The notes beneath the pieces are model-generated. The model ran no database searches, was not told where the DNA came from, and worked only from the letters and a program-made list of their open reading frames with translations. Source: an uncultured bacterium (lineage in GTDB: Bacteria; Krumholzibacteriota; Krumholzibacteriia; Krumholzibacteriales; Krumholzibacteriaceae). Taken from it: DNA of 64,000 nt. Within the stretch, counting starts at the first letter, position 1. Every line of letters starts with the position of its first letter. This document shows positions 1 through 64,000 of this stretch, piece by piece. Made by a program: the position numbers and the translations under genes. Where the stretch lies: the NCBI GenBank assembly GCA_963813815.1, contig CAWFAD010000012.1, positions 58,142-122,141 of the forward strand. The letters run 5' to 3'.

Positions 1-644
<644 letters not shown>

Positions 645-1337
645 TCACGACTTTTTTCTCGAGATCATGACGCGTGCCGGCCGTAGCGCTTCGCCGTGGA
701 GCAGATATCCCTTTCGTACGACCTGCGCGACGCATCCATCCTCCAGAGTGTCGTCGTCGATCTCACCGACCGCCTCGTGGTATTTCGGATCGAACTTCGC
801 GCCGAGAGCGGCCATCTCAGTCACGCCCGCCCTTCCCAGTATTTCCATGAACCCCGCGCGAATGAGCCGCAAACCTTCCCGGTGCGCCTCGTCCATGCCT
901 TCTAGTGCTGCGATGGCACGGTCGAAATTGTCGATCCCCCCGATGATTTCCTTGATGAGATCGGCATTCGCACGCTTTTGAAGCAATTCCCATTCCCGAT
1001 GAGTACGTTTACGGAAGTTCTCGAAATCGGCGGCAATGCGAAGCATCCTATCTTCTTTAATTTTAAGCTGTTGAACCGCTTCTTTCGCCGTCCTATCGAG
1101 CTCCATGAGCTGTGTGTTCTTCTTCTGCAGGTGCTCGAGCAACTCCTTGCGACTCGCGCGTTTCATGCGCTTTTGCACGTGTTCCTCGCCGTCGGCTTGA
1201 GCCTCCCTTTCGAGCACGATCTCCGGGGACTCGGCGAGTTCGTCCGCCTTCTCCGCGTCGGGCCGCGCTTCCTGTCCACCCTCCGTCTCCGGCGCCGCCT
1301 TGGGTTCTTCCTGCTCCACGTCATCCTCCTCGAGCAT
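645..1337 (-). CDS. grpE: Nucleotide exchange factor GrpE
   Basis: The 230 aa ORF has an acidic N-terminus and the FENFRKR ... DLIKEI ... HEAV motifs typical of GrpE. It sits between hrcA and dnaK. Confidence 0.9.
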   Translation of the reverse strand: MLEEDDVEQEEPKAAPETEGGQEARPDAEKADELAESPEIVLEREAQADGEEHVQKRMKRASRKELLEHLQKKNTQLMELDRTAKEAVQQLKIKEDRMLRIAADFENFRKRTHREWELLQKRANADLIKEIIGGIDNFDRAIAALEGMDEAHREGLRLIRAGFMEILGRAGVTEMAALGAKFDPKYHEAVGEIDDDTLEDGCVAQVVRKGYLLHGEALRPARVMISRKKS

Positions 1338-1344
1338 CCTGCCG

Positions 1345-2379
1345 CTATTCTCCTATTTGGATATGCGTGAGCTCCTCGACGGTCGTATCGAGGAGCGACA
1401 GCACCTGCCGGTAGGACATTCTCATCGGGCCGAGCACGCCGAGAATGCCGTCGCAATCCGACGTCCGAAACCGCCGGGTGACGATGGCGAAATCCTCGAG
1501 CTCGGCGATGCGATTCTCGCGCCCGATCGTCACCGAGAGATCCGTGTCGAGCCGGTTCTTGAGCACGCCGAGCATGATCGTCCGCTCGCCCATGAGCCGC
1601 ACGAGACTCTGCAGAATCCTCGGATTGCTCAGCTCGTAGCTGTCCGCCTGGCGCTCGATTCCCCGATACGAGTATTCGAGATCGTACGGCGAATCGAAGA
1701 GGAACGCCGCCTCGCGAAACACCGCCGAGACTATTTCGCGCTCGGTGCCCGCGCCCTCCCGCAGAAAGCTCTCGAGGCGCTCCGGCGCTCGCTCCAGAGC
1801 GTGTCCGGCGATCCGCTCGTTGATCATCCTGCCGGCGCCCTCGACGACGTGCGAAGGGTAGTCGCGATCGAATCGCACGAAGACCTTTCTCGCATCGCCG
1901 GGGGCCAGCGTGAGGATGACGAGTCCGCCGCGGCTCTCGAGGAGCACGATCTCGAAGCGCTCGACGACGCGGCTTGCCTGCACGACGCCCATCGTGAGCC
2001 CCATGTAATCGGTGATCTCGCTGAGAAGCCTCGACGTCGCCGCCATGAGCTCGCGCACGTCGCGCCAGTCCTGGCCGATTTTCGTGCGAATCCGTTCCGC
2101 GAGAACGCGGTTCGGCGGACCGAGCGCCCGGATGCCGTCGACGTAGAGACGATAGCCGCTGTCGCTCGGCACCCTCCCCGCCGAAACGTGCGGTTTGTGG
2201 ATGAGCCCGAGATCCTCGAGACGATGAAGGATCTTTCGTATGTTCGCCGTGCTCTCCTCGAGCCTGAAGTGCGATTTTATCATCCGGCTGCTCACCGGTT
2301 CGCCCGTCGCGACGAATATGTCGATGACATTGCGTAATATTCTTATTTCGTCTTGAGTTATGAGAATTTTATCGCCCAT
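1345..2379 (-). CDS. hrcA: Heat-inducible transcription repressor HrcA
   Basis: The 344 aa ORF begins MGDKILITQDEIRILRNVIDIFVATGEPVSSRMI, a winged-helix N-terminus like HrcA. It is first gene of the hrcA-grpE-dnaK operon. Confidence 0.88.
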   Translation of the reverse strand: MGDKILITQDEIRILRNVIDIFVATGEPVSSRMIKSHFRLEESTANIRKILHRLEDLGLIHKPHVSAGRVPSDSGYRLYVDGIRALGPPNRVLAERIRTKIGQDWRDVRELMAATSRLLSEITDYMGLTMGVVQASRVVERFEIVLLESRGGLVILTLAPGDARKVFVRFDRDYPSHVVEGAGRMINERIAGHALERAPERLESFLREGAGTEREIVSAVFREAAFLFDSPYDLEYSYRGIERQADSYELSNPRILQSLVRLMGERTIMLGVLKNRLDTDLSVTIGRENRIAELEDFAIVTRRFRTSDCDGILGVLGPMRMSYRQVLSLLDTTVEELTHIQIGE

Positions 2380-2382
2380 GGA

Positions 2383-2409
2383 ATAGCACTCTCCTAGACG
2401 GACTGCTAC
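2383..2409 (-). promoter_or_regulatory. CIRCE-like inverted repeat (HrcA operator) just upstream of hrcA
   Basis: Sequence aTAGCACTC-N9-GAcTGCTAc matches the CIRCE consensus TTAGCACTC-N9-GAGTGCTAA with a few mismatches. It lies 4 nt upstream of the hrcA start codon. Confidence 0.45.
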
Positions 2410-2485
2410 ATTTCATAAGAATGTACGGAGTTCGGTCGCGATTGTCAAGAAAGAGGTCGAACCGGCGCCGGGAAAACGCGGAAGA

Positions 2486-3097
2486 TCAGCGAATTATATC
2501 CCCGATGCGCGAGAAACGGATCCAGTGCTTCCCGTAATCCAGAGAAAAATAGATGAAAAGCGCCTTGCCGCGCAGAAGCTTCCGGTTCACGGGGCCCCAG
2601 TAGCGGCTGTCGGAGCTGTTGTCTCGATTGTCGCCGAAAACGAGGATGTGATCCTCCGGCACGGTGTACGGACCGAAGGTGGGACGCTCGACGTCCCCAT
2701 AGAGGTATTTCACGTACTTCTCTTGCTTCTCCACGCCGTCGACGAAGAGACGGCTGTCGCGAAACTCAACCGTCTGTCCGGCGACCGCGACGCAGCGCTT
2801 GATGTAGTCGGTTTTGCCGTCGCCGGGCCATTTGAAGATCACGATGTCCCCCGCACGAGGATCGCGCACCGCCGGCAGGAAAAGGTCCACGAAGGGCACC
2901 TTGGCCCCGTAGAGAAACTTGTTCGCGAAGAGAAAGTCCCCCTTGAGGAGCGTGTCCTCCATGGATTCGGAGGGAATGTGATAGCTCTGGATGATGAGGG
3001 CGCGCACGATGAGGGCGAGGATGACGGCCGTCGCGACTATCTCGACATACTCGCGCAGCTTCGATTTCGGTTTCTTGTCCTTGGTATCGGACTTCAT
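2486..3097 (-). CDS. lepB: Signal peptidase I
   Basis: The 203 aa ORF has an N-terminal TM helix, a SESMEDTL box with the catalytic Ser, a KRCVAVAGQ box with the catalytic Lys, and the GDNRDNSSDSRYWG box. Confidence 0.85.
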   Translation of the reverse strand: MKSDTKDKKPKSKLREYVEIVATAVILALIVRALIIQSYHIPSESMEDTLLKGDFLFANKFLYGAKVPFVDLFLPAVRDPRAGDIVIFKWPGDGKTDYIKRCVAVAGQTVEFRDSRLFVDGVEKQEKYVKYLYGDVERPTFGPYTVPEDHILVFGDNRDNSSDSRYWGPVNRKLLRGKALFIYFSLDYGKHWIRFSRIGDIIR

Positions 3098-3243
3098 CGC
3101 GGCCTCCCGTGAATGTTGACGCCCGCTCTCCCATACGTGATCGCGGGCGCGTATGTTCCAGTAATACTAACCGTTTCGGTCGTCCCGCGCAAATGCCGAT
3201 TTGCCGCTGAGCCCGGCGCGACGCGGCGTCCGCCGCCGGGCGA

Positions 3244-3987
3244 TCAGTAACGCAGGACGATCTGCAGTCCCACGCGGTCGGCGGAGGCCGCCGGGGCGAC
3301 CTGGAAACGCATATCGTCGAGATGCGCGTCGACGTAGGCGTCGATCACGATCACGAGCACGGCGGCCGCCGACCACCAGATCCAATCCACGGAGCGGTCC
3401 CAGTACTCCGTCACCCACGAATCGTGAAATCGCCATTCGCTCGAGCTCACCGGATAGGTGTCGCGCACCGCTTTCTCGCGGCTCCAGAGACGCCGATTCT
3501 GATAGATCATGAGCGTGTAAAAGGTTTCGACGCCCATACCGATCGCCGCTTTGAGCGGCTTCTCGTTGTACATCTGGCCGAGCCCCGGGAAGGTGAGCGC
3601 GCAGAGCATGGCGACCCGCCCGCTGCGTCTCTGCCGATACTCCTTGCCCGCGAACCCCGCCGTCTCGCCCCCGAGGATCGATTTGAGCTCGTCCATCGTC
3701 CAAACGCCGCCCTCGGGAGGCGCGAACGCCGTATCCGGCCGCGCGGCGCGGACGGAATCGGAGCCGCTCGCCGACGCCGTGTCCTCCGGAGCGACCCACG
3801 CCGTATCCGCAACCGGCGAGGCGGCCGAATCCGCGGCGGCCCGGACGGCGTCGGCCGGAACCGCGGCGATCGATCCCTCAGGCCACAGCGGGCCGCCGGC
3901 CGCCACAGGGTTCGCGGCCGCGAGGACGCCGAGCATCGCCAGCGCGACGGCTATGGTTTTCCCGTAAAATGCAGGTTTCAGAGGCAT
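3244..3987 (-). CDS. Hypothetical secreted/membrane protein (signal peptide, two predicted TM helices, Trp-rich C-terminal region)
   Basis: Reading from the internal Met MPLKPAFYGKTIAVALAMLGVLAAANPVAAG gives a signal peptide. Hydrophobic segments follow at LCALTFPGLGQMY and WIWWSAAAVLVIVIDAYV. The upstream part of the long ORF (3244..4245) overlaps the tRNA and is unlikely to be coding. I did not recognise a catalytic family. Confidence 0.45.
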   Translation of the reverse strand: MPLKPAFYGKTIAVALAMLGVLAAANPVAAGGPLWPEGSIAAVPADAVRAAADSAASPVADTAWVAPEDTASASGSDSVRAARPDTAFAPPEGGVWTMDELKSILGGETAGFAGKEYRQRRSGRVAMLCALTFPGLGQMYNEKPLKAAIGMGVETFYTLMIYQNRRLWSREKAVRDTYPVSSSEWRFHDSWVTEYWDRSVDWIWWSAAAVLVIVIDAYVDAHLDDMRFQVAPAASADRVGLQIVLRY

Positions 3988-3996
3988 ATATGAATC

Positions 3997-4094
3997 TGGC
4001 GGGAATGTGTGGGAATCGAACCCACCCCGGATGGTTTTAGCACCCGGCGGAAGGATTTGAAGTCCTCGAGGTCCACCAGAACCCATCCATTCCC
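3997..4094 (-). tRNA. selC: tRNA-Sec (anticodon UCA), selC
   Basis: The minus-strand sequence is GGGAATGGATGGGTTCTGGTGGACCTCGAGGACTTCAAATCCTTCCGCCGGGTGCTAAAACCATCCGGGGTGGGTTCGATTCCCACACATTCCCGCCA. The anticodon loop CTTCAAATC matches E. coli selC, with UCA reading UGA. It has a long variable arm, a 7 bp acceptor stem GGGAATG/CATTCCC and a T-loop GGTTCGATTCC. It is 98 nt, longer than a canonical tRNA. Confidence 0.7.
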
Positions 4095-4135
4095 GCAACG
4101 CCGCAACACGTCCCCCCGCGATCCCCGGCGCCGGC

Positions 4136-4558
4136 TCACCGTCCGATGCGCGCGATCGCTTCGATCTCCACGAGCGCGCCGAGCGGGAGCCGTCCCACCT
4201 GGTACGTGGCCCGCGCCGGAGGAGCCTCGCCGAAGAAGGTCGCATAGACCTCGTTCAGAACTGCGAAATCGTCCATCGACTGGAGCAGCACCGTCGTCTT
4301 CACGACCGCGGCCATCGTCGTCCCGGCGGCCTCGCAGATCGCGGCGACATTTTTGAGCGCCCGCCGCGCCTCGGCCTCGATCCCTCCGTCGACGAGCTTC
4401 TTCGTCTCCGGATCGATCCCGAGCTGCCCCGATACGAAGAGAAATTCCCCCGCGAGGATGCCCTGACTGTACGGTCCGATGGCGGCGGGGGCCGCCTTCG
4501 TGCGGATCACCTGTTTCACCGTGCCTCCTCCGAGAACGGTCGTCGCACCGAAGATCAC
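4136..4558 (-). CDS. ridA: RidA/YjgF family reactive enamine-imine deaminase
   Basis: The C-terminal 127 aa of the long ORF (VKQVIRTKAAPAAIGPYSQGI ... ARATYQVGRLPLGALVEIEAIA) is a typical RidA. The likely start is the GTG at 4558, overlapping the glmS stop as GTGA, or the GTG of VKQ near 4519. The 5' part of ORF 4136..6115 is an out-of-frame overlap with glmS and was rejected. Confidence 0.7.
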   Translation of the reverse strand: MIFGATTVLGGGTVKQVIRTKAAPAAIGPYSQGILAGEFLFVSGQLGIDPETKKLVDGGIEAEARRALKNVAAICEAAGTTMAAVVKTTVLLQSMDDFAVLNEVYATFFGEAPPARATYQVGRLPLGALVEIEAIARIGR

Positions 4559-6387
4559 TCGACCGTGACGCTTTTCGCGAGGTTGCGGGGTTGATCGACG
4601 TTGCACCCCCGCAGCACCGCGATGTGGTACGCCAGCAACTGCAGCGGAATCACCGAGAGAATCGGATAGAGGAAGTCGAGCGTGCGCGGAATGTAGATCA
4701 CGTGATCCGCCATCTCGACGACCTCGGTGTTCCCTTCGTTCGTGATCGCGATGATCCTGCCCTTGCGCGCCTTTACCTCGGCAATGTTGCCGACGATCTT
4801 CTGGTACGCCGCGTCGCGCGGGCAGATGAACACGACCGGCATGTTCTCGTCGATGAGGGCGATCGGGCCGTGCTTCATCTCCGCCGCGGGATACCCCTCG
4901 GCGTGCACGTAGGAGATTTCCTTGAGCTTGAGCGCTCCCTCGAGGGCGACCGGATAGTTGGCGCCGCGGCCGAGATAGAGGAAATTGTTGTGCTGAGCGA
5001 GCTGCTCGGCGATGCCGCGGATCGACTCGCTCGTATCGAGAATGGAGGCGACCTGCCCGGGGACCGCCTGAATCGCCTTCACGATTTTCTGGCCCTCGGC
5101 CTCGGAGATCGTGCGCAGGCGGCCGAAGATGAGCGCGATGAGGCTCAACACCGTGATCTGGGAGGTAAAGGCCTTCGTCGACGCGACGCCGATCTCCGGA
5201 CCCGCGTGAATGTAGACGCCCGCGTGCGACTCGCGGGCGATCGTGCTGCCGACGACGTTGCAGATGCCGAGGCAGCGCGCCCCGCGCCGCCCGGCCTCTC
5301 GGAGCGCCGCGAGCGTGTCGACCGTCTCTCCGGACTGGCTGATCGCGAAGACGATCGTGCCGTCCTCGATGACGGGATTGCGGTAGCGGAACTCGCTCGC
5401 GTACTCGACCTCGACGGGAATGCGCGCCTTCTCCTCGATCATGTACTCGCCGATGAGCCCCGCGTGCCAGCTCGTGCCGCACCCGATGAGCAGGATGCGC
5501 TTCACGTTCCGGAGCTCCTCCTCCGTCATGTTGAGACCGCCGAGATGCGCCTCCCCCGTCGCCGCGATGAGGCGCCCGCGCATGGCGTTCGTGATCGTTT
5601 CCGGCTGCTCGCGAATCTCCTTGATCATGAAGTGCGGATGGCCGCCGCGCTCGATCATATCGAGATCCCAGTCGATTTTCTGGACGTCGTGGCTCACGTA
5701 TTCGTTCTGGACCGTCATGGTTGTGAAGCCGTCGCGGGTCGCCACGATCATTTCGTGATCCTCGAGATAGATCACCTGGCGCGTGTGCTTGAGGATCGCC
5801 GCGACGTCGCTCGCGATGATGTACTCGCTCTCGCCGATGCCCATGACAACGGGCGAGCCGTTGCGGGCCGCGACGAGCTTGTCCGGCTCGCTCGCCGACA
5901 CGACGAGGATGCCGTACGTTCCCTCGACCTTCTCGAGCGCCTTCCGCACGGCGACCTCGAGATCGCAGCCGGTGTAGTACTTCTCGATGAGGTGCACGAG
6001 CGTTTCCGTATCCGTCTCCGTGACGAACCGGTGATTCTCCGCGATGAGGGATTTCTTGAGCGTCGAGTAGTTCTCGATGATGCCGTTGTGAATGAGCGCG
6101 ATCCGGCCGCTGCAATCGAAATGCGGATGGGCGTTCGTGCGGTTCGGCTCGCCGTGCGTGGCCCAGCGGGTATGCGCTATGCCCACGCTGCCCGAGAGAT
6201 CCATTCCCCGGAGCTTCTCCTCGAGCTGGCTGATCTTACCCGCCGTTTTCTCGTACACGAGCCCGCCGTCGCGCGCGATCGCGATCCCGGCGGAGTCGTA
6301 TCCCCGGTACTCGAGCCGCTTGAGCCCCTCGATGAGAATCGCGCCGACGTTCTTGCTCTTTCCGATGTACCCGATAATTCCGCACAT
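4555..6387 (-). CDS. glmS: Glutamine--fructose-6-phosphate aminotransferase (isomerising)
   Basis: The protein begins MCGIIGYIG with the Cys1 nucleophile. It has the N-terminal Ntn amidotransferase domain and two SIS domains, and ends with the conserved KSVTVE. It is 610 aa from the internal Met. Confidence 0.95.
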   Translation of the reverse strand: MCGIIGYIGKSKNVGAILIEGLKRLEYRGYDSAGIAIARDGGLVYEKTAGKISQLEEKLRGMDLSGSVGIAHTRWATHGEPNRTNAHPHFDCSGRIALIHNGIIENYSTLKKSLIAENHRFVTETDTETLVHLIEKYYTGCDLEVAVRKALEKVEGTYGILVVSASEPDKLVAARNGSPVVMGIGESEYIIASDVAAILKHTRQVIYLEDHEMIVATRDGFTTMTVQNEYVSHDVQKIDWDLDMIERGGHPHFMIKEIREQPETITNAMRGRLIAATGEAHLGGLNMTEEELRNVKRILLIGCGTSWHAGLIGEYMIEEKARIPVEVEYASEFRYRNPVIEDGTIVFAISQSGETVDTLAALREAGRRGARCLGICNVVGSTIARESHAGVYIHAGPEIGVASTKAFTSQITVLSLIALIFGRLRTISEAEGQKIVKAIQAVPGQVASILDTSESIRGIAEQLAQHNNFLYLGRGANYPVALEGALKLKEISYVHAEGYPAAEMKHGPIALIDENMPVVFICPRDAAYQKIVGNIAEVKARKGRIIAITNEGNTEVVEMADHVIYIPRTLDFLYPILSVIPLQLLAYHIAVLRGCNVDQPRNLAKSVTVE

Positions 6388-6460
6388 CTCGACACCTCGA
6401 ATCGAATATCGCCGGCAAGGCCGGCGCCGACCTACCAACGCGATTGCCGCCCGCGCGGCG

Positions 6461-7801
6461 TCACGACAGAAGCTTTCCCGCTTCCCTCGCGAGCCGCTCC
6501 GCCTCCTCGGCGGATGCCGCCTCCGCGATGACCCTCACCACGGGCTCCGTATTCGACCTGCGCAGATGTATCCACCCCATGGGCATATCAATTCTTATAC
6601 CATCCGACGCGCAGGCCTCTCCCGGGAAACGCTTTTCCGCTTCTTTTTTCACCCGCTCGAAATCGCCGGCGAACGAGAACTTGTCCTTGACGATGTGGTA
6701 GCGCGGGTAGGAGGCGACCTTGTCGGCGAGCGAGACTCCCTCCTCCGCCAGCGCCTGCAGCGCGAGGGCGGCTCCGAGCATCGCGTCGCGGCCGTAGTGG
6801 AGGGGCGGATAGATGACCCCACCGTTCCCCTCGCCCCCGATCGCCGCGCTCCGCTCCTTCATGAGGGCGATGACGTTCGCCTCCCCCACTTTCGACCGAA
6901 ACACGGGAACGCCGTGCCGCTTTCCCAGATCGTCGATGATGCGCGAGGTCGAGAGGTTCGCGACGAGCGGTCCCTTTTCCCTCGAGAGCACGAAATCCGC
7001 CGCCACGGCGAGCGTGAGCTCCTCGCTGCACACAAACCCCGTCCCGTCGACGAGCACGAGGCGGTCGGCGTCCGGATCGCACGCGAAGCCGATGTCGGCC
7101 CGCTCGCGAACGACCGCGCGAGACAGATCGACGAGGTTCGCCGGACGCGGCTCGGGCTCGTGTGGGAACGGCTCATCGACGCTCGTGAAGAGCTCCACGA
7201 CCGTGACGCCGAGCTCCCGGAGCAACGCCGGCAGGATGACGCTCCCCGCGCCGTTCACGCAGTCGACCACGGCCTTGAAACCCCGCTTCGCGACGCGATC
7301 GCGGTCCATGCGTCCGAGCGCGAGAATCCGCCCCACGTGGACGGCGTTTCCCGCCTCGTTCGCCGCATACCCGCCGAAGGACCGCCTCGCCTCGTACACC
7401 GGCGACGCCGCGGCGGAGGTCAGGTCGTCCATCTCCGCGGCCGAGAGAAACTCCCCGCGGCGGTCCAGAAACTTGAGCGCGTTCCACTCGATGCCGTTGT
7501 GGCTCGCCGTGATGATGATCCCGCCCTCGGCCTTGAGCTCGTCGACCATGATCTCGACGGTCGGGGTCGACGCGATGCCCAGATCGACGGCCGAGCATCC
7601 CTCGAAGCGCAGCGCCGAAAACACCGCCGAGGCGAGCGCCGGACCGGAGGGACGGGTGTCCCGCCCCACGACGACGACGCCGCCGCGGAGCCGCGCGGCG
7701 AATGCGGCCGCGTAGCGCAGCGCCGTCCCGGGGTTCATTCCGGGCCCCACGATCCCCCGCACGCCCGAGACGCCGGCCATGAGATTCGGATTCTGAGCCA
7801 T
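6461..7801 (-). CDS. glmM: Alpha-D-phosphohexomutase family enzyme, probably phosphoglucosamine mutase
   Basis: It has a GVSGVRG active-site loop, a TASHNG phosphoserine loop and four-domain phosphohexomutase architecture. It lies directly upstream of glmS. The motif deviates from canonical GlmM (TASHNP), so the substrate assignment is tentative. The start could be at 7822 or 7801. Confidence 0.6.
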   Translation of the reverse strand: MAQNPNLMAGVSGVRGIVGPGMNPGTALRYAAAFAARLRGGVVVVGRDTRPSGPALASAVFSALRFEGCSAVDLGIASTPTVEIMVDELKAEGGIIITASHNGIEWNALKFLDRRGEFLSAAEMDDLTSAAASPVYEARRSFGGYAANEAGNAVHVGRILALGRMDRDRVAKRGFKAVVDCVNGAGSVILPALLRELGVTVVELFTSVDEPFPHEPEPRPANLVDLSRAVVRERADIGFACDPDADRLVLVDGTGFVCSEELTLAVAADFVLSREKGPLVANLSTSRIIDDLGKRHGVPVFRSKVGEANVIALMKERSAAIGGEGNGGVIYPPLHYGRDAMLGAALALQALAEEGVSLADKVASYPRYHIVKDKFSFAGDFERVKKEAEKRFPGEACASDGIRIDMPMGWIHLRRSNTEPVVRVIAEAASAEEAERLAREAGKLLS

Positions 7802-7935
7802 CGACACGCTCCGTCCCGCCACCGCGCCCGCGGCGCCGGGCGGTTTGCATTATACGACAGCCGCCGCCGAGCCGCATAAGAAAAATCCCGGCCGCCGGGC
7901 GGCCGGGACGATTCGCGGACCCTTCGCGGCGGAGC

Positions 7936-8481
7936 CTATTCCCGCACTTCGGCGTACGCGCGCATGAACGATTTGAGGTTTCGCGGCCCGACGCGCCCAA
8001 AACGCTTCGTGAGGGGTTCCTCGATCGATTCGGGCTTGATGACGCCCGTCATCTTGACCGCCGCGCCGAGCATCGTCGTGTTCGTAATGGGGCGCCCGAG
8101 CTCCTCGACCGCGATTTTCGTCGCGTCGACCGTTGCGACCCGGATATCGGCGTAGCCGAACTGTTTCTTGATCTCCTCGGGGCTCTTCGCCGTGTTGACG
8201 ACGAGAACGCCGCCGGATTTCAGGCCCTTTCGGGGATTCGCGATCCGGAGGAGGCTCTGGTCGAGCACGATGACGACGTCCGGTTCGTTCACGGCGAACC
8301 GGGTCCGGAGAGGCGCATCGTCGACGCGGGAGAACGCGACGACCGGCGCGCCGCGCCGCTCCGGCCCGAAGCTCGGAAAGCTCTGCGCGTATCTGCCCTC
8401 GTTGATGACGGCGACGGCGAGCAACTCGGCGCTCGTCACCGCTCCCTGTCCGCCGCGTCCGTGAAATCTGATCTCCAGCAT
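7936..8481 (-). CDS. porG: 2-oxoacid:ferredoxin oxidoreductase gamma subunit
   Basis: The 181 aa protein begins MLEIRFHGRGGQGAVTSAELLA, which includes the GRGGQG motif of OFOR gamma subunits. It is the last gene of the porDAB-nuoEF-fdx-porG string. Confidence 0.8.
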   Translation of the reverse strand: MLEIRFHGRGGQGAVTSAELLAVAVINEGRYAQSFPSFGPERRGAPVVAFSRVDDAPLRTRFAVNEPDVVIVLDQSLLRIANPRKGLKSGGVLVVNTAKSPEEIKKQFGYADIRVATVDATKIAVEELGRPITNTTMLGAAVKMTGVIKPESIEEPLTKRFGRVGPRNLKSFMRAYAEVRE

Positions 8482-8488
8482 GTTCGTC

Positions 8489-9214
8489 CTACTTTTTTGT
8501 CGAACGGCAATCGACGCACGTGTCGAAATGATCTTCCGGAAGGTTCGCGATCTTCCGGAAATACTCGAGCTGTTTCACCGGGGCGAAATGCTTTCCGCAG
8601 ACCTTGCATGCGGCCATCGGAAAATCCGTCTTCCAGATGCGCCGCACACCGTCGCGCTCCTCCATCGGAATGACGCCCACCGGACAGATATAGTGGCACG
8701 AGCCGCACGCGATGCAATCCTCCGGCGCCTCCTCGAACGGCGTCGCGACGGCGCGCGTGTCGCCGCGGCTCTTGAATCCGATCGCCGATACCCCCACGAC
8801 CTCCCGGCAGACGCGAACGCACTGGCCGCAGAGGATGCACCCCTTGAAGTCGACCGGGAACATGCTCTTCTCGATCCCGAGGCTCGAGGCGAGCTCGCGG
8901 AGGCGCGGATGCGTCGAGTTCCGCGAGAGGAGCAGGTGCAGAACGAGCCGCCGCACGTTCAGAACGCGCTCGGTCGAGGTATTCACCTCGAGCCCCTCGG
9001 CCACCTCGTGGATGCACGAAACGACGAGGCGCTGGCGCTTCTTGTGCGTAACCTCGACCATGCAGAGCCGGCAGGCGCCGTACGGATGGAGCTCCTCGTT
9101 GCTGCAGAGGTTGGGGATGTCGATGTTGGCGTCGCGCGCGGCGTCGAGAATCGTCGTCCCCGCCGCGGCCGTCACCCGCCGTCCGTCGATCGTCAGTGTC
9201 ACCTTGTCCGCCAT
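8489..9214 (-). CDS. [2Fe-2S] plus 2x[4Fe-4S] ferredoxin-like protein, like the N-terminus of NuoG or HydA without a catalytic domain
   Basis: Reading from the internal Met MADKVTLTIDGRRVTAAAGTTILDAARDANIDIPNLC ... CRLCMVEV gives a 2Fe-2S ferredoxin fold. Two CxxCxxCxxxCP motifs follow, giving 241 aa. The upstream extension of the ORF was rejected because it overlaps nuoF in another frame. Confidence 0.75.
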   Translation of the reverse strand: MADKVTLTIDGRRVTAAAGTTILDAARDANIDIPNLCSNEELHPYGACRLCMVEVTHKKRQRLVVSCIHEVAEGLEVNTSTERVLNVRRLVLHLLLSRNSTHPRLRELASSLGIEKSMFPVDFKGCILCGQCVRVCREVVGVSAIGFKSRGDTRAVATPFEEAPEDCIACGSCHYICPVGVIPMEERDGVRRIWKTDFPMAACKVCGKHFAPVKQLEYFRKIANLPEDHFDTCVDCRSTKK

Positions 9215-9258
9215 GTCGGTTCCTTTGCCGGGGGCGGCGCGTCCCCGCGCCGCCATCG

Positions 9259-11109
9259 CTACGAAATGAGTATCGCGTCGAACTTGCAGGCCTCGAAACA
9301 GGCCCCGCACTTGATACACGTTTTCTGATCGATCGTATGAGCCTTTTTCTTCTCCCCCGTTGCCGCCTTCGTCGGGCATACTCGCGCGCACGCCGTGCAT
9401 CCGGTGCAGGCGTCCGCCGCGACCGTGAAGGCGATGAGCTCCTTGCAGACGCCGGCCGGGCACTTCCGGTCGCGGATATGCGCGAGGTACTCGTCCTTGA
9501 AATGCTTGATGGTGCTCAGCACGGGGAACGGCGCCGTGCCCCCGAGGGCGCAGAGCGAGCCGTCGATGACCCCCTTGCCGATCCATTCGAGCAGATCGAT
9601 ATCGCTCTCCACTCCCTTGCCCGCGCAGATCCGGTCGAGAATGGCGCGCATCTGGTAGACGCCCTCGCGGCACGGCGTGCACTTGCCGCAAGACTCCTGC
9701 TCGAGAAACTTGAGGAAATACCTGGCGACGTCCACCATGCAGGTGCGATCGTCCATGACGATCATGCCGCCCGAGCCCATCATCGAGCCCACCTTCGAGA
9801 GCTCGTCGAAATCGACCGGCATGTCGAGATGCTGCTCGGGGATGCAGCCGCCCGAGGGACCGCCCGTTTGTATCGCCTTGAACTTCCGGCCCTTCGGGAT
9901 GCCGCCGCCGATGCCGAACACGATCTCGCGGAGGGTGATTCCCATGGGGACCTCAACGAGACCGGTGTTGTTGATCTTGCCGACGAGCGAGAAGATCTTC
10001 GTTCCCGTGCTCCCCGCGGTGCCGATCGAGGCGTACCAGTCGGCGCCCTTGCTGATGATCGGCGGCACGTTCGCCCACGTTTCGACGTTGTTGAGGCAGG
10101 TCGGTTTGTCGTAGAGGCCCCGGTCGGTGGCGTGCACGTACTTCTGACGCGGCTCGCCGGCCCGCCCTTCGATCGAGGCGAAGAGCGCGGAGGATTCGCC
10201 GCAGACGAAGGCGCCGCCGCCGCGGTTGATCTTGATATCGAAGCTGAAATCCGTTCCGAGGATCCTTTCGCCGAGCAGCCCGTACGCGCGGGCGTTCTCG
10301 ATCGCAGAGGTGATGTTCGTCACGGCGAGCGGATACTCGTTGCGCACGTAGATGTACCCGTTGCTCGAGCCGATCGCGAAGGCGCCGATGATCATCCCCT
10401 CGAGCACGCTGTGCGGATTGCCCTCGAGGAGGCTTCGATCCATGTAGGCGCCCGGATCCCCCTCGTCGGCGTTGCAGATGACGTACTTCGGCTCGCCCTC
10501 CGCCTTGGCGGTCGATTCCCATTTCCAGCCCGTCATGAAGCCGCCGCCGCCCCGTCCGCGAAGCTTCGCCCTCGTCACCTCGTTGATGATGTCCCCGGGC
10601 TTCATCGCGAGCGCCTTGGCGAGCGCCGCGTAGCCTCCGATGGCGACGTAGTCGTCGATGCTCCGCGGATCGATCTGCCCGTTCATGCCGAAGATAAGCC
10701 GCATCTGCTTCCGGTAGAAGGGAACGTCGTGCTCGTGGAGGATTTTCTCCTTCGTCACCGGATCGCGGTACACGAGGCGGTCGATGATTTCGTCCTTGAG
10801 CACCGATTTCTCGATGATCTCGCCCGCGTCCTCGGTTTTCACGTGCTGGTAGAATATCTTCTTCGGCTGGATCACGACAAGCGGTCCGCGCTCGCAGAAT
10901 CCGTGACAGCCGCTCGTGCGAATCTCGACCTTGTTTCCGAGCCCGCGCTTCTCGATCTCCGCGCGGAAGTTGTCGATGAGCTTCTGCGTACCGTACGCGA
11001 GGCATCCCGTGCCGGCGCATATCACGATGGTCGGCTTTCTCGGGTCGCGCGCGGACGCGAGCTTCTGCTGGAGCGTCGCGAGCTCTTTCGCCGATTTAAG
11101 CTTCTTCAT
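9259..11109 (-). CDS. nuoF: NADH-binding flavoprotein of the NuoF/HydB/HndC type (FMN, NAD(H), [4Fe-4S]) with an N-terminal thioredoxin-like [2Fe-2S] domain and a C-terminal 2x[4Fe-4S] domain
   Basis: The 616 aa protein has a GRGGGGF glycine-rich loop, the ESCGKCTPCREG 4Fe-4S motif, and C-terminal CTGCTAC ... CIKCGAC ferredoxin motifs. Confidence 0.85.
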   Translation of the reverse strand: MKKLKSAKELATLQQKLASARDPRKPTIVICAGTGCLAYGTQKLIDNFRAEIEKRGLGNKVEIRTSGCHGFCERGPLVVIQPKKIFYQHVKTEDAGEIIEKSVLKDEIIDRLVYRDPVTKEKILHEHDVPFYRKQMRLIFGMNGQIDPRSIDDYVAIGGYAALAKALAMKPGDIINEVTRAKLRGRGGGGFMTGWKWESTAKAEGEPKYVICNADEGDPGAYMDRSLLEGNPHSVLEGMIIGAFAIGSSNGYIYVRNEYPLAVTNITSAIENARAYGLLGERILGTDFSFDIKINRGGGAFVCGESSALFASIEGRAGEPRQKYVHATDRGLYDKPTCLNNVETWANVPPIISKGADWYASIGTAGSTGTKIFSLVGKINNTGLVEVPMGITLREIVFGIGGGIPKGRKFKAIQTGGPSGGCIPEQHLDMPVDFDELSKVGSMMGSGGMIVMDDRTCMVDVARYFLKFLEQESCGKCTPCREGVYQMRAILDRICAGKGVESDIDLLEWIGKGVIDGSLCALGGTAPFPVLSTIKHFKDEYLAHIRDRKCPAGVCKELIAFTVAADACTGCTACARVCPTKAATGEKKKAHTIDQKTCIKCGACFEACKFDAILIS

Positions 11110-11605
11110 CGGTTTCTACCTTTTTCCCGAGGGCGGCGAGCACCTTGTTCGTCTTGGCGATCGTGATTTGGCCGTGATACTCGTCGTTCACGACGAGTAT
11201 GGGGCCGAGCGCACAGGCGCCGAGGCAGTTCACCGTCTCAAAGCTGAACTCTCGATCGCTCGTCGTTTCGCCCGAAGCGATGCCGAGCGTGCGTGCGATG
11301 TGGTCAGCGATCTGCGGGGCCCCGCGAACGTGGCACGCCGTTCCGAGACAGAGGCTCAGGCGGTAGCGGCCTTTCGGCGCGAGACTGAACGCGCGGTAGA
11401 AGGTCGCGAGGTGGTACACGAGACTCCGCGTCACGCCGAGACTCTCGACGAGAGCGTCGAGCGCCTCTCTCGGGAGGTAATTGAACTCCCGCTGGATATC
11501 CTGCATGATGGGGATCACGAAGCTCTTGTCGCGCCCGTACCGCGCGACGATCTCGTCGACCTTCGCTCCCACGGCATCGTTTCGTTTCGATCGGCTCGCT
11601 TCCAT
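11096..11605 (-). CDS. nuoE: NuoE/HydC-type [2Fe-2S] thioredoxin-like ferredoxin subunit
   Basis: The 169 aa protein has the CLGTACH ... CLGACALGP cysteine pattern of 24 kDa NuoE-like subunits. It overlaps the nuoF start by 14 nt. Confidence 0.85.
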   Translation of the reverse strand: MEASRSKRNDAVGAKVDEIVARYGRDKSFVIPIMQDIQREFNYLPREALDALVESLGVTRSLVYHLATFYRAFSLAPKGRYRLSLCLGTACHVRGAPQIADHIARTLGIASGETTSDREFSFETVNCLGACALGPILVVNDEYHGQITIAKTNKVLAALGKKVETDEEA

Positions 11606-11654
11606 GGCTCGCTCTTTCCTGAGGTCGTCCTCTCTGCATCGACTCCCGCGCGCG

Positions 11655-12578
11655 CTAGAGCTCGGCTCTCGCGCGGAGCTTCTCCCATTCCCCCGTGACG
11701 CGACTCTGTATCTTCTCGATGAGCTCGGGCGTCAGATGGCGGAACCGCCCCTGAGGCTTGAGGTAGTCCGCGACCGGCCGCAGCGCGGGAACGTCGACCG
11801 TGATTCGGTACCGCCCCTTCTCGACTTCGTAGAGCGGGAACACACCCGTCTCGACGGCCAGCCGCCCGATCCAGATCGCCTTTTCGCTCGGAAGCCCCCA
11901 TCCCGTCGGACACACGGAGAGTATATGAATGTAGGCGGGGCCGCCGGCCTTCGCCGCCTTCTCGACCTTCTTCATGAGATCGAAGGGGTAGCTCGAGCAC
12001 GCCGTCGCGACGTAGGGGATGCCGTGCGCGGCCGCGATCTCCGGCATGTTCTTCTTCCACGTGACCTGCCCGGCCTTTATCTTGCCCGCCGGCGAGGTGG
12101 TCGTCGAGGCGCCGAACGGCGTTCCCGAGGATCGCTGCACGCCGGTGTTCATGTAGGCCTCGTTGTCGTAGCAGACATAGATGAAGCGATGCCCTCGCTC
12201 GAATGCGCCCGAAAGCGCCTGCAACCCGATGTCGCTCGTTGCGCCGTCGCCGCCCATGCCGAGGAAGATCGTCCCCTTCTCGGGGATCGCGCCCTTGCGC
12301 ACGAGCGCGCGGTAGGCGCCCTCGGCCCCCGTCGCGACCGCCGCGGCGTTTTCGAACGCGACGTGAATCCAGGGCACTCGCCAGTTGGTGAAGGGGAACG
12401 GCGAGGAGATGATCTCCATGCACCCCGTGGCCGAAGCGACGACGACGTTCTGCCCGAGCGCCTTTGCGACGAGCCGGACGGCGAGCGCTTCCGCGCACCC
12501 CTGACAGGCGCGATGTCCCGGGGCGAAGTACTCGCGCTTCGTGACGAGCCTCGAGGCGTATACGTTGAGCGATTCCAT
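11655..12578 (-). CDS. porB: Pyruvate/2-oxoacid:ferredoxin oxidoreductase beta subunit (TPP-binding)
   Basis: The 307 aa protein has the CQGCAE cysteine motif and the TPP-binding GDG ... NE region. Confidence 0.85.
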
Positions 12579-13762
12579 TACTCTCTCACCCCGTAGAAGA
12601 TATAATCTTCCTGCCGGATCGGCGCGCCGGAAGCGACGAGCTCCTCCGTTTTCGCGTACATCTTGATGAAGTCTTCCGGCGTAACGTCGCGGCCGGCGAA
12701 TCCCGCGAGGAAATTGGTGATCGCCGGCTTCTGCTTCTGCTCATAGAGCGCCGCGCGGATCTCGCTCGCCACCGGCCCGCCGGGACCGCCGTACGATATC
12801 GCCCGGTCGATAACGATGAGCTTTTTCACGCCCTTCACCGCGTCGCGGAGCTCGTCGAACGGAAACGGGCGCCAGAGGCGAAGCCGTATCTGCCCGACCG
12901 GCTTTCCCTGCTCGCGAAGGCGGTCGACCGCGATCGACGCGGTCTCCCCGAAGCTTCCCATCGTGACGATCGCCGTCTCGGCTCCGTCCATCTTGTAGGT
13001 TTCAACCGACTTGTACGCGCGACCGGTGATCTTCGCGATCTCGTCCCACGCCTTCATGATGACCGGCCTCGCGGCGAGGAGCGCCGCGTCCTGCGCCTTT
13101 TTCGTTTCGGCAAAAATGTTCGGAATGCCGAAGGCGCCCAGCGTGACGGGAGCGTCGGGAGTGAGCACGTTGACCGGTTTGAAGGGAGGAAGGTAACGCG
13201 CGGCCTGCTCCTTGTCCCAGTACTCGATGGCCTCGATGACGTGCGTCACGATGAACCCGTCGATGTTGATCATGACCGGTATCGAGACCGCCGGATCTTC
13301 GGCGACGCGAAAGGCGTAGAGCACGTGGTCGAAGAGCTCCTGCCCGTTGTCGGCGAACACCTGTATCCAGCCGCAGTCGCGCACCGACATCACGTCGGTG
13401 TGATCGTTCCAGATGCTCAGGGGTCCCGAAAGCGAGCGGTTCGCGAGGATCATCACGATCGGGAGCCGCAGGCTCGCCGCGATGAACACGATCTCGTTCA
13501 TGAGGGCGAGCCCCTGCGCGCTCGTGCAGGTGAAGGTGCGCGCCCCCATCGCGGAGGAGCCGCAGCACACGCTCATCGCCGAATGTTCCGATTCGACCGG
13601 TATGAACTCGGCGTCGAGCTCTCCCTCGGCGACGAGCTCGGCGAGGTGCTCGACGATGTGCGTCTGCGGGGTGATCGGATACGCCGCGACGACGTCGACG
13701 TTCGCCAGGGCGACCGCCTCCGCCGCGGCGATCGAGTTTTCGATTCCGACGCGTTTCGGCAT
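12578..13762 (-). CDS. porA: Pyruvate/2-oxoacid:ferredoxin oxidoreductase alpha subunit
   Basis: The 394 aa protein begins [34 protein letters not shown] and has the typical POR alpha domains I and III. Confidence 0.85.
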
Positions 13763-14068
13763 TTATTCCTCCGCCTCCTCCGCCATCGAGATGCAGCCCG
13801 TGATGCATTCCTGCGCGCAGATGCCGCAACCCTTGCAGTAGTAGAGGTCGGCCTCGAAGTAGCCTTCCTCATTCTTGCGGACCGCCGCGTCGGGACAGAA
13901 GAGGTAACAGACGCCGCACTTGACGCAGCGGGAATGATCCCACAGGGGCCGGATGGAGCGCCAGTCGCCGGTCCTATACTGCGCGGCGTTGCCGGCGTCG
14001 GAGACCGCGCAGCCGATCTCGATGTCTTTCCACCCGAGTTCTTCTTCCGATTTGACCGGCTTTTTCAT
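13763..14068 (-). CDS. porD: Pyruvate/2-oxoacid:ferredoxin oxidoreductase delta subunit (2x[4Fe-4S] ferredoxin)
   Basis: The 101 aa protein has two CxxCxxCxxxCP motifs (CVKCGVCYLFCP and CKGCGICAQEC). It is first in the cluster. Confidence 0.8.
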   Translation of the reverse strand: MKKPVKSEEELGWKDIEIGCAVSDAGNAAQYRTGDWRSIRPLWDHSRCVKCGVCYLFCPDAAVRKNEEGYFEADLYYCKGCGICAQECITGCISMAEEAEE

Positions 14069-14215
14069 GTCACTCCCCCGCGCTTCAGGGACGAAAAGCC
14101 CTCCCGACCCGATTCCCCGCCGTGAACGAAAAAAATTAGGCGAAATATACTCTCTTCGCCGCGCACCTTCAAGCGGAAACGGCGGGGGCCGCGCCCCCGC
14201 CGTCCGCCTGCGAGC

Positions 14216-16174
14216 CTACTGGCGTTCCTCGAGGAGATGCTCGACGACGTGCGGGTCGGCGAGCGTCGTCGTATCGCCGACCTCGGTGCTGCCGGTCGCG
14301 ATGACTTTGAGGATGCGACGCATGATCTTGCCGCTGCGCGTCTTCGGGAGCGCGTCGGCGAACTGTATCTTGTCGGGCTTCGCGATGGGCCCGATCATTT
14401 TCGAGACGTGGTTGCGAAGCTCTTCCTTGAGCTTGTCGCTCTTGTCGAACCCGCCGGTGAGCGTGACGAACGCGTAGAGCCCCTCGCCCTTGATCTCGTG
14501 CGGCATCGGCACGACCGCCGCCTCGGCGACCGCCTCGTGGCTCACGAGGGCGCTCTCGACTTCCATCGTTCCGATCCGGTGGCCCGAGACGTTGATCACG
14601 TCGTCGACGCGGCCCATGAGCCAGAAATAGCCGTCCTCGTCCTTGCGCGCGCCGTCGCCCGTGAAGTACACGCCCTTGTAGCGGCTGTAGTACTGATCCT
14701 GGTACCGCTGGTCGTCGCCCCACACCGTGCGGAGCTGTCCCGGCCACGGCTTCTCGATGATGAGATAGCCGCCTTCGTTCGTGTCGCACGGCGAGCCGTC
14801 CTCGCGGACGACCTTGGGGAACACGCCCGGGAACGGCAGCGTCGCTGAGCCCGGCTTCAGCGGGAACGCGCCGGGAAGCGGCGTGATGAGGATGCCGCCC
14901 GTTTCCGTCTGCCACCACGTGTCGACGATCGGGCAGCGTTCCTTGCCGATCACCCGGTAGTACCACATCCAGGCCTCGGGATTGATCGGCTCGCCGACCG
15001 AGCCGAGGAGGCGCAGGCTCGAGAGGTCGTTCTTCGCCGGCCATTCGTCGCCGTCGCGCGCGATCGCGCGGATGGCGGTCGGCGCGGTGTAGAAGACCGA
15101 CACTTTGTACTTCGAAACAACCTTCCAGAAACGATCCGGCTCGGGATAGCTCGGAACGCCCTCGAACATGACGGTCGTCGCGCCGTTCGAGAGCGGCCCG
15201 TACACGATGTACGAGTGGCCGGTGATCCAGCCGATATCGGCGGTGCACCAGTAGATGTCTTCCTCGCGCAGATCGAAGATGAGCTTGTTCGTCATGGTCA
15301 CGTACACGAGATAGCCGCCCGTCGTGTGGACGACGCCCTTCGGCTTGCCCGTCGTGCCGCTCGTGTAGAGAATGAACGAGAGGTCCTCGGCTTCGACGTG
15401 CGTCGGCTCGCAGGTTTCGGAGACCTTCGCCATCTCCTCGTGCCACCAGAAGTCTTTGCCCTTGTTCATCGTGACATCGAGCCCCGTGCGCTTGACGACG
15501 ATCACGTGCTCGATCGTCGGGCAGGCGCCGAGAACGGAATCGGCTCCGGTCTTGAGCGGCACAGCCTTGCCCCGGCGGTAGCTCCCGTCGCTCGTGATGA
15601 GCATCTTGGCGCCCGCGTCGATGATGCGGTCCTTGAGCGATTCGGCGCTGAAGCCGCCGAACACGATCGAGTGGATCGCGCCGATGCGCGTGCAGGCGAG
15701 CATCGCGATCGCGAGCTCGGGGATCATCGGAAGGTACAGGTTGACCCGATCGCCCTTCTTGATCCCGTGCGCCTTGAGGACGTTCGCGAACTTGCTGACC
15801 TCGCGATGGAGCTCCTTGTACGTGTACTTTTTCGAATCGGTGAGCGGCTCGCCTTCCCAGATGAGGGCGATCTTGTCGCCCTTCGTCTTGAGGTGCCGGT
15901 CGAGGCAGTTATAAGAGATGTTGGTCGTGCCGCCGGAGAACCATTTCACGAAGGGGGCTTTGCCGTAGTCGAGCACCTTGTCCCACTTCTTGAACCAGTG
16001 AATACAGTTCGCCTGCTCGGCCCAGAAACCCTCGAGATCCTTCTCGGATTTGCCGTAGAGCTTCTTGTACTCATCCATGCTCTTGATGTGAGCCTTCTCG
16101 ACGAAGCTCTTCGGGGGATTGAAAACCCGGCGCTCATCGAGCATCGAAGTGATGGTTTTCCTCTCCGCTGCCAT
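14216..16174 (-). CDS. acs: Acetyl-CoA synthetase (AMP-forming)
   Basis: The 652 aa protein has [12 protein letters not shown] and WQTETGG motifs and the C-terminal SGKIMRR, giving full-length Acs architecture. Confidence 0.9.
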
Positions 16175-16439
16175 CTGCTACCTCCTGTAGGGTTTCCGTT
16201 CGCTCGCAGGATTATCGTTTCAGTCGGATACATGGTCGCGCAAAACGCGGCACTAAACGCTTGAATTTATTGAGATACTCCGCAAATGTCAAGACAAAAT
16301 CGGTTTGGCGAATGGGGGTTCCGCAAACCTCTGGAAACGAATCCCCAGCCGGTATATACTCTCACACTGCGGCGTTCGAGCGGCCCGTACCGGGCATGCA
16401 ACGCCCTCCGCGAAACGGGACGCCGCGCCGCGAACGACC

Positions 16440-18934
16440 ATGCCGAAAAAGAGCGCATTACGCCTTCCGCTCGCGGCCGCGATCCGGCCCTGCGCCGCCG
16501 TCGCCGCTCTGGCCATCGCCGCCGCGCCGGGGCCGCTTTTCGCCGTGGGCCACGCGCGGGATATCCGTTTCACGCAGATCTCCATCGAACAGGGGCTCTC
16601 GCAGAGCATCGTCGAGTGCATCATCCAGGACCGGCGCGGATTCATATGGATGGCCACCGAGGACGGGCTCAACAAGTTCGACGGGTACGATTTCACGATT
16701 CTCCGCCACGATCCCGACGATCCGAACAGCCTCGTCTACAACCAGCTCCTCTCCCTCTGCGAGGACCGCGACGGCCGCATATGGATCGGAACGTTCCAGG
16801 GCGGCCTCAACCGCTACGATCCCGCGACGAGGCGCTTTACCCTCTACACGCACGCGATCGGCGATTCCACGAGCATCAGCCACAATTCGATAAACGCGAT
16901 CGTCGATACGAAGGCCGGGGACCTCTGGATCGGCACCGATAACGGGCTCAACCGCTACGAGCGCCGAACGGATTCCTTCACCCGCTTTTACGGCGACTCG
17001 ACCGGCGAGAACGGACCCGGCCACAGCGGAATCCGCTGCATCCTCGAGGATCGCGGCGGCGGGGTCTGGATCGGCACGAACGGCGGCGGCCTCAGCCGTT
17101 ACGACCCGGCGAGCGGCCGATGGAGGCGCTACGCGCACGATCCCGGCGATCCCGGAAGCCTCAGCCACAACACGGTGCGCGCGATCCGCGAGGACCATGA
17201 GGGCGCGCTCTGGGTCGGCACCGTCGGCGGCGGACTCAACCGGCTCGACCGCCGGACGGATCGCTTCACCCGCTACCGGCACGACCAGGACGATCCGAAG
17301 AGTCTCGCTCACGATCAGGTGTTCGATATCCTCGAGGACCGCACAGGCGCCCTTTGGATCGGCACCAACGGCGGAGGGCTCGACCTCTTCGATCGCGAGA
17401 CCGGCGGTTTCATTCACTATCGGAACGATCCGAACGATCCGAACAGCTTGAGCTTCGACGAGATTCACGACATCTTCGAGGATCGATCGGGGATTCTGTG
17501 GCTCGGCACCTACGGGGGCGGGGCGAACAAGTTCGACACGAAGCGAAAGAGCTTCGTTCTCTACCGCCCGAATCCGGCGGATCCGGCGAGCGGGCTCAGC
17601 GCCGAGATCGTGTGGTCGATCAGCGAGGACGAGCGGGGAATCCTGTGGATCGGCACGCACGGAGGCGGGCTCAACCGCCTCGACCGCGCAACCGGGCGCT
17701 ACCGGCACTACCGCCACGATCCGGGCGATCCAACGAGCCTGAGCTCCGACATTGTGCGGATCGTGTACCGGGACCGTTCCGGAGCCTTCTGGATCGGCAC
17801 GCACGGAGGCGGCCTCTGCAGGTTCGACCGCTCGAGCGGCCGCTTCACCGCCTATCGTCACGACCCATCCGATCCGTCGAGCCTGAGCCATGACGAGATC
17901 AGATCGATATACGAGGATCGGCAGGGCGCGCTCTGGCTCGGCACGAACGGCGGCGGTCTCAACCGCATGGACCGCGCGACCGGCGTTTTCCGCCGCTACC
18001 GGTCCGATCCCAATGATTCAACGAGCCTCAGCAACGATTTCGTGCGCGCGATCTACGAGGACGACTCGGGGGGCTTCTGGATCGGCACGCAGGGGGGAGG
18101 GCTCAACCGCCTCGACCGCTCGACGGGCGTATTCACGCCGTTCCGGGCGAACCGGCTCGACGCGGGCGGCATCAGCAACGATTACATCTTCTCCATCTTC
18201 GAGGATTCGCGGCGAGGTATGTGGATCGCCACCTGGGGCGGCGGGTTCAACAGGTTCGACCGGCAGACGGGGACCTTCAGGCACTATACGATGAAGGACG
18301 GCCTCCCCAACAACTCCGTCTACGGCATGCTCGAGGACGAGGACGGCAACCTCTGGCTCAGCACGAACCGCGGGATATCGAGATTCGACCCACGGACGGA
18401 AACCTTCAAGAACTACACCGACGAGGACGGGCTCCAGAGCAACGAGTTCAACGGAGGGGCGTTCTTCAAGAGCCCCGCCGGGGAGATGTTCTTCGGCGGG
18501 ATCCACGGCTTCAACTCTTTCTTTCCGGGGGACATCAGGGACAATTCCTTCATCCCTCCCGTCATCATCACCTCGCTCTCGGTGCTGAACCGGCCGGCGG
18601 AGCTCGACACGCCGATCACGGATATTCATACGCTCCGGCTCTCGTATCGCGATTACCTTTTTTCGTTCGAGTTCGCCGCGCTCGATTTCACGGCGCCGGA
18701 CAAGAATCAATACGCCTACCTGATGGAGGGCCTCGATCGCGATTGGATAGCGACCCCCGCGGGAAGGCGCCACGCGAGCTACACGACCCTGCCCCCGGCC
18801 GCTACGTCTTCAAGGTGAAGGGCTCGAACAACGACGGCGTATGGAACGAGACGCCCGCGACGATATCGATCGTCATCACGCCTCCCTACTGGCGAACGCT
18901 CTGGTTTCGAAAAATGATATACTTTTTTTGCTGA
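16440..18934 (+). pseudogene. Sensor protein with two-component-regulator propeller repeats, Y_Y_Y domain and TM helix. It is frameshifted near 18795, and the reading frame ends inside a foreign low-GC insertion
   Basis: From the internal Met MPKKSALRL there is a signal peptide. More than 12 repeats of the LWIGTxxGGLNRxDRxTGxFxxYRHDPxDPxSL unit follow. At a C5G homopolymer the frame of ORF 16305..18818 moves into ORF 18221..18934. That second frame carries the Y_Y_Y segment GRYVFKVKGSNNDGVWNE and a TM helix ITPPYWRTLWF. Confidence 0.6.
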
Positions 18935-19585
18935 AAGGCTGGCGCCGTTGTACCTGTACCTTCGGTACCATGTCGAATGTGGCATGCTGTTGGCCGGTTA
19001 CAGTGCTTCAAATTCAATGATGATTCATACCACGATCATCAGACATGACCGCGCTGCATAGCCTAGCCACACGTGGTCTGCAGCGGCGTAAGGTCACGCG
19101 AATCAAAAGCACAAAAAATGTGCAACTTTTAGCATCCAGAGGTTTGGATATTTCCACAGTACATAATTGAGGGGATCATCTTCATGCACCACTCTTGGCA
19201 GCCGCAAGGTCATCCCGGGTGGTATCACGCTGCAGTGTGGTACTTATATGATATTACTTTTTTTTGGCTGAAAGGCTGGCGCCGTTGTACCCCTGTACCC
19301 TTTCAGGTACCATGTCCGAATGTGGCATGCTGTTGGCCCGGTTAACCAGTGCTTCAAATTCAATGATGATTCATACCACGATCATCAGACATGACCGCGC
19401 TGCATAGCCTAGCCACACGTGGTGCTGCAGCGGCGTAAGGTCACGCGAATCAACTGCACAAAAAATGTGCAACTTTTGCAGCACCAGAGGTTTGGATATT
19501 TGAGTATAATTAATATTAGAATTAGATATTTTATATTTATATTTATAATTATATTTATCTATTTAATATATTTTTTTTTTTTATA
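18914..19585. repeat. Low-GC (about 40-45%) insertion containing an imperfect tandem duplication of a roughly 250 bp unit, plus an AT-rich low-complexity tail
   Basis: Unit 1 is about 18914..19155 and unit 2 about 19248..19504. Both begin ATGATAT(T)ACTTTTTTTGCTGAAAGGCTGGCGCCGTTGTACC and end GGTTTGGATATTT. They differ by scattered 1-2 nt indels. Each unit has a short hairpin GCACAAAAAATGTGC. The tail at 19505..19585 is TATAATTAATATTAGAATTAGATATTTTATATTTATATTTATAATTATATTTATCTATTTAATATATTTTTTTTTTTT. The flanking DNA is about 68% GC. Confidence 0.6.
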
Positions 19586-20394
19586 CCTCGCCGCCGGCTT
19601 CATGGTCGCCGGGGTCGCGACCGTCTTTTACCGTCGCCGGCTCACCGGCGTCCGGCTCGCCGCCGAGCTCAGGGCGGCGCACAAGGCGCAGATGTCGATC
19701 ATGCCCCAGTCGGATCCGGCGATCGAGGGGTTCGAAATCTCCGGAACCTGCATCCCCGCCTACGAGGTCGGAGGCGATTTCTACGATTACTTCTGGCTCG
19801 GGAAGGATCGCCGCCGCTTCGGCATCGCCGTCGGCGACGTCGCGGGGAAGGCCATGAACGCCGCGATGATATCGGTCATGTCGAGCGGCATGCTCTCCTC
19901 GAAGGTCGATAACGCCGTTTCGGTCGCCGGCCTCATGCGCGACCTCAACGGGCCGCTCTTCAACAAGACCGACGATTACGTGTTCACGGCGCTCTGTCTT
20001 CTCTCGCTCGACGCCGGAGCGAAATCTGGCGTCTTACAGCGTCGCCGGATTCAACAACCCCATTCTCAAATCCCGCGCGGGCGTGCGTTCGCTCCCCGGA
20101 CGGGGACCGCAGTTCCCCCTCGGGAGCCTCGAGAACATCGCCTACGAGGAGACGGCCCTGCGGCTCGAACGTGGAGACGTTCTCCTTGTGTTTTCGGACG
20201 GACTCATCGAGGAGCGGAACAAGGCGGGCGAATTCTTCGGCCTCGAGCGCCTGCGCGCGCTTCTCGAGACCCTCGACACGGCGGGCATGACGGCGCGCGG
20301 GATCAAGGAGTCGATCGTCTCGGAGGTGCTCGCCTTCGCCGGAAAGCGGCGCCATGACGACGACATCACGCTCGTCGTCGTGAAGGCCGCCTAA
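19586..20394 (+). pseudogene. PP2C-family (SpoIIE/RsbU-like) Ser/Thr phosphatase domain. The 5' end is truncated by the insertion and there is a +1 frameshift near 20030. It is probably the C-terminal part of the upstream sensor gene
   Basis: Frame of ORF 19419..20357 reads LAAGFMVAGVATVFYRRRL (a TM helix) then AELRAAHKAQMSIMPQSD ... GGDFYDYFWL ... GIAVGDVAGKAMNAAM. It then shifts into ORF 20083..20394, which reads SYSVAGFNNPILKSRAGVRSLPGRG ... VLLVFSDGLIEERN ... DDITLVVVKAA. Confidence 0.6.
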
Positions 20395-21158
20395 GACGCT
20401 TTCTTGATCGCGCGGACGATGACGCTTTCGGCGGGGCTCCGCGGAGCCCCCTGAAACGGATACGGAACCTCTTCGATCACCCGGACATCCTCGAATCCCG
20501 CCCCGCGGATGAGCGCGAGATAATCGTTCTTGAGCGACGCGTTCGCGATGCAGCCGACGAGAAGCTCTTCGGATTCGCGCAGCTCCTCCGGCAGTGGCTC
20601 GAGAAGAACGATATCGGAGACGACGAGACGTCCGCCGGGCCGGAGCACCCGCAGCGCTTCGTCGAAAACCCGCGCCTTGTCCGGCGAAAGATTCACGACG
20701 CAGTTCGAGATGACGATATCGACCGAGGCGTCCGCCGCGGGCAGGTTCTCGATCTCCCCGAGCCTGAACTCGACGTTGTCGAGGCGGCCGTCCGACGCCG
20801 CGCGACGGGCCCGGTCGATCATTTCGGGTGTCATATCGACGCCGATGACGCGGCCCGACGGACCCACCGCCTTCGCGGCTATGAAGCAGTCGAGCCCCGG
20901 CCCCGAGCCGAGGTCGAGGACGGTCTCCCCCTTCCGTGGCTTCGCGTGCGCGATCGGGTTGCCGCAGGAGAGACCGGCGATGGGGACTCCGGGCGCGCCC
21001 GCGAGATCCCCCGCCGCGTACCCCATCCCCTCGAAGAACGACTCCGCCGACTCGTTCCCTCCGCAGCACGAGCTACCGCCCGGCCTGCACGAGCAGGAGG
21101 TGCGGGCTATTTTCGCGTACCCTTCCCGAACCGTCTTTCTCATCCGATCCTTTTCCAT
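20391..21158 (-). CDS. arsM: Arsenite S-adenosylmethionine methyltransferase
   Basis: The 255 aa protein has VREGYAKIA, the conserved Cys residues (CSC ... CC ... GCG), the SAM-binding LDLGSGPGLDCFIAAKAVG motif and RLVVSDIVL. Confidence 0.8.
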   Translation of the reverse strand: MEKDRMRKTVREGYAKIARTSCSCRPGGSSCCGGNESAESFFEGMGYAAGDLAGAPGVPIAGLSCGNPIAHAKPRKGETVLDLGSGPGLDCFIAAKAVGPSGRVIGVDMTPEMIDRARRAASDGRLDNVEFRLGEIENLPAADASVDIVISNCVVNLSPDKARVFDEALRVLRPGGRLVVSDIVLLEPLPEELRESEELLVGCIANASLKNDYLALIRGAGFEDVRVIEEVPYPFQGAPRSPAESVIVRAIKKAS

Positions 21159-21198
21159 AGCGCCTCCTTGACGCCCCGCCGTGCGGCGCGCCGCCCGA

Positions 21199-21579
21199 CT
21201 ATGCGCCGCAACCGTGACCGTGTCCGTGGTGCCCGCACGAGTTGTCCGCGGTGAGCTCCTCGAGCGCTCCCCTCTTCAACGCCTCGACGTTGTCGCGGAC
21301 CGTGCCGGGCATCGAGCGGTACACGCGAATCCCCGCGTCGTTCAGCCGCTCGACCGCCCGCGCGCCGATCCCGCCAACGATGATCGCTTCGACATTCGCG
21401 CCTTCGAGCCCCTGCAGCGGCCGGCACGCGCCGTGGGCGTGGTGCTGGTCGCCGTTATCGACGACGCGCGACTCGCCGGAATCTCCGTCGACGATCAGGA
21501 ACCGCTCGGCCGAGCCGAAATGCCCGTAGGGCTCCCCTTCCATGCCGCGCACGTCGTTCACCGGAATGCAGATCCGCAT
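21199..21579 (-). CDS. Dinitrogenase FeMo-cofactor-binding domain protein (NifX/NafY/NifB-C-terminal-like) with a His/Cys-rich C-terminal tail
   Basis: The 126 aa protein reads MRICIPVNDVRG ... HFGSAERFLIVD ... AIIVGGIGARAVERLNDAGIRVY, matching the Nitro_FeMo-Co family. The C-terminus is CGHHGHGHGCGA. Confidence 0.7.
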   Translation of the reverse strand: MRICIPVNDVRGMEGEPYGHFGSAERFLIVDGDSGESRVVDNGDQHHAHGACRPLQGLEGANVEAIIVGGIGARAVERLNDAGIRVYRSMPGTVRDNVEALKRGALEELTADNSCGHHGHGHGCGA

Positions 21580-21589
21580 CGTGTTTCTC

Positions 21590-21967
21590 CTATTCGTTTT
21601 TGCCGAGGTCCAGCATTTCCTTCATCATGGGGCCGAGCATCGCTCGCACGCCGCCGGCGAGGCTCTCGGCCTTGACGAGCGTGAGGCAGCACGTCTTTCC
21701 GCGCCCCCCGCGCCCACCGTGCCCGCCGTGGAAGATGATGGCGAGCTTTTCCCCCGCGCCGATTCCGGCGCGCTCCCGCACGTCCTTCGGCAGGACGACT
21801 TGGCCGCGCTCGTCGACCGACACGACGGCCTCTATCCGGCAGCAGCCCCCGAGGGCTCCCCGGCCACCCCCGCGCATCCCTCTCTGCCCGCAGCAGCCGT
21901 CCCCGCCGATTCCAGATCGCTTTCCGCTCACGTAGCCTCCTTCATGTTCGGCGCACACGGACGCCAT
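21590..21967 (-). CDS. Small Cys/Gly-rich protein with a SpoVT/AbrB-like (MazE-like swapped-hairpin) DNA-binding segment. It may be a metal(loid)-responsive regulator
   Basis: The segment EAVVSVDERGQVVLPKDVRERAGIGAGEKLAIIF resembles AbrB/MazE domains. It is flanked by CC pairs (DGCCGQ, GGCCR, TCCL). The start is uncertain and may be the internal Met near 21877. The high-GC low-complexity N-terminus lowers confidence. Confidence 0.35.
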   Translation of the reverse strand: MASVCAEHEGGYVSGKRSGIGGDGCCGQRGMRGGGRGALGGCCRIEAVVSVDERGQVVLPKDVRERAGIGAGEKLAIIFHGGHGGRGGRGKTCCLTLVKAESLAGGVRAMLGPMMKEMLDLGKNE

Positions 21968-22279
21968 AAACGCACAATATTCAGAATATTATGATTTATC
22001 TGATTTGTCAATGGTCAATGATTGAGCGTTATCCCTCGCCGCGGGAATCATAACGCGGATGCGCGGCTCCGCCGTAGCTCTCTCAAAGGCATGGCATTCG
22101 ACGCAATTATTCCATCAATAGATATTTATGATGACTTTAACTCTAGCTTATGCTACCCTAGCTGTGACTGGGGGATTCTTAATTCATTTCTAAATGGGTC
22201 TAGCCGTATTGAGGGAACTCTTTCCGAAACCTCAATCCGCCTTCCGCGGGTTGAGTGGTTATCCAAGGGGGGATCGTTG

Positions 22280-25200
22280 ATGAAAAAGGTGTTAGCCCTC
22301 GTGATCGGCGTCGGCCTCATTGCCCTGCTCATCGGCTCGGTCGCAGCCCGCGAAATTGCGAATCCCGGCAAGCGTCCCGTGAGAGATTGGTCGAGCGATG
22401 AGTCGCTCGATCTCGTCGATCCGGGTCTGCGCGGCCTCTACGAGACCGCCGCCGCGGATACGTACTGCATGGTCTGGTACACCTTTGAGACCAACAACTG
22501 GATGGGTTGGACCCCGATCGACAACACGGCTCAGGTGGATACGTTTTTCCACGTGGACGACTTCGCCGGCCTCGGCACCTCCTGGACTCCGCTCGAGGGC
22601 TTGAAGTCGATGTGGTGCGGAGCCGAAGAGGACCTTGATGATCCGTACATGTGCTCGTGGGAGTACGCCCCTGGCTACGGCAACTACTGGAACCAGATGC
22701 TGACGAGCGATCCGTTCGCCTTCCAAGGCACGATCAGCTTCACGTATACGATCAGGTGGGATTCGGAGCCCGGATACGATTACACTCGGATCGAGTACGA
22801 CGCTGGCGGCGGCAGCTGGGTGGAGCTTGCTGAGTTCGACGACCTCGGCGACAGCACGGGAACCGTTCTCGTGTACACGACGCAGGCTCGGACGAAGCTT
22901 CGCTTCCACTTCACGGCCGACGGCGCCTGGAGCGATCAGGACGGCCTGTGGAACACGAACGGCGCGTGCGTCGTCGACGCTCTGCGCATTCAGGACGCCG
23001 CGACGCTCAACCTGTACGAGAACTTCGAGACCGCGGCCGTCGACGCGAAAGACGCGGGGATCTGGCACGCGCGTCCGGAGACTCCATACGGCAGCTTCGC
23101 CGGCCTGTACACCGGCCTGACCGACAAGGATCCGTGCGGCGACAACTTCGGCACGCAGGTCGTGTTCTTCGTCGGGTCGAGCGAGATCAGCACGAGCTAC
23201 CCGGGTCTCTTCGACACTCCGTTCTGCACGGGCCCCGGCGGCACCAGCGCACCGTGCCAGGATGAGGGCATCGTGTCTCCGATCATCGACATGACGATGT
23301 ACTCGACGCTCTGCAACAACGTTCAGGACGGCACCATCCCGTCTACCGATCTGAACCTGCTCGGAGGCGCCATTCTCCGGTTCACCTCGTACCGCGATCT
23401 GCCGCTCTCGAACCTCGTGTTCTACACGTGGTCCGTCCGGTCGATCATCGACGGGTGCCCCGGCCAGTGGGTGGACGATAACTTCGTTTACTACGGCGCC
23501 GACATGGATTACATCTATGGAGGAGCCGGCGACGTGAGCAAGTTCATCGGCGGCAACGATCCGGTGCAGATCAGAATCGGTTGCACGGACATGTGCGACG
23601 CCTGGTACAACACGTACGGCAACTGCGCGGCGCACACTCCGTCGCCCTGGGTCGACAACGTGCGCCTGTACCGGTACAAAACCGCCGGTCCGCAGTGGGG
23701 ATCGCGCGACCTGGATTTCTTCCAGGACAACTTCCCCGAGGCTGAGTACAACATCGAGAGCTACGTCCGCTGCGACGCGGCGAACGACATCTTCGCGGGC
23801 GACAACCCGGTCATCCATCCGGGCGACTCGCTCGTGGTCGATTGCACGTCGATTATCGCGGACGGGCTCAAAGAGGACAACACCTTCGGCGGCGCCTCCG
23901 TGTACATCAACGTGAGAGCCAGCTACATCGGCCCCGCGCCGACGAAACCGGCTCTCAGCGGCGCCGCGCTCGCCGGATCGGTTCTCGTCAACGACGATCC
24001 GGAGACGTACGTGAACTTCAACTACGTGAGCACGAGCGGTGCCTGGACGAAGATTCAGTGCGACACCGCCCGGACGGGCGCCGGCATCGTCGACGGCAAG
24101 TACATGGTCGACCTCAACGACGAGCTCTTCACCCGCGGCTACAAGATCGACTACTACTTCACGGCCACGGACAAGAAGAACGTCACTTCGGCGTACCCGC
24201 GCTACTCGCGCTCGGGCCCGCCGTACTTCGAGTGGACCTGTCTCCCGACGCTCAACACCGACGTGCTCTTCGTAGATGACGGCTACGTCGAGCTGTACTG
24301 GCTGCCGGTCTTCGACGCCGTGCTGGCTCTGCCGGACGCCAAGATCGACATCTACGACGTGAACGCCCCGAGCTCGGGCGTCTCCAACGGTCCGGGAAGC
24401 CGTGCGAAGAACTACCAGCTGAGAAGCACGTACGAGACGATCGTGTGGGATTGCGGCGCCTACGAGTCCGTGACGATCAGCGAGGGCACGGCCCACAGCG
24501 ACAAGTCGAACGACTGCCAGATGCTCGTCGACTGGATGAGCCTCTCGGAGCACCAGTGCGGCCTCTGGGTCTGCGGCGACGACATCGCCTTCGACCTGGA
24601 CGGCGCGGCCGGCGGCTCCGCGCTTCTCCTCATGAGCTCCTGGTGCGGCGTTGACTACGTCGCGACGAGCTACTTCGAAGAGACGGGCGGCCGGTTGAGC
24701 GGCGGCGTCGTGACGCCGCTTCTCACGGGCAACACCGACTCGGGCATCTTCGTTCACAGCGGCGTGCCCGACAAGCTGTACGCCTCCGGCGCCTGCTTCA
24801 TCATCAACCAGTTCGACTGCCTCGAGAAGACGGCCGGCGGCAAGTACGCTCTGAGCTACCCTGCGTATCTCGGAACGAACTACTACGGCGCCATCTCGAA
24901 GGCGACCACGAACACGAGCGGGTTCCCGGTCCGCACCATGTGGTTCGGATTCAGCTACGCGTTTGTTCGTGACGACGTCAACACGGCTCCGATGGACAAG
25001 TTCGAGATCGCGAACGACGTTCTCGTCTGGATGCAGAACGAGACGAACCTCGTGATTTCGGGCAACGAGACTCCGTCGGCCTACGCGCTCGCGCAGAACT
25101 TCCCGAACCCCTTCAACCCGTCGACGACCATCCGGATCGACATGCGGGAGAAGGGCTTTGTGACGTTGAAGATCTACAACGTCGCCGGGCAGCTCGTGCG

Positions 25201-25354
25201 CACGCTCGTTGACGGCGTGAAGGATGCGGGTTCCTACAACATCGCCTGGGACGGCATGAACGACCGTGGCGGCGCTGTGGCGAGCGGCATCTACTTCTAC
25301 AAGATGGAGACCAAGGACTTCAGCCAGACGAAGAAGATGGTCATGCTGCGGTAG
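22280..25354 (+). CDS. Large secreted protein (1024 aa) with a C-terminal T9SS (Por secretion) sorting domain
   Basis: A strong SD (AAGGGGGG) precedes the ATG at 22280. A signal peptide MKKVLALVIGVGLIALLIGSVAA follows. The C-terminus FPNPFNPSTTIRIDMREKGFVTLKIYNVAGQLVRTLVDGVKDAGSYNIAWDGMNDRGGAVASGIYFYKMETKDFSQTKKMVMLR matches the T9SS CTD (TIGR04183-like). The central domains are not assignable from sequence. Confidence 0.75.
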   Translation: MKKVLALVIGVGLIALLIGSVAAREIANPGKRPVRDWSSDESLDLVDPGLRGLYETAAADTYCMVWYTFETNNWMGWTPIDNTAQVDTFFHVDDFAGLGTSWTPLEGLKSMWCGAEEDLDDPYMCSWEYAPGYGNYWNQMLTSDPFAFQGTISFTYTIRWDSEPGYDYTRIEYDAGGGSWVELAEFDDLGDSTGTVLVYTTQARTKLRFHFTADGAWSDQDGLWNTNGACVVDALRIQDAATLNLYENFETAAVDAKDAGIWHARPETPYGSFAGLYTGLTDKDPCGDNFGTQVVFFVGSSEISTSYPGLFDTPFCTGPGGTSAPCQDEGIVSPIIDMTMYSTLCNNVQDGTIPSTDLNLLGGAILRFTSYRDLPLSNLVFYTWSVRSIIDGCPGQWVDDNFVYYGADMDYIYGGAGDVSKFIGGNDPVQIRIGCTDMCDAWYNTYGNCAAHTPSPWVDNVRLYRYKTAGPQWGSRDLDFFQDNFPEAEYNIESYVRCDAANDIFAGDNPVIHPGDSLVVDCTSIIADGLKEDNTFGGASVYINVRASYIGPAPTKPALSGAALAGSVLVNDDPETYVNFNYVSTSGAWTKIQCDTARTGAGIVDGKYMVDLNDELFTRGYKIDYYFTATDKKNVTSAYPRYSRSGPPYFEWTCLPTLNTDVLFVDDGYVELYWLPVFDAVLALPDAKIDIYDVNAPSSGVSNGPGSRAKNYQLRSTYETIVWDCGAYESVTISEGTAHSDKSNDCQMLVDWMSLSEHQCGLWVCGDDIAFDLDGAAGGSALLLMSSWCGVDYVATSYFEETGGRLSGGVVTPLLTGNTDSGIFVHSGVPDKLYASGACFIINQFDCLEKTAGGKYALSYPAYLGTNYYGAISKATTNTSGFPVRTMWFGFSYAFVRDDVNTAPMDKFEIANDVLVWMQNETNLVISGNETPSAYALAQNFPNPFNPSTTIRIDMREKGFVTLKIYNVAGQLVRTLVDGVKDAGSYNIAWDGMNDRGGAVASGIYFYKMETKDFSQTKKMVMLR

Positions 25355-25382
25355 CGGCAGACTCCGGCCATCGATACGCATG

Positions 25383-25415
25383 AAAACGGCAGCCCATTCA
25401 CTGGGCTGCCGTTTT
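25383..25415. terminator. Bidirectional rho-independent terminator hairpin between the convergent T9SS cargo gene and the kinase gene
   Basis: AAAACGGCAGCCC-attcact-GGGCTGCCGTTTT is a perfect 13 bp stem flanked by A and T runs. It overlaps the last codons of the kinase at 25398. Confidence 0.5.
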
Positions 25416-27773
25416 CACATCCGCTTCTGCTCCGGGGAAACCGATGCGGCTCAAAATCTCCCACCAGCGCGGATCGGAACGCAGGCTGTCGAAGTACGGC
25501 TCGCTGTTCATGGACATTATTTGTATTGAGCGCGCCTGCAACGACTTTCTCAGGCAGGCAAATGCATTATCCCTATCGCCGAGCCCTGCGTACACCATGG
25601 CGGCTCCGTAAGGGTCGACGAACGCCTCCGCGGACTCCTTCTCGTACTCACGGAGCTCACGGCGCGCGATCTCGCGCTTCCCGGCGACGGCGTACACGAA
25701 TCCCGTCTGGCCGTCGAAACGGCCGGAGTATTTCGTCTCCAGAGTGTCGCATTGGGCCAATGCCTCGTCGAACTTTCCCTGCGCCGCAAGGCTCGTGGCG
25801 AGAAATATTCGCGAGACGTCGGCCAGCGTCGCCTTCGGCTCCATGGCGATATGCCGCCGCAGAGTGGCGTTGGCGTCGTCGTATCGTTTCGCATAAAAAT
25901 ACGTCCATCCGAGAAAGCTGATCGAATAGGCGGAAGATGCGTCGAGCTCGCACTGACGCTGCGCGAGATCGAGAGCCTCGTCGGTTCTCAACGCGGCCGC
26001 GAGATAGAGGATATAGTTTTTGAGCACCGGGATACTGCTTGGATTGAGCTCCAGGGCCCGTTTGTATTCGGCGTCCGCCGTCGACCAATTCCATTCGAAG
26101 AGGAATTTCGCGAGGGCGAGCGCCCCATGCGCTTCCGCGGACCGCCCGTCGAGCTGCACCGCTTTCTCCGCCGCGCGCAGGGCGTCGGTCGCGATCTCCC
26201 CCGGCGCGGCCTGTCCGTAGACGCATAGCATGCTGAGCGCATCGGCAAGCCCGGCGTTCGCGGGAGCGAAAGCAGGATCTATCTCGATTGCCCGTTGAAA
26301 CAGATCCGCGGCGGCGCGGTTCTTGGCACCGAGCAGCTCCGCGATTCCCCTCAAGTAAGCTTCCATGGCCTCGGGATCGGAGGATCCGACGCCTGCAAGA
26401 ATTTGCCGCTGCTCCGGCGTGAGCTTCGCCTTGATCTCGCGGGCGATCGATTCGGCTATTTCGTTCATCACGATCAGCGCGTCCTGCAGATCCCGGCGAT
26501 AGCTGTTCTGCCAGATCACCCGGTCCCGTTGAGCGCTGTAGAGCTTCGCCGTTATGACCATCCTCCTTCCATCGACGGTCAGCTCCGCCTCGACGAGTCC
26601 CTTCGCTTTGCTTTTTCTGCCGATTTCCTTGAGAGACTCGGCGCTTGCTTCGAATCGCCTCATGGTTCGATTCGAAATGACATTTACGCCGATCGATCCG
26701 AGGCTCACCGCGAGGCGATCGGTGAGACTGGCAGCCAGAAACGCCTTGTCGGGATCCTCCGAGCGATACTCGATGGGCAGCACGCCGATCGAATCTATCC
26801 TTTCGACCTTCGGGGCGAGGAGCGCGAGGCTACCCACTATGATCCCCGAGATGACAACCGCAGCCGCCGCGATGACCGCCGCGCGCTGCCAGGGACGGGC
26901 GCGGCGCCAGACTCGCTTGAGCCCTTTCGCGGGCGCAGCCTTCCCGGCGGGAAGCGCCTCCCGGTCTTTGGCCAGCGCATCGAGGTCGGCAACGAGCTCC
27001 TCCGCCTTCTGATACCTCCGCGCCGGGTCCCTCGCCAGCGCCTTGGCGACGATCCCATCGAGACCGGCGGGGATATCTCCGCCCTCTTTCGCAAGCGACG
27101 GCGCATCCTCGTTCAGAATCGAATACAGCAGCGCCGCTTCGTAGTCCGCCCCAAACGGCATCCGCCCCGACACCATCTCGTACAGCACCACGCCCAACGC
27201 CCAGATGTCGCTTCGATGATCCGCCTCCCTCCCCTGCACCTGCTCCGGCGACATATAGGCCACCGTCCCCATCGTCGTCCCCGTCCGCGTGAGCTTCGTC
27301 GCGCCCGAGACCTTCGCCAAACCAAAGTCCATGAGCATCGGCCTGCCCTCGGCCGTCAGCATCACGTTCGCGGGCTTGATGTCTCGGTGAACGATGCCTT
27401 TGGCGTGGGCAGCGGCGAGGCCATCCCCGATCTGCCGGGCGATCGAGAGCGCCTCATCGAGGGGGAGCGCGCCTTCACCGATACGATCCTTGAGGCTCCG
27501 CCCCTCGATGTGAGCCATAGCAATGAATGTCCGGCCTTCCGCCTCGGCGATCTCGTAGACGGGGCAAATGTTGGGGTGAAGGAGCGCCGCGGCCGCCCGG
27601 GCCTCGTGCACGAGCCGGGCGCGGTCTTCATCGCGAGCTATAGAGTCAGGAGGAAGAAACTTGAGCGCCACGGTCCGGCCGAGGGTGAGATCTTCCGCCC
27701 GATAGACCACGCCCATCCCCCCCTCGCCGAGCTTCGAGAGAACGCGATAGTGTCCTATGGTCCGCCCGATCAT
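25398..27773 (-). CDS. Ser/Thr protein kinase with a TM segment and C-terminal TPR repeats (paralogue 1 of 3)
   Basis: The 791 aa protein begins MIGRTIGHYRVLSKLGEGGMGVVYRAEDLTLGRTVALK and carries HRDIKPANVML, DFGLAK and GTVAYMSPEQ. It has a TM helix AAVIAAAAVVISGIIVGSLALLA and a TPR-like C-terminal half. Confidence 0.85.
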   Translation of the reverse strand: MIGRTIGHYRVLSKLGEGGMGVVYRAEDLTLGRTVALKFLPPDSIARDEDRARLVHEARAAAALLHPNICPVYEIAEAEGRTFIAMAHIEGRSLKDRIGEGALPLDEALSIARQIGDGLAAAHAKGIVHRDIKPANVMLTAEGRPMLMDFGLAKVSGATKLTRTGTTMGTVAYMSPEQVQGREADHRSDIWALGVVLYEMVSGRMPFGADYEAALLYSILNEDAPSLAKEGGDIPAGLDGIVAKALARDPARRYQKAEELVADLDALAKDREALPAGKAAPAKGLKRVWRRARPWQRAAVIAAAAVVISGIIVGSLALLAPKVERIDSIGVLPIEYRSEDPDKAFLAASLTDRLAVSLGSIGVNVISNRTMRRFEASAESLKEIGRKSKAKGLVEAELTVDGRRMVITAKLYSAQRDRVIWQNSYRRDLQDALIVMNEIAESIAREIKAKLTPEQRQILAGVGSSDPEAMEAYLRGIAELLGAKNRAAADLFQRAIEIDPAFAPANAGLADALSMLCVYGQAAPGEIATDALRAAEKAVQLDGRSAEAHGALALAKFLFEWNWSTADAEYKRALELNPSSIPVLKNYILYLAAALRTDEALDLAQRQCELDASSAYSISFLGWTYFYAKRYDDANATLRRHIAMEPKATLADVSRIFLATSLAAQGKFDEALAQCDTLETKYSGRFDGQTGFVYAVAGKREIARRELREYEKESAEAFVDPYGAAMVYAGLGDRDNAFACLRKSLQARSIQIMSMNSEPYFDSLRSDPRWWEILSRIGFPGAEADVKTAAQ

Positions 27774-27809
27774 TTCGCTTGTCCCGCGGCAGAGTGATCG
27801 ATCGCCCTT

Positions 27810-30236
27810 CTACTGTTCCATAATGCCGGCTCTCGCCAGCAACCCTTTGTAGCGCGGATCTCTTTTGAGGAAGACGAGCCAGGGCGTATTGATTCGCCTC
27901 GCAAGATCACGAGGACGATCTGCGTATTCTATCTCGAGAGATGTATACGCTTCAGTGATCCTTCCGAGACAGCAATATGCGAATGCCTTTTTGCCGGCAA
28001 CCTTCTCATGGGCGAGCGCCGATTCTACGTGCGCTCCCTCGCCGAGCCAATAGGAGGCGGCAGCGAGCGTCGATGGACTCCAGTAGCCTCGCGGCGCCAG
28101 AGCGACCACCTCGCGGAAGCATTTCCTCGCCTGGACCGTATCGCCGACATTCACGTACCAGGCTGCCAGAAGGGCCCTGTGATTTTCGTTTACTGCGGCC
28201 GCTATCTCAACATCTCTGAGAGCCTCGCGATACCTGCCTCTTGTCGCGTACACCGAGCTCCGATAGAGGCGGCTGTACACCTCGGCGCTGTCTTCCGCGA
28301 TCGCCCGGGTCAGGTAGACGATCGCGCTGTCCATCATGAAGCAATCGAGAAATATGATCCCGACGCCGCCCGCATACCCGGTGTTCAAGGGATCAAGCAT
28401 CTGCGCGAGCTTCGCTTCGCTCACCGCCTTGTCGCAATCGCCCTCCATCGAGAGGAAAAACGCATAGCTGTTGTGAAACGCCGCCAGGTTCGGATCGAGA
28501 GCGAACGTCCGCTGGAAAAGCTCTTCCGCTGCCGCGGAATCGGCCTCGAAGGAATACTTGTAATCGGCGAGAGCTCCGAGCGCCTCGGGCAGGTTCGGAT
28601 CGAGCGCGAGCGCGCGGTCGATGTTGAGCTTCGCCTTGGGAACGGCCTCCTCGGCCGGGAGGATATCAACCCAGGCATAGACGCTGTAGGCGAATGCGAG
28701 CCCGGCATATGCCTCGGCGAACGTGGAATCGATCGCGACCGCTCTTTCGAGATACTCTATCGCCTTCGATGCACTGTCGACATCCGTCCTGGAACGATAA
28801 CCCATTCCCAACAGGTAGGCTTGCATGGCTTTGGGATTCACGGGGCGCCTCGCCGCAAGCGATGCCCGGCTTCCCGCTCGCATCTCGACGCCAAGCGCAG
28901 TCGCCACCTCACGCGCCACTTCATCGAGACGCTGGTGCAGATTTTGCATGTCACAGCTGAGGGTGCGAGCGTAAAGCTGCCTATCCTTCGCTGCTTCGTA
29001 AACCTGGATGCTCAGCCGCACGGCGTTCCCCGAAAATATGCACGAGCCCGTGATCAACGCTCTTGCATCCACCTTCCGGGAAATCTTGTCCATCGGCAGG
29101 TCGCTCCCCTTGAATTCCATCATCGTCTGCGGTGATCGAATCTGAACTCCTTCGAGGGATCCGAGCGCGCCTGAGAGAACGATTTCGAGCCCATTGATCA
29201 TTTCATCCTTCGATAAATCTCCCGTGAGGTTCTTGAGGGGCAGGATGCCGATCGAGTCGATCGACTCCGCCCCCGGCGATGATATCTTCATAATCCCGAA
29301 GGCGAGGGCCCCCGCGACGATGCAGAGCGCGCCGATAACGGCCGCCCTCTGCCATGGCCGCGACCGGCGCCAGACTCGCTTGAGCCCTTTCGCGGGCGCA
29401 GCCTTCCCGGCGGGAAGCGCCTCCCGGTCTTTGGCCAGCGCATCGAGATCCGCAACAAGCTCCTCCGCCTTCTGATACCTCCGCACCGGGTCCTTCGCGA
29501 GCGCCTTGGCGATGATCCCATCGAGGCCGGCAGGAATGTCTCCGCCCTCCACCGCAAGCGGCTCCGGATCCTCGTTCAATATCGAATACAGCAGCGCCGC
29601 CTCGTAGTCCGCCCCGAACGGCATCCGCCCCGACACCATCTCGTACAGCGCCACGCCCAACGCCCAGATGTCGCTTCGATGATCCGCCTCCCTCCCCTGT
29701 ACCTGCTCCGGCGACATATAGGCCACCGTCCCCATCGTCGTCCCCGTCCGCGTGAGCTTCGTCGCTCCGGAGACCTTCGCCAAACCGAAGTCCATGAGCA
29801 TCGGCCGGCCATCGGCCGTCAGCATCACGTTCGCAGGCTTGATGTCGCGGTGCACGATCCCCTTGGCGTGGGCGGCGGCGAGCGCGTCGGCCGTCTGTCG
29901 GGCGATCGAGAGTGCTTCGTCGAGCGGCATCGGACCCTCGGCGATGCGATCCTTGAGGCTCCGCCCCTCGATGTGGGCCATCGAAATGAACGTGCGCCCA
30001 TCCGCTTCAGCTATCTCGTGAATCGGGCAGATGTTCGGATGAAGAAGCGCCGCGGCGGCCCTCGCCTCGTGCACGAGGCGGGCGCGGTCTTCCTCTCGGG
30101 CCACCGAATCAGGCGGGAGAAACTTGAGCGCCACGGTCCGACCGAGGGTGAGGTCCTCGGCCCGGTAGACCACGCCCATCCCCCCCTCGCCGAGCTTCGA
30201 GAGAATGCGATAGTGGGAGATCTTCTGTCCGATCAT
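27810..30236 (-). CDS. Ser/Thr protein kinase with TM segment and TPR repeats (paralogue 2 of 3)
   Basis: From the internal Met MIGQKISHYRILSKLGEGGMGVVYRAEDLTLGRTVALKFLPPDSVAREEDRARLVHE. The kinase domain is almost identical to paralogues 1 and 3 for about 300 aa. The C-terminal TPR region is divergent. Confidence 0.85.
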   Translation of the reverse strand: MIGQKISHYRILSKLGEGGMGVVYRAEDLTLGRTVALKFLPPDSVAREEDRARLVHEARAAAALLHPNICPIHEIAEADGRTFISMAHIEGRSLKDRIAEGPMPLDEALSIARQTADALAAAHAKGIVHRDIKPANVMLTADGRPMLMDFGLAKVSGATKLTRTGTTMGTVAYMSPEQVQGREADHRSDIWALGVALYEMVSGRMPFGADYEAALLYSILNEDPEPLAVEGGDIPAGLDGIIAKALAKDPVRRYQKAEELVADLDALAKDREALPAGKAAPAKGLKRVWRRSRPWQRAAVIGALCIVAGALAFGIMKISSPGAESIDSIGILPLKNLTGDLSKDEMINGLEIVLSGALGSLEGVQIRSPQTMMEFKGSDLPMDKISRKVDARALITGSCIFSGNAVRLSIQVYEAAKDRQLYARTLSCDMQNLHQRLDEVAREVATALGVEMRAGSRASLAARRPVNPKAMQAYLLGMGYRSRTDVDSASKAIEYLERAVAIDSTFAEAYAGLAFAYSVYAWVDILPAEEAVPKAKLNIDRALALDPNLPEALGALADYKYSFEADSAAAEELFQRTFALDPNLAAFHNSYAFFLSMEGDCDKAVSEAKLAQMLDPLNTGYAGGVGIIFLDCFMMDSAIVYLTRAIAEDSAEVYSRLYRSSVYATRGRYREALRDVEIAAAVNENHRALLAAWYVNVGDTVQARKCFREVVALAPRGYWSPSTLAAASYWLGEGAHVESALAHEKVAGKKAFAYCCLGRITEAYTSLEIEYADRPRDLARRINTPWLVFLKRDPRYKGLLARAGIMEQ

Positions 30237-30247
30237 TCCAAGCGCCT

Positions 30248-33121
30248 TTAGAGCTCGGCCACCCTCTTCTTCGCATCGATGAGCTGCGGCCGGTCCCCAT
30301 CCGCTTCGGACCACATCTCGAGGAACCTGGCGTATTCCTTTTTCGCCTCCGCCGGACGTTTCATCTCTTCGTAGAGCTTGCCGAGCTCGTAGTGCGACAG
30401 AGCGTGCCCGCCGTAGATCCGCAACAATTCCTTGTGCACTTTCGCGGCCTCATCGAAACGTCTCTGCATCGCGTAAACGCGCGCCCGCGCGGTTCGGTAA
30501 TCGATATCGATGTATCCTCCGAATGGAATGCCTCCCCGCTGAAGCTGGTCGAGGAACTTTAGGGCTGTTTTAGGATCGTGGTCCGCCAGCGCGGCGTAGG
30601 CCTCGATCTCGAGCGCATCGTATTGAGCAATTCCACCTTGTTTGCCGGTTTGGCCGGCGAGATTTTTCGCCGCCTCTCGCGCTCCCTTCACATCGCCGAG
30701 CATGGCCAGAGCCCTGCCGAGTGGCCGAGGGTAATCGTTCATCGTGTCGGACGACGCCCATTGCCGATACAGGTCGCAAACCTCCTGAGGCCGCTCCATG
30801 GCGATCAGCATGCGAAACTCGGGCATGTCCATATCGGGCAAAACGGTGTATTCCCGAATCAAGTCGCGGGCCTTTCGATATTGGCCCTTTTCAACGTAAA
30901 GGGACGCGAGACACATATCGAAAGGACTCAGAACGATCAGTTCCCATCGTCTGCGCGGACCAATATTGCTCTGGCCGAGGATCTCTTCGAGAATATGGAT
31001 TGCTTCAGCTACGTCGCCTCGCTGATACGCGCAGTAGCTCAAAACCGCACGGTTCCACTTGGGATCCAGCTCCAGGGCCTTTTGAAACGCCGCTTCTGCG
31101 CTATCCGGCTTCCCGAGGGCGAGATATCTACGCCCCAGCTCATCCCAGTTATTCGGAACTTCCGGATGTCGTTCCGCCAGCAATCGCGTCGCCCGTAGCG
31201 CTTCCTCCGTTCGCCCCATGCACACAAGCGAAGATACGTACATAGGACCTCCGAAAATCGGATCATCCGGATACAGGCGCAATCCCGTTTCGCAAACCGC
31301 CAGCGCTTCGCCGAATTCCCAAACCATAAACATGTCTGTGAACATATCCCGCATGACTTGGCGATAATCAGGCCAACGAGCGAGAAGCCTCCGGTACGCT
31401 GCAATAATGGCCGTATGCGAGGTCTCGCGCCAGGCTTCCAGCCTCATCCGATCCTTCACGCCAAGATTTTCCCTCAGCATCCACGCTTTATCCGAATATT
31501 CCTTGGACTTTCCCCTTGTGGTGGGCGAAATACCCCCGAACATTTGGTAGGCGTTTGCGAGCTCCATATATGCCAGGGCAAACGTCGAATCCTCTGTGAC
31601 AGCTTTCTCCAACTCAGCGATCGCATCATCTCCACGGTACTCTTCGCACGCGAGCAAACCAGATATATAGTGCTGGTAGGCTCTCAGAGAATTAGTCGTG
31701 ATACTCTCCACCGGCTTCGGCGCGATGGTCGCCTTGACCCCGCAGGCGCTCGCAATCCGCGGAATCGCCTTCGCGATGATCTCATCCGCTATACCCTGAA
31801 GTCCCGATCCCTCCGCATCTCCCGCGCCGACGTTCTGCCCGTTTCGTACATCGACCAGCCTCCAGCTCACGATTCGATTCGGTCCCGTCCGCCCGATCTT
31901 GGCAACGAGGAAGAGCGTCGCCTTGACCTGCCGGGCGAGGTCGAATATCTGGCTGTCATCGATCGCGCCCCGGGGGGAGCCGTAGAGACGGCGGCGAAAA
32001 TCGTGGATCAGCTCGGAGCTTATCACCCGGATGACATCCGCCTCCGTAAGACTGGTGCTCACGAGCTCGGTGAGGGCCGCCGATGTGATGAGACTGTCGG
32101 GAGCATCGATGTCCCGAAAATCCATTACCGCTATCGAAAACGAAGCGGCTTCGGGCTCCCCGTGCCGCATCTGGACTATCGACAGTGCGGCAATGGCTCC
32201 CATGACTATGAGCGATGCGACCGCCGCCGCGCGCTGCCAGGGCCGGGCGCGGCGCCAGACCCGCTTGAGCCCCTTCGCGGGGATCGCCTTGCCCGCGGGC
32301 AGCGCTTCACTGTCCCGCGCCAGGGCCTCAAGATCCGCAACAAGCTCCTCGGCCTTCTGGTATCTCCTCGCCGGATCCTTCGCCAATGCCTTCGCGATGA
32401 TCCCGTCAAGGCCGGCGGGGATGTCGCTCCCCTCTCCCGCAAGGGGCGCGGGATCTTCGTTCAATATCGAGTACAGCAGCGCCGCCTCGTAGTCCGCCCC
32501 GAACGGCAGCTTCCCCGACGTCATCTCGTAGAGCACCACGCCCAACGCCCAGATGTCGCTCCGGTGATCCGCCTCCCTCCCCTGCACCTGCTCCGGCGAC
32601 ATGTACGCCACCGTCCCCATCGTCGTCCCCGTGCGCGTCAGCTTCGTCGTCCCCGAGACCTTCGCCAGCCCGAAGTCCATCAGCATCGGTCGGCCGTCGG
32701 TCGTGAGCATGACGTTGGCGGGCTTTATATCCCGGTGGATGATCCCCTTGGCGTGGGCGGCAGCCAGACCATCTCCTATCTGACGAGCGATCGAGAGCGC
32801 CCCATCCAGGGGAAGCGGTCCCTCTGCGACGCGATCCTTGAGGCTCCGCCCCTCGATGTGGGCCATCGATATGAACGTGCGGCCCTCGGCTTCAGCGATC
32901 TCGTAGATGGGGCAAATGTTGGGGTGAAGGAGCGCCGCGGCCGCCCGGGCCTCGTGCACGAGCCGGGCGCGGTCTTCCTCGCAAGCCACGGAGTCGGGCG
33001 GAAGGAACTTCAGCGCCACCGTCCGGCCGAGGGTGAGATCCTCGGCCCGATAGACCACACCCATCCCCCCCTCGCCGAGCTTCGAGAGAATGCGGTAGTG
33101 GGAAATCGTATTTCCTATCAT
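30248..33121 (-). CDS. Ser/Thr protein kinase with TM segment and TPR repeats (paralogue 3 of 3)
   Basis: From the internal Met MIGNTISHYRILSKLGEGGMGVVYRAEDL ..., giving 957 aa. An alternative start is at 33151. The kinase domain is near-identical to the other two. The C-terminal TPR/sensor region is longer and divergent. Confidence 0.85.
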   Translation of the reverse strand: MIGNTISHYRILSKLGEGGMGVVYRAEDLTLGRTVALKFLPPDSVACEEDRARLVHEARAAAALLHPNICPIYEIAEAEGRTFISMAHIEGRSLKDRVAEGPLPLDGALSIARQIGDGLAAAHAKGIIHRDIKPANVMLTTDGRPMLMDFGLAKVSGTTKLTRTGTTMGTVAYMSPEQVQGREADHRSDIWALGVVLYEMTSGKLPFGADYEAALLYSILNEDPAPLAGEGSDIPAGLDGIIAKALAKDPARRYQKAEELVADLEALARDSEALPAGKAIPAKGLKRVWRRARPWQRAAAVASLIVMGAIAALSIVQMRHGEPEAASFSIAVMDFRDIDAPDSLITSAALTELVSTSLTEADVIRVISSELIHDFRRRLYGSPRGAIDDSQIFDLARQVKATLFLVAKIGRTGPNRIVSWRLVDVRNGQNVGAGDAEGSGLQGIADEIIAKAIPRIASACGVKATIAPKPVESITTNSLRAYQHYISGLLACEEYRGDDAIAELEKAVTEDSTFALAYMELANAYQMFGGISPTTRGKSKEYSDKAWMLRENLGVKDRMRLEAWRETSHTAIIAAYRRLLARWPDYRQVMRDMFTDMFMVWEFGEALAVCETGLRLYPDDPIFGGPMYVSSLVCMGRTEEALRATRLLAERHPEVPNNWDELGRRYLALGKPDSAEAAFQKALELDPKWNRAVLSYCAYQRGDVAEAIHILEEILGQSNIGPRRRWELIVLSPFDMCLASLYVEKGQYRKARDLIREYTVLPDMDMPEFRMLIAMERPQEVCDLYRQWASSDTMNDYPRPLGRALAMLGDVKGAREAAKNLAGQTGKQGGIAQYDALEIEAYAALADHDPKTALKFLDQLQRGGIPFGGYIDIDYRTARARVYAMQRRFDEAAKVHKELLRIYGGHALSHYELGKLYEEMKRPAEAKKEYARFLEMWSEADGDRPQLIDAKKRVAEL

Positions 33122-33193
33122 GCGATAAACCCGAAATGAAAGCCGCTTCACATCGAAAAAAGCGCTGCCGCCGAAATCGGCCCCCGAGCTCCC

Positions 33194-33526
33194 CTAGGTG
33201 TCTCTTCGGGCCGCGTACGCAAACTGCGAAAAGTACCGACGCCAGACGGCATCGGTCGACTTGAGCTCGTTTTCTCCGTAAAAATAATCGACGAGCGCTT
33301 CTCTCATCCGGGCAATTTCTCTTAGATGCGAGGAACGAATCGGGTATTGCAGCGAAAGATCGATCAATTCGAGGGCCCGTTCGATCGCCTTTTCGCTGTA
33401 CGTGGCGTTTCCCCTCTCCCGCCAGGAAATCGCGCGCTCCACCTCGCTCCCGATGTTCGCCATGCGCTCGAGAAGCGGCATATCCTTCCATCGTCCCGCG
33501 GCCAGATTCTTGTGCTGATAGCTCAT
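33194..33526 (-). CDS. Hypothetical small protein
   Basis: The ORF reads from the internal Met MSYQHKNLAAGRWKDMPLLERMANIGSEVERAISWRERGN. I did not recognise a family. The coding call rests on ORF length and position only. Confidence 0.3.
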   Translation of the reverse strand: MSYQHKNLAAGRWKDMPLLERMANIGSEVERAISWRERGNATYSEKAIERALELIDLSLQYPIRSSHLREIARMREALVDYFYGENELKSTDAVWRRYFSQFAYAARRDT

Positions 33527-33684
33527 TGCACCATTATAAACGAACCTCCCGCACTGGCAAGACGCATTCTCGTTGGCAGCTCTGGGCCGAGGCAACGAAC
33601 GAAACGGCAGCCCTGAGGGGAGCTGCCGTTTCCGTGTCGATCACAGGACGCCGCGAGGCGCTGTCGTCCCGCGGCGAACCGCCG

Positions 33685-35193
33685 CTATTTCATCTTCGGA
33701 AGCTTCACGAGCCCCTTCTTCTGCAGGAGCTGGAACTTGCTGCGGGACTCCGTGATCATCCTGTCGGCCTTGCTGATGAGCTGGTCCCAGGTGAGGTCGA
33801 TGCGCGCCACGCCCTGCTCGACCGCCTTGCGGCCCACGGCCGCCGCCTCGCGCGGATAGACCTCCACTTCGTCCATCGTCGGGATGAGGTAATCCTCGCG
33901 AAGCCCCTTGTCCTCGGCGACGCGCGCGAGCTCGCGGGCGGCCGCGATGCACATCTCGTCGGTGATCGTGCGGGCCATAACGTCGAGCGTTCCGCGGAAG
34001 ATGCCCGGGAAACCGAGGGAGTTGTTGACCTGGTTCGGGAAGTCGCTACGGCCGGTGGCGACGACCCTCGCGCCCGCCTCCTTCGCCTCCCACGGCCAGA
34101 TCTCGGGGATCGGGTTGGCGCAGACGAACACGATCGCGTCCTTCGCCATCCGCGCGATCCATTCCTTTTTGATCGTGTCGGGGCCCTGCTTCGAAAGGGC
34201 GATGAGCACGTCGGCCCCCTCGATCGCGCGCGGCACGTCTCCCGTTCTCCCCTCGCCGTTCGTCTTCTGCGCCATCTCCCATTTCTCTTTCCAATCCTGC
34301 TTGAGCTCCTCCTCGCGGCCGAGGTGGAGGATCCCCTTGCTGTCGCACATGATGACGTTCTTCGGCGAAACGCCGGCGAGCATGATCATGCGGGCGATGC
34401 AGATGTTCGCGGCCCCCGCGCCCACCATCGTCACCTTGACCTTCGAGATATCCTTGCCGACGATCTTCACCGCGTTGATGAGACCCGCTACGGTAACTGC
34501 GGCCGTGCCCTGCTGGTCGTCGTGCCACACGGGGATGCGGCATTCGCGCCGGAGCGTATCGAGAACGCGGAAGCACTTGGGCTGCGAAATATCCTCGAGG
34601 TTGATGCCGCCGAAGGAGGGCTGCAGGAGCTTCACGAACTCGATGAGCTTGTCCGGGTCCTTCGTATCGACGCAGATCGGGAAGGCGTCGACCCCGCCGA
34701 GATACTTGAAGAGCATCCCCTTGCCCTCCATGACCGGCAGGCCCGCCTCGGGACCGATGTCGCCGAGTCCGAGAACGCGCGTGCCGTCCGAGACCACGGC
34801 GACGAAGTTCCCCTTGTTCGTGTGCTCGAAAACCTTTTCGGGGTTATCGCGGATATCGAGGCACGGCTTCGCGACTCCGGGGGTGTACCAGATCGCGAAA
34901 TCGTCGAAGCTGCGGATGCAGGCCTTCGGCATGATCTCGATCTTCCCCTTGTAGAAGGGGTGCATGATCATGGCGTCGATCCCGGGCTGCTTGGCCTTCT
35001 CGACGAGCTCTTCCTTCGTGACTGGTTTCATGATCTTCGGAGCGGGCTTTTTCGGCGCCGCTTTCCGCGGGGCCGGTTTCTTGGCGGGCTTCGCCGCCTT
35101 TTTCGCGGCCTTCTTCGGGGACTTCTTCACGGCCTTTTTCGGCGTTTTCTTCGCCGGCTTTTTCTTCGAGGCCTTCGCCTTCTTCGGGCTCAT
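33685..35193 (-). CDS. maeB: NAD(P)-dependent malic enzyme with an unusual N-terminal Lys/Ala/Pro-rich tail
   Basis: The malic enzyme N- and NAD-binding domains are present (IRDNPEKVFEHTNKGNFVAVVSDGTRVLGLGDIG ... TMVGAGAANICIA). A roughly 60 aa in-frame tail SPKKAKASKKKPAKKTPKKAVKKSPKKAAKKAAKPAKKPAPRKAAPKKPAPK precedes the catalytic core. The start is placed at the Met of MSPKK and could be further downstream. Confidence 0.8.
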   Translation of the reverse strand: MSPKKAKASKKKPAKKTPKKAVKKSPKKAAKKAAKPAKKPAPRKAAPKKPAPKIMKPVTKEELVEKAKQPGIDAMIMHPFYKGKIEIMPKACIRSFDDFAIWYTPGVAKPCLDIRDNPEKVFEHTNKGNFVAVVSDGTRVLGLGDIGPEAGLPVMEGKGMLFKYLGGVDAFPICVDTKDPDKLIEFVKLLQPSFGGINLEDISQPKCFRVLDTLRRECRIPVWHDDQQGTAAVTVAGLINAVKIVGKDISKVKVTMVGAGAANICIARMIMLAGVSPKNVIMCDSKGILHLGREEELKQDWKEKWEMAQKTNGEGRTGDVPRAIEGADVLIALSKQGPDTIKKEWIARMAKDAIVFVCANPIPEIWPWEAKEAGARVVATGRSDFPNQVNNSLGFPGIFRGTLDVMARTITDEMCIAAARELARVAEDKGLREDYLIPTMDEVEVYPREAAAVGRKAVEQGVARIDLTWDQLISKADRMITESRSKFQLLQKKGLVKLPKMK

Positions 35194-35260
35194 CGATCTA
35201 CCTCCCGGGGTCAATCCCGACTTCGGAACGCTCGCCGCTCCATATCCGATTCGAACGCTA

Positions 35261-35809
35261 TTATTTCTCGAGGAGCTCCGCCGCGGCCTTCAGCCCCTCG
35301 TCGAACGCCTTCATGTTGAGCTCTTCGGTCCCTTTCGGCACGCGGGCGAGAATGGCCTTGCGGACCGATTCCTCGGACGCGGCCTGCGAGATTTTCGTGA
35401 GAATCCCGAGGGCAACGATGTTCGTCACGACCGCCTTGCCGACCTTCTTCAGCGCGATCTCGGTGATCGGCGCCTCGTAGAGCCGGTAGTCTCCCTTCGG
35501 CAGCTCCTTGACGAGCCCCGAATCGACGATGAGAACGCCGCCGGCCTTGAGGTCCCCGCTGTACTTCGTGCACGAGACCTGCGTGAGCGCGAGCAGCAGA
35601 TCGAGGTTCAGCACCTTCGGATAATCGATGTCGCCGTCGCTCGTGACGACCTCGGCCTTGCTCGCCCCGCCGCGCGCCTCGGGGCCGTAGCTCTGCGTCT
35701 GCACGGCGTTGCGCCCGTCGTATATCACGACCGCCTCCGCCAGGATCTTGCCCGCGAGGATGAGCCCCTGCCCGCCGGAGCCGCTCAGCCTCATTTCATA
35801 TCTGTCCAT
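35261..35809 (-). CDS. 2-oxoacid:ferredoxin oxidoreductase gamma subunit (cluster 2)
   Basis: The 182 aa protein begins MDRYEMRLSGSGGQGLILAGKILAEA. It is last in the korD-korA-korB-korG string on the minus strand. Confidence 0.8.
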   Translation of the reverse strand: MDRYEMRLSGSGGQGLILAGKILAEAVVIYDGRNAVQTQSYGPEARGGASKAEVVTSDGDIDYPKVLNLDLLLALTQVSCTKYSGDLKAGGVLIVDSGLVKELPKGDYRLYEAPITEIALKKVGKAVVTNIVALGILTKISQAASEESVRKAILARVPKGTEELNMKAFDEGLKAAAELLEK

Positions 35810-35827
35810 GCGAAGCTCCTGTTTCCG

Positions 35828-36652
35828 TCAGTCCTTCGATTTCTCGGTTTTCAGCCTTTGGATGAGCTTGTCGTACTCGGCGCAGAACTCCGGTTTCTCG
35901 ACGTCCCACAGGACTCCGGACGCGATCTTGCCCACGCGCTCGTCCTCGGCCATCTTGTCGAGCTTGTCCTTCGTAACGACGTTGTCCTTGAGCCAGTTCA
36001 TGAGATCGACGGGGTTGGCGAGCTTGTTCCGCCGCCCGTACGCCGTCGGACACGGCGAGAGGATCTCGACCACGGAGAATCCCTTCTTCGAGAGCGCCGC
36101 CGTGATGAGCTTGTCGAGCTGCTGGACGTGGTACACGTCGCCGAGCGCCACGAACGAGGCCCCCGCCGCCTGCGCGAGCCCCGCGATGTTGAACGACGGC
36201 TCGAGGTTCCCGAACGGCGCCGTCGAAGCGTTCTTGCCGCGCGGGGTCGTCGGGGACACCTGCCCTCCCGTCATCCCGTAGATGAAGTTGTTGTAGAGGA
36301 GCACCGTGAGATCGATGTTGCGTCTCGCCGCATGGATGTAATGGTTCCCGCCGATGGCGGTCGCGTCCCCGTCCCCCGTCACGACGATCACGTGGAGCTT
36401 CGGGCTGGCGAGCTTTACCCCCGTGGCGAAGGCGATCGCGCGCCCGTGCGTCGTATGCAGCGTGTTGATATCGATGTATCCGGGAGTGCGGCTCGAGCAT
36501 CCGATCCCCGACACCATCGCGGTCTCGTCCTTCGGGATCCCGAGCTTCTTGAGGGAGCGGATGAGCGACTTGAGGACGATCCCGTCCCCGCACCCCGAGC
36601 ACCAGATATGAGGCAGGTTCCGCTCGCGCACGTATTCGAGGTAGTTGAACAT
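35828..36652 (-). CDS. 2-oxoacid:ferredoxin oxidoreductase beta subunit (cluster 2)
   Basis: From the internal Met MFNYLEYVRERNLPHIWCSGCGDGIV ... GDGDATAIGGNH ... MTGGQVSPTTP, a TPP-binding beta subunit of 274 aa. Confidence 0.85.
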   Translation of the reverse strand: MFNYLEYVRERNLPHIWCSGCGDGIVLKSLIRSLKKLGIPKDETAMVSGIGCSSRTPGYIDINTLHTTHGRAIAFATGVKLASPKLHVIVVTGDGDATAIGGNHYIHAARRNIDLTVLLYNNFIYGMTGGQVSPTTPRGKNASTAPFGNLEPSFNIAGLAQAAGASFVALGDVYHVQQLDKLITAALSKKGFSVVEILSPCPTAYGRRNKLANPVDLMNWLKDNVVTKDKLDKMAEDERVGKIASGVLWDVEKPEFCAEYDKLIQRLKTEKSKD

Positions 36653-36654
36653 CG

Positions 36655-37921
36655 TCAGAACGCCTCCTTGACGGCGTCGACGATCTGTTTCGGGGTGATC
36701 GGGTCTCCATCGACGCGGTTCACCCGCCTGATTTCGGCGCGGCATTTCGCCGCGAGCTCGACCTCGCGCGCCATCTGCCCGAGGTTCATTTCGGCGCAGA
36801 TGAACGCCTTGACCTTCCCCGCGATATCGAGTATCTCCTCCGCCGGGAACGGCCAGATCGTCGTCGGCTCGAAGAGACCGACCTTGATTCCCGCCTCGCG
36901 GCACTCCTTGACGGCACGCTTCGCGGACCGGGCGACCCCGCCGTACGCGAAGACGCAGATCTTCGCGTCATCGAGCTCGAACGTCTTCCAGCGCATGATC
37001 TTCGCGCGGTGCCGCTCGATCTTGTCGGTGAGGTGCAGGATGTTCGCCTCGATCTTCTTCGCGTCGTTCGTCGGGAAGCCCGTTTCGTCATGGCAGAGAC
37101 CGGTCACGTTGTACCGGTATCCCGTGCCGAAATTCGCGAGAACCGGGATGCCGTCCTCGTTCTTCGCGTACGGGAGATACTTGCCGGGGAGGAACGGACG
37201 GCTGCTTGCGATTGACGATCCGGACGCTCGAGTGGTCAGGGAGGTACATCCGCTCCGTCATGTGGCCGACGATCTCGTCGAAGAGCAGTATGACGGGGGT
37301 CATGTACGTCTCGGCGAGGTTGAACGCCTCGATCGTCTGCTCGAACATCTCTTGCGCCGAGGATGCGGTGAGGGCGATGACGCCGTGGTCCCCGTGGCTT
37401 CCCCACCGGGCCTGCTGCATGTCCATCTGGGCGGGAAGGGTCGGCGTGCCGGTGTCGGGCCGCCCCGCTGCACGTCGACGACGACGCACGGCACCTCCGC
37501 CATGACCGGCGTGCCCGAGATTCTCCTGCTTGAGGCTGAAGCCGGGACCCGAGGTCGCCGTGAGCGCCTTGGCCCCGGTGAGCGAGGCTCCGATGACGGC
37601 GCCCATCGCCGCGATCTCGTCCTCCATCTGGATGAATTTCCCCCCGACCCGCGGAAGCTTCCTCACGAGGTACTCCGCGATCTCGGAGCTCGGGGTGATC
37701 GGATACCCGGCGAAGAAGCGGCAGCCGGCCCAGATCGCCCCTTCGGCGCAGGCGTCGTTCCCCTGCATCATGACCACCGTGCCGGTCGGACTCTTTGACA
37801 ACGCCGTCGTCTCCTTTTTCGGGTCGCCCCGCCGCGGGGACGCCCCCATACCCGTCTCGACTCCCCGGGGACGGCGAGGGGCAAAAAAATAAGGACCCCC
37901 TCGCGGAGAGTCCTCATTCAA
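36655..37921 (-). pseudogene. 2-oxoacid:ferredoxin oxidoreductase alpha subunit (cluster 2), interrupted by three frameshifts
   Basis: The N-terminal piece MMQGNDACAEGAIWAGCRFFAGYPITPSSEI is in ORF 37088..37921. The middle piece MAEVPCVVVDVQRGGP is in ORF 37300..37503. The C-terminal piece TGLCHDETGFPTNDAKK ... DAVKEAF is in ORF 36655..37107. Together they reconstruct a full alpha subunit. This is either real decay or sequencing errors. Confidence 0.65.
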
Positions 37922-38132
37922 CCGTTATAGCGAAATCAGGACACCTGAGCTCGCACAGGTTGCACTTGATGCAGTCATCGGGTCGTGCAACCTTGACCTT
38001 GCCGCCCTCCATCTCGAGGACGGCCTTGGGGCAAAAGGCCACGCAGATCTCGCACCCCTTGCACCACTTCAGGTTGACCTTTATTATCGCTTTCTTTTTT
38101 TCTGCAGCCTGGCTCTCGGCCACCCCGACCAC
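37914..38132 (-). CDS. 2-oxoacid:ferredoxin oxidoreductase delta subunit (2x[4Fe-4S] ferredoxin, cluster 2)
   Basis: The 72 aa protein, with a GTG start, has CKGCEICVAFCP and CIKCNLCELRCP motifs. Confidence 0.75.
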   Translation of the reverse strand: MVGVAESQAAEKKKAIIKVNLKWCKGCEICVAFCPKAVLEMEGGKVKVARPDDCIKCNLCELRCPDFAITVE

Positions 38133-38341
38133 TTCCGATCAGGTTCTATGCAAGCGCTTGAAAAGCGATTTATCCCGTGAAAGGTACGGTCTGAAATTGG
38201 AACGAATATATACCACCCCTCGTTTCAATGGCAAGCCTTTTTGGGCCTATAGCAGACTTTTTTCAGGATACTGGAAGGGATTCGGGCGTCTTTTTCGGCC
38301 ATTTCCTTGACGTAAGAGGCGTTCTTTCATATTATTCACGC

Positions 38342-38560
38342 ATGCATTCGATCAAGTTGCGCACGGAATGGTGCAAGGCGTGCAAGATCTGCATCCAGAT
38401 CTGCCCGCGCCAGGTCTACGTACAGGGGAAGGACCTCAACGCAAAAGGATACAAGGTCACGAAGGTCGAGAAGCTCGAGGAGTGCACGGGATGCAAGCTC
38501 TGCGAGCTCATGTGCCCCGATCTCGTGATCACCGTCGAAGATGCCGAAAAAAACGGATAA
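38342..38560 (+). CDS. 2-oxoacid:ferredoxin oxidoreductase delta subunit (cluster 3)
   Basis: From the internal Met MHSIKLRTEWCKACKICIQICP ... CTGCKLCELMCP, 72 aa. It is divergent from cluster 2 across a roughly 210 bp shared intergenic region. Confidence 0.75.
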   Translation: MHSIKLRTEWCKACKICIQICPRQVYVQGKDLNAKGYKVTKVEKLEECTGCKLCELMCPDLVITVEDAEKNG

Positions 38561-39674
38561 GGCGCTCATGGCGCCCAAGAAATACTTCATGCAGGGAAAC
38601 CTCGCCTGCGCCGAGGGAGCGCTCGCGGCTGGGTGCCGATTCTACGCGGGATACCCCATCACTCCCTCTTCCGAGATCATGGAGCACCTCGCGCGGCGGA
38701 TGACCGAGGTCGGGGGAACGTTCGCGCAGATGGAGGACGAGATCGCCTCGATTTGCGCCGTCATCGGCTCCTCGTGGGGGGGCGTGAAATCGATGACCGC
38801 CACCTCGGGCCCCGGCCTTTCCCTCATGATCGAGGGGCTCGGGTACGCCTTCATGACGGAGACGCCATGCGTCATCATCAACGTGCAGCGGCAGGGCCCC
38901 GCCACGGGGAAGGCGACGAGGCCCGGCCAGGGAGACATCATGCAGGCGCGCTGGGGAGCTCACGGCGACCATCGCGTCATCGCCCTTTCTCCGTGGTCGT
39001 GCCAGGAGATGTACGATCTCACGATCGAGTCCTTCAATCTCTCCGAGCGCTACCGGGTCCCGGTCATACTCCTCGCCGACGAGATCGTCGGACACATCAA
39101 GGAGAGCTTCACCGTCCGCCCCGAGGTCGAGACGTTCGATCGCAACCGCGAGGGGGGCAAGGCGCCGTTCGGAGCCGAGCTCGTCCCCCCGATGCCGGCG
39201 TTCGGCGACGGACAGGCGCTCCTCGTGACCGGCTCGACGCATAACGATTGGGGAGTCCGCAAGGTGTCCGATCCCGACGTGCAGGAGAAACTCACGAAGC
39301 GCATCTGCGACAAGATAGACCTCAACCGGCACGAGATCGTGAAGGTCGACCGGCATTTCACCGAGGATTGCGACACGCTGCTCATCGCCTTCGGCATCAC
39401 GGCGCGCAGCGCCTACTACGCGGCGCGCGCGCTCCGGAGCGAGGGGCGCCGGGTCGGCCTGCTGCGCCCGATCAGCATCTGGCCGCTCCCCGAGGACGAG
39501 ATCAGGGCCGCCGCCGAAACGGCCTCCCGGGTGATCGTCTGCGAGATGAACCAGGGACAGCTCGTTCACGAGGTCGAACGGCTCCTCTGCGGAAAGGAGA
39601 TCGCGGGGCTTTTCAAGAGCCGCGGCGAACCGATCTACCCTCAGGAGATCATCGCAAAGGTGGTGGCGCAGTGA
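38541..39674 (+). CDS. 2-oxoacid:ferredoxin oxidoreductase alpha subunit (cluster 3, intact)
   Basis: The 377 aa protein reads MPKKTDKALMAPKKYFMQGNLACAEGALAAGCRFYAGYPITPSSEI ... INVQRQGPATG. Its stop overlaps the beta start. Confidence 0.85.
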   Translation: MPKKTDKALMAPKKYFMQGNLACAEGALAAGCRFYAGYPITPSSEIMEHLARRMTEVGGTFAQMEDEIASICAVIGSSWGGVKSMTATSGPGLSLMIEGLGYAFMTETPCVIINVQRQGPATGKATRPGQGDIMQARWGAHGDHRVIALSPWSCQEMYDLTIESFNLSERYRVPVILLADEIVGHIKESFTVRPEVETFDRNREGGKAPFGAELVPPMPAFGDGQALLVTGSTHNDWGVRKVSDPDVQEKLTKRICDKIDLNRHEIVKVDRHFTEDCDTLLIAFGITARSAYYAARALRSEGRRVGLLRPISIWPLPEDEIRAAAETASRVIVCEMNQGQLVHEVERLLCGKEIAGLFKSRGEPIYPQEIIAKVVAQ

Positions 39675-40429
39675 GCTCGCATCTCTACCGGTATCTGCGC
39701 GAAGAGGTCTTTCCGACGCCGTTCTGCCCCGGGTGCGGGCACGGCATTCTGCTCGGCGCCGTGACGCGCGCCATCGACGAGCTCGGGCTCGACATGAAGA
39801 GAATAGTGTTCGTCTCGGGCATCGGGTGCGCGGCATGGATCCCCTCTCCCCATTTCAAGGCGGACACGCTCCACACCCTCCACGGACGGGCGGTCGCCTT
39901 CGCGAACGGGCTCAAGCGCTCCCGCCCCGATCTCAAGGTCATCGTGATCTCCGGCGACGGGGATCTCGCCGCGATCGGCGGAAATCATCTGATTCACGCG
40001 GCGCGCCGGAACGTTCCGCTCACCGTCATCTGCGCCAACAACAGCATCTACGGAATGACCGGCGGGCAGCAGTCTCCGACCACGCCGTACGGCGCCTTCA
40101 GCGAGACGACCCCCAAGGGAAATCCCGAGAAACCGTTCGATCTGTGCCGTCTCATGAAGGCCTGCGATGCGCCGTTCGTGGCCCGTCAGACGGTGTATCA
40201 CGTACGGCCGCTCATCAAGATCATCAAGAAGGCGCTCACGACGGAGGGATTCGCGTTCGTCGACGTCGTGTCCCCGTGCCCGACGCAGTTCGGGCGCAAG
40301 AACAAGCTCGCGGGCGGCTACGAGATGCTCATGGATCTCAAGGAGCGCGCGATTCAATACGAGAAGGCGAAGGCGCTTCCCAAAGAGGAGCTTCAACAGA
40401 GGATCGTAACCGGTGAATTCAACGATTGA
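39671..40429 (+). CDS. 2-oxoacid:ferredoxin oxidoreductase beta subunit (cluster 3)
   Basis: From a GTG start, the 252 aa protein reads SSHLYRYLREEVFPTPFCPGCGHGIL ... GDGDLAAIGGNH ... MTGGQQSPTTP. Confidence 0.85.
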   Translation: MSSHLYRYLREEVFPTPFCPGCGHGILLGAVTRAIDELGLDMKRIVFVSGIGCAAWIPSPHFKADTLHTLHGRAVAFANGLKRSRPDLKVIVISGDGDLAAIGGNHLIHAARRNVPLTVICANNSIYGMTGGQQSPTTPYGAFSETTPKGNPEKPFDLCRLMKACDAPFVARQTVYHVRPLIKIIKKALTTEGFAFVDVVSPCPTQFGRKNKLAGGYEMLMDLKERAIQYEKAKALPKEELQQRIVTGEFND

Positions 40430-40970
40430 AATCAAGCTGACCGGCAAGGGCGGCCAGGGAGTCGTCTCCGCCGGCGAGATTCTCGCGTACGCGGCCGTTC
40501 TCGACGGCAAGGAAGCGAGCGCGGTGGCGGCCTACGGCTCCGAGGCCCGCGGCGGCGCCGTGAGCTCGGACGTCGTCATCGGCGATACCGAGGTCCCCGC
40601 CCCCTTCGTCATCAAACCGACGTACGTGCTGGCGATGTCGAAGGAAGGATACGCCGCGGCAGCCAAAATCCTCGCCGCCGATACGAAGGTCATCTACGAC
40701 GCGACGACCATCAAGGACGCCCCGCGCGACGCGAACCACTTCCCCGTTCCCGCCGCCGAAATCGCCGCGAAGGTCGGCAACCCCGTCACGATCAACATGG
40801 TGCTCCTCGGCGCCTTCGCGGCGATCACCGCCGTGGTGAAGCGCGAAAGCATCGAAACGGTCGTGAAGGAGAAAATGAAGCCCGAAGCGGCCGCGCTCAA
40901 CGTCAAGGCGCTCGCGGAGGGGTATGAAACGGGAAAGGGGCTTCTCGAGAAGCCCCCCGCCTCGAATTGA
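40413..40970 (+). CDS. 2-oxoacid:ferredoxin oxidoreductase gamma subunit (cluster 3)
   Basis: From a GTG start, the 185 aa protein reads NSTIEIKLTGKGGQGVVSAGEILAYAAV. It overlaps the beta gene end. Confidence 0.8.
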   Translation: MNSTIEIKLTGKGGQGVVSAGEILAYAAVLDGKEASAVAAYGSEARGGAVSSDVVIGDTEVPAPFVIKPTYVLAMSKEGYAAAAKILAADTKVIYDATTIKDAPRDANHFPVPAAEIAAKVGNPVTINMVLLGAFAAITAVVKRESIETVVKEKMKPEAAALNVKALAEGYETGKGLLEKPPASN

Positions 40971-41006
40971 TCTATCGAATCCGCGCCCGGAATCAATGCA
41001 AATTTC

Positions 41007-41085
41007 TGGAGCTGGCGATCGGAATTGAACCGATGACCTGCGCATTACGAGTGCGCTGCTCTACCAGCTGAGCTACGCCAGCTCC
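41007..41085 (-). tRNA. tRNA-Thr (anticodon CGU)
   Basis: The minus-strand sequence is GGAGCTGGCGTAGCTCAGCTGGTAGAGCAGCGCACTCGTAATGCGCAGGTCATCGGTTCAATTCCGATCGCCAGCTCCA. The acceptor stem is GGAGCTG/CAGCTCC, the anticodon stem-loop is GCGCA-CTCGTAA-TGCGC, and the T-loop is GGTTCAATTCC. Ends are approximate to +/-2 nt. Confidence 0.75.
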
Positions 41086-41120
41086 GTAACGTATCAATAT
41101 AGAGGGCAATCCGAACGTTT

Positions 41121-42530
41121 TCAAGCACTATTTCTCGCGAACCGCCCCTTCAGCGGAAAAGAGGGGAGCGAGCGCTCGACGTCGTCGGCGGCGTAGAGGA
41201 GAGCGGTTCCCTTGACGATGAGATCGTATTTCGAACGAACGACCGAATACGAGCTCTGAACGTAGACGGCCCGGGCCTGCAGAAGCTCGAGCAGCGTCGA
41301 GAGACCGAGCCGGTATCGCTCCTCGTAGTTCAGAAGCGCCTGTTCCGCATAGACGAGCTGGGCCTTGGACACATCGGTCGTTTTCCGCGCCGTCTCGTAG
41401 TCGGCGAGCGCCTGCGCCGCCTCGATGCGGGCGCGCAGCTCCAGCGCTTCGAGGCCGATCTCTGAGCGCCGCAGACCGATCTTCGCCTGCGATACGCTGT
41501 TCCTCGTCTGAAAGCGATCGAAGAGGGGGAAACTCGCCGAGATCCCGATCGAGGCGTTGAGGTTCCGGTCGAGCTGATCGGCGTAATCCCCAGGCGTACC
41601 AGAAGGATCGCGGTAGCTCGTTCCGACGCTCGCCGAGAGGCTCAAGCTCGGCCAGTACCCGGCGCGGCTCACGGCGATCTGCCGCTCGCTCGACTCCTTC
41701 ACCTTGCGCTGGGCGGCGATATCGGGACGCTTCGAGAGCCCCCCCTCGACGGCGACGCCGGCGAGGAGGCTGTCGAGACCGGTCATGAGCGCTTCCGCGT
41801 CGGGTTCCACGACGGTGCATCCGCCCGCCGGATTGCTCCCCATCGCTTGGAGCAGCTGCAGCTTGCTGATCTCGAGGCTTCGCCGGGCCTCGAGGAGAGC
41901 GGCCTCGGCGTCGGCCACGGCCGCCTGCTGCTGGTAGAGATCAGCCGCCGGGCGCTTGCCCGCGGCGACGAAGGCGTCGATATGCTCGAGCGAGCGGCGC
42001 TGGGAGGTCAGGTTCGCCTCGTTCACGGCGAGTATCTCCTTGTCGAGCACGGCCTGCATGAAGCGGACGACGGCGTCGTACAGCACCGATTGCCGCGTCC
42101 GGACGTAGCCGAGCTCCTCGGCCTCGAGATCGAGCTTCGCCTGTCTGCGAGAGTTGACCCTGCTCATGCCGGTGAAGAGGTCGAGGCTCGATGACACCCC
42201 GAGGCTCATCGAACGCGACGTCGCGCCCTCGTACCCTTCGAGGAGCGAATCGTACTCCTTCGCCCAGGATTGGGACGCGTGGGCGGAAAAACCGGCCGAC
42301 GGGAGAAAGTCATACGCGCTTCTCCGGAGCGCTATTCGGCTCGCCTCCGGGAGCGTGGCGGCCTGCCGGAGATCGAGATTCGCCCGGAGGGCTTCCGCCA
42401 CGGCGTCGCCGAGCGTGACGGCGCGCTCCCCGGCGGCGGCTCCCGCGAACCCGAAGCAGAGAACCGCGGCCGCGGCCGAAACGCGCCGGGCCGCCCCGTG
42501 CCTGAACGATGTCGAGAAAAGACGAGCCAT
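41121..42530 (-). CDS. TolC-family outer membrane efflux protein
   Basis: The 469 aa protein has a signal peptide and two repeated coiled-coil/beta-barrel halves with the typical TolC/OMF periodicity (AEALRANLDLRQA ..., LELLQARAVYVQSSY). Confidence 0.75.
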   Translation of the reverse strand: MARLFSTSFRHGAARRVSAAAAVLCFGFAGAAAGERAVTLGDAVAEALRANLDLRQAATLPEASRIALRRSAYDFLPSAGFSAHASQSWAKEYDSLLEGYEGATSRSMSLGVSSSLDLFTGMSRVNSRRQAKLDLEAEELGYVRTRQSVLYDAVVRFMQAVLDKEILAVNEANLTSQRRSLEHIDAFVAAGKRPAADLYQQQAAVADAEAALLEARRSLEISKLQLLQAMGSNPAGGCTVVEPDAEALMTGLDSLLAGVAVEGGLSKRPDIAAQRKVKESSERQIAVSRAGYWPSLSLSASVGTSYRDPSGTPGDYADQLDRNLNASIGISASFPLFDRFQTRNSVSQAKIGLRRSEIGLEALELRARIEAAQALADYETARKTTDVSKAQLVYAEQALLNYEERYRLGLSTLLELLQARAVYVQSSYSVVRSKYDLIVKGTALLYAADDVERSLPSFPLKGRFARNSA

Positions 42531-42581
42531 ACACACTCCCGTTCCTTCGAAAATCCCCGCGAGTCGCCCGGATCGTTCCGG

Positions 42582-42989
42582 TCAGTTTTTCCGCTTCCGC
42601 CGCTCGAACCGCTCCCGCATCTCAACGATGTTTTCGTCGTAGCGCTCGCGCTGCTCCGGCGTGAGTATCGTTCTGATGCGCGCCTCCATTTCATCGGCCA
42701 TCGACCGCACTTCGTCCCGGGAGACGCGGTCGAACTGCTCGAAGCGCGGCCCGAACTCCTTCACGATTGCGTCGAGCTGCGTGCGCTGGTCCGCGTCGAG
42801 GTCCAGATTGCCCGTGAGCCGCCCGGCGACCATTTCATGGATGGGCGGGCGATCGTGTCTCATGATGTGAATCACGTGATTGCGGATCAGCACCGCCGTC
42901 ACGAGCCCCCCGACGATGATGCCGGCGGCGAAAACGGCGACCACCGCGGTCCAGGCCTTTCTGCCGCCCTTCGTAATGCCATCGCTCAT
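42582..42989 (-). CDS. Periplasmic LTXXQ-motif protein (Spy/CpxP/ZraP-like envelope stress protein)
   Basis: From the internal Met MSDGITKGG the 135 aa protein has a TM/signal segment and an LTPEQRERY motif. It is downstream of the ECF sigma/anti-sigma pair. Confidence 0.55.
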   Translation of the reverse strand: MSDGITKGGRKAWTAVVAVFAAGIIVGGLVTAVLIRNHVIHIMRHDRPPIHEMVAGRLTGNLDLDADQRTQLDAIVKEFGPRFEQFDRVSRDEVRSMADEMEARIRTILTPEQRERYDENIVEMRERFERRKRKN

Positions 42990-43012
42990 ACCAATCCCTC
43001 CCGGTGACGGGC

Positions 43013-43318
43013 TCACATCAGAAAGCCGACCGGATCCTCGAGAAACCGCATCGCGAGATCCCCGTAGTCGACGAACCCTTGGTTCAAAGCGTAGATTAGA
43101 AGCGCGATCGCCGCGCACGCCGCGATCGCCGACAAGCGCCACGCGAACCGCGCCACGAACGCTTCCTGCGTCGCGCCGCTCATGGCGAGCGAGCGCCCGC
43201 GAACGTCCGTCATGACGGCGGCGCGCCATTGCCCGCCGGGCGTGATCCGTCCGCGCCCTCGCCGCTCGGCGAAGAGCGTTCTCTCGAGCGCCTCGAGCGA
43301 TTCCTTCCTCGGTTTCAT
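43013..43318 (-). CDS. Putative anti-sigma factor (single-pass membrane protein)
   Basis: From the internal Met MKPRKESLEALERTLF it has a TM helix WRLSAIAACAAIALLIYAL. Its start overlaps the ECF sigma factor stop as ATGA. The call is positional. Confidence 0.4.
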   Translation of the reverse strand: MKPRKESLEALERTLFAERRGRGRITPGGQWRAAVMTDVRGRSLAMSGATQEAFVARFAWRLSAIAACAAIALLIYALNQGFVDYGDLAMRFLEDPVGFLM

Positions 43319-43920
43319 GGGCGTCCTTTCCGGTCCTCGAGCATTTCCTCGAGAATTCCGCGAAGCTTTCGCCGCGCGCGCAACGCGCGCACCTTGACGT
43401 TCCCCGCGCTCCATCCGAGCACGGCGGCGGCCTCCTTCACAGGCCGCTCCTCTATATGAACGATTTCAATCACCATTCGGTCCTCCGGAGAGAGCCGGGA
43501 AAGCGCCCGATCGAGCAGCTCCCGCGCGTGCCGCGCGGATTCCGCCCGGTCGAGGAGCGCCATCGAGCGCTCGGAGGCGGCCACGTCCATCCAGCGGCGC
43601 TCCTCGTCGCCGAGCGCGCTCTCTTCCCGGTCGCGCCGCCGGTAACGCTCCCGCCAGTAGTCGTAGCATGCCCTCGTGGCGATCCGTGACAGCCATCCGG
43701 CGAAATTCCCCCTCCCCCGATACGACGAGAGAGATAGATAAGCTCGGACGAACGCCTCGTGGGCGACCTCCTCGACGTCCTCCCGCGGGACGTGCCGCGC
43801 CGCGATGGCGAACACCGCGTCCTCGTGCCGCTCGACGAGCAGCTCGAATGCGTCGACGTCGCCGCCCGCGACGAGCTCGATGATCTCGGCGTCGCTCCGG
43901 ACGAGGGACTCCTTTTTCAT
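43315..43920 (-). CDS. ECF (sigma-70 family, group 4) RNA polymerase sigma factor
   Basis: From the internal Met MKKESLVRSDAEIIELVAGGDVDAFELLVERHEDAVFAIAARHV region 2 is present. Region 4 reads ERPVKEAAAVLGWSAGNVKVRALRARRKLR. Confidence 0.8.
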   Translation of the reverse strand: MKKESLVRSDAEIIELVAGGDVDAFELLVERHEDAVFAIAARHVPREDVEEVAHEAFVRAYLSLSSYRGRGNFAGWLSRIATRACYDYWRERYRRRDREESALGDEERRWMDVAASERSMALLDRAESARHARELLDRALSRLSPEDRMVIEIVHIEERPVKEAAAVLGWSAGNVKVRALRARRKLRGILEEMLEDRKGRP

Positions 43921-44120
43921 GCGCAGAACGTTACTCGCTGCCATCGCACCATGTCCACTCGTTACTGGCCTTCCACCGAACTCGTCGCTCCCGGGCGGAC
44001 TTTGGTTACAGCGTACCGGCCTTCCGAAGCCCGCGCGCGGCCGGGGAGTGTAACCGGGCCGCGGCTTCGGCCGACGATATGGCCGTACCCCGGCTTTTCC
44101 CCCGAAGGAGGAATACGGAC

Positions 44121-45020
44121 ATGAGAATGCACCGTGCGCTGGCGCTCCTCGCGGCCGCCGGCGCGCTCGCGGCGCTCGCCCCCTCGAGCGGAAGCGCGGA
44201 CCCCACCTATGAGAGCAATCGATGCGATCGCGCCATCACGATCGACGGAGAGGCGACCGAGTGGGCGGGCCGGGAAGCGCGCTACGACGAGGAGGACGGC
44301 TACAAGCTCGGCTTCTTCAACGACGAGGAATACCTCTACGTGTACTTCGCCACTTGGAATCTCTCGACGCAGCAGCGCGTGCTCACGAGCGGCCTCACCG
44401 TCTGGCTCGACGGCGGCGGCAAGAAGAAGAAAACCTTCGGAATCAACTATCCGCGCGGCCGCGACCGGGGTCCCGGGAGCGGATTCCCGGCGGCCGACGG
44501 CGCCGCTCCCGGCGAAATACCTCGCGAGGCGCGCGGCGAGGCGCCGCGCTCGATGCAACGCCCCGGAGCGAATCCGGATCCGGCGAAGCTCGCGGCCCTT
44601 CTCAACGAAACGCAGGCCGAGGCGCTGCTCAAGAGCCCGGCCGGCGATTCGGTCCTGCTCCTCTCTCCTGCCGACAGCTCCGCCGCGGGGCTTCGGGCGA
44701 TGCTCCGGGCGAGAAGCAGGCTCCTCGTCATAGAGCTTCGCGTGCCCCTCGATCCGGGCGCGGCTTCGCCCTACGCGCTTCATGCGGTTCCGGGACGAAC
44801 CATCAGCGTCGGATTCGAAACGGGCACGATGGAGAGACCGAAATTGACGCGCCCGCAGGGCATGCCGGAGGACGATCAAACGGGCGGAGGAATGCCTCCC
44901 GGCGGAGGCGGCAATGCCCCCGGGGGCGGCATGTTTCCCGGCGGAGGCGCGGGGGGTCCCGGGGGAATGGGCGCGCCCGAAGGGCTCAAGCTCTGGGTCA
45001 AGGTCAAGCTCGCTCCGTAG
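44121..45020 (+). CDS. Hypothetical secreted protein with a Gly/Pro-rich C-terminus
   Basis: From the internal Met MRMHRALALLAAAGALAALAPSSGSA there is a signal peptide. The C-terminus reads GGGMPPGGGGNAPGGGMFPGGGAGGPGGMGAP. No family was recognised. Confidence 0.4.
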   Translation: MRMHRALALLAAAGALAALAPSSGSADPTYESNRCDRAITIDGEATEWAGREARYDEEDGYKLGFFNDEEYLYVYFATWNLSTQQRVLTSGLTVWLDGGGKKKKTFGINYPRGRDRGPGSGFPAADGAAPGEIPREARGEAPRSMQRPGANPDPAKLAALLNETQAEALLKSPAGDSVLLLSPADSSAAGLRAMLRARSRLLVIELRVPLDPGAASPYALHAVPGRTISVGFETGTMERPKLTRPQGMPEDDQTGGGMPPGGGGNAPGGGMFPGGGAGGPGGMGAPEGLKLWVKVKLAP

Positions 45021-45492
45021 AGCTCCCGCCCACGAGCTTCTCGGGCACCTGCACGGCGACGAGCTCGCCGCGCGCACAGGGCTTGCCGCCGGCCCTCAGC
45101 GTGGCCGTGACGACGATCTTTCGCCCCTTGATCTCCTTGACCTTCGCGCGCACCTCGAGGAGCGTGTCGATCGGAGTGGGCTGAAGGTAGTCCACGTGAA
45201 GCGACGCGGTGACGAATCGCCGCGGGGGATCGGACCCCATCTCCCGCCCCTCGGCCCGATACGCCGCGGCCGACGCCGTTCCGGTGCAGTGGCAATCGAT
45301 GAGGGAAGCGATGAGCCCCCCGTACACGTAACCGGGGATCGACGTGTGGTACGGCTTCGGCTCGAAGACGCACACCGCCTCGTCCCCGTCCCAGTAGCTC
45401 TTGATGTGGAGGCCGTGCTCGTTCAGCCGTCCGCAGCCGTAACACTGCGCGAAATTGTCCGGATAATATTCCTGGAACGCCTTCGGCGTCAT
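45004..45492 (-). CDS. Hotdog-fold thioesterase (PaaI/YbgC-like)
   Basis: Internal Met MTPKAFQEYYPDNFAQCYGCGRLNEHGLHIKSYWDGDEAVCVFEPKPYHTSIPGYVYGGLIASLIDCH, 162 aa. It is the last gene of the long minus-strand operon. The upstream part of ORF 45004..46161 was rejected. Confidence 0.65.
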   Translation of the reverse strand: MTPKAFQEYYPDNFAQCYGCGRLNEHGLHIKSYWDGDEAVCVFEPKPYHTSIPGYVYGGLIASLIDCHCTGTASAAAYRAEGREMGSDPPRRFVTASLHVDYLQPTPIDTLLEVRAKVKEIKGRKIVVTATLRAGGKPCARGELVAVQVPEKLVGGSSTERA

Positions 45493-46656
45493 TTCAAGGC
45501 CTCCTTGCGTCCCGCGTAGAAGTCGCGGTAAAAGGATATCGAGCTCCAGACCTCTCGCGGGATAAGGGGCTCGCCGCGCAGAATGAAGTTCGCCATGTTG
45601 CGGCCGACGCCGGGGCCGAGCATGAAACCCTGCCCGCACATCCCGACCGCGAGATAGAGCCCATCCACTTCGCGCACCTTGTCGAGGATGATGATACCGT
45701 CGGGAGTCATGGGATAGAGGCCGCGCCAGGTGCGCCGGATGAGCATGTTCCGCAGCCGGGGTATGAGCTCGATCATGCGCCGCGCGAGCACGGGCATGAA
45801 CTCGGACGTGTTCTCCTTGTTCGTGCCCCAGATTGGAACGATCGGCGTATAGCAGAAGATGACCTGTCCCCGGTCGTTCTGGCCGAAGTAGAAGTTCTTG
45901 GTCTTGCCCTCGGGCCCCGGCCGGATATCGACGATGAGCGGGTCGAAGAACCGCTCCATCGGGGCCGAAATGCCCGCCTCGTGGCAGTCGGGCGTGACGG
46001 GGATCTCGACGCCCGCCATCGCGCCGACCTCCTTCGCGAACGATCCCGCCGCGTTCACGACGATGTTCGAGTGGTAGATCCCCGCGCGCGTTTTGACCGA
46101 GGCGATCCGGCCCCGCTTCACCGCGAGCCCCGTCACGGGCTCGTTGAAGCGGTACTCGCATCCGCCGCCCGCGCTCACCTTCCAGAGAGCGGCCGCGTAT
46201 TTCAGCGGCGATACCTGCCCGTCCCCGGGGAGAACGTGCCGCCGCGAAGATCCTTCTCGTTGATGCCCGGAACGAGCTTCTTGATGTCGTCGGGGCCGAG
46301 CCAGTCGATGTCGAGGCCGTGGCTCTTCTGGATGGAAAGGAGGCCCTTGAGGATGTTCTCTTCCGCCTCGCGGTACACCGGAAAACAGTATCCCCCCGGC
46401 ACCCATCCGAGATCGATCCCCGTGCGCTCCTGGAAGGTCGAGTAGAACTCGAGGCTCTGGAGACAGAGCGTTATCTTCGCCGGATCGGAATGGGTCGCCC
46501 GGACGCCGCCGATCGCCGCCTTGTTCTCCCCCTGTCCCACCGACGCGTTCGACTCGAGAACGAGAACCCGGAGCCGCTCGAGGGTGAGAAAGTGCGCGAT
46601 GGCGAGCCCCACGCTCCCGCGCCGATGACGATGGCGTCGTAGCTCGCGCCTTTCAT
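45489..46656 (-). pseudogene. FAD-dependent oxidoreductase (DAO family; sarcosine oxidase beta / HcnC / OoxB-like) with two frameshifts
   Basis: The N-terminus MKGASYDAIVIGAG is in the tail frame of ORF 46471..49896. The middle piece with the FAD site GSVGLAIAHFLTLERLRVLVLE is ORF 46202..46675. The C-terminal 300 aa (PGDGQVSPLKYAAALWKV ... GQGFMLGPGVGR) is ORF 45489..46406. One shift is in a CCCCGGGG homopolymer. The other shift lies between 46471 and 46675, inside the FAD-binding motif. Confidence 0.65.
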
Positions 46657-48800
46657 GCGCCATCCCCTTCCCCATCGGAGCCGGCGAACACCCCGAGCGG
46701 CACCTCCGCCGTGAACGGCCTGTTCGTCGGCAGCGTGATCTCGCCCGCCGGAATCCCGGCCTCGCGGTAGAGCCTCAGTATGAGATCGGTGCACGTCTTT
46801 CCGCCGCACGCTCCCATGCCGGTGCGGATCGTGGCCTTGAGGATGTTCATGTCCCGCACGCCGTCGCGAATCTCTTTTCGCACCTCGCCCGCCGTGATGC
46901 GCTCGCAGCGGCAGATGATCGTGTCGTCCGTCAGGGGCTCTCCGGCGGCCGGCGCCTTCGCGCCCTTCTCCGGCTCGAGCACGGTGAATCCCGCGACCGC
47001 GAAGGCGTCTCCCCGCGGCACCTCGATCGAAACGATCTTCCGCTTGGCGTCGATGTTGGAGGTGCGGAACGCGACGACGCGTCCCCGGCCGACCGCTCCA
47101 CCTTCCATGTCGACCGTCTTGACTTCCTTCCCCTCCGCGAGATCCGTCGTTTCCAGCTCGTAGGGCAGCATGAGGAGCGACGTCTTCCGGGCGGGGTCGT
47201 ACTCCGGCATGACGAGACTGATCGCGAGCCCCGGACAAACCGCGACGCAGTTCGTGCAGCCGATGCAATCCCCGCCGAACACGGGATTGCACATGATCGA
47301 GTCGCCGCTCAGGATGATGCTGTTTCGGGGGCAGCTGTCGGCGCACGGATTGCAGGGGATCTCCTGAACGCAACGGATGATGGGGTAGACCCGCTTTTCG
47401 AATCTCGCGGGTTCGTCCGGGATCGTCCGTCCGGGCTTGCTGCGGAGCACCTTCGCCGTCGACTCCCACTCGTCCGGAACGTCGATGTCGCGGGCGAGCG
47501 ACCTCGCTATCCGGCGCCCCGTGATTTTTCCGCTGAATATGGCGGCGGACGCCTCGGCGATCTCCTCCGCGTCGCCGGCCTTGTAGCACTCGATTCCGTA
47601 CCCGGCGAGCTTCTCGTAGAGCTCGTTCACCGGCGAGAGGCCGACGGCGATGAGGAGCGTGTCGACGTCGTACGACCGTTCCGTTCCGGCGATCGGCTTC
47701 CAGTCCCGGTCGAGGCCAGCGATCGTGATCCGCTCGAGCGCTTCCTTGCCTTCCGCCCGGAGCACCGTGTGGGAGGTGTGAACCGGCACGCCGAGACGGC
47801 GGAGCTTGTCGAGGTGCACCTTGTATCCCCCGCATTGCGGAAGGGCCTCGACGAGCCCCACGACGGTGATCCCCGCCTGGATCGCGTGGTAGCCGGTGAT
47901 GAGACCGACGTTCCCGCCGCCGACGACGAAAAGGCGCCTCGTCGGAAGAACGAGATCGCGGTTCAGGATCGTCTGGAAGGCGCCCGCGCCGTAGACTCCC
48001 GGGAGATCGCAGCCGGGAAAGGCGAGGCTCTTTTCGCGCGCCCCGCACGCCACGAGAACGACGCGCGGTCTCGCGAGATAATACCGGCGGCCCTGTTGGA
48101 GACCGATCTGCTTGTCCCAGAAGGCGCCGACGGCGGTCGTGTCGAGCATCACCGATACGCTCGGGTACCGATCGAGCCTTCCGGTCAGGATATGCGCGAT
48201 CTCGATGCCCCGCGTGCCCGCGTAGCAATCGTCGCGCGAGCCGAAAAAGGTGTGCGTCTGCAGGGTGAGCTTTCCGCCGAGCTCGTTCTTGTCGTCCACG
48301 ACGAGCGTTTTGATCCCGAGCTCCCCAAGCTCGGCCGCCGCGTTGATGCCCGCGGGGCCGCCTCCGATGACGAGAACCTCGGTCTCGATCGTTTCGATCT
48401 CCCTGAACGCGGGGAGCGCATCGGCCGCGGGGAGAGCGGGCGAGCCGTCGCAGCTTTCGACGCGCATCCCCTCGCTCACGACTTGCATGCATCCCTTCAC
48501 GGGGACGCCCCCGACGAGGACCATGCACTGGCTGCACTGGCCGTTCGCGCAGAAGATGCCCTGCGGCCCTCCGTCGCGTTCGTGGTGGCCGAAGACCTGA
48601 ATGCCGTTCGCGAAGAGCGCCGTCGTGACGACCTCTCCCTCGTACGCCTTCATCGGCGCGCCGTTCCAGGTGAAGGACACGCTCGCCCGTTCGCGTATCG
48701 GCAGGATCGGGTGGCTCCTGACGCGGAATTCCCCCATCGCGCGAAGCGTCGCGCTCGAAACCGGCGTGGAGCGGGAGGTTTTCTTCATCTCGATCGACAC
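46653..48800 (-). CDS. Multidomain oxidoreductase with an N-terminal [2Fe-2S] domain, an FAD/NAD(P)-binding pyridine nucleotide-disulfide oxidoreductase domain, a Cys-rich 4Fe-4S-like segment and a C-terminal BFD-like [2Fe-2S] domain
   Basis: The 715 aa protein has FTWNGAPMKAYEGEVVTTALFANGIQ ... CANGQCSQCMV (a Fer2_4-like domain). It has VLVIGGGPAGINAA ... VVGGGNVGL (two Rossmann GxGxxG motifs), CNPCADSCP ... CIGCTNCVAVCP, and ICRCERITAGEVRKEI ... GACGGKTC (BFD-like). This resembles HcnA+HcnB, OoxA or SoxA. Confidence 0.7.
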   Translation of the reverse strand: MSIEMKKTSRSTPVSSATLRAMGEFRVRSHPILPIRERASVSFTWNGAPMKAYEGEVVTTALFANGIQVFGHHERDGGPQGIFCANGQCSQCMVLVGGVPVKGCMQVVSEGMRVESCDGSPALPAADALPAFREIETIETEVLVIGGGPAGINAAAELGELGIKTLVVDDKNELGGKLTLQTHTFFGSRDDCYAGTRGIEIAHILTGRLDRYPSVSVMLDTTAVGAFWDKQIGLQQGRRYYLARPRVVLVACGAREKSLAFPGCDLPGVYGAGAFQTILNRDLVLPTRRLFVVGGGNVGLITGYHAIQAGITVVGLVEALPQCGGYKVHLDKLRRLGVPVHTSHTVLRAEGKEALERITIAGLDRDWKPIAGTERSYDVDTLLIAVGLSPVNELYEKLAGYGIECYKAGDAEEIAEASAAIFSGKITGRRIARSLARDIDVPDEWESTAKVLRSKPGRTIPDEPARFEKRVYPIIRCVQEIPCNPCADSCPRNSIILSGDSIMCNPVFGGDCIGCTNCVAVCPGLAISLVMPEYDPARKTSLLMLPYELETTDLAEGKEVKTVDMEGGAVGRGRVVAFRTSNIDAKRKIVSIEVPRGDAFAVAGFTVLEPEKGAKAPAAGEPLTDDTIICRCERITAGEVRKEIRDGVRDMNILKATIRTGMGACGGKTCTDLILRLYREAGIPAGEITLPTNRPFTAEVPLGVFAGSDGEGDGA

Positions 48801-49955
48801 CTATTTCGCGAGCCTCGCCGCGGCGAGGGTCAGGAGATCCTTCACGTCGACGGGCGCCTTGCGCCACGACGTGCCGCCGAGCACTTCGGCGTAGAGGAGC
48901 GTGCATTTCGGACAGGCGGTGACGAGCGTGCCGGCGCCGGCGCGGTGCGCCTCGACGAGGCGCTCGTCGACGGCCGTCCTCGTGTGCGGCCCGTGATCGA
49001 CGAGCGATCCGGCCCCGCAGCACGGGGCCTTCGCGCCCCGCCGCTCGAGCTCGACGAGCCCCGCCGAAGAAAGGGAGCTCAGCAGCTTTCTCGGAGCGTC
49101 CTCGACCCCGAGGGATCGGCACAGATAGCAGGGATCGTGAAACGCGAATTTCTCCTCGCCGGCGCGAAAGACGAGCCCGCCGAGACGCTCGGCGATGTAC
49201 TCGGTGACGTGCCGGATCTCGATCGGCGCTCCGCCGAGCTCTCCGGCGTAATTGAATTTCAGCGTGAAGGCGCATTCGGGACACACGGTGAGAACGGTCT
49301 TCGCCTTCGCCTTCTTCAGCAGGGCCGCGTTGTGGCGCGCGAGAGCGGCGAACGCCTCGCGATCGCCCGTGTCGTACAGATCCCTGCCGCAGCAGCGCTC
49401 GTCCTCGAGAATCGCCGGGGCGACGCCGAGGCCGTTGAGGAGTCTCACCGCGGCCCTCGCCATGCCGCCGAAGGCTCCCGGCTCGACACCAATGCCGAGG
49501 GAATCGAAGAGCGCGAGGCATCCGGCGAACAGCACGACGGCGCTCTCCGGATCGAGCTCGAGCGACTTGTCGACCCACGAGTGGCGGGCCTTCGCCGCTC
49601 CCTGCCGGACCCCGGTCTCGAGCCTTTTCTGATACTGGCGGACGAGGCCACCGTGAATCGGCCGGCAATCGGATCTGCCGACGCGGAGCTCCCGGACGAA
49701 ATCGGCGAATTCGACCTTGAAGGGACACGCCTCGGTGCACGCCCGGCACGTGACGCACGTCCAAATCAGCCGGTGCTCGCGAGCGGCCGCCTCCCCGCCC
49801 CGGAGAAAGAGTTGAGCGAGATCGCGGGGATGGTGCTTGCCGTAGTGCCGGTAAACGGGACAGACCTCTGCGCACTCGTTCGCGCAGCGCGTGCAATCCT
49901 CGATGCGGAAGCTTTCCTTGATTTCCTGTTCGTTCATTTCGATTTCCATGCCCAC
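48801..49955 (-). CDS. HdrD/GlcF/GlpC-like iron-sulfur protein (2x[4Fe-4S] ferredoxin domain plus two CCG cysteine-rich domains)
   Basis: The 384 aa protein has CTRCANECAEVCP and CVTCRACTEACP motifs followed by CCG-type motifs (CCGRD, CPECAF, PCYLC, CCGAG, CPKC). Confidence 0.8.
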   Translation of the reverse strand: MGMEIEMNEQEIKESFRIEDCTRCANECAEVCPVYRHYGKHHPRDLAQLFLRGGEAAAREHRLIWTCVTCRACTEACPFKVEFADFVRELRVGRSDCRPIHGGLVRQYQKRLETGVRQGAAKARHSWVDKSLELDPESAVVLFAGCLALFDSLGIGVEPGAFGGMARAAVRLLNGLGVAPAILEDERCCGRDLYDTGDREAFAALARHNAALLKKAKAKTVLTVCPECAFTLKFNYAGELGGAPIEIRHVTEYIAERLGGLVFRAGEEKFAFHDPCYLCRSLGVEDAPRKLLSSLSSAGLVELERRGAKAPCCGAGSLVDHGPHTRTAVDERLVEAHRAGAGTLVTACPKCTLLYAEVLGGTSWRKAPVDVKDLLTLAAARLAK

Positions 49956-52195
49956 CGGTCGACGGCGAGCGCGAACTCGCCGGGACTCGTCGAAATTTCC
50001 GTCACGACGTTCGGGTTGCAGCCGAACACGCGGAGCAGATCCCGCGCCCGCTCCGCGACGAGACGCGAGCGCGAGCGCCCGAATCCGTAATGGCAGACCT
50101 CCTCACGGCAGCCGCAGACGAGAATCCTCTGGCTGCCGCGAAGCGCCGCCTCGACGATGAGGGACGGCGCGATGCGTCCCGTGCACATCGTCTCGATCAC
50201 GAGCACGCCGCCCGGCAGCTCGAGCCGCGCGGGGCGCGCCCAGCGGCAGACGAAGAGGACCTTCGTTCTCGTCGAAACCGAGGCGAGCGCTCGCATGATC
50301 GCCCCGTGCTCGAAATTGTCTTGATCGGCGGCGCCCGTCGGGCACGCGCCGGCGCAGATTCCGCAACCCTTGCAGGCGAGCTCGTCGACGCGGGCGACGA
50401 GACGGTTCCCCGGACGCGATTCGACCTGGATCGCCCGGTACCCGCACACCTCGGCGCAGCGTCCGCAGCCGATGCAGAGCCCCTCGTCGACCCGCGCGAT
50501 CGTGCGGACGACGGCGGCCTCCGTCTCTTCCTCCCCCGCCCGCACGCGGACCGTCCGCGGCAGGGCAGACCAGAACTCGCGCCCCGCATGCGCGCCGAGG
50601 GTGAAATCCCCTCCGAACTTCAGGAGCAGGTCCTTCTTCTCGCAGATATCCACGCAAACCGAGCACTCCGCGCAGGGGCCGCAGCGGAGGCACCGCCTCG
50701 CCTCGCGGCGCGCCTCCCGATCGGAGAGCCCCTTCTCGACCTCCCGGAAATCGTTCCGCCTCGCCCGCGCCCCCTCGACCGGCATGGTCGCGCGTCGCGG
50801 GTGATCTTCCGGAACGATCTCGAGCGTGTACTCCTCGTGCGCTATCGAATCGTCGATCGTGAGATCGAGCGGAGAGGAAAGAGTCTCGCCGCTCAGATGG
50901 TGATGGATGCCGAGGGCCGCCCGCTGCCCCGACGCGATCGCCTCCACGACGGTTCTCGGACCGGTGACGAGGTCGCCCGCGGCGAACACGCCACCCGCGG
51001 CGGCGGCGGATGTCGCCGGATCGATCGCAAGCGTTCCGGCGGGGGTCGTTTCGAGACCGAGAGAGGCGGCGAACCCCCTGACGTCGATCCCCCGCGTATG
51101 CGCGTCGACGAAGACGTCCGCCTCGACGGCGAACTCGCCGTCGGGACGCTCGCTCAGCTCGCGCCGGCCCGTTGCGTCCTTCGATCCCTCGACGAGCGGC
51201 GAACAGACGACCGCCTCGAGCGTCCGGCCTCTCCTCGCGAGGCGCAGCGGCCGGACGAGAAACTTGAAAACGAGGCCTTCCCCTTCGGCGAGCTCGATAT
51301 CGCCGCGGTGAAGCGCGGCGAGCTCGCGGCTCGAGCCCACGAGATAGGTGACGCGCCGCGCTCCGAGCCGGAGCGCCGTACGGGCGCAGTCGAGCGCCAT
51401 CATGCCCTCGCCGGCGACGACGACGCTCTTTCCCTCGACGATCGCCCGCGCCTTCGCGCGCTCGCCCTCCGCCGGAGCGGCCGCCGCCTCGAGGAGCTCG
51501 ATCGCGTGCAGCGCCCCTCCTCTCCCCGCCGGTCCCCATTTCCAAGAGGGTTTCCACGCGCCGTTCGCGAGGAGCAGCACCCGGTATCCCCGCCGCTTGA
51601 GCCGGCTCCACGTGACGTCCCGGCCGAACTGCACGCCCGTTTCGAGCTCGATCCCCATCTCGAGAATCATGCTCGATTCCCTCCGGACGACCTCCGCGGG
51701 AAGTCTGAATCCCGGTATGAGATTCATCATGCCGCCCGGAATCTCCCTCGCTTCGAAGATCGTGACGGCGTACCCGAGGCTCGCGAGCGCCGCCGCCGCG
51801 GAAAGCCCGGCCGGACCGGCGCCGATGACGGCGACTTTCTCCGGGCGGCTCCTCGCGGCCCTCGCGGACGGACGGATTCCGCGCTTCATCTCGAGATCGG
51901 ACACGAAGCGTTTCAGCGCGCACACGGCCACCGCCTCGTCGTGCCTGCCCCGCGTGCACGCCGCCTCGCACGGCCGCGGGCAGACGCGCCCGCAGACCCC
52001 GGGGAACGGATTCCGCTCGCGGATGAGCTCGAGAGCTTCGGCGTAGCGCCCGTCGGCGATGAGCGACACGTAGCCGCGCGCGTTGATGCGCGTCGGGCAC
52101 GCCAGCGTGCAGGGGGAGGTCTCGAGGGGAACGAGCTCCCACGTTCTCTCGCCCTGCGGCATGCGAACCCGTATCGTTTCCGCCGCGCGTTTCAT
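49934..52195 (-). CDS. Fusion protein with an NAD(P)H-dependent GltD/NfnB/SudA-like FAD oxidoreductase, a 2x[4Fe-4S] ferredoxin and an MvhD (methyl-viologen-reducing hydrogenase delta) domain
   Basis: From the internal Met MKRAAETIRV the protein is 753 aa. The GltD-like N-terminus reads CTLACPTRINARGYVSLIADGRYAEALELIRERNPFPGVCGRVCPRPCEAAC. The FAD site is KVAVIGAGPAGLSAAAALASLGY and the NAD site is SVVVAGEGMMALDCA. Ferredoxin motifs CLRCGPCAECSVCVDIC, CIGCGRCAEVC and CKGCGICAGACP follow. The MvhD-like part is KVLFVCRWARPARLELPGG ... ILVCGCREEVCHY ... GCNPNVVTEIS. The upstream part of ORF 49934..53248 belongs to a separate ferredoxin gene. Confidence 0.75.
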   Translation of the reverse strand: MKRAAETIRVRMPQGERTWELVPLETSPCTLACPTRINARGYVSLIADGRYAEALELIRERNPFPGVCGRVCPRPCEAACTRGRHDEAVAVCALKRFVSDLEMKRGIRPSARAARSRPEKVAVIGAGPAGLSAAAALASLGYAVTIFEAREIPGGMMNLIPGFRLPAEVVRRESSMILEMGIELETGVQFGRDVTWSRLKRRGYRVLLLANGAWKPSWKWGPAGRGGALHAIELLEAAAAPAEGERAKARAIVEGKSVVVAGEGMMALDCARTALRLGARRVTYLVGSSRELAALHRGDIELAEGEGLVFKFLVRPLRLARRGRTLEAVVCSPLVEGSKDATGRRELSERPDGEFAVEADVFVDAHTRGIDVRGFAASLGLETTPAGTLAIDPATSAAAAGGVFAAGDLVTGPRTVVEAIASGQRAALGIHHHLSGETLSSPLDLTIDDSIAHEEYTLEIVPEDHPRRATMPVEGARARRNDFREVEKGLSDREARREARRCLRCGPCAECSVCVDICEKKDLLLKFGGDFTLGAHAGREFWSALPRTVRVRAGEEETEAAVVRTIARVDEGLCIGCGRCAEVCGYRAIQVESRPGNRLVARVDELACKGCGICAGACPTGAADQDNFEHGAIMRALASVSTRTKVLFVCRWARPARLELPGGVLVIETMCTGRIAPSLIVEAALRGSQRILVCGCREEVCHYGFGRSRSRLVAERARDLLRVFGCNPNVVTEISTSPGEFALAVDRWAWKSK

Positions 52196-53017
52196 GCCGT
52201 GCGCGCCCCCTTCTTCCGCCCTCCGCGCCCCGTAGTCCGGCCCGCGGGCTTTCCCGCCGCCGGCTTGCGCGGCGATCGCCCGCCCCGCCGCGCGAGGGCG
52301 ACCGCCACGAGGGGATGCGTCCCCGCCTCGCCGCGCTGCTTCTGGTCGATCTCGCAGCGCGCGCATTCGTAGTTCAGCGAGCAGACCGCGTCCGGCAAAA
52401 AGCCCATGAGGGTATAGCGGCAGAGGTGCTCCCCCCCCCTGCTTGCGGAGCTCGAGGACGCGCGTGTATTCCATCTGAACGGCCCCCGTGGGGCATACGA
52501 AGGTGCACGCCCCGCAGGCGATGCACTTCGAATGATCGATGCCGTAGGGGGAGTCGACTTTCCTGTCGATCCCCCGTTCGGCGAAGCCTATCGCGTTCGC
52601 CCCGACGATCTCGGCGCACGTGCGGACGCACAGCCCGCAGAGGATGCAGTTGTCGTCGAGGGGGACAAAACGCGATTTGACGACGCCGTATCGCGCGGCG
52701 AGCTTCTTCACGTACGGAGCGTTCGGCGAGCGCGCGAGCAGCAGCTCGAGCAGAAACTTTCTCAGAGCGCGTATCCTCTCCGTCTCCGAACGCACCTCGA
52801 GCCCGTCGGCGACCGGATAGAGGCACGAGGTCACGATCCGCCAGCGTTTCTTGCCCCTCTCTCTGACCTCCACGACGCAGAGCCGGCAGGCTCCATAGGG
52901 TTCGAGAGCGTCGTGAGCGCAGACGGCGGGAATGTCGACGCCCGCGGCGCGCGCCGCGTCGAGCACGCTCTCCCCTTCCCGCGCCGGCCTCGCCCTGCCG
53001 TTCAGGATAAACCTCAT
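52192..53017 (-). pseudogene. [2Fe-2S] plus 2x[4Fe-4S] ferredoxin-like protein (paralogue of 8489..9214), frameshifted in a G9 homopolymer
   Basis: From the internal Met MRFILNGRARPAREGESVLDAARAAGVDIPAVCAHDALEPYGACRLCVVEV ... CILCGLCVRTC ... CIACGACTFVCP. The frame then moves, at a run of nine G around 52430, into ORF 52192..52407 (MGFLPDAVCSLNYECARCEID ... basic tail). Its stop overlaps the ATG of the next gene as ATGA. Confidence 0.6.
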
Positions 53018-53553
53018 GTATAGCTCTCCAGCGCCTTGTCGACCGTGAGGTGGTCGAGCTTGCCGTGTATGTTTCCGTCGATCGTCATGACCGGAGCCTG
53101 ACCGCAGCATCCGAGACACCGGACCGTCTCGAACGAAAAACGTCCGTCGGCGGTCGTCCCGCCCTCCGCGATTCCGAGCGTCCGCTCGATCGCATCCTTT
53201 ACCCGCTCCCCGCCCCGCACGTGGCAGGCCGTCCCCATGCAGAGGCATACCTCGTGGCGGCCGCGGGGCTCGAGCCGGAAGGCCTTGTAGAAGGTCGCGA
53301 TCGCGTAGAGGCGCGTCATCGGCACGTCGAGCTCCCGCGCGATGTACCGCAGATCCGCCTCGCCGAGGTAGCGGCGCTTCTCCTGAAGATCCTGGAGAAT
53401 GGCGATGATCTGGACGCTCGCGCGTCCGTGCCGCTCGAGGACCTCCTCGATGGCCGATGCCTCTGGCGCCGCCGGAGACGGCACGGCCGTCGAGGGGCCG
53501 CGCCGCGCGGCGAGCGCGCGTTCGATGGCTCGTATGCTCTCGCTTCCGCTCAT
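53014..53553 (-). CDS. NuoE/HydC-type [2Fe-2S] subunit (second copy)
   Basis: From the internal Met MSGSESIRAIERALAAR ... CLCMGTACHVRG ... CLGCCGQAP, 179 aa. The upstream extension of ORF 53014..53802 was rejected. Confidence 0.8.
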   Translation of the reverse strand: MSGSESIRAIERALAARRGPSTAVPSPAAPEASAIEEVLERHGRASVQIIAILQDLQEKRRYLGEADLRYIARELDVPMTRLYAIATFYKAFRLEPRGRHEVCLCMGTACHVRGGERVKDAIERTLGIAEGGTTADGRFSFETVRCLGCCGQAPVMTIDGNIHGKLDHLTVDKALESYT

Positions 53554-53600
53554 GGCTTGTGTCCCGGGCGGCCCCGGAGGGGGGCCTCCTTCGCGCGGCG

Positions 53601-55478
53601 TCACCTCTCTATCGCGTCGAATTTGCAGACGTCCCAGCAGGCGCCGCACTTGATGCAACGCGCCTCGTCGATCACGTGGACCTCTTTCGGCTTTCCGCTG
53701 ATACAGCCCGACGGGCACGGCTTGAAGCAGGCGTGGCACCCCGTGCACCGCCCGGTCTCGATCCGGTACCGCAGGAGCGGCTTGCACACTCCGGCGGGGC
53801 ACCGTTTGTCGCGGATGTGAGCCTCGATCTCGTCCCTGAAATAGCGGATCACGGTCAGCACCGGATTCGGGGCGGAGCCGCCGAGCGCGCAGAGCGAGGT
53901 CGCGGCCACGTTCCCCGCGATCTCCTCGAGGAGCGCCACGTCACCCCGCTTCCCCTTCCCCCCGGCTATCCGGTTCAATATCTCGAGAAGCGCGCGGAGC
54001 CCCTCGCGGCACGGAAGGCACTTCCCGCACGATTCATCCTTCAGAAAGTCTATGAAATACCGGGCGACGTCCACCATGCAGGTGTTCTCGTCCATGACGA
54101 TCATGCCGCCGGATCCCATCATCGATCCCGCCTCCGCGAGGCGGTCGAAATCGACCGGCAGGTCGAGCATCGACTCGGGGAGCACCCCTCCCGACGGCCC
54201 GCCCGTCTGCACCGCCTTGAACTTCTTTCCGTTCGGCACGCCCCCGCCGATGTCGAAGATAATTTCGCGGAGCGTCGTTCCCATCGGCACCTCGACGAGA
54301 CCGGTGTTCACGACCTTGCCCACGAGCGAGAATATCTTGGTCCCCTTGCTCCCGCCCCAGGGGCTCTCGCTCACGTCGCCGACCCCTATCGAGGTGTACC
54401 AGTCGACGCCCCCGAGAACGATCTTCGGCACGTTGGCCCACGTCTCGACGTTGTTGAGCACGGTCGGCATCTCAAAGAGCCCCTTCTCGACCGTGTGAAC
54501 GTACTTCGCGCGCGGCTCCCCGGGTTTCCCCTCGAGGGACGCCATGAGCGCGGTCGATTCGCCGCAGACGAACGCCCCACCCCCGCGCGATATGCCGATA
54601 TCGAAGGAGAAATCGCTCCCGAGGATGCGCCGGCCGAGGAGACCGCATTCGCGTGCCTGCGCGAGCGCGATCGTGAGCGACTCGAGGGCCAGCGGATATT
54701 CATGGCGAACGTAGATGTATCCCTCGCTCGCCCCGACGGCGTACGCGCCGATGATCATCCCCTCGATGACGCTGTGCGGATTTCCCTCGCAGACGCTGCG
54801 GTCCATGAACGCGCCCGGATCGCCCTCGTCGGCGTTGCAGATGACGTATTTCCGCTCGCCCCGCGCCCGCCGCGCGGTGCTCCACTTGACGCCGGCCGGA
54901 AACCCCCCACCTCCCCGCCCGCGGAGCCCCGAGCGCGTTATCGTCTCGATGACCTTCCGCGGGTTCGCTCCCTCGAGCGCGCGCCGGAGCGCCTGATACC
55001 CGTCGAGCGCGATGTAGTCCCGAATGTCCGTCGGATCGATCCTCGAGTTGTCGCCGAGCACGAGGCGAAGCTGCTTGCGGTAGTAAGGCACCTCGTCCTC
55101 GATCTCGACGCGCCGTTTGCTTCGCGGGTCGAGATAGAGGAGGCGCTCGACGACCTCGCCGCGCGCGAGCGTCTTCTCGACGATCTCGGGCACGTCGGAG
55201 GGCCGCACCTGCGTATAGAGGATCCGCCGGGGATGAATGACGACGAGGGCGCCCTTCTCGCAGAAGCCGTGGCAACCGGTGGCCTTGACCTCGACGTGGC
55301 GCAGCCGCGCTTTGGCGACCTCGCGTCTCATGGCTTCGTGGACGTGGACCGAGTCGCAGGCGCGGCAGCCCGTGTCCGTGCAGATGCCGACGGTGACGGC
55401 CCCCGCTGGGCGCTGCTCGATGATCTGCTTCTTGAACCTATCGAGGCTGCCGTATGAACGAAGCTTCGAGAGTTTCAG
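53601..55478 (-). CDS. NuoF/HydB-type NADH-binding FMN flavoprotein with an N-terminal thioredoxin-like [2Fe-2S] domain and C-terminal 2x[4Fe-4S] domain (second copy)
   Basis: About 625 aa with GICTDTGCRAC ... ATGCHGFCEKG, GRGGGGFPAGVKW and DESCGKCLPCREG. The C-terminus has CTGCHACFKPCP ... CIKCGACWDVC. No ATG is in frame between the upstream stop and the domain. The likely start is a CTG or GTG preceded by GGAGGT at about 55478, so the start is uncertain. Confidence 0.75.
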   Translation of the reverse strand: MKLSKLRSYGSLDRFKKQIIEQRPAGAVTVGICTDTGCRACDSVHVHEAMRREVAKARLRHVEVKATGCHGFCEKGALVVIHPRRILYTQVRPSDVPEIVEKTLARGEVVERLLYLDPRSKRRVEIEDEVPYYRKQLRLVLGDNSRIDPTDIRDYIALDGYQALRRALEGANPRKVIETITRSGLRGRGGGGFPAGVKWSTARRARGERKYVICNADEGDPGAFMDRSVCEGNPHSVIEGMIIGAYAVGASEGYIYVRHEYPLALESLTIALAQARECGLLGRRILGSDFSFDIGISRGGGAFVCGESTALMASLEGKPGEPRAKYVHTVEKGLFEMPTVLNNVETWANVPKIVLGGVDWYTSIGVGDVSESPWGGSKGTKIFSLVGKVVNTGLVEVPMGTTLREIIFDIGGGVPNGKKFKAVQTGGPSGGVLPESMLDLPVDFDRLAEAGSMMGSGGMIVMDENTCMVDVARYFIDFLKDESCGKCLPCREGLRALLEILNRIAGGKGKRGDVALLEEIAGNVAATSLCALGGSAPNPVLTVIRYFRDEIEAHIRDKRCPAGVCKPLLRYRIETGRCTGCHACFKPCPSGCISGKPKEVHVIDEARCIKCGACWDVCKFDAIER

Positions 55479-55549
55479 AGACGACCTCCGGCCGATATGA
55501 GCAATAAAGATAAACTGAATAAATAAGAAATCCCTGACGGTGTCAAGGG

Positions 55550-57529
55550 CTAGGGAGCGATGGTGAGAAGCACCTGATCCTTCTCGACCGAGGTGCCGGG
55601 GGCGACCTTGAGCGCCTTGACGGTGCCGTTCATGCCGGACGTGAGGTTGTTCTGCATCTTCATGGCCTCGAGGATGACGAGAACGTCCCCCTCCTTGACC
55701 TTGTCGCCGACCTTCACCTCGAACTGCACCACCATTCCCGGCATAGGGGCTATGACCGAATATTCGCCGTTCGAGGACGCCGGGGCGTCGTTCTTCGCGC
55801 CCTTCGGCTTCGCCTCGTCCTTCTGCGGTTTCGGTTCCTCTTTCTTCTCGTTTTCCTTCTTCTCCGTCTCGGCCGGAGTCGACGGCTCCTTGCGAACGAG
55901 AGGCTGCGTCTCGCCGACCGCGACGACGCGCGGCTTGCCGCCTATCTCCTCGACGTCGACGCTGTATCGCTCCCCGCTGACCGAGACGCTGAAGGTGCGG
56001 ATGGCCGAGCCGCCCGATCCGCTCGCCGCCGGGGCCTTCTCGACAAGCTGGCCCTTGAGCGCCTTCTCGATCGTCTCGTTCTCGCGTTTGACGTCCTCGA
56101 TCGTTTTCGCTTTCGTCTCCGGGGGCGCCTGCTCCTTGCCGTACTTCCAGCGCAGGAAACGCAGCCCCGTCGTCGGATACATCGCGTAGACGAGGATGTC
56201 CCGCTCGTTTTTCGCGATATCTTTCGTCGCCTCGCGCGCCTTGTCCATCTCGGGCTCGAGGGTATCGGCCGCGCGGCACGTGATGGGCTTCTCGCCGCGC
56301 GGATAGCCATGGAGCACGATCCGCTGGATGCGCGGATCGATGGGGGCCGGCGGTTTGCCGTAGAGGCCGTAGACGTAGTCCTTCACCTGGCTCGAGATCA
56401 TCTTGTACCGGCCGAAAAGGACGTTCTGGACGGCCTGCGTCCCGACGATCTGGCTCGTCGGGGTCACGAGCGGCGGGTACCCGAGCTCCTTGCGCGTGCG
56501 CGGCAGCTCCTCGTACACCTCGCCTATGCGGTCGAGGGCGTCCGCCTCCTTGAGCTGGCTCATGAGGTTCGTGAGCATGCCGCCGGGTATCTGGTGATCG
56601 AGCACCCCGGTATCGATGATCGACATCTTCGTCGAATCGAGGAACTGCCGGTACTTGGGAGCGATCGACTCGAGGTACTGCGCCACCTCGTAGAGCTTCT
56701 CGAGATCGAGCCCGGGGTCGCGCATCTTTCCCTTGAGAGCCGCGACGATCGGCTCCACGGCCGGCTCGCTCGTGCGGAGACCGAACGGCGACACGGCGCA
56801 ATCGACAATGTCGACCCCCGCCTCGATCGCCTTGAGATAGGTCATCGACGCCATGCCGCTCGTGTAATGGCAGTGAAGCTGGAGCGGGATCTTCACGACC
56901 CGTTTGAGGGCCTGAATGAGCTCGTAGGCGTCATACGGGTTGAGAAGGCCGGCCATGTCCTTGATGCAGATCGAATCCGCCCCCATCTCCTTGAGTGCCT
57001 TGGCCTTCTCGACGTAATAGCGGAGATTGTATACCTTGCCGCCGATCTTCGACCCTGTGAGCGAGAAGGAGATGGTGCCCTGAATGTGCTTTTTCGCCTT
57101 CTTGATCGCCTTGAACGAGGCCACGAAGTTGCGCTCGTCGTTCAGCGCGTCGAACACGCGGAAGATGTCGACGCCGGCCTCGGCCGATTCGGCCACGAAC
57201 GCATCGACCACGTCGTCGGCGTAGTTGCGGTAACCGACGAGATTCTGGCCTCGAAGCAGCATCTGAAGCGGCGTTTTCTTCACGCGCTTCTTGAGCTCGA
57301 CGAGCCGGTCCCATGGATCCTCGTTGAGAAAGCGCGTCGCGACGTCGAACGTCGCCCCGCCCCATACCTCGAGGGCATGAAATCCGATCCGGTCCAGCCG
57401 CTCGGCGATGGGAAGCATGTCCTCCGTCCGCATCCTCGTCGCGAGCGTGGACTGGTGCCCGTCCCTGAGCGTGGTATCGGTGATCTTTACGGATGTGAAG
57501 GCCTTGAGAATTCTGGCCCGATTCGGCAT
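55550..57529 (-). CDS. oadA: Carboxyltransferase plus biotin carboxyl carrier protein (oxaloacetate decarboxylase alpha / pyruvate carboxylase subunit B type)
   Basis: The 659 aa protein has a TIM-barrel carboxyltransferase N-terminus (ITDTTLRDGHQS). After a Pro/Glu/Lys-rich linker, the C-terminal biotinyl domain has the EAMKM biotinylation motif. Confidence 0.85.
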   Translation of the reverse strand: MPNRARILKAFTSVKITDTTLRDGHQSTLATRMRTEDMLPIAERLDRIGFHALEVWGGATFDVATRFLNEDPWDRLVELKKRVKKTPLQMLLRGQNLVGYRNYADDVVDAFVAESAEAGVDIFRVFDALNDERNFVASFKAIKKAKKHIQGTISFSLTGSKIGGKVYNLRYYVEKAKALKEMGADSICIKDMAGLLNPYDAYELIQALKRVVKIPLQLHCHYTSGMASMTYLKAIEAGVDIVDCAVSPFGLRTSEPAVEPIVAALKGKMRDPGLDLEKLYEVAQYLESIAPKYRQFLDSTKMSIIDTGVLDHQIPGGMLTNLMSQLKEADALDRIGEVYEELPRTRKELGYPPLVTPTSQIVGTQAVQNVLFGRYKMISSQVKDYVYGLYGKPPAPIDPRIQRIVLHGYPRGEKPITCRAADTLEPEMDKAREATKDIAKNERDILVYAMYPTTGLRFLRWKYGKEQAPPETKAKTIEDVKRENETIEKALKGQLVEKAPAASGSGGSAIRTFSVSVSGERYSVDVEEIGGKPRVVAVGETQPLVRKEPSTPAETEKKENEKKEEPKPQKDEAKPKGAKNDAPASSNGEYSVIAPMPGMVVQFEVKVGDKVKEGDVLVILEAMKMQNNLTSGMNGTVKALKVAPGTSVEKDQVLLTIAP

Positions 57530-57568
57530 ACAGCAAACCCTTCAAAAAGGTTTCGGCGGAGCCCCTGA

Positions 57569-57769
57569 TTATATGATCGAGAATCTCCTCGGGCTCATCC
57601 GTGCCGGATTCGCCCGCACGGCCAGCGCCATCTTCGACATCGTTTCCCGGCGCCCGGCCATTTTCCAGGGGCTCAGCTTCTGCCCGAACCTTCTCTCGTC
57701 GTTATTTTCCAGTTCTATGTATGCATCCACGGCCGCCGTGATGACGGCGAGCGTCCTCGTGTCGAGCAT
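57569..57769 (-). CDS. Small hypothetical ORF upstream of oadA
   Basis: The 66 aa ORF has an AVITAAVDAY segment reminiscent of the C-terminal motif of OadG (the sodium-pump decarboxylase gamma subunit) but lacks the expected N-terminal TM helix. Confidence 0.2.
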   Translation of the reverse strand: MLDTRTLAVITAAVDAYIELENNDERRFGQKLSPWKMAGRRETMSKMALAVRANPARMSPRRFSII

Positions 57770-57940
57770 CCTCGTTCCTCCCGGTTACGGGAAAAGATAA
57801 CCCCGCCGTTTTGCGGGTGTCAATCCAAAAAATGCCCGCCCGCCCGACGGCGCCAAACACATAATAATTTATCAAATAATCAATTAGCTCGGTGCGAGCC
57901 CGGCAGGCTGGTTAAAAAGCCCGCCGCGGGGGCTTTGAAA

Positions 57941-58018
<78 letters not shown>

Positions 58019-58058
58019 GGGCGTTAATCTTATTGGAAAAACACCAATTGTCAATGAA

Positions 58059-58778
58059 TTATTGCTTTGAAGGCCCTCGGCGGGGGCGTCTCGCGGCGTG
58101 CTCGGAGGCCTCGATATCGAGCATCCGCTTGCCGCCGACGTACTCCCGGGATGCCGGGCGCGTGATACCCGGCAGGCGCTCGGCGATGCGCTGAATGCGG
58201 GAAATTTCGCGCTCGATGCTGCGAAGCTTCCTCACGGCTCCCGCGTCCAGGCGGTCGCTCTCCATGAGAAGAAGCTGCGTGTTGCCGAGAATGGCGCAGA
58301 GCGGGTTATTGATGGCGTGGCTCAGCCCGACCGCTATCTCGGAGAGGGCGGCGAGACGCTCCGCCTCGAGGAGCTTGCCCTGAAACCGCTTCACGTCCCG
58401 GAGATCGGAGATGACGCAGAGAACCCCCGCGAGACCGCCGCGGCCCCTGCGGAGAGGAGAAACGACGAGTCGAACCGGGATATCGCCGCCCCTCTTCGAA
58501 CGTATCTTCGTTATGAAGCCGTCCGCCTCGTACCGTCCCCGCTCCCGCAGGATGCGCGTGATGTAGCGCAGCTGGGAAACGCTCATGAGGGCGTTCGCCC
58601 GGCGCCGCTCCACTTCCGAACGGCCGTAGCCGGTGAGCTCCTCCGCCGCGCCGTTCATCATGATGACGCGGAGCCCCGTGTCGAGCGACAGGAGGGCCGC
58701 GGGAAAGCTCTCGAACACCCCGGCGAGGTAGTCCCTCGTCTCGCGTCTGCCCGGCTTATGCTTCGTTGCCGTCTCCAT
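58059..58778 (-). CDS. PAS plus HisKA (dimerisation/phosphoacceptor) protein lacking a recognisable HATPase_c domain
   Basis: The 239 aa protein has a PAS-like N-terminus (LLSLDTGLRVIMMNGAAEELTGY) and an H-box LSEIAVGLSHAINNPLCAILGNTQLL. It ends about 60 aa later, just before tRNA-Phe. It is either a truncated sensor kinase or a phosphotransfer/regulatory protein. Confidence 0.55.
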   Translation of the reverse strand: METATKHKPGRRETRDYLAGVFESFPAALLSLDTGLRVIMMNGAAEELTGYGRSEVERRRANALMSVSQLRYITRILRERGRYEADGFITKIRSKRGGDIPVRLVVSPLRRGRGGLAGVLCVISDLRDVKRFQGKLLEAERLAALSEIAVGLSHAINNPLCAILGNTQLLLMESDRLDAGAVRKLRSIEREISRIQRIAERLPGITRPASREYVGGKRMLDIEASEHAARRPRRGPSKQ

Positions 58779-58826
58779 GCGGTACGACCCGTTCCGGCCG
58801 CCGCGGCCCGTCGCCGCGGCGCTCCC

Positions 58827-59237
58827 TCAGCGCGCCTCGGCGACGCCGCGGCGCTCCATGTGGATGGCGATGCGCTCAATCAGACGCTTCATGTCGAAGG
58901 GCTTGTACATGAACTCGTCGGCCTTCGACCACGTCTTGAGAAAATCCTCGCGCTCGGGGCTCGCGACCTTGCGCGCGGTGAGGACGAGGATCGGGAATGG
59001 ATCGACCTTCCCCTGCTCCATCTCCTCCTTGAGAATGCGCGAAACCTCGTAGCCGTTCTTGCCCGGAAGCATGATGTCGAGCAGCATGAGGTCGATCTGC
59101 TCTTTTCGGGCCTTCCGCAGCGCGTGCAGACCGTCGTGCGCGACGTCCACCGTGAATCCCTTGACCTCGAGGCTGTACTTCACGGTCTCGATGATGTCCA
59201 CGTCGTCCTCGACGATGAGGACCCGGTACCCTTTCAT
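58827..59237 (-). CDS. Single-domain response regulator (CheY-like receiver)
   Basis: The 136 aa protein has YRVLIVEDD and the MLLDIMLPGKNG phospho-Asp region. Confidence 0.85.
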   Translation of the reverse strand: MKGYRVLIVEDDVDIIETVKYSLEVKGFTVDVAHDGLHALRKARKEQIDLMLLDIMLPGKNGYEVSRILKEEMEQGKVDPFPILVLTARKVASPEREDFLKTWSKADEFMYKPFDMKRLIERIAIHMERRGVAEAR

Positions 59238-61195
59238 TCGACTTCTCCTTTCAGTGCAACGACCGTCGCTTCGGGCTCGAGCGCGGCGAGCGCCGCGGCG
59301 ACGAGATCCCGCAGATCTATTCCATCCCTGCGGGCGACCGAGCGTCCGGCCCGGATGCCCGAGGGAAGCGCGAGCGTGCCGCGTTCCCGCGCGCTGACGC
59401 CGAGGGCGAGAGACTCGCCCAGCGGCCAGACGAGGAGCTCCTCATCGTGCGGCTCGCTGCGATGGGGATTGACCGCCGCCCCGCCCCTCGCGGGCGCCAG
59501 TGCCTTCTCCCAGGGCTCCTTCCCCGGCTTCTCGAAACAGTACACGACGGGCATGAGCCCGAGGCTCATCATCTCCTCGAAACGCATCTCGGCCGTCCGG
59601 TACTGCTGGATGACCCGGAACGTCGCTCCGTCGGCGGGCAGATACAGGTGCACGGCGCTGCCGCCGACGACTCCCTCCTCGATGACGAGCGACCCCCCCT
59701 GAAGCCGGATGAGCCGCTGCGCCACGCGGAGCCCGAGCCCCTGCGAGGCGCGAATGGGCCGGTACGCCGTCTGAGCGGACCGGTTCGCGCGGCGCGCCAC
59801 CTCTTCCGGTATGCCTCCGCCCGTGTCGCGAACGCAGAGATCAGCGAACGTCAGCGTTCCCACGCGTCCGAGGAGCGGCCCGGGGAGAAAGAGAGCCGGA
59901 CAACCGGCGCAGGGGATGACGGTGATCGAGACGGTCCCTCCCGAGGGGACGTGCTTGATGCTGTTCGCGAGCAGGTTCTGGATGACCTGCTCGAGCCGGT
60001 CGCGATCGAAGGCGAGCCGGTCTGCGTCGCCGTCGACGAACACCATAAAATCGATCCCCTTCCTCTTCAGCGGCTCGACGAAGAGGGAGGACGCGTCCTC
60101 GATGAACGGCCGTATGTCGTGGAGCTCGATCCGCAGCGCCCGCTCGTCGATGCGCGCGCCGGAGGAATCGATGAGGCCGTCGACGAGCATGCCGAGCCGC
60201 TCGACCGTCCGGAGCGAGTTGGCGAGAAAACGCCCCGCGACCGGCTCGCCGCCGCCGCGGCCCGGGTCTTCCTCCGACTCGGCCACGATCGTGAGCGAGT
60301 TCTTGAGCGCCGTGAGCGGCGTGCGCAGCTCGTGCGCGACCATGGCGATCATTTCCTCGCGCATTTCGGCCTGCTCGCGCGCGGGGGTCGCGTCCCGGAC
60401 GAGCATGAGCGCGCCGACGCCCTCGGCCAGCCCTTCGACGCGGGCGCAGGAAACGGACAGATAGCGTTCGGGCGCGATCGATCCCTTGAGCTCGCGATCG
60501 ACGACCTCGCGCTGGAGTATGTTGAACTCATCCCAGATGCCCTGAAGGCTGAAGAGCGACCGGGAGCCGATTCCTCCGACGGTGTCGGGCATCTCGTCAC
60601 GGATTCCCAGGATCTCCGCGAAGGCCCGGTTCGATCCGACGATGGCCCCCTCCGGCGACACGAGAGCGGCTCCGAGGGGAATGGCGGCGAGAAAACGCTC
60701 CAGTATGTCCCGCTCCCCCCCCACGCGATAAACGAGCGGCGAGCGCTCCCCTTCCTCCTCGGCGAGCCCGCGAAGCGAGGCGATGTCGTCCCTTCCGAAC
60801 GCCTCCTTGCGAACGCTCCCGAGGTAGAGCACGCCTCGCACCTTCGAGCCGAAAGCGAGCGGCACGAGGAAATAGCTCTCGATCCTCGGATTGCCGAGAA
60901 GATAGAGGACGGCCGGCTCGCTTCGCCGGTACATGATCCACTCGAGATGCTCGCGCTCCGGTTCGAGGCCGTTCGTGAACATGCGGTAGCTCGAGCGGAC
61001 CTTCTCTCGAATCTCCTGGACCCGCGAGGCGAGCTCGCGGTTCTCGCACAGTATGTAGACGAGCTCGCGCTCCCGCGCCGTGCAGAAGGCGCAGTACTCC
61101 GCCTGCATGCGCTCCATGATCTCGAGGAGAACCGCGCGCATTCCCTCGTCGTTTCCGACCGCCTTGAGGAGCCGTATTTTGAGCGTCTCGTCCAT
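59234..61195 (-). CDS. Sensor histidine kinase (GAF/PAS sensory region, HisKA, HATPase_c)
   Basis: The 653 aa protein has an H-box MVAHELRTPL, an N-box QVIQNLLANSIKH and G-boxes DTGGGIP and GLGLRVAQRL. Confidence 0.85.
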   Translation of the reverse strand: MDETLKIRLLKAVGNDEGMRAVLLEIMERMQAEYCAFCTARERELVYILCENRELASRVQEIREKVRSSYRMFTNGLEPEREHLEWIMYRRSEPAVLYLLGNPRIESYFLVPLAFGSKVRGVLYLGSVRKEAFGRDDIASLRGLAEEEGERSPLVYRVGGERDILERFLAAIPLGAALVSPEGAIVGSNRAFAEILGIRDEMPDTVGGIGSRSLFSLQGIWDEFNILQREVVDRELKGSIAPERYLSVSCARVEGLAEGVGALMLVRDATPAREQAEMREEMIAMVAHELRTPLTALKNSLTIVAESEEDPGRGGGEPVAGRFLANSLRTVERLGMLVDGLIDSSGARIDERALRIELHDIRPFIEDASSLFVEPLKRKGIDFMVFVDGDADRLAFDRDRLEQVIQNLLANSIKHVPSGGTVSITVIPCAGCPALFLPGPLLGRVGTLTFADLCVRDTGGGIPEEVARRANRSAQTAYRPIRASQGLGLRVAQRLIRLQGGSLVIEEGVVGGSAVHLYLPADGATFRVIQQYRTAEMRFEEMMSLGLMPVVYCFEKPGKEPWEKALAPARGGAAVNPHRSEPHDEELLVWPLGESLALGVSARERGTLALPSGIRAGRSVARRDGIDLRDLVAAALAALEPEATVVALKGEVE

Positions 61196-61504
61196 AATTC
61201 GATGATGGCCGCGTGGGGCGCTCCCGCGCCCTCGGCCCCTCTTTTCCCATTCACAGTGGCCCGGGGAGGTCCCCCGGCGAACATCTTACGCGATGCCAAA
61301 ACGCAACTTACATGCCACGGACCTTGCCGCCGCGCACCCCGGCGCTTCTCCCGCGAACCGCCGGGATGCAACCTTTTAATCGATTGATATTATTGCGGAT
61401 AAATAGAAAGCGAAGCCGCGGGGGACGGCATTGCGCCTTCACGGGTGCGCCCGGTCTGGGTCACAGCCGCTTCGGAACGCTGGCAAGAAAGTTTCCAGGA
61501 GAAA

Positions 61505-62479
61505 TCAGGACTCGTAGCCGTCGGGAAAGCGTTCCTTCCACGCGAACGCGTCCCGGATGATCTCCTCGATCCCGGGATGGAAGCGCTTCCAGCCGAGCAG
61601 GCGCTCGGCCTTCTCGGAAGAGGCGACGAGCGCGGCCGGATCGCCGGGCCGGCGCTCGCCGACCCGGTACGGCACCTTGAGCTTCGTCACGCGCTCGGCG
61701 GCGCGCACGACCTCGAGCACGCTGAATCCCCTGCCGTTCCCGAGGTTGAGAACGCCGGCGTGTCCGGCGACGAGCTTTTCGAGACCGAGAAGGTGCGCCG
61801 TCGCGAGATCCTTTACGTGGATATAATCCCTGACGCAGGTTCCGTCGCACGTCGGGTAATCGCCGCCGTAGACGACGAGCGCGTCGCGCCTGCCGAGAGC
61901 GACGTCGAGCACGAGCGGGATGAGGTGCGTCTCGGGGCGGTGATCCTCGCCGTGGCTCCGCCCGGCTCCCGCGGCGTTGAAGTAGCGGAGCGAAAGAGAT
62001 CGGAGCCCCCACGCCACCCCGCAGTCGGCGAGCATCCGCTCGATGCCGAGCTTCGTGTTGCCGTAGGCGTTCAGCGGACGAAGCGAAGCCTCCTCGGGGA
62101 TGGGAACCGCGTCCGGCTCGCCGTACACGGCCGCGGAGGACGAGAACAGAAAGTATTTCACGCTGCGCGCCCGCATGGCGTCGAGAAGCGAAATCGCGCC
62201 GGAAATGTTGTTGCGGTAGTACTTGATCGGATCGGCGACCGATTCGGCCACCTGCGAGAAGGCCGCGAAGTGGCACACCGCGTCGACGCCGTCGAGAGCC
62301 GAGGCGAGAAACCCGCCGTCGAGGAGATCCCCCTCGCGGAAGGAAACGCGCTCGTCCACGGCGCCCCGGTGCCCCGTCGAAAGGTTGTCGACGACGATCA
62401 CCTCGTGCTTCGCCTCGAGCAGATGCTCGGTGACGACGCTCCCGATATAACCCGCTCCGCCGGTCACGAGGATTCGCAT
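61505..62479 (-). CDS. galE: UDP-glucose 4-epimerase
   Basis: From the internal Met MRILVTGGAGYIGSVVTEHLL the 324 aa protein has the YGNTK catalytic Tyr/Lys motif and an SDR extended family fold. Confidence 0.85.
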   Translation of the reverse strand: MRILVTGGAGYIGSVVTEHLLEAKHEVIVVDNLSTGHRGAVDERVSFREGDLLDGGFLASALDGVDAVCHFAAFSQVAESVADPIKYYRNNISGAISLLDAMRARSVKYFLFSSSAAVYGEPDAVPIPEEASLRPLNAYGNTKLGIERMLADCGVAWGLRSLSLRYFNAAGAGRSHGEDHRPETHLIPLVLDVALGRRDALVVYGGDYPTCDGTCVRDYIHVKDLATAHLLGLEKLVAGHAGVLNLGNGRGFSVLEVVRAAERVTKLKVPYRVGERRPGDPAALVASSEKAERLLGWKRFHPGIEEIIRDAFAWKERFPDGYES

Positions 62480-64000
62480 CTCGGGGAACCTCCGTACCTC
62501 TCCAGATACGCGGCCAAGTGCTTGCCCGTCAGGGACTGATTCGATTGTACGATGCTCTCGGGCGGGCCACAAGCGATAACCGCGCCTCCCTCATCGCCGC
62601 CGCCGGGCCCGAGGTCGATGACCTGATCCGCCCACCGGATCACTTCCATGTTGTGTTCGATGAGGACGATCGTATGCCCCGCGGCGGCGAGATCGTCGAG
62701 GACGCCGAGGAGCCTCTCGACGTCGCTCATATGAAGCCCCGTCGTTGGCTCGTCCATGATGTAGAGGTTGCGTTCGCCGGGGGCGTCGGCGAGCTCGCGG
62801 GCGATCTTGATCCGCTGCGCCTCTCCTCCGGAGAGGGTGTTCGAAGGCTGGCCGAGGGTGAGGTATCCGAGCCCCACCTTCGAGAGGATCCAGAGACGCT
62901 CCCCGAGCTGCGGCGACGCGTCGAAAAAGAGAAGCGCGTCGTCGACCGTCATGTCGAGCGTCTCCGCGATCGTTTTTCCCTTGTGGCGGACGTCGAGGGT
63001 CTCGGCGTTGAAGCGGCGACCCTCGCACTCCTCGCACGGCACGAACACGTCCGCCATGAAATGCATCTCCACCCTGCGGAATCCGACCCCTTGGCAGCGC
63101 GGACAGCGTCCGCCGGCCCTGTTGAAGCTGAACCTGCCCGGGTCGTATCCGCGCCTGCGGGCGAGCGGCTCGGCGGCGAATATCTCGCGAATGAAGCTGA
63201 ACGCCTTGATATAGGTTATGGGATTGGAGCGGGGAGAGACGCCGATCGGACTCTGATCGACGAGCATCACCCGGTCGAGCCGCCCCGTGACCTTCCAGCC
63301 CCGGAGCCGCAGATGAGCCGCCGACAGCGGGTCCTTCGATACGACGCGGTGCAGCACGTCGACGACGAGCGTGCTCTTGCCGGAACCGGAGACGCCGGTG
63401 ACGCACGTGACGGCGCCGAGCGGAAACCGCGCGTCGATGTGCTTCAGGTTGTGCTCGGCGACTCCCGAGAGCTCGATCGCGCCGTGGGAGACACGCTTCT
63501 TTCTCGGGCGCCGCTCGATCGCGCTTCCCCCGGAGAGCCACGCGATCGTTTTCGATAGGGGCGCCGGGGCGCTCCGCGCCCGCTCGAGCGTCCCGTTGTA
63601 GAGCACTTCGCCGCCGCGGCTTCCCGGCCCCGGCCCGAGATCGACGAGCCAGTCGCACGAGGCGATGATATCGGGATCGTGCTCCACGACGATGACCGTG
63701 TTGCCGAGGTCCCGCAGGCGTCTCAACACCGAAACGAGCCTTTCGTTGTCGGCGGCGTGGAGGCCGATCGACGGCTCGTCGAGGATATAGAGGGTGTCGA
63801 CGAGATTCGCGCCGAGCGAGTTGGCGAGATTGATCCGCTGAGCCTCGCCTCCGGAGAGCGTCCGCGTGAGGCGGTCGAGCGTGAGGTATCCGAGACCCAC
63901 CTCGACGAGGAAGCGCAGCCGCGCCGTGAGCTCGGCGAGAACGTCGCGCGCGACGACGGCCTCTTCTTCCGTGAACCGGACGCTCGCGAGCTCGTCGAGA
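62464..64000 (-). CDS. uvrA: Excinuclease ABC subunit A (UvrA), C-terminal two thirds; the gene continues past the window end
   Basis: It has ABC signature motifs LSGGEAQRI (twice), Walker A GVSGSGKST, and the zinc finger CPRCQG ... CEEC. The frame remains open at 64000 (..LDELASVRFTEEEAVVARDV). Confidence 0.9.
   Translation of the reverse strand, partial: LDELASVRFTEEEAVVARDVLAELTARLRFLVEVGLGYLTLDRLTRTLSGGEAQRINLANSLGANLVDTLYILDEPSIGLHAADNERLVSVLRRLRDLGNTVIVVEHDPDIIASCDWLVDLGPGPGSRGGEVLYNGTLERARSAPAPLSKTIAWLSGGSAIERRPRKKRVSHGAIELSGVAEHNLKHIDARFPLGAVTCVTGVSGSGKSTLVVDVLHRVVSKDPLSAAHLRLRGWKVTGRLDRVMLVDQSPIGVSPRSNPITYIKAFSFIREIFAAEPLARRRGYDPGRFSFNRAGGRCPRCQGVGFRRVEMHFMADVFVPCEECEGRRFNAETLDVRHKGKTIAETLDMTVDDALLFFDASPQLGERLWILSKVGLGYLTLGQPSNTLSGGEAQRIKIARELADAPGERNLYIMDEPTTGLHMSDVERLLGVLDDLAAAGHTIVLIEHNMEVIRWADQVIDLGPGGGDEGGAVIACGPPESIVQSNQSLTGKHLAAYLERYGGSPRCESS

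Follow-up and report, generated by a model that had tools for sequence, protein, structure and literature searches.

A 676-nt block of foreign composition lies between two codons of a sensor-phosphatase gene in the window, i.e. the whole 64,000-nucleotide stretch of DNA analysed here, and on balance we read it as a raw, unpolished long-read segment that was probably retained in an error-prone consensus. The insertion is exact to the base, its two repeat copies carry an error signature, the repeat unit is an orphan in the collections searched, and homopolymer frameshifts break genes of the same window. If so, the block does not faithfully represent the organism's consensus genome.

An exact insertion in one host gene

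The features on which the argument turns are as follows, by position in the window.

16440 to 18910, plus strand: 5' part of the host gene, with 11 Reg_prop beta-propeller repeats and a Y_Y_Y domain, ending ...TPPYWRTLWFR
18911 to 19586, plus strand: inserted block, 676 nt (equally 18910 to 19585 if the host Arg codon is CGC)
18911 to 19247, plus strand: unit A, 337 nt, beginning ..ATGATATAC-T7-GCTGAAAGG
19109 to 19123, plus strand: hairpin GCACAAAAAATGTGC (GCACA-AAAAA-TGTGC) in unit A; second copy at 19456 to 19470
19248 to 19501, plus strand: unit B core, the counterpart of 18914 to 19153, stretched by 15 extra bases
19502 to 19586, plus strand: low-complexity tail, 93% A+T, (TTTATA)n-like with period 6, ending T12-ATAC
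19587 to 20394, plus strand: 3' part of the host gene, a TM helix followed by a SpoIIE/PP2C phosphatase domain, with the stop codon ending at 20394
18797 to 18798, 20016 to 20017, 37180 to 37192 (POR alpha) and about 46215 (DAO): frameshift sites

The start of the host gene was taken as the ATG at 16440, within a frame that is open from 16305. Its 5' part matches Reg_prop at E=4.5e-74, and its Y_Y_Y profile is split over two frames (profile positions 2-37 and 37-64), the frame being shifted by 1 nt, between LPP and GRY, in the GG homopolymer at 18797-18798; a second 1-nt frameshift falls at the GG run 20016-20017 in the 3' part. When the two parts are joined, the query aligns with full-length homologues at 54-57% identity and 100% query coverage. 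The order Reg_prop/Y_Y_Y-TM-SpoIIE is uninterrupted in every homologue, in agreement with the proposal of the first-pass annotation that the block splits a single gene. Since identity to the closest homologues reaches only about 55%, the uninterrupted site is shown at the protein level only. At that level, the junction is clean: 14 residues separate WFR from YRRR, in the window and in 11/11 homologues alike, and by this residue count no host base has been lost and none duplicated. The rest of the host gene keeps every invariant residue of the family.

The reading frame across the block can also be followed. The TM helix (LAAGFMVAGVATVF, 19587-19628) lies wholly downstream, as had been suggested, but the upstream peptide WFRKMIYFFC, previously taken to be TM-like, is not a TM segment; the host contributes only WFR, and KMIYFFC is read-through that runs into a stop at 18932-18934. 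The length of the block is 3n+1.

In composition, the block stands apart. Its GC content is 0.429, against 0.640 for the whole window and 0.625 and 0.649 for the two flanks, so that a low-GC block is indeed present inside the sensor-phosphatase gene at 18911-19586, and an earlier figure of 68% for the flanks was slightly too high. The earlier estimate of 40-45% GC describes the block as a whole but none of its separate parts, which measure 0.478 (unit A), 0.484 (unit B core) and 0.071 (tail). In other words, the block consists of two units of ~338 nt arranged head to tail, followed by an A+T-rich end of 85 nt.

Two unequal copies and an A+T-rich tail

The duplication is real, as are the hairpins that had been reported in each copy, but the unit is ~338 nt in length, not ~250. 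At each unit boundary, (T/A)TAC precedes a T-run, and ATAC is found again at the very end of the block; because the boundaries and the block end share this motif, the block contains complete units only (2.0 in number). The copies at 18914-19153 and 19248-19501 are 92.9% identical over 255 columns and share one 44-mer that is present exactly twice (0 expected in shuffles). The four bases are almost equally frequent in unit A (A.255, T.267, G.240, C.237), which carries a complex tail of 94 nt (19154-19247) where unit B has A+T junk instead.

How do the two copies differ? Over 243 shared bases, copy B has gained 15 bases, lost 1 and substituted 2, which amounts to 12 indel events and 2 substitutions; the start-to-start spacing between the copies accordingly drifts from 337 to 348. 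This pattern fits the earlier description of scattered 1-2 nt indels. The probability of at least 12 indels in 14 events is 7e-11 to 3e-5, assuming that indels are 10-30% of mutational events, and the direction of the indels in copy B is biased (two-sided binomial p=5e-4 by bases, 6e-3 by events). Additionally, 11/15 of the bases gained in copy B repeat a neighbouring base. Judged on the sequence, differences of this kind are not evolutionary, unlike those of diverged DNA.

The tail, once described as an 80-bp AT-only run, is A+T-rich but not pure: 6 G/C bases occur in its 85 nt, and its uninterrupted A/T runs measure 33, 26 and 14 nt. The longest such run elsewhere in the 64-kb window is 12 nt, and A/T runs of at least 22 nt are absent from the loci of relatives above 47% GC. 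After 19501, only the first ~13 nt still follow unit A. Alignment of the A/T skeletons of the tail and of the unit A tail gives p of about 0.01-0.02. The idea that the tail is the unit A tail minus its G/C bases, through basecalling collapse, was tried by dynamic programming with free G/C deletion and is unsupported, with 92/500 shuffles as good.

Searches for an origin

Neither unit, in six frames, contains an ORF worth testing, so the earlier statement that the block has no transposase holds. Genes for transposases, recombinases or reverse transcriptases are absent within about 10 kb of the block, and transposase-type Pfam domains are absent among the ORFs surveyed around it and elsewhere in the window. 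The 64-kb window contains no further copy of the unit, and blastn in distant mode returned no match to it in 72,556 plasmids, 50,697 phage records and E. coli genomes; against 783 kb of relatives' loci, only chance matches were found. Exact probes of 25-32 nt, drawn from stretches identical in both copies, were equally silent: 0 matches were obtained for a 32-mer among the contigs of genomes, viruses and metagenomes, for a 26-mer among metagenome contigs (a collection of 241 million records) and for a 25-mer among viral contigs. Rfam at E<=1 gave two sub-threshold chance matches, both in the A+T tail, and no tRNA or tmRNA was found in the block.

Neither the block nor the unit has its two ends linked by an inverted pair; the best such pair (I1, 71%) takes in part of the host sequence and stops within unit A. 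At the right junction the host sequence is not repeated by even one base, i.e. there is no target-site duplication.

Adapter sequences of ONT, PacBio and Illumina, compared by local alignment, did not score above shuffles save for a trivial homopolymer match. The Mu-end flank of rapid kits scored 13, compared with 9.6±1.4 for shuffles, and 7/200 shuffles did as well, which we attribute to chance.

A probable raw long-read segment in a draft consensus

The combination of indel-dominated, insertion-biased differences with low-complexity junk is typical of raw long reads. The reading that we favour would run as follows. Positions 18911-19586 would be raw sequence, backed by a single read or a handful at most, that stayed in the draft without any polishing; a 676-nt insertion cannot be corrected by reads that lack it, and the block would have been left in that state for this reason. 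The imperfect duplication would then be one sequence of ~338 nt written twice, with the second copy distorted by insertion-type read errors before collapsing to low-complexity A+T calls, and the real gene would resume at the very next base. The sequencing platform, the behaviour of the assembler and the lack of read support are what we infer here from the sequence.

The quality of the surrounding consensus bears on this reading. The window resembles an error-prone consensus of long reads, probably derived from a metagenome: a non-exhaustive survey found at least 4 frameshifts at G/C homopolymers in conserved genes. Two of the four are close to the block, no more than 115 nt and 430 nt away, a clustering for which a Poisson estimate from this non-exhaustive survey is roughly 1e-3 to 1e-2, and they fit poor polishing beside a segment that the alignments of most reads fail to cross. 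It counts against an artefact that the reading frame holds for the 113 nt before the block and the 430 nt after it, so that these immediate flanks are far cleaner than the block. As for POR alpha, an intact paralogue of this gene is found at 12581-13762.

There are precedents for such behaviour. Insertion-biased errors have been reported for slowly translocating nanopore reads (PMC8486125), and long-read metagenome assemblers have been found to produce false direct repeats of 88-96% identity, sequences homologous to no read and read-unsupported indels that break ORFs (bioRxiv 10.1101/2025.04.22.649783). The block resembles the artefacts described there for metaFlye and metaMDBG in having a direct repeat a few hundred nucleotides long (about 93% identity here), no counterpart sequence, an abrupt break in composition and single-base indels that break nearby ORFs. 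It differs from them in that their false repeats mostly copy the genome's own DNA, whereas the unit here is foreign to the 64-kb window. Two further points speak against an artefact. A complex, non-repetitive sequence of ~250 nt is hard to obtain twice from signal noise alone, and some DNA of the unit's sequence probably did pass through the sequencer; moreover, a base-exact insertion is the pattern of real events in vivo, not that of read chimeras or ligation artefacts. The first-pass annotation had offered three candidates, of which the noisy duplicated foreign fragment or assembly artefact fits best and the MITE-like element finds no support.

Alternative explanations

That the block is a real element, badly read, is the main rival explanation, one that we entertain only tentatively. 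It would be a small, non-coding, non-autonomous element, a head-to-tail dimer of the ~338-nt unit, present in a minority of cells or in few reads and hence recorded with raw-read errors; proposed routes of entry are peel-and-paste single-strand transposition (IS200/IS605-like), rolling-circle transposition (IS91/Helitron-like) or integration of a small circle. Such an insertion would inactivate the sensor-phosphatase by parting its sensor domains from the TM helix and PP2C domain. The attraction of this explanation lies in a complex sequence of foreign composition, inserted exactly, with host bases neither lost nor duplicated, into a locus that is normally uninterrupted in homologues. The (T/A)TAC and T-run at the unit boundaries, the ATAC at the block end and the count of 2.0 units point the same way, as does the hairpin-rich character of the unit (GCACA-N5-TGTGC), for which RNA fold z-scores are -1.95 on the plus strand and -0.5 on the minus strand, not compelling as structured RNA. 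Against it, the unit has no second copy in 64 kb, no relative in the collections searched, no Rfam family match and no transposase, recombinase or reverse transcriptase gene within about 10 kb, and a single copy permits no test of end motifs. Even so, the error-like differences between the copies and the A+T tail mean that the true sequence is another than the one recorded.

Which known elements would such an insertion resemble? IS200/IS605-derived elements have subterminal imperfect hairpins at both ends and insert 3' of a conserved tetra- or pentanucleotide. The block shares with non-autonomous derivatives of this family (palindrome-associated transposable elements) and with IS91/rolling-circle elements its small size, its lack of coding capacity, its richness in hairpins and its exact insertion with neither terminal inverted repeat nor target-site duplication; the exactness and the lack of both kinds of repeat agree with an IS200/IS605-derived element. 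It is unlike both families in its tandem dimer and A+T microsatellite tail, and in its single copy with no partner transposase in view and error-like copy differences. Of the hairpins present, none can be shown to lie subterminally. The host sequence on the 5' side is TTTCG(A), the units are preceded by (A/T)TAC, and a single copy yields no consensus from which a conserved target tetranucleotide or end motif could be shown. The resemblance to classical MITEs, which had been suggested, is that the block is short, AT-richer than its host, devoid of a transposase and interrupts a gene, but MITEs are multi-copy and have a terminal inverted repeat and a target-site duplication, both of which are absent here, with no second copy in the window or the collections. 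In its boldest form, the proposal is that an uncultured bacterium of the FCB group (Krumholzibacteria/Eisenbacteria-like) has a truly mobile non-coding element of ~338 nt, non-autonomous and of single-strand or rolling-circle type, noisily recorded from a sub-population of cells after a head-to-tail dimer integrated exactly into coding sequence with no target-site duplication, terminal inverted repeat or database relatives; in this form we find it doubtful.

It is improbable that the gene is a pseudogene in decay, with an insertion that is real but old, genuinely diverged tandem copies and real frameshifts nearby. The insertion and two frameshifts do fall within a 1.3-kb stretch of the gene, but identical homopolymer frameshifts occur in housekeeping POR alpha and DAO elsewhere in the window, the rest of the gene keeps its invariant residues, and a 12:2 ratio of indels to substitutions with one-directional bias is not a mutational spectrum.

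Slightly less probable still is laboratory sequence (adapter, barcode, vector, spike-in or control DNA) taken in at library preparation or assembly. A base composition of about 25% each and an orphan unit in natural sequence collections would suit it, but the plasmids, phages and E. coli genomes gave no match, the adapters showed no significant similarity, and the vector or control-DNA origin raised earlier finds no support. A common reagent would also be expected somewhere among the 241 million metagenome records, and adapter chimeras join non-adjacent DNA, whereas the flanks here are adjacent to the base.

Group I introns follow an exon U and end in an intron-final G, and group II introns read GUGYG...AY. 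A self-splicing intron or other RNA-level element removed from the mRNA of a still functional gene would account for exact placement inside coding sequence with no target-site duplication, but we consider it very unlikely indeed, as the boundaries AAAAUG...UAUAC fit neither pattern, that of group II failing at the 5' end, no Rfam group I, group II or ribozyme model matches at E<=1, and a tandem duplicate with an A+T microsatellite is not intron architecture.

Implications

Should some cells truly carry the block, an orphan mobile element lacking target-site duplications would have been sighted for the first time in a poorly sampled lineage, with a recorded sequence that would still need re-determination. 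If, as we favour, it is an artefact, public long-read MAGs hold split genes that pass for pseudogenes and apparently exact insertions that pass for mobile elements. In the present case, annotation would turn one Reg_prop/Y_Y_Y-TM-SpoIIE sensor phosphatase into two or three fragmentary ORFs. Such blocks may be flagged without recourse to reads where indels outnumber substitutions between the copies, base doublings accumulate in one direction and the sequence degenerates to low complexity.

Exact placement of the insertion in a sensor phosphatase gene

The gene for a sensor phosphatase in the window is interrupted by a low-GC block of 676 nt, and the features concerned are as follows.

16305/16440-18910: 5' part of the host gene, 11 Reg_prop propeller repeats and a Y_Y_Y domain
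18911-19247: unit A of the block, 243 nt shared with unit B, then a complex tail of 94 nt
19248-19586: unit B of the block, with A+T junk where unit A has its complex tail
19587-20394: 3' part of the host gene, TM helix and SpoIIE/PP2C phosphatase domain

With both halves joined in silico and two single-base frameshifts repaired, the query matches hundreds of single-polypeptide homologues of the architecture Reg_prop-Y_Y_Y-TM-SpoIIE; the best of these, from Krumholzibacteria, Eisenbacteria, Latescibacteria and KSB1-type MAGs, show 54-57% identity over 100% of the joined query, and in the nine best genomic loci the match is one uninterrupted stretch. Products of four long ORFs of the window have no exact counterpart in the protein and contig collection; by its best hits the source lineage is of the FCB group, Krumholzibacteria/Eisenbacteria-like, and it may be sparsely covered there. 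Aligned with one another, 11 homologues have exactly 14 residues between the conserved WFR and the Y of YRRR. The window reads WFR, block, LAAGFMVAGVATVF (14 residues), YRRR, and because this spacing is kept, the block sits between two adjacent host bases, at ...TTT CGA/CTC... or, equivalently, ...TTT CG/C CTC... (slash, insertion point). No host base is deleted or duplicated there, so there is no target-site duplication, and since 676 is 3n+1, the reading frame is lost. The first-pass annotation was thus right that the block splits one gene, which can now be said to base resolution; of the "TM-like WFRKMIYFFC" that it reported, only WFR belongs to the host, the remaining residues being read-through into the block.

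Composition and repeat architecture

The low GC noted earlier is borne out: 0.429 over the 676 nt (0.478 at 18911-19247, 0.484 at 19248-19501 and 0.071 at 19502-19586) versus 0.62-0.65 in the flanks and a window mean of 0.640. Direct copies at 18914-19153 and 19248-19501 align over 255 columns with 92.9% identity, a 44-mer common to both occurs exactly twice in the window and in none of 100 shuffles, and the hairpin GCACAAAAAATGTGC recurs in each copy (19109-19123 and 19456-19470). Between corresponding segments, the start-to-start spacing widens along the copies from 337 nt to 348 nt, so many small indels must lie between them. Two copies there are, as first described, but the true repeat unit is ∼338 nt rather than ∼250 bp; unit B's A+T junk occupies the position equivalent to the tail of unit A, and the block therefore spans 2.0 units. 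An (A/T)TAC motif lies beside a T-run at every unit boundary and at the block end. The last 85 nt, with a (TTTATA)n-like period, are indeed low-complexity but 93% A+T, not AT-only; they include two stretches of A and T only, 33 and 26 nt long, whereas the longest such stretch elsewhere in the 64 kb is 12 nt.

Differences between the copies

In a global alignment of both units over the 243-nt shared core (the counts leave out the first three bases of unit A, outside the aligned core), 15 bases are present in B only, 1 base in A only, and 2 positions are substituted, i.e. 12 indel events versus 2 substitutions. Duplicated bacterial DNA diverges naturally mainly by substitutions; if indels made up 10-30% of events, the probability of at least 12 among 14 would be 7e-11 to 3e-5. 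The direction is also one-sided (15 bases versus 1, p=5e-4; 11 events versus 1, p=6e-3), which independent mutation of two copies would not yield, and 11 of the 15 B-only bases double an adjacent base (T7 to T8, CC to CCCC, G to GG, A to AA). In other words, copy B renders the sequence of copy A in "stretched" form, and ∼13 nt past the shared core it turns to low-complexity A+T. In nanopore reads, insertion-biased error is tied to slow strand translocation (PMC8486125). Reading the A+T tail as unit A's tail minus its G/C calls was also tried, and the result was not convincing.

An indel-prone consensus and the surrounding genes

The host gene itself carries two single-base frameshifts, at GG 18797-98 (expected GGG, LPPGRY), 113 nt upstream of the block, and at GG 20016-17, 430 nt downstream, so that four ORF fragments are seen in place of two. 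Two further genes, conserved and unrelated to it, are also split at homopolymers.

About 36658-37921, minus strand: 2-oxoacid:ferredoxin oxidoreductase alpha subunit, POR_N 1-184/231, then PFOR_II in another frame
45492-46675, minus strand: DAO-family FAD oxidoreductase in two frames, profile 8-145 and 136-351

The first split, at a C-run (37180-37192), probably reflects an indel error in the consensus; the gene has an intact paralogue at 12581-13762. The second falls at a G-run near 46215 (about 46205-46240; GGGG, expected GGGGG). The 64 kb thus contain at least four frameshifts, every one of them in a G/C run, a pattern characteristic of long-read consensus sequence from modest coverage. The block has two of the four close by, within 115 nt and 430 nt; from the background rate elsewhere, in a non-exhaustive survey, the chance of this is estimated at roughly 1e-3 to 1e-2. 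Polishing would be expected to lose power locally if most reads lack the insertion and so fail to align through it.

Neighbours of the block include acetyl-CoA synthetase, 2-oxoacid:ferredoxin oxidoreductase subunits, a methyltransferase, a Por_Secre_tail secreted protein and Ser/Thr kinases; other features are listed here.

3997-4094, minus strand: tRNA-SeC (anticodon tca), ARAGORN
22283-25351: 1023-aa protein, FlgD_ig and Por_Secre_tail (type IX secretion sorting) domains
25401-33151, minus strand: three paralogous Ser/Thr protein kinase-TPR genes in a row (791, 834, 967 aa)
41007-41082, minus strand: tRNA-Thr (cgt), ARAGORN
57941-58016, minus strand: tRNA-Phe (gaa), ARAGORN
58062-58778, minus strand: PAS-HisKA ORF without a HATPase_c domain, ending about 45 nt before tRNA-Phe

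The kinase-TPR trio adjoins the PP2C-type sensor phosphatase and the FlgD_ig/Por_Secre_tail protein, making a dense signalling neighbourhood. The tRNA-SeC suggests that the organism uses selenoproteins, and the PAS-HisKA ORF represents either a histidine kinase cut short or a further defect of the assembly.

Searches for relatives of the block

Exact queries of 25-32 nt were taken from parts identical in both copies: a 32-mer gave 0 matches in genome, viral and metagenome contig collections, a 26-mer 0 in the metagenome collection and a 25-mer 0 in the viral collection. Nor is there a second copy within the 64-kb window. Neither unit has an ORF in any frame, no tRNA or tmRNA lies in the block, and genes for a transposase, recombinase or reverse transcriptase are absent within about 10 kb of it, in agreement with the earlier remark on transposases.

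Origin of the block

The likeliest explanation, to which we give somewhat better than an even chance, is an unpolished raw-read segment kept in the contig: a segment from one or very few reads would have entered the draft and survived polishing. Consensus polishers are not known to take out or mend insertions of several hundred bases that are missing from the other reads. Such a history would account for the clean conserved flanks, a raw-read-like error level limited to the block, residual indels clustered beside it and the orphan status of its sequence; several of its steps, namely long-read data, low read support and assembler behaviour, are inferred. In a recent survey, long-read metagenome assemblers were found to produce false direct repeats of 88-96% identity, sequences without homology to any input read and read-unsupported indels that corrupt ORFs (bioRxiv 10.1101/2025.04.22.649783). 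Among the options first proposed, a noisy fragment or assembly artefact is best supported, by the error signature, the orphan status and the indel-prone consensus.

The main rival, less likely but quite possible, is a real insertion in one or a few cells, a dimer of a ∼338-nt non-coding element recorded with raw-read errors. A complex 250-nt sequence present twice and exactly placed has as its simplest source a molecule that truly carried such DNA, and read chimeras and ligation artefacts are not known to rejoin adjacent bases. The element would insert with neither inverted repeats nor a target-site duplication, and single-strand transposition of the IS200/IS605 type, rolling-circle transposition and small-circle integration are candidate mechanisms. 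The block has no terminal inverted repeats and so fails as a classical MITE in this as well as in target-site duplication; the label "MITE-like" is not supported. Even if the insertion is real, neither the "imperfect" duplication nor the A+T tail is biological.

A decaying pseudogene is very improbable; the copies differ mainly by indels. Laboratory DNA is likewise very improbable: blastn against 50,697 phage records, 72,556 plasmids and 5,426 E. coli genomes found nothing, which speaks against the vector or control DNA raised earlier, and local alignment to a set of sequencing-adapter sequences was no better than with shuffles. An intron has next to no probability, as the boundaries lack group I and group II splice-site consensus and Rfam at E<=1 gave no family except two sub-threshold chance matches in the A+T tail, which rules out any recognisable self-cleaving ribozyme or intron of either group.

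Follow-up and report, generated by a model that had tools for sequence, protein, structure and literature searches.

The arsM gene unit

The window, a 64,000-nucleotide stretch of DNA from an uncultured bacterium whose taxonomic placement rests on relatives labelled Krumholzibacteriota, carries on its minus strand a gene for an AbrB-like protein, followed by a gene for a NifX-like protein and then by arsM. The coding features are as follows.

21936..21943, minus strand: Shine-Dalgarno sequence GAAGGAGG preceding the probable GTG start codon (21931), read from the sequence
21590..21931, minus strand: HgcC-family AbrB-like protein, 113 aa (125 aa in the longest ORF, which begins with ATG 21967), with three CC pairs, the looped-hinge hairpin VDERGQVVLPKDVRERAGI and a C-terminal helix
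21199..21579, minus strand: NifX/MTH1175-like small protein with a Nitro_FeMo-Co domain (PF02579), 126 aa, with the tail CGHHGHGHGCGA
20391..21158, minus strand: arsM, predicted short arsenite S-adenosylmethionine methyltransferase (NF008823), 255 aa

An earlier note on this DNA had placed arsM in a same-strand three-gene unit, and all three minus-strand ORFs were confirmed. The genes are separated by spacers of 10 nt and 40 nt, Shine-Dalgarno sequences precede both the NifX-like gene and arsM, and a search for terminator-like or promoter-like sites between the three genes found none. This layout is that of a compact unit in which one promoter precedes all three genes. It had also been considered that arsM might be transcribed from a promoter of its own at 21159..21198; a promoter consensus scan of this stretch gave no match, although a weak or non-sigma-70 promoter may lie there. 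An Rfam scan of 18000-22500 returned no RNA families, and so neither a riboswitch nor a leader was detected in this region.

The 255 aa product of arsM scores 301.3 bits against the arsenite methyltransferase model NF008823 (cut-off 263) and retains the conserved cysteines in an alignment to CrArsM (5evj) and CmArsM (4fr0). The equivalents of C72, C174 and C224 of CmArsM are C65 (CGNP), C152 (SNCV) and C202 (GCIA), while further cysteines occur near the N-terminus (C22, C24, C31 and C32). On these sequence features the protein is a predicted As(III) methyltransferase.

The second gene had been described as coding for a Nitro_FeMo-Co domain protein with a His/Cys tail, which is borne out by a PF02579 match of 78 bits (cut-off 26.3). 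The protein falls far below the cut-offs for NifB (12 versus 343 bits) and MrpORP (30 versus 450 bits), and no nif genes were found as neighbours, which speaks against a functional NifX or NafY. Its closest solved relatives are TM1290, TM1816, PH0822, MTH1175 and ORP, with profile matches to the TM1290, TM1816, MTH1175 and ORP structures at E-values of 1e-20 to 1e-9. TM1290 likewise ends in a His-rich tail; the window protein differs from these PF02579 relatives in its location within an arsM operon, outside any nif context. Six residues (C4, H20, H47, C52, C115 and H118) are invariant across the NifX-like family.

A role for this protein as an As(III) metallochaperone dedicated to ArsM, as had been suggested, would be in keeping with the tight packing and co-orientation of its gene, with the AbrB-like/NifX-like/arsM order being kept in the lineage of the window down to about 51-56% identity, and with the invariant Cys and His residues and soft-metal-type tail of the protein. 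The wider distribution of the gene makes such a role unlikely. It lies between the AbrB-like gene and arsM only in the lineage of the window (the window itself and loci L001, L003, L004, L085 and L086), is missing from 64 of 68 arsM-linked loci and is, as observed here, a lineage-specific insertion in the unit. Among 80 metagenomic loci of the NifX-like family, 77 have neither an AbrB-like gene nor arsM alongside, and occurrence in an arsM operon is rare (3/80); the neighbours instead include DUF134 DNA-binding proteins (39/80) and CGGC proteins (20/80), while 5/80 are fused or contiguous with an ArsR-type HTH. The C-x-x-H...C tail is, moreover, common to the whole family, and its structurally solved relatives either are uncharacterised or, in the case of ORP, bind Mo/Cu clusters. 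The NifX-like protein may alternatively bind a ligand as the partner of small DNA-binding proteins.

The HgcC family and its genomic partners

The AbrB-like ORF matches the NCBIfam equivalog model NF040962, "HgcAB-associated protein HgcC", with 97.9-98.2 bits (cut-off 70) over profile positions 1-70 of 70. It further matches Pfam PF04014 (MazE_antitoxin) over residues 48-78 with 28.3 bits (cut-off 24.7) and TIGR01439 (AbrB looped-hinge helix) with 35.0 bits (cut-off 28.3). The AbrB/MazE-type hairpin proposed from the sequence is thus supported by three models, each above its cut-off, and the similarity of the 21590..21967 ORF to the AbrB family is significant. The true start of the gene is most likely GTG 21931 (V13 of the longest ORF), as this codon is preceded by GAAGGAGG and lines up with the starts of homologous genes; GAAGGAGG itself aligns with AAGGAGG and the start codon in L001, L085 and L086. 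The resulting 113-aa form keeps all three CC pairs.

A PDB profile search with the AbrB-like protein returned AbrB and SpoVT, and the best Foldseek matches of its AF2 model were SpoVT, AbrB, Sso7c4 and MazE, with probabilities of 0.99 for SpoVT and 0.89 for AbrB and weak E-values (0.08-0.3). The model, a monomer of what would be an obligate swapped dimer, with a mean pLDDT of 66 and a disordered N-terminal stretch of 40 residues, comprises a beta-hairpin, a helix at 61-67, strands at 75-81 and 92-99 and a helix at 100-120. The HMM and fold matches to the AbrB/SpoVT/Abh/Sso7c4/MazE group agree, and the GQ-V-LPK-R loop is conserved; within the HgcC-like family the recognition-loop residues D52, R54, G55, Q56, P60 and R64 are invariant. 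By sequence and predicted fold, HgcC proteins are a family of predicted AbrB/SpoVT-type swapped-hairpin proteins of ~90-115 aa that are putatively DNA-binding. They are distinguished from AbrB, SpoVT and MazE by CC pairs flanking the hairpin, by a conserved C-terminal helix (LGPMMKE) and by having neither a toxin partner nor a link to sporulation.

The three vicinal cysteine pairs reported for the window protein are C25C26, C42C43 and C93C94. Among 81 family members, all of which match NF040962 (E <= 5e-20), a CC pair precedes the hairpin in 74 and follows it in 78, with C94 invariant, while an additional N-terminal pair occurs in 38. Two pairs flanking the DNA-binding-type hairpin are therefore near-invariant, and the Cys-rich part of the ORF, for which a non-coding GC artefact had been considered, is conserved coding sequence. 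Vicinal Cys pairs are classical ligands of As(III) and Hg(II) and have a poor geometry for Fe-S ligation. The first pair is represented by a single Cys in 4/10 hgcAB-linked members versus 3/68 arsM-linked ones (p=0.004, phylogeny ignored), a bias that hints at ligand-related tuning.

The genomic context of the family was surveyed in the 80 loci most similar to the window AbrB-like protein, taken from genomes of anaerobic bacteria and archaea that represent their species. Among these best loci, arsM lies directly downstream on the same strand in 68 (median gap 15 nt) and hgcA-hgcB directly downstream in 10, a ratio that may be biased as the loci were picked by similarity to the window protein. 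One or the other pairing is thus present in 78/80 loci, across two domains of life and many phyla, including such anaerobic lineages as methanogens, Dehalococcoidia, Syntrophaceae and Aminicenantes, and no other conserved neighbours of the HgcC-like gene were found in the 80 loci. Methanoperedens BLZ2 (L041) and Methanothrix harundinacea (L036) are among the organisms carrying the module. An ArsR is encoded within 8 kb in only 6/80. Mean identity is 0.61 within the arsM-linked group, 0.62 within the hgcAB-linked group and 0.60 between the two; a split into arsM-type and hgcAB-type subfamilies was rejected, with identity clustering showing the groups to be intermixed.

The window protein shares with NF040962 HgcC its size, Cys pairs and first-gene position. 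It differs in its context: the gene precedes the NifX-like gene and arsM rather than hgcA-hgcB, and neither the HgcA cap-helix nor HgcB motifs occur in any of the six frames of the 64-kb window. As the gene precedes arsM in 68/80 related loci, the name "HgcAB-associated" covers only a minority of contexts in the 80-locus sample. The family is already catalogued (NF040962) yet uncharacterised. A prlF/mazE/abrB-like gene upstream of hgcA was described by Zhang et al. 2023 (PMC10349881), the one instance in which the HgcC-like gene was put forward as a candidate regulator of hgcAB; the paper also lists confirmed archaeal methylators with hgcAB. It was the sole relevant paper in the literature searched, in which no mention was found of a link between the HgcC family and arsM, of its Cys pairs or of its operator.

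The promoter and its candidate operator

The region upstream of the AbrB-like gene contains the following features, with the hexamers located by consensus scan.

22006..22011, minus strand: -35-like hexamer TTGACA of the operon promoter
21983..21988, minus strand: -10-like hexamer TATTCT, inside the invariant block ATTCTGA (alignment A5)
21976..22003, minus strand: candidate operator, with cores TCAG (22003-22000), TCAT (21994-21991, degenerate) and TTCTGA (21986-21981)
21990-21976, minus strand: palindrome AATATTC-T-GAATATT of the candidate operator, overlapping the -10 hexamer

The two hexamers are 17 nt apart and match 10/12 consensus positions, and TTGAC is invariant across an alignment of six related upstream regions. 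In the lineage of the window the promoter/operator block is the sole conserved island amid diverged intergenic DNA. One of the operator cores in the window is degenerate (TCAT), and no further arrays were found in the 64-kb window, making 21976..22003 the sole such site.

Similar TCAG/CTGA cores, 8-10 bp apart, occur upstream of the HgcC-like gene in most of the 80 loci. Upstream sequences totalling 12.7 kb contain 107 occurrences of the hexamer TTCTGA/TCAGAA versus 10.9 +/- 3.1 in dinucleotide shuffles, a 10-fold excess, and its density is 8.4 per kb upstream versus 0.43 per kb elsewhere in the loci. Core spacing has its maximum at 8-10 bp. Chains of at least three cores number 64 in 927 kb, and 55 of these are situated at the promoter of an HgcC-like gene; a 56th (L077), missed through an over-extended ORF start, is also at the promoter. 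Arrays elsewhere in these loci, within +/-8 kb, resemble chance coding matches. In 65 bacterial-type promoters the cores are positioned at +25..+49 from TTGAC, which corresponds to the -10/start region, while in archaeal promoters they flank the TATA box. A Dehalococcoidia-type site reads TCAGTATATTCTGATTTTTCTGA, and arsM-linked and hgcAB-linked members share the same operator type.

A proposed switch and its alternatives

The family membership, fold class, gene pairing, Cys pairs, promoter repeat and compact operon are supported by the present analysis. Of the earlier suggestion, a metal(loid)-sensing non-ArsR regulator accompanied by a chaperone, the non-ArsR regulator is supported by the position upstream of arsM in most related loci, the promoter repeat and the conserved cysteines, with metal(loid) sensing as its putative function; the chaperone is not supported. 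Judged from its sequence and context, the AbrB-like protein very probably regulates arsM in place of an ArsR. The explanation that is somewhat favoured is that of a repressor of the AbrB type that controls its own gene through a thiol sensor site, and the HgcC-like family most likely acts as one switch common to arsenic and mercury methylation.

In the proposed mechanism, a dimer or tetramer of the HgcC-like protein, which we infer to be the binder of the repeat, would bind the array of TCAG/CTGA cores, spaced about one helical turn apart, that extends over the -10/start region of the promoter of its gene. In the window the occupied stretch would be 21976-22003, just downstream of TTGACA at 22006-22011. 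Binding would repress, rather than activate, the hgcC-like/NifX-like/arsM transcript. A thiophilic ligand on the Cys pairs, serving as the putative metal(loid) sensor site, would then release the protein from the DNA and switch arsenite methylation on; the likeliest ligand would be As(III) or methylarsenite, or Hg(II) in the case of the hgcAB-linked relatives. The HgcC-like protein would thereby fill the role of ArsR in classical ars operons with an unrelated fold, while the NifX-like protein would be an accessory metal- or cluster-binding protein recruited in one lineage only.

The proposed logic is that of the ArsR/SmtB regulators, among them the hgcAB regulator of ND132: a small autoregulated repressor encoded by the first gene, with a promoter-overlapping operator and Cys thiolates as As(III) ligands. 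Vicinal Cys pairs serve as As(III) ligands in AfArsR and CgArsR. Both the ArsR type and the HgcC type link arsenic to hgcAB. The two differ in fold, as ArsR/SmtB proteins are winged-helix proteins while the HgcC-like protein is predicted to have an AbrB swapped-hairpin barrel, and PF01022 (HTH_5) had no match in any of the three proteins. They also differ in operator, a 12-2-12 dyad in the case of ArsR and 4-bp cores at roughly 9-bp spacing here. Such a multi-site, helically periodic operator fits tetrameric AbrB-like binding. No AbrB-type metal(loid) sensor was found in the literature searched.

AbrB-type proteins often bind DNA loosely, and another factor may recognise the repeat. The HgcC-like protein could in that case be mainly a metal(loid) chaperone for the methyltransferase, comparable to ArsD, which is likewise small, has three vicinal Cys pairs and is encoded in arsenic operons. 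The pairs of ArsD are C12C13, C112C113 and C119C120, and it was first described as a trans-acting repressor. The tight coupling of the hgcC-like gene to the enzyme gene and the Cys-rich N-terminal segment of ArsM itself are also compatible with a chaperone. The fold of ArsD is, however, thioredoxin-like and its partner is the ArsA ATPase, and neither of the two small proteins had a Pfam or NCBIfam match to the ArsD family. One inseparable family precedes both ArsM, a SAM methyltransferase of Rossmann fold, and HgcA, a corrinoid protein anchored in the membrane, and these enzymes share no fold for common docking. The predicted DNA-binding fold with its invariant recognition-loop residues and a family-wide conserved repeat exactly at the HgcC-like promoter weigh further against this reading, which is accordingly given a low probability. 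As the arsM-linked and hgcAB-linked members are intermixed and share one operator type, a single regulator class is preferred over an enzyme-specific chaperone, while a dual role as regulator and buffer may be envisaged.

A redox, Zn or Fe-S role of the HgcC cysteines, in place of metal(loid) sensing, may also be considered; the protein would then be a DNA-binding regulator with a redox switch or a Zn/Fe-S centre, responding to oxygen, redox state or an SAH-like metabolite of the methyl cycle. The family is found in anaerobic lineages, a cluster could be held by the four Cys conserved in each monomer, and in P. mercurii ND132 the ArsR-like regulator of hgcAB is responsive to SAH as well (preprint of PMC10132117). 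The sole two conserved target operons nevertheless both methylate thiophilic metal(loid)s, and the uneven occurrence of a single Cys at the first pair between hgcAB-linked and arsM-linked members, in a comparison made without regard to phylogeny, is a hint of ligand-related tuning. With vicinal cysteines being suited to As(III) and Hg(II) and ill-suited to Fe-S clusters, a redox or cluster-based signal is considered improbable. An antitoxin of the MazE/PrlF type without its toxin, or a generic protein of AbrB type whose adjacency to arsM is meaningless, is highly implausible even though KEGG and JGI label many members 'antitoxin PrlF' and the top Pfam match is MazE_antitoxin. The antitoxin identity was rejected because the toxin partner is missing, no adjacent toxin gene (MazF/YhaV or similar) being present in the window or the surveyed loci and no toxin-like cluster recurring among the neighbours, and the neighbourhood survey effectively refutes it through the pairing with arsM or hgcAB in two domains of life. 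The specific HMM of the family and its conserved Cys pairs, which classical antitoxins lack, also weigh against it.

To our knowledge, the control of hgcAB expression and the purpose of hgcAB are open questions in mercury biogeochemistry, and the regulation of arsM in anaerobes is poorly known. Here, one Cys-rich AbrB-type family and one operator type head both arsM and hgcAB operons, with arsM being far more frequent in the sample, which provides a concrete pair of candidate regulator and operator for EMSA, reporters and biosensors and an independent line tying mercury methylation to arsenic metabolism. The annotation "HgcAB-associated protein" is now propagating, and in genome surveys arsM loci could be taken to indicate mercury methylation. 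Should As(III) or Hg(II) be the ligand, a new fold would be added to the metalloregulator families. It is tentatively proposed, at somewhat less than even confidence, that HgcC proteins constitute an unrecognised class of metalloregulators: AbrB-fold repressors that would sense As(III), methylarsenite or Hg(II) through vicinal cysteines and act on a domain-spanning TCAG/CTGA array, mostly at arsM and elsewhere at hgcAB, in anaerobes of both domains, bacteria and archaea. If true, this would directly connect the circuitry of arsenic detoxification with what hgcAB natively does and how it is regulated.

The arsM unit and its HgcC-like first gene

The arsM gene of the window is the last of three genes encoded on the minus strand, where it is preceded by genes for a NifX-like protein and a small AbrB-type protein:

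20391..21158, minus strand: arsM, arsenite methyltransferase (NF008823, 301 bits against a cut-off of 263)
21199..21579, minus strand: NifX-like ORF with a Nitro_FeMo-Co domain (78 bits) and the C-terminus CGHHGHGHGCGA
21590..21967, minus strand: HgcC-like AbrB-type ORF (matches to Pfam MazE_antitoxin/SpoVT-AbrB, TIGR01439 and NF040962)

The ORFs, domain matches, vicinal cysteine (CC) pairs at residues 25-26, 42-43 and 93-94 of the HgcC-like ORF and the CGHHGHGHGCGA tail confirm the three-gene unit described in the earlier note. The genes are separated by 10 and 40 nt, both downstream genes have their own Shine-Dalgarno sequence, and a scan of the unit revealed no promoter-like or terminator-like sites between the three genes. 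In an alignment, the cysteines of the encoded ArsM coincide with the catalytic C72/C174/C224 of CmArsM.

The 3' end of the unit is convergent with a plus-strand gene (16305-20394) coding for a Reg_prop/Y_Y_Y/SpoIIE sensor phosphatase. This gene is whole in the syntenic locus L085 (1091 aa). The window sequence has it in pieces (ORFs 16305-18818, 18221-18934, 19419-20357 and 20083-20394), with the stretch 18820-19480 of most note, and the gene also contains a low-GC insert in which ~345 bp are duplicated in tandem (18923-19130 and 19260-19477, with segments of 77 nt at 100% and 53 nt at 96%). At least 392 aa are uninterrupted in a Logan assembly of this window locus. A pseudogene, insertion of a small mobile element or misassembly could each explain the broken gene. 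Elsewhere on the minus strand, two adjacent large ORFs (25398-27773, with a Ser/Thr-kinase-like N-terminus, and 27810-30314) share near-identical stretches, e.g. around 27007 and 29470, and appear to be tandem paralogues.

The AbrB-family similarity of the 21590..21967 ORF is significant, with scores of 28.3 bits for MazE_antitoxin/SpoVT-AbrB (cut-off 24.7) and 35 bits for the TIGR01439 AbrB looped-hinge helix (cut-off 28.3). The protein also matches the full-length NCBIfam profile NF040962, 'HgcAB-associated protein HgcC', at 97.9 bits (cut-off 70). Neither hgcA nor hgcB, the mercury-methylation genes, is encoded in the window. The score makes the protein an HgcC, although its genomic context is not the one that the family name implies. 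Translation probably starts at GTG 21931, preceded by GAAGGAGG, as the resulting protein of 113 aa fits the length of the homologues (101-114 aa) and their aligned start, and a Shine-Dalgarno sequence is present. This start retains all three CC pairs. In the public annotation, a near-identical protein (P0002) is called from V49 of the ORF, giving 77 aa and losing two of the three pairs, while gene calls in other assemblies give 125 aa.

The HgcC family is named yet uncharacterised. A word index gave 322 matches, and a search of 1.84 billion representatives (E <= 1e-10) gave 355 clusters at 50% identity, with lengths of 65-160 aa throughout. All of 81 aligned proteins match NF040962 around the cut-off level or above. 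Alignments of 34, 95 and 81 members gave the same picture: residues D52, R54, G55, Q56, P60 and R64 of the AbrB-type recognition hairpin do not vary, nor does C94, while C42, C43 and C93 are near-invariant. A CC pair precedes the hairpin in 74/81 members and follows it in 78/81, with an extra N-terminal pair in 38/81; the Cys-rich part that had drawn attention in the window protein is conserved across the family. The AF2 model (pLDDT 66; residues 45-120 reasonably confident, N-terminus disordered) has a hairpin-helix-hairpin topology with a C-terminal helix. Its top structural matches in the PDB are SpoVT, AbrB, Sso7c4, C68 and MazE, with weak E-values, and a profile search of PDB sequences returned AbrB and SpoVT relatives only.

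Genomic partners of the HgcC-like and NifX-like genes

More than 546 HgcC-like loci were found in species-representative genomes, and the best 80 of these were surveyed. They span bacteria (Dehalococcoidia, Syntrophaceae and other Deltaproteobacteria, Aminicenantes, Actinomycetota, Nitrospirota, Krumholzibacteriota and others) and archaea (Bathyarchaeota, Methanoregula, Methanothrix, Methanoperedens, Thermoplasmatota and others). An arsM homologue lies directly downstream on the same strand in 68 loci (median gap 15 nt) and hgcA-hgcB in ten, with sampled partners scoring above curated cut-offs (ArsM 328-368 bits, HgcA 426-453, HgcB 108). The two remaining loci are L021, which reaches a contig end, and L080. 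No further conserved neighbour was observed among the best 80 loci; LMW-PTP-type ArsC occurs in seven, Acr3 in seven and ArsR in six, and in two additional look-ups the two-gene unit was likewise isolated amid unrelated genes. Identity clustering does not part the arsM-linked from the hgcAB-linked proteins: the two are intermingled, and mean identity is 0.60 between the groups, against 0.61 and 0.62 within them. A single Cys or none at the pre-hairpin pair is found in 4/10 hgcAB-linked proteins (L062, L075, L055 and L058) versus 3/68 arsM-linked ones (Fisher p=0.004, a value that ignores phylogeny and rests on small numbers and few independent events, as some loci are related), which may hint at ligand tuning.

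L080 (3355-6482) is the only complete locus of the best 80 where neither arsM nor hgcAB follows the HgcC-like gene. Its opposite-strand neighbours are an ArsR-like gene, which carries an ECCVCE motif, and one coding for a protein of 633 aa with Cys motifs (CPFC, CDLC, GPCR) that we take to recall CO dehydrogenase or hybrid-cluster proteins; the TCAG/CTGA candidate operator is still present upstream of its HgcC-like gene. A relative at L002 (3949-5319) has neither the NifX-like gene nor the promoter/operator block, and its arsM ORF contains masked positions and runs on into sequence that is out of frame, oddities that probably reflect a poor-quality MAG contig and not biology.

In the window, this widespread two-gene module of an HgcC-like gene and arsM occurs as a three-gene variant specific to the lineage. 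A NifX-like gene separates the HgcC-like gene from arsM only in the window and in its close relatives, namely L001, L003, L004, L085, L086 and several contigs common to the match lists of both proteins, and within this lineage the order is kept down to about 51-56% identity. C4, H20, H47, C52, C115 and H118 are invariant across the NifX-like family, the C-x-x-H...C/H-rich tail is general in it, and the solved relative TM1290 also ends in a His run. As the tail is family-wide and 77/80 metagenomic NifX-like loci contain neither an HgcC-like gene nor arsM, the proposal that this protein is a dedicated chaperone feeding ArsM is unsupported. The commonest neighbour is a predicted DNA-binding DUF134 protein, encoded directly upstream in 39/80 loci, while a CGGC-domain protein occurs beside the gene in 20/80. 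In 5/80 loci the domain shares one uninterrupted ORF with an N-terminal ArsR-type HTH (PF01022 + PF02579; L115, L118 at 3635-4369, L119, L130 and L131), and a Desulfuromonadales member adjoins a sigma-54 activator and a pyridine-nucleotide disulfide oxidoreductase. This repeated pairing with small DNA-binding proteins prompts the speculation that NifX-like proteins are ligand-binding accessories or partners of such regulators.

A conserved promoter element

The promoter of the window unit contains the following elements, with the spacer aaTCAGataaaTCATaa between TTGACA and TATTCT:

22011-22006, minus strand: -35-like element TTGACA (promoter scan and sequence reading)
21988-21983, minus strand: -10-like element TATTCT, continuing into GAatatt (promoter scan and sequence reading)
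21990-21976, minus strand: palindrome AATATTC-T-GAATATT, overlapping the -10 element (sequence reading)

This block is the sole conserved island of intergenic DNA in six relatives from the lineage of the window, and no second such core site occurs elsewhere in the 64-kb window. Repeats of a TCAG/CTGA core, mostly as the hexamer TTCTGA/TCAGAA, are common to the regions upstream of HgcC-like genes: 107 hexamers occur in 12.7 kb of upstream DNA, against 10.9 +/- 3.1 (maximum 18) in dinucleotide-preserving shuffles of these regions. At least one is present upstream in 61/80 loci (~10 expected), and their density is 8.4 per kb upstream versus 0.43 per kb elsewhere in the loci. Neighbouring cores are most often 8-10 bp apart, a second maximum lies at 18-19 bp, and the oriented consensus is wwAATCAGAAtAtt. 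In 927 kb there are 64 chains of at least three cores spaced 8-10 bp apart; 55 of them are directly upstream of an HgcC-like gene, and a 56th promoter chain (L077) falls outside this count only through an over-extended ORF start. In 65 promoters the cores concentrate at +25 to +49 from the TTGAC -35 element, that is, over the -10 element and transcription start, and those of archaeal loci lie against the TATA box and downstream of it. The arrangement is the same in hgcAB-linked loci.

A putative regulator of arsenic and mercury methylation

The DNA-binding fold, the invariant recognition residues and the equally invariant promoter-embedded repeat with helical periodicity, together with the place at the head of a compact operon and the lack of ArsR, suggest that the HgcC-like protein is an autoregulated repressor which would occlude its own promoter. 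The near-invariant vicinal cysteines on either side of the DNA-binding hairpin are the obvious candidate for the sensor site. In AfArsR, CgArsR and ArsD, As(III) is coordinated by vicinal Cys pairs, and Hg(II) is bound by thiolates in MerR. Given these ligands, and because As and Hg are what the products of the only two conserved targets methylate, the repression may be relieved by As(III) or MAs(III), or by Hg(II) in hosts with hgcAB. The protein would thus resemble ArsR in its working, yet is no ArsR. Of the sensor-plus-metallochaperone interpretation in the earlier note, the regulator half is well supported by the comparative evidence of pairing with arsM or hgcAB, motif, fold class and Cys conservation, while the chaperone half is not; DNA binding, repression and the identity of the ligand are putative.

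A literature search for the HgcC family returned only Zhang et al. 2023 (PMC10349881), where a prlF/mazE/abrB-like gene lies directly upstream of hgcA in 14/35 contigs and 8/31 cultured methylators, mostly archaea. The gene was considered a putative regulator and treated as a toxin-antitoxin component, and arsM linkage, the cysteines and an operator are not mentioned. An antitoxin role is rejected here, as there is no toxin partner beside the gene in the window or the surveyed loci. [quoted passage not shown] No link of AbrB-type proteins with arsM or arsenite-responsive repression was found in the literature searched, the coverage of which excludes most subscription journals. The name 'HgcAB-associated protein HgcC' is misleading, and one regulator and operator for both arsM and hgcAB would provide a testable lead on the regulation and origin of mercury methylation.

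Follow-up and report, generated by a model that had tools for sequence, protein, structure and literature searches.

The window, a 64,000-nucleotide stretch of DNA, contains three adjacent genes, K3, K2 and K1, that share an N-terminal kinase module and carry sensor tails that differ. This arrangement raises the question of how one part of a receptor could be kept similar among neighboring genes while the other part became so different. The relatives used for comparison (designated L001, L086, etc.) are short metagenome contigs.

Organization of the array

The ORF list and alignment to homologues bore out the initial annotation of three same-strand ORFs, and the coordinates gave the same intergenic gaps of 11 nt (K3–K2) and 36 nt (K2–K1) (Table 1). 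The starts were placed at the ATG of the MIG... sequence, which aligns with every homologue. K2 and K1 are identical in sequence to the database proteins P0027 and P0001, respectively; the public K3 gene call, P0076 (938 aa), begins at an internal Met and is probably too short. The module repeat consists of three 300-nt copies in register, with spacings of 2463 and 2885 nt, far above chance. A tblastn search matched the kinase modules with E-values of 1e-175 to 1e-180 within the window and found no additional kinase copies there.

Table 1. Positions of the array genes, their parts and the flanking features in the window.
Feature	Position	Strand	Description
K3	30248..33121	-	Receptor Ser/Thr kinase, 957 aa; first gene in array; Pfam Pkinase E 1.8e-48, strong TPR matches
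K3 homogenized module, codons 1–300	32222..33121	-	Kinase domain and basic juxtamembrane segment GLKRVWRRARPWQR; all catalytic motifs
K3 transmembrane helix, aa 298–316	32174..32230	-	Only hydrophobic window in K3
K3 extracytoplasmic tail	30248..32173	-	TolB-N-like α/β domain, then long TPR solenoid
K2	27810..30236	-	Receptor Ser/Thr kinase, 808 aa; 11 nt downstream of K3 stop
K2 homogenized module, codons 1–300	29337..30236	-	DNA identity 88% to K1 module, 84% to K3 module
K2 transmembrane helix, aa 298–316	29289..29345	-	Net charge +8 before, 0 after
K2 extracytoplasmic tail	27810..29288	-	α/β domain and TPR; Pfam TPR matches
K1	25398..27773	-	Receptor Ser/Thr kinase, 791 aa; 36 nt downstream of K2 stop
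K1 homogenized module, codons 1–300	26874..27773	-	Used for identity comparison, dS, identical runs
K1 transmembrane helix, aa 300–318	26820..26876	-	AlphaFold2 helix at 294–319
K1 extracytoplasmic tail	25398..26819	-	α/β domain aa 328–446, TPR aa 453–790; AlphaFold2 model
83-nt K1 = K2 identical run	26902..26984	-	Coding nt 790–872; K2 copy 29365–29447; codon-shuffle p = 0.003
69-nt K1 = K3 identical run	27561..27629	-	Coding nt 145–213; K3 copy 32909–32977; p = 0.0008
13-bp perfect hairpin AAAACGGCAGCCC-AGTGAAT-GGGCTGCCGTTTT	25383..25415		Overlaps K1 stop codon; read from sequence
Convergent large secreted protein	22022..25354	+	Pfam FlgD_ig and Por_Secre_tail (type IX secretion C-terminal sorting domain)
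orf110	33194..33526	-	Conserved small gene, 72 nt upstream of K3
Sigma-70-like promoter match TTGCCA-16-TATAAT	33533..33560	-	11/12 positions; ends 6 nt before orf110 ATG; consensus may not be the host's

Because of these short gaps, and because the 13-bp hairpin is found after K1 only, the tightly packed K3-K2-K1 array is probably co-transcribed. The hairpin, which was absent from the consensus-scan matches, is likely to terminate transcription from both sides, that of K1 and that of the convergent gene for type IX secretion system (T9SS) cargo. The latter gene probably starts at an internal signal peptide, MKKVLALVIG, and its homologue in L122 (54% identical over 1072 aa) is also convergent to a K3-type kinase. 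On the other side of the array, orf110 matched no family in Pfam, NCBIfam or PADLOC, yet it is found upstream of a clade kinase in both L124 (87% identity) and L122 (70% identity); the transcription unit may begin with it. In L122, a single K3-type gene lies between orf110 and the T9SS gene. The genes around the array code for metabolic enzymes and for proteins that are secreted or located in the outer membrane, with no defense genes among them.

Kinase modules and sensor tails

Pfam PF00069 (Pkinase) was matched in all three proteins with 163–169 bits against a gathering score of 31.7 (E 1e-47 to 1e-49). The Gly-rich loop (GEGGMGVV), the β3 Lys (VALK) and the motifs HRDIKPAN, DFG and ...MSPE are all present in K1, K2 and K3, as is a Thr-rich activation loop, and the catalytic motifs are invariant across 63 homologues. 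A conserved basic juxtamembrane motif, GLKR.WRR.RPWQR, is found just before the membrane. The AlphaFold2 model of K1 (mean pLDDT 90.8) has the bilobal kinase fold, and the top Foldseek matches of its kinase domain were Stk1, PknA and PknB (target-normalized TM 0.87–0.90, 34–38% identity, E 1e-16 to 1e-18). The modules are under purifying selection, with a dN/dS of about 0.1. By sequence and predicted fold, K1, K2 and K3 are thus intact Hanks-type receptor Ser/Thr kinases.

A single transmembrane helix is present in each protein, and the stretch just before it carries a net charge of +7 or +8. In K3, the 20 aa leading into the helix have a net charge of +8, against -1 after it, a difference by which the kinase is assigned to the inside of the membrane and the tail to the outside. 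All three proteins are predicted to be bitopic, comprised of a cytoplasmic kinase, a basic juxtamembrane segment, one helix and an extracytoplasmic tail.

The common N-terminal block of ≈300 aa described in the initial annotation is present, but it is not “almost identical”: the three modules are pairwise 90–91% identical in amino acids, 84–88% in DNA and 64–74% at third positions (K3 against K1 and K2: 84% DNA, 90–91% amino acids). Similar antisense ORFs do recur three times (26295-27797, 29679-30251 and 31358-33139), each containing ...IRLPPL.LLRRH..HRPHRRPR..., as had been noted. The “nucleotide-level identity” claimed for the modules does not hold, however, since the copies differ at 109–142 of 900 positions (12–16%) and the longest identical runs between module pairs are only 83, 69 and 39 nt. 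No similarity was found among K1, K2 and K3 on the 5′ side of the module ATG. At the other end, module identity drops from ≈90% to 17–37% inside one 30-codon window at codon 300, where the transmembrane helix starts.

The C-terminal TPR-rich halves do differ, as annotated, the tails being about 19–27% identical. The tails of K1 and K2 share 26% identity (E 1e-34), and the K3 tail gave no BLAST match to either. In spite of this, the K3 tail has the same predicted fold plan, and its model resembled TPR proteins and the TolB N-terminal domain upon structure comparison. In all three cases, a single helix is followed by a predicted TolB-N-like α/β domain and a C-terminal TPR superhelix. Closer counterparts exist in other genomes: the K1 tail is 76% identical to that of L001_b/P0002, the K2 tail is 56% identical to that of L086_b, and K3-type tails in L086 and L002 are 50–57% identical to that of K3. 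Since every tail type has its own counterparts elsewhere, the paralogues predate the sampled lineages, and the three tails, judged from these alignments, are distinct types of ancient origin, every one of which is conserved beyond this genome. Between paralogues, the tails are saturated at synonymous sites (dS of at least 1.8), and their seemingly high dN/dS of 0.5–0.7 is a saturated estimate. Between orthologs, the tails evolve under purifying selection (K1/L001_b dN 0.155, dS 0.76). The earlier idea of recent duplication is therefore not supported by the saturated tails and their counterparts elsewhere.

Module homogenization and tail exchange

Trees were built by neighbor-joining from simple distances, not with a model-based method. 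In the kinase-module tree, the groups K1+K2 (100% bootstrap), L001 a+b, with or without L124 (91–95%), L086 a+b+c (98–99%) and window+L001, with or without L124 (99–100%), were recovered, and groupings by tail type received 0%. In the tail tree, by contrast, the K1, K2 and K3 types received 100% each and within-genome groupings 0%. Restricting the module tree to codon positions 1+2 or RY-coding the third positions left tail-type groupings at 0–1%; with positions 1+2 alone, the genome-wise clustering was weaker. Modules of paralogues within a genome are closer than those of orthologues in L086 and in L001/L124 as well, where L001 and L124 were assumed to be one organism from their common sample and similar coverage. 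The K3 module groups with the L001/L124 modules and not with K1/K2 (4% bootstrap for a window-specific group of all three), and K3 does not display within-genome closeness; post-speciation conversion is thus clear for K1/K2 only.

The synonymous sites point in the same direction. Among the window paralogues, four-fold-site identity was 0.62–0.75 in the modules versus 0.28–0.46 in the tails; identity by chance would be ≈0.34, a level raised somewhat for the modules by their 10–17 points higher GC3. Two ortholog pairs served as controls for the rate across the two halves, and both gave equal values: 0.63 vs. 0.62 for K1/L001_b and 0.74 vs. 0.78 for L087_a/L088_a. Between more distant genomes, the modules (0.50–0.59) still exceeded tails of the same type (0.34–0.44), which is not predicted by strict orthology. 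The comparison of kinase and tail substitution rates that had been suggested gave a module dS of 0.44–0.72 and dN of 0.05–0.06 between the window paralogues, against the saturated tails described above. The K1/K2 module dS of 0.44 is lower than that of the K1/L001_b ortholog pair (0.74), and module DNA identity is 88% for K1/K2 versus 83% for K1 and its ortholog. Judged from the module dS, conversion has been rare, lies well in the past and is not proceeding at a high rate, and the homogenization is not very recent.

Informative sites shared by K1 and K2 include 19 consecutive ones at the 83-nt run, a candidate recent conversion tract, while those shared by K1 and K3 form a block at the 69-nt run (runs test p = 0.0002). 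By this pattern, the modules are mosaics of tracts from different partners. The module is 80–91% identical across the whole clade regardless of tail type; in tandem kinase arrays from other phyla with similarly diverged tails, the kinase domains are only 54–63% and the juxtamembrane segments 20–35% identical. Incongruent trees, low synonymous divergence confined to one block with a control for rate, and mosaic tracts were thus all found, in support of the proposal in the initial annotation that gene conversion homogenizes the kinase module while the sensors stay distinct.

Arrays also occur in relatives, a point raised previously: L001, an independent ENA assembly, has the order K3-like gene, another kinase, K1 ortholog, and three-gene kinase arrays occur in the JGI assembly L086. 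The DNA of L124 is similar to the window without a break across the malic enzyme gene, orf110, the spacer that follows and the module of K3, up to position 32211. In L001, the similar DNA takes in the last part of the K3 tail, the K3–K2 spacer and the K2 module, ends at 29333 and resumes at the K1 ATG. Because the similarity breaks exactly at the module/tail boundary in these two syntenic relatives, the alignments indicate that loci have swapped sensor tails as entire units, with breakpoints at this boundary.

Explanations, parallels and implications

The best explanation, which we consider probable, is a receptor kinase array in which the modules evolve in concert by conversion and the tails are old and subject to whole-tail exchange. 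Recurrent homologous recombination among paralogous modules, in the array and with dispersed copies, keeps their DNA identity at 84–88%, and conversion tracts extend no farther than the transmembrane helix, the point at which homology is lost. Each tail in an array has a homologous module on either side of it, which is why tails have been exchanged as a whole from one locus to another. The TPR ectodomains may bind different periplasmic ligands or proteins, and signaling may be PknB-like, with the kinases dimerizing and autophosphorylating their Thr-rich activation loop. It is plausible that downstream signaling is common to K1, K2 and K3; the reason for keeping the common module would then be that the receptors have substrates, a phosphatase or heterodimer partners in common.

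We also considered the more speculative and rather doubtful idea that the modules are portable homology arms of a cassette-exchange system and, as a second strand, that the ectodomains monitor convergently encoded neighbor proteins. Double crossovers in the flanking 900-nt modules would swap, insert or delete ectodomains between loci, possibly of related strains, and the monitored neighbors would be TonB-dependent-receptor-like barrels or T9SS cargo. If so, the receptor repertoire would be reshuffled, with every new receptor still wired to the same kinase output.

The similarity of the modules might instead be due to extreme purifying selection following ancient duplications, with the tails drifting and no conversion at all. 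The module dN/dS of about 0.1, the clade-wide similarity of the module whatever the tail type and the weaker genome-wise clustering at positions 1+2 are consistent with this. However, selection on the protein cannot yield the excess of four-fold-site identity in the modules, when the two halves of close orthologs are equal, nor does it explain a K1/K2 module dS below that of the ortholog pair, and it accounts neither for the clustered mosaic tracts nor for the 0% versus 100% incongruence of the trees; this makes it decidedly improbable. A single ancestral replacement of the module onto existing tails, inherited vertically since without recurrent conversion, would agree with the grouping of the K3 module with L001/L124 and with the module dS of 0.67–0.72, near the ortholog value. 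We find it unlikely, since the genome-specific module groups of the window, L001 and L086 require events after the lineage splits, and since the low K1/K2 dS, the tracts with different partners inside one module and the tail exchanges with breakpoints at the boundary in two comparisons also argue against it. Recent lineage-specific duplications followed by very fast divergence of the tails, perhaps under positive selection, would fit the tandem order, the short gaps and the paralogue tail dN/dS, saturated as it is. This is very hard to reconcile with tails that are closer to those of other genomes than to those of their own array, form types with 100% bootstrap, are under purifying selection between orthologs and, between paralogues, are at chance level at four-fold sites.

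Two further possibilities concern the nature of the locus itself. The array lies on a 249,420-bp contig from a metagenome, and 900-nt repeats that include identical runs of as much as 83 nt can confuse the graphs used in short-read assembly, leading to collapse, expansion or a chimeric join. Such a misassembly of the array is very unlikely, as the module copies differ at so many positions and lead into three different full-length in-frame tails, all three genes are under purifying selection, and the same order in L001 and the three-gene arrays in L086 come from other assemblies. Alternatively, the kinases might not be environmental receptors but form a module for anti-phage defense, like the PD-T4-6 or MADS kinases, given their strong matches to the PADLOC models for PD-T4-6 and mad6 (E 1e-70 to 1e-94) and to NCBIfam MAD6. 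These matches are confined to the generic kinase domain (residues about 1–280), the MAD6 score is 163–173 against a cutoff of 460, the proteins are predicted to be bitopic with periplasmic TolB-N-like/TPR domains, and the neighbors include no defense genes. Membership in either family was accordingly rejected, and a defense role is scarcely credible.

Like PknB, Stk1 and PknA, the three proteins have an N-terminal cytoplasmic Hanks kinase, a juxtamembrane linker, one helix and an extracytoplasmic sensor, but they are set apart from these by the basic motif before the membrane. Their ectodomain is TolB-N-like plus TPR and has none of the PASTA domains of PknB and Stk1; assignment to the Stk1/PknB PASTA kinases (NF033483) was rejected, with a score of 304–310 against a cutoff of 450, only residues 7–272 matched and no Pfam PASTA match. 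The order of helix, small α/β domain and TPR is the same as in the sensors of TIGR04510 (“peptide modification system cyclase”) and CadC/HilA-like proteins, whereas the output domain here is a Ser/Thr kinase. The tails gave weak sequence matches to the TIGR04510, CadC and HilA models, all far below the family cutoffs, which points to a shared module plan and not to membership; TIGR04510 itself was rejected (29–78 bits against a cutoff of 400, no cyclase domain). Relatives of K1, K2 and K3 carry the JGI label “TolB-like protein / predicted Ser/Thr protein kinase”.

Domain-limited concerted evolution is of a kind already known, and the present locus is a clean bacterial case. In TLR1/TLR6, a ≈300-aa transmembrane and intracellular block is closer between paralogues than between orthologs as a result of independent gene conversions in each lineage, while the ligand-binding part diverges (Kruithof et al. 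2007, PMC2077338). The likeness extends to the tandem arrangement, the size of the homogenized signaling block and the diverged sensing part. Those receptors, however, are eukaryotic with a TIR signaling domain, and the converted block here is part of a bacterial kinase, excludes the transmembrane helix and is found in three or more paralogues, including dispersed ones. In Campylobacter jejuni, the part of PMC9769880 cited here reports that Tlp2, Tlp3 and Tlp4 have identical signaling domains and periplasmic sensors that are ≈30% identical, and that the tree of the signaling domain matches the species tree and that of the sensors does not. These are likewise bacterial transmembrane receptors with a common signaling domain and divergent periplasmic sensors, but they are methyl-accepting chemotaxis proteins with fully identical modules, as opposed to kinases at 84–88% DNA identity, and that part of the paper does not describe tail-cassette breakpoints. 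Wang & Chen 2018 (PMC6053082) surveyed 26 genes, mostly for subunits of stable complexes, in which paralogues within a genome are closer than orthologs, and attributed this to recurrent gene conversion; the word “kinase” is absent from its main text, and homogenization here is confined to one domain of a multidomain receptor. A limited literature search did not find domain-limited homogenization described for bacterial Hanks-type kinases.

Several consequences follow for lineages of this kind. Kinase-domain trees reflect the genome and not the orthology group, and the tails are needed to assign orthologs. Public gene calls can err, as for K3, and short-read assembly and binning can be led astray by 900-nt repeats that are 84–88% identical. 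The locus shows how, in a bacterium that has many receptor Ser/Thr kinases, widely different periplasmic sensors can be maintained, and occasionally exchanged, on a single type of cytoplasmic signaling module, the same logic as in TLR1/TLR6 and the Campylobacter chemoreceptors. From the conservation of the module and the juxtamembrane motif, one would expect the paralogues to have substrates or a phosphatase in common or to form heterodimers.

Gene array and protein architecture

The ORF listing and translation bore out the three co-directional minus-strand kinase genes of the initial annotation, K3, K2 and K1 in order of transcription, with intergenic gaps of 11 nt (K3/K2) and 36 nt (K2/K1). 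The start codons were set at the ATGs that yield the common N-terminus MIG..I.HYR.LSKLGEGGMG. A repeat search placed three copies in register, spaced 2463 and 2885 nt apart, and the K1 module (codons 1–300, kinase domain plus basic juxtamembrane segment) used as tblastn query returned exactly three copies in the 64-kb window. Between modules, the identity is 90–91% for amino acids, 84–88% for DNA and 64–74% at third codon positions. There is no similarity among the three genes upstream of the ATG, and the module identity collapses inside one 30-codon window at codon 300, where the single hydrophobic helix starts. The extracytoplasmic tails are 20–27% identical; homology is detectable between those of K1 and K2 (26%, E = 1e-34), and the K3 tail had no BLAST match to either. 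The initial observation of a near-identical block of about 300 residues joined to divergent TPR tails was therefore real but overstated: the block is common to all three genes and the tails do diverge, but the block is less similar than claimed. The antisense ORFs reported to recur three times are present as well, and correspond to the repeated module read in reverse, in GC-rich sequence. The public K3 protein (P0076, 938 aa) starts at the Met inside GEGGMGVV, leaving out the N-terminal 19 residues (33065–33121) and with them part of the Gly-rich loop; its start was probably mis-called.

Pfam recognised a protein kinase domain (E = 1e-47 to 1e-49) and TPR families in all three proteins. Each has the Gly-rich loop, VALK, HRDIKPAN, DFG, a Thr-rich activation loop (TKLTRTGTTMGT) and SPE, and the catalytic motif positions are invariant in 63 homologues. 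The basic motif GLKRVWRR(A/S)RPWQR lies N-terminal to the single transmembrane helix. The net charge changes from +7 or +8 on the N-terminal side of the helix to 0 or −1 on the C-terminal side, indicating a cytoplasmic kinase and an extracytoplasmic tail. K1 was modelled with AlphaFold2 (mean pLDDT 90.8). Foldseek matched its kinase domain to Staphylococcus aureus Stk1 and Mycobacterium tuberculosis PknA and PknB (34–38% identity, target-normalised TM 0.87–0.90). The TolB-N-like fold of the small α/β domain was recognised by structure comparison only, a Pfam scan of the isolated α/β ectodomain segments giving no match. No NCBIfam model reached its cutoff for K1–K3; the tails show a weak resemblance to the membrane sensor regions of TIGR04510 cyclases and CadC/HilA-type regulators. 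Relatives are labelled “TolB-like protein / predicted Ser/Thr protein kinase” by JGI, and kinase relatives at ≈40% identity in the protein search carry the label Candidatus Eisenbacteria. PADLOC matches to the anti-phage defence kinases PD-T4-6 and mad6 were judged to be generic kinase-domain similarity. As Hanks-type receptor kinases K1–K3 are unexceptional, and their sensor module is of a known kind.

The short gaps, together with the lack of a convincing terminator between K3, K2 and K1, suggest that the three genes are co-transcribed. A perfect 13-bp hairpin at 25383–25415, with A and T runs at its flanks, overlaps the K1 stop codon and lies towards the convergent gene, which encodes a large T9SS-sorted protein. 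Upstream of K3 lies orf110 (MSYQHKNLAAGRWKD...), which had no match in Pfam, NCBIfam or PADLOC and which precedes a clade kinase in three loci (the window and the relatives L124 and L122; 70–87% conserved). In L122 and L124, a DUF5674 gene that is missing in the window precedes orf110 with a 4-nt overlap. With the sigma-70-like match so close to the orf110 ATG, the mRNA would be leaderless or nearly so; no obvious Shine-Dalgarno sequence was found at the three kinase genes.

Coordinates of features in the window and in loci of relatives (L numbers)
Feature	Locus	Position	Strand	Remarks
K3	window	30248–33121	−	957 aa
K2	window	27810–30236	−	808 aa
K1	window	25398–27773	−	791 aa
K1 kinase domain	K1 model	residues 1–270		poorly ordered linker next
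K1 transmembrane helix	K1 model	residues 294–319
K1 small α/β domain	K1 model	residues 328–446
K1 helical repeat solenoid	K1 model	residues 453–790
orf110	window	33194–33526	−	110 codons, conserved; 72 nt upstream of K3
orf110 counterpart	L124	3268–3600
orf110 counterpart	L122	7656–7988
sigma-70-like match	window	33533–33560	−	TTGCCA-16-TATAAT, 11/12 positions; ends 6 nt before orf110 ATG
Malic enzyme	window	33685–35214	−
Malic enzyme	L088	2802–4313
Malic enzyme	L124	2–1057
T9SS-sorted protein	window	22022–25354		convergent to kinase
T9SS-sorted protein	L122	12994–16002		convergent to kinase
CarboxypepD_reg + OMP β-barrel (TonB-dependent-receptor-like)	L087	3331–6015; 8574–11276		convergent to kinase
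CarboxypepD_reg + OMP β-barrel (TonB-dependent-receptor-like)	L124	6115–8781		convergent to kinase
TonB-dependent-receptor-like ORF	L088	11846–13924		convergent to kinase; judged by eye
WD40/β-propeller protein	L002	3–2255		directly before K3-type kinase
WD40/β-propeller protein	L123	1020–3749		directly before K3-type kinase; nSTAND1
Broken Reg_prop/SpoIIE (PP2C) gene	window	16527–20130	+	frame changes near 18797 and 20029
Insert in PP2C gene	window	~18910–19590		19001–19077 = 19347–19423 at 100%; AT-rich palindrome 19513–19584
Selenocysteine tRNA	window	4001–4094	−	Rfam tRNA-Sec, 71 bits
Ordinary tRNAs	window	41010–41082; 57944–58016

Concerted evolution of the kinase module

Relatives were collected by protein search, by exact-protein look-ups and by scanning metagenomes with an alignment specific to the clade. 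The metagenome scan gave informative loci, while the whole-module scan of genome contigs matched generic kinase motifs, with one close relative among the matches listed (L003, 81%). L001 has the same order as the window (a K3-like C-terminus, kinase P0004 and the K1 ortholog P0002, with a tail 76% identical), and in L086 three genes in tandem have K3-, K2- and K3-type tails. That the window array is an artefact of assembly is very unlikely.

Neighbour-joining trees (300 bootstraps) were calculated separately for modules and tails, and the tail identity matrix was built from a single multiple alignment. The modules grouped by genome: K1 with K2 at 100%, the two L001 genes at 95% and the three L086 genes at 99%, groupings that each received 0% in the tail tree. 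The window and L001 modules (with that of L124) were joined at 99–100%. The tails grouped by type, at 100% for each of the K1, K2 and K3 types, compared to 0% in the module tree and 0–1% in module trees made from codon positions 1+2 or from RY-coded third positions.

The initial annotation had proposed comparing dN/dS between the kinase and TPR halves. For the modules, dS was 0.44 (K1/K2), 0.67 (K1/K3) and 0.72 (K2/K3), and the low dN of 0.05–0.06 relative to these values places all three copies under purifying selection. The tails of K1–K3 are saturated at synonymous sites; NG86 dS values of highly diverged tails were for this reason given no quantitative weight, and the comparison relied on four-fold sites at conserved codons. 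Two close ortholog pairs served as a rate control. Module and tail had four-fold-site identities of 0.63 and 0.62 (dS 0.74 and 0.76) in K1 and its L001 ortholog, and of 0.74 and 0.78 (dS 0.42 and 0.43) in L087_a/L088_a. Within genomes, the paralogues in all these arrays had identities of 0.62–0.75 in the modules vs. 0.26–0.48 in the tails, where ≈0.34 is expected by chance. Since the K1/K2 module dS of 0.44 is below the K1 ortholog value of 0.74, at least the homogenisation of K1 and K2 post-dates the split from the L001 lineage. The K3 module does not join K1 and K2 (4% bootstrap), and appears to be orthologous by position to that of L124.

The window modules are mosaics, with identical runs of 83 nt between K1 and K2 (p = 0.003) and 69 nt between K1 and K3 (p = 0.0008), and with clustered informative sites (runs test, p = 0.0002). 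Tree incongruence, four-fold sites and mosaic tracts thus support the suggestion that gene conversion has homogenised the kinase module. The recent duplication proposed along with it is not supported, since the tails are saturated and their types group across genomes. GC3 is 0.80–0.84 in the modules and 0.67–0.74 in the tails of K1–K3, with the same direction in most clade members, which is compatible with GC-biased gene conversion or stronger codon bias.

Between more distant genomes (W_K2/L086_b, W_K3/L086_a, L086_c, L002_a and L003_a), the four-fold-site identity was 0.50–0.59 for modules vs. 0.34–0.44 for same-type tails, which strict orthology with within-genome conversion does not predict. 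The explanation is either that the same-type tails had arisen before the species separated, or that related genomes, too, exchange module sequence by recombination.

It is common for contigs of Ignavibacteriota, Bacteroidota, Gemmatimonadota and Acidobacteriota to carry two to six such kinases in a tandem same-strand array; arrays with three to six Ser/Thr kinase genes include the MAG loci L005, L011, L021, L022, L032, L054, L096 and L099. In the baseline drawn from the whole-module scan matches listed, paralogues with tails 22–30% identical had kinase domains 54–63% and juxtamembrane segments 20–35% identical. Arrays with very similar kinase domains also had similar tails, as in L054 (Pyrinomonadaceae), where three whole-gene near-duplicates have kinase domains 85–90% and tails 77–81% identical. 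In the window's clade, the module is 80–91% identical across tails of 30% to 78% identity, making the clade an outlier among tandem kinase arrays.

Array dynamics and neighbouring genes

Tail exchange was assessed by BLASTN of the window against syntenic relatives, and the breakpoints fall at module boundaries. In L124, the malic enzyme gene matches at 89% and is followed by two extra genes; similarity then continues at 86.5% over orf110, the spacer and the K3 module and ends at 32211 (module end 32222), beyond which the L124 kinase has a different tail type (P0005). In L001, similarity of 80% covers the end of the K3 tail, the 11-nt spacer and the K2 module, ends at 29333 (module end 29337) and restarts exactly at the K1 ATG, from where the whole of K1 aligns at 80.5%; the tail in the middle of the array has thus been replaced. 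L122 has orf110, a single K3-type kinase and a convergent homologue of the T9SS-sorted protein (54% over 1072 aa), so that the K2 + K1 segment of the window is extra by comparison. These breakpoints indicate that the repeated modules are substrates for recombination and that the arrays are dynamic.

In several loci, the gene next downstream of a clade kinase is convergent to it and encodes an outer-membrane or secreted protein, which may hint at what the ectodomains monitor. It is possible, if rather doubtful, that the modules act as homology arms for the exchange of sensor cassettes, perhaps coupled to these adjacent proteins. Other neighbours vary: the large WD40 proteins of L002 and L123, and a small MazE/AbrB-like gene after the L001 and L002 kinases, differ from the neighbours in the window. 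The malic enzyme is 93–95% identical in L088 and L124, the downstream genes differing among the three loci; in the window and L088 it has a ≈60-residue Lys/Ala/Pro-rich, histone-H1-like N-terminal extension.

The PP2C gene 5 kb away was weighed as a candidate for the cognate phosphatase. Its L002 counterpart is syntenic and encodes an intact 1004-aa Reg_prop/Y_Y_Y/SpoIIE protein (72% identity), but the gene is disrupted in the window, and no copy lies near the arrays of L086, L122, L123 and L124; no claim of a link to the kinases is made. The window copy is probably a pseudogene disrupted by a small repeat element, a low-GC insert of ≈680 nt with two copies of a ≈340-nt unit, for which an Rfam search gave nothing above noise.

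Parallels and possible function

No account of this pattern in bacterial Ser/Thr kinases came up in a limited literature search, and kinases go unmentioned in a survey of long-lasting concerted evolution in prokaryotes, which lists 26 genes (PMC6053082); because the search was limited, the evidence that the pattern is new for these kinases is weak. The evolutionary pattern matches that of TLR1/TLR6 (PMC2077338) and that of the Campylobacter jejuni chemoreceptors Tlp2/3/4, in which the signalling domains are identical and the sensors ≈30% identical (PMC9769880).

By analogy with PknB-type kinases, binding of a ligand or partner to the TPR ectodomain would govern dimerisation and autophosphorylation of the activation loop. 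The three receptors might feed one pathway, as proposed in the initial annotation. That K1–K3 have kept one kinase and juxtamembrane module in common suggests that they may share substrates, a phosphatase or heterodimer partners, the same argument that has been made for the retained signalling module of TLR1/TLR6 (PMC2077338).
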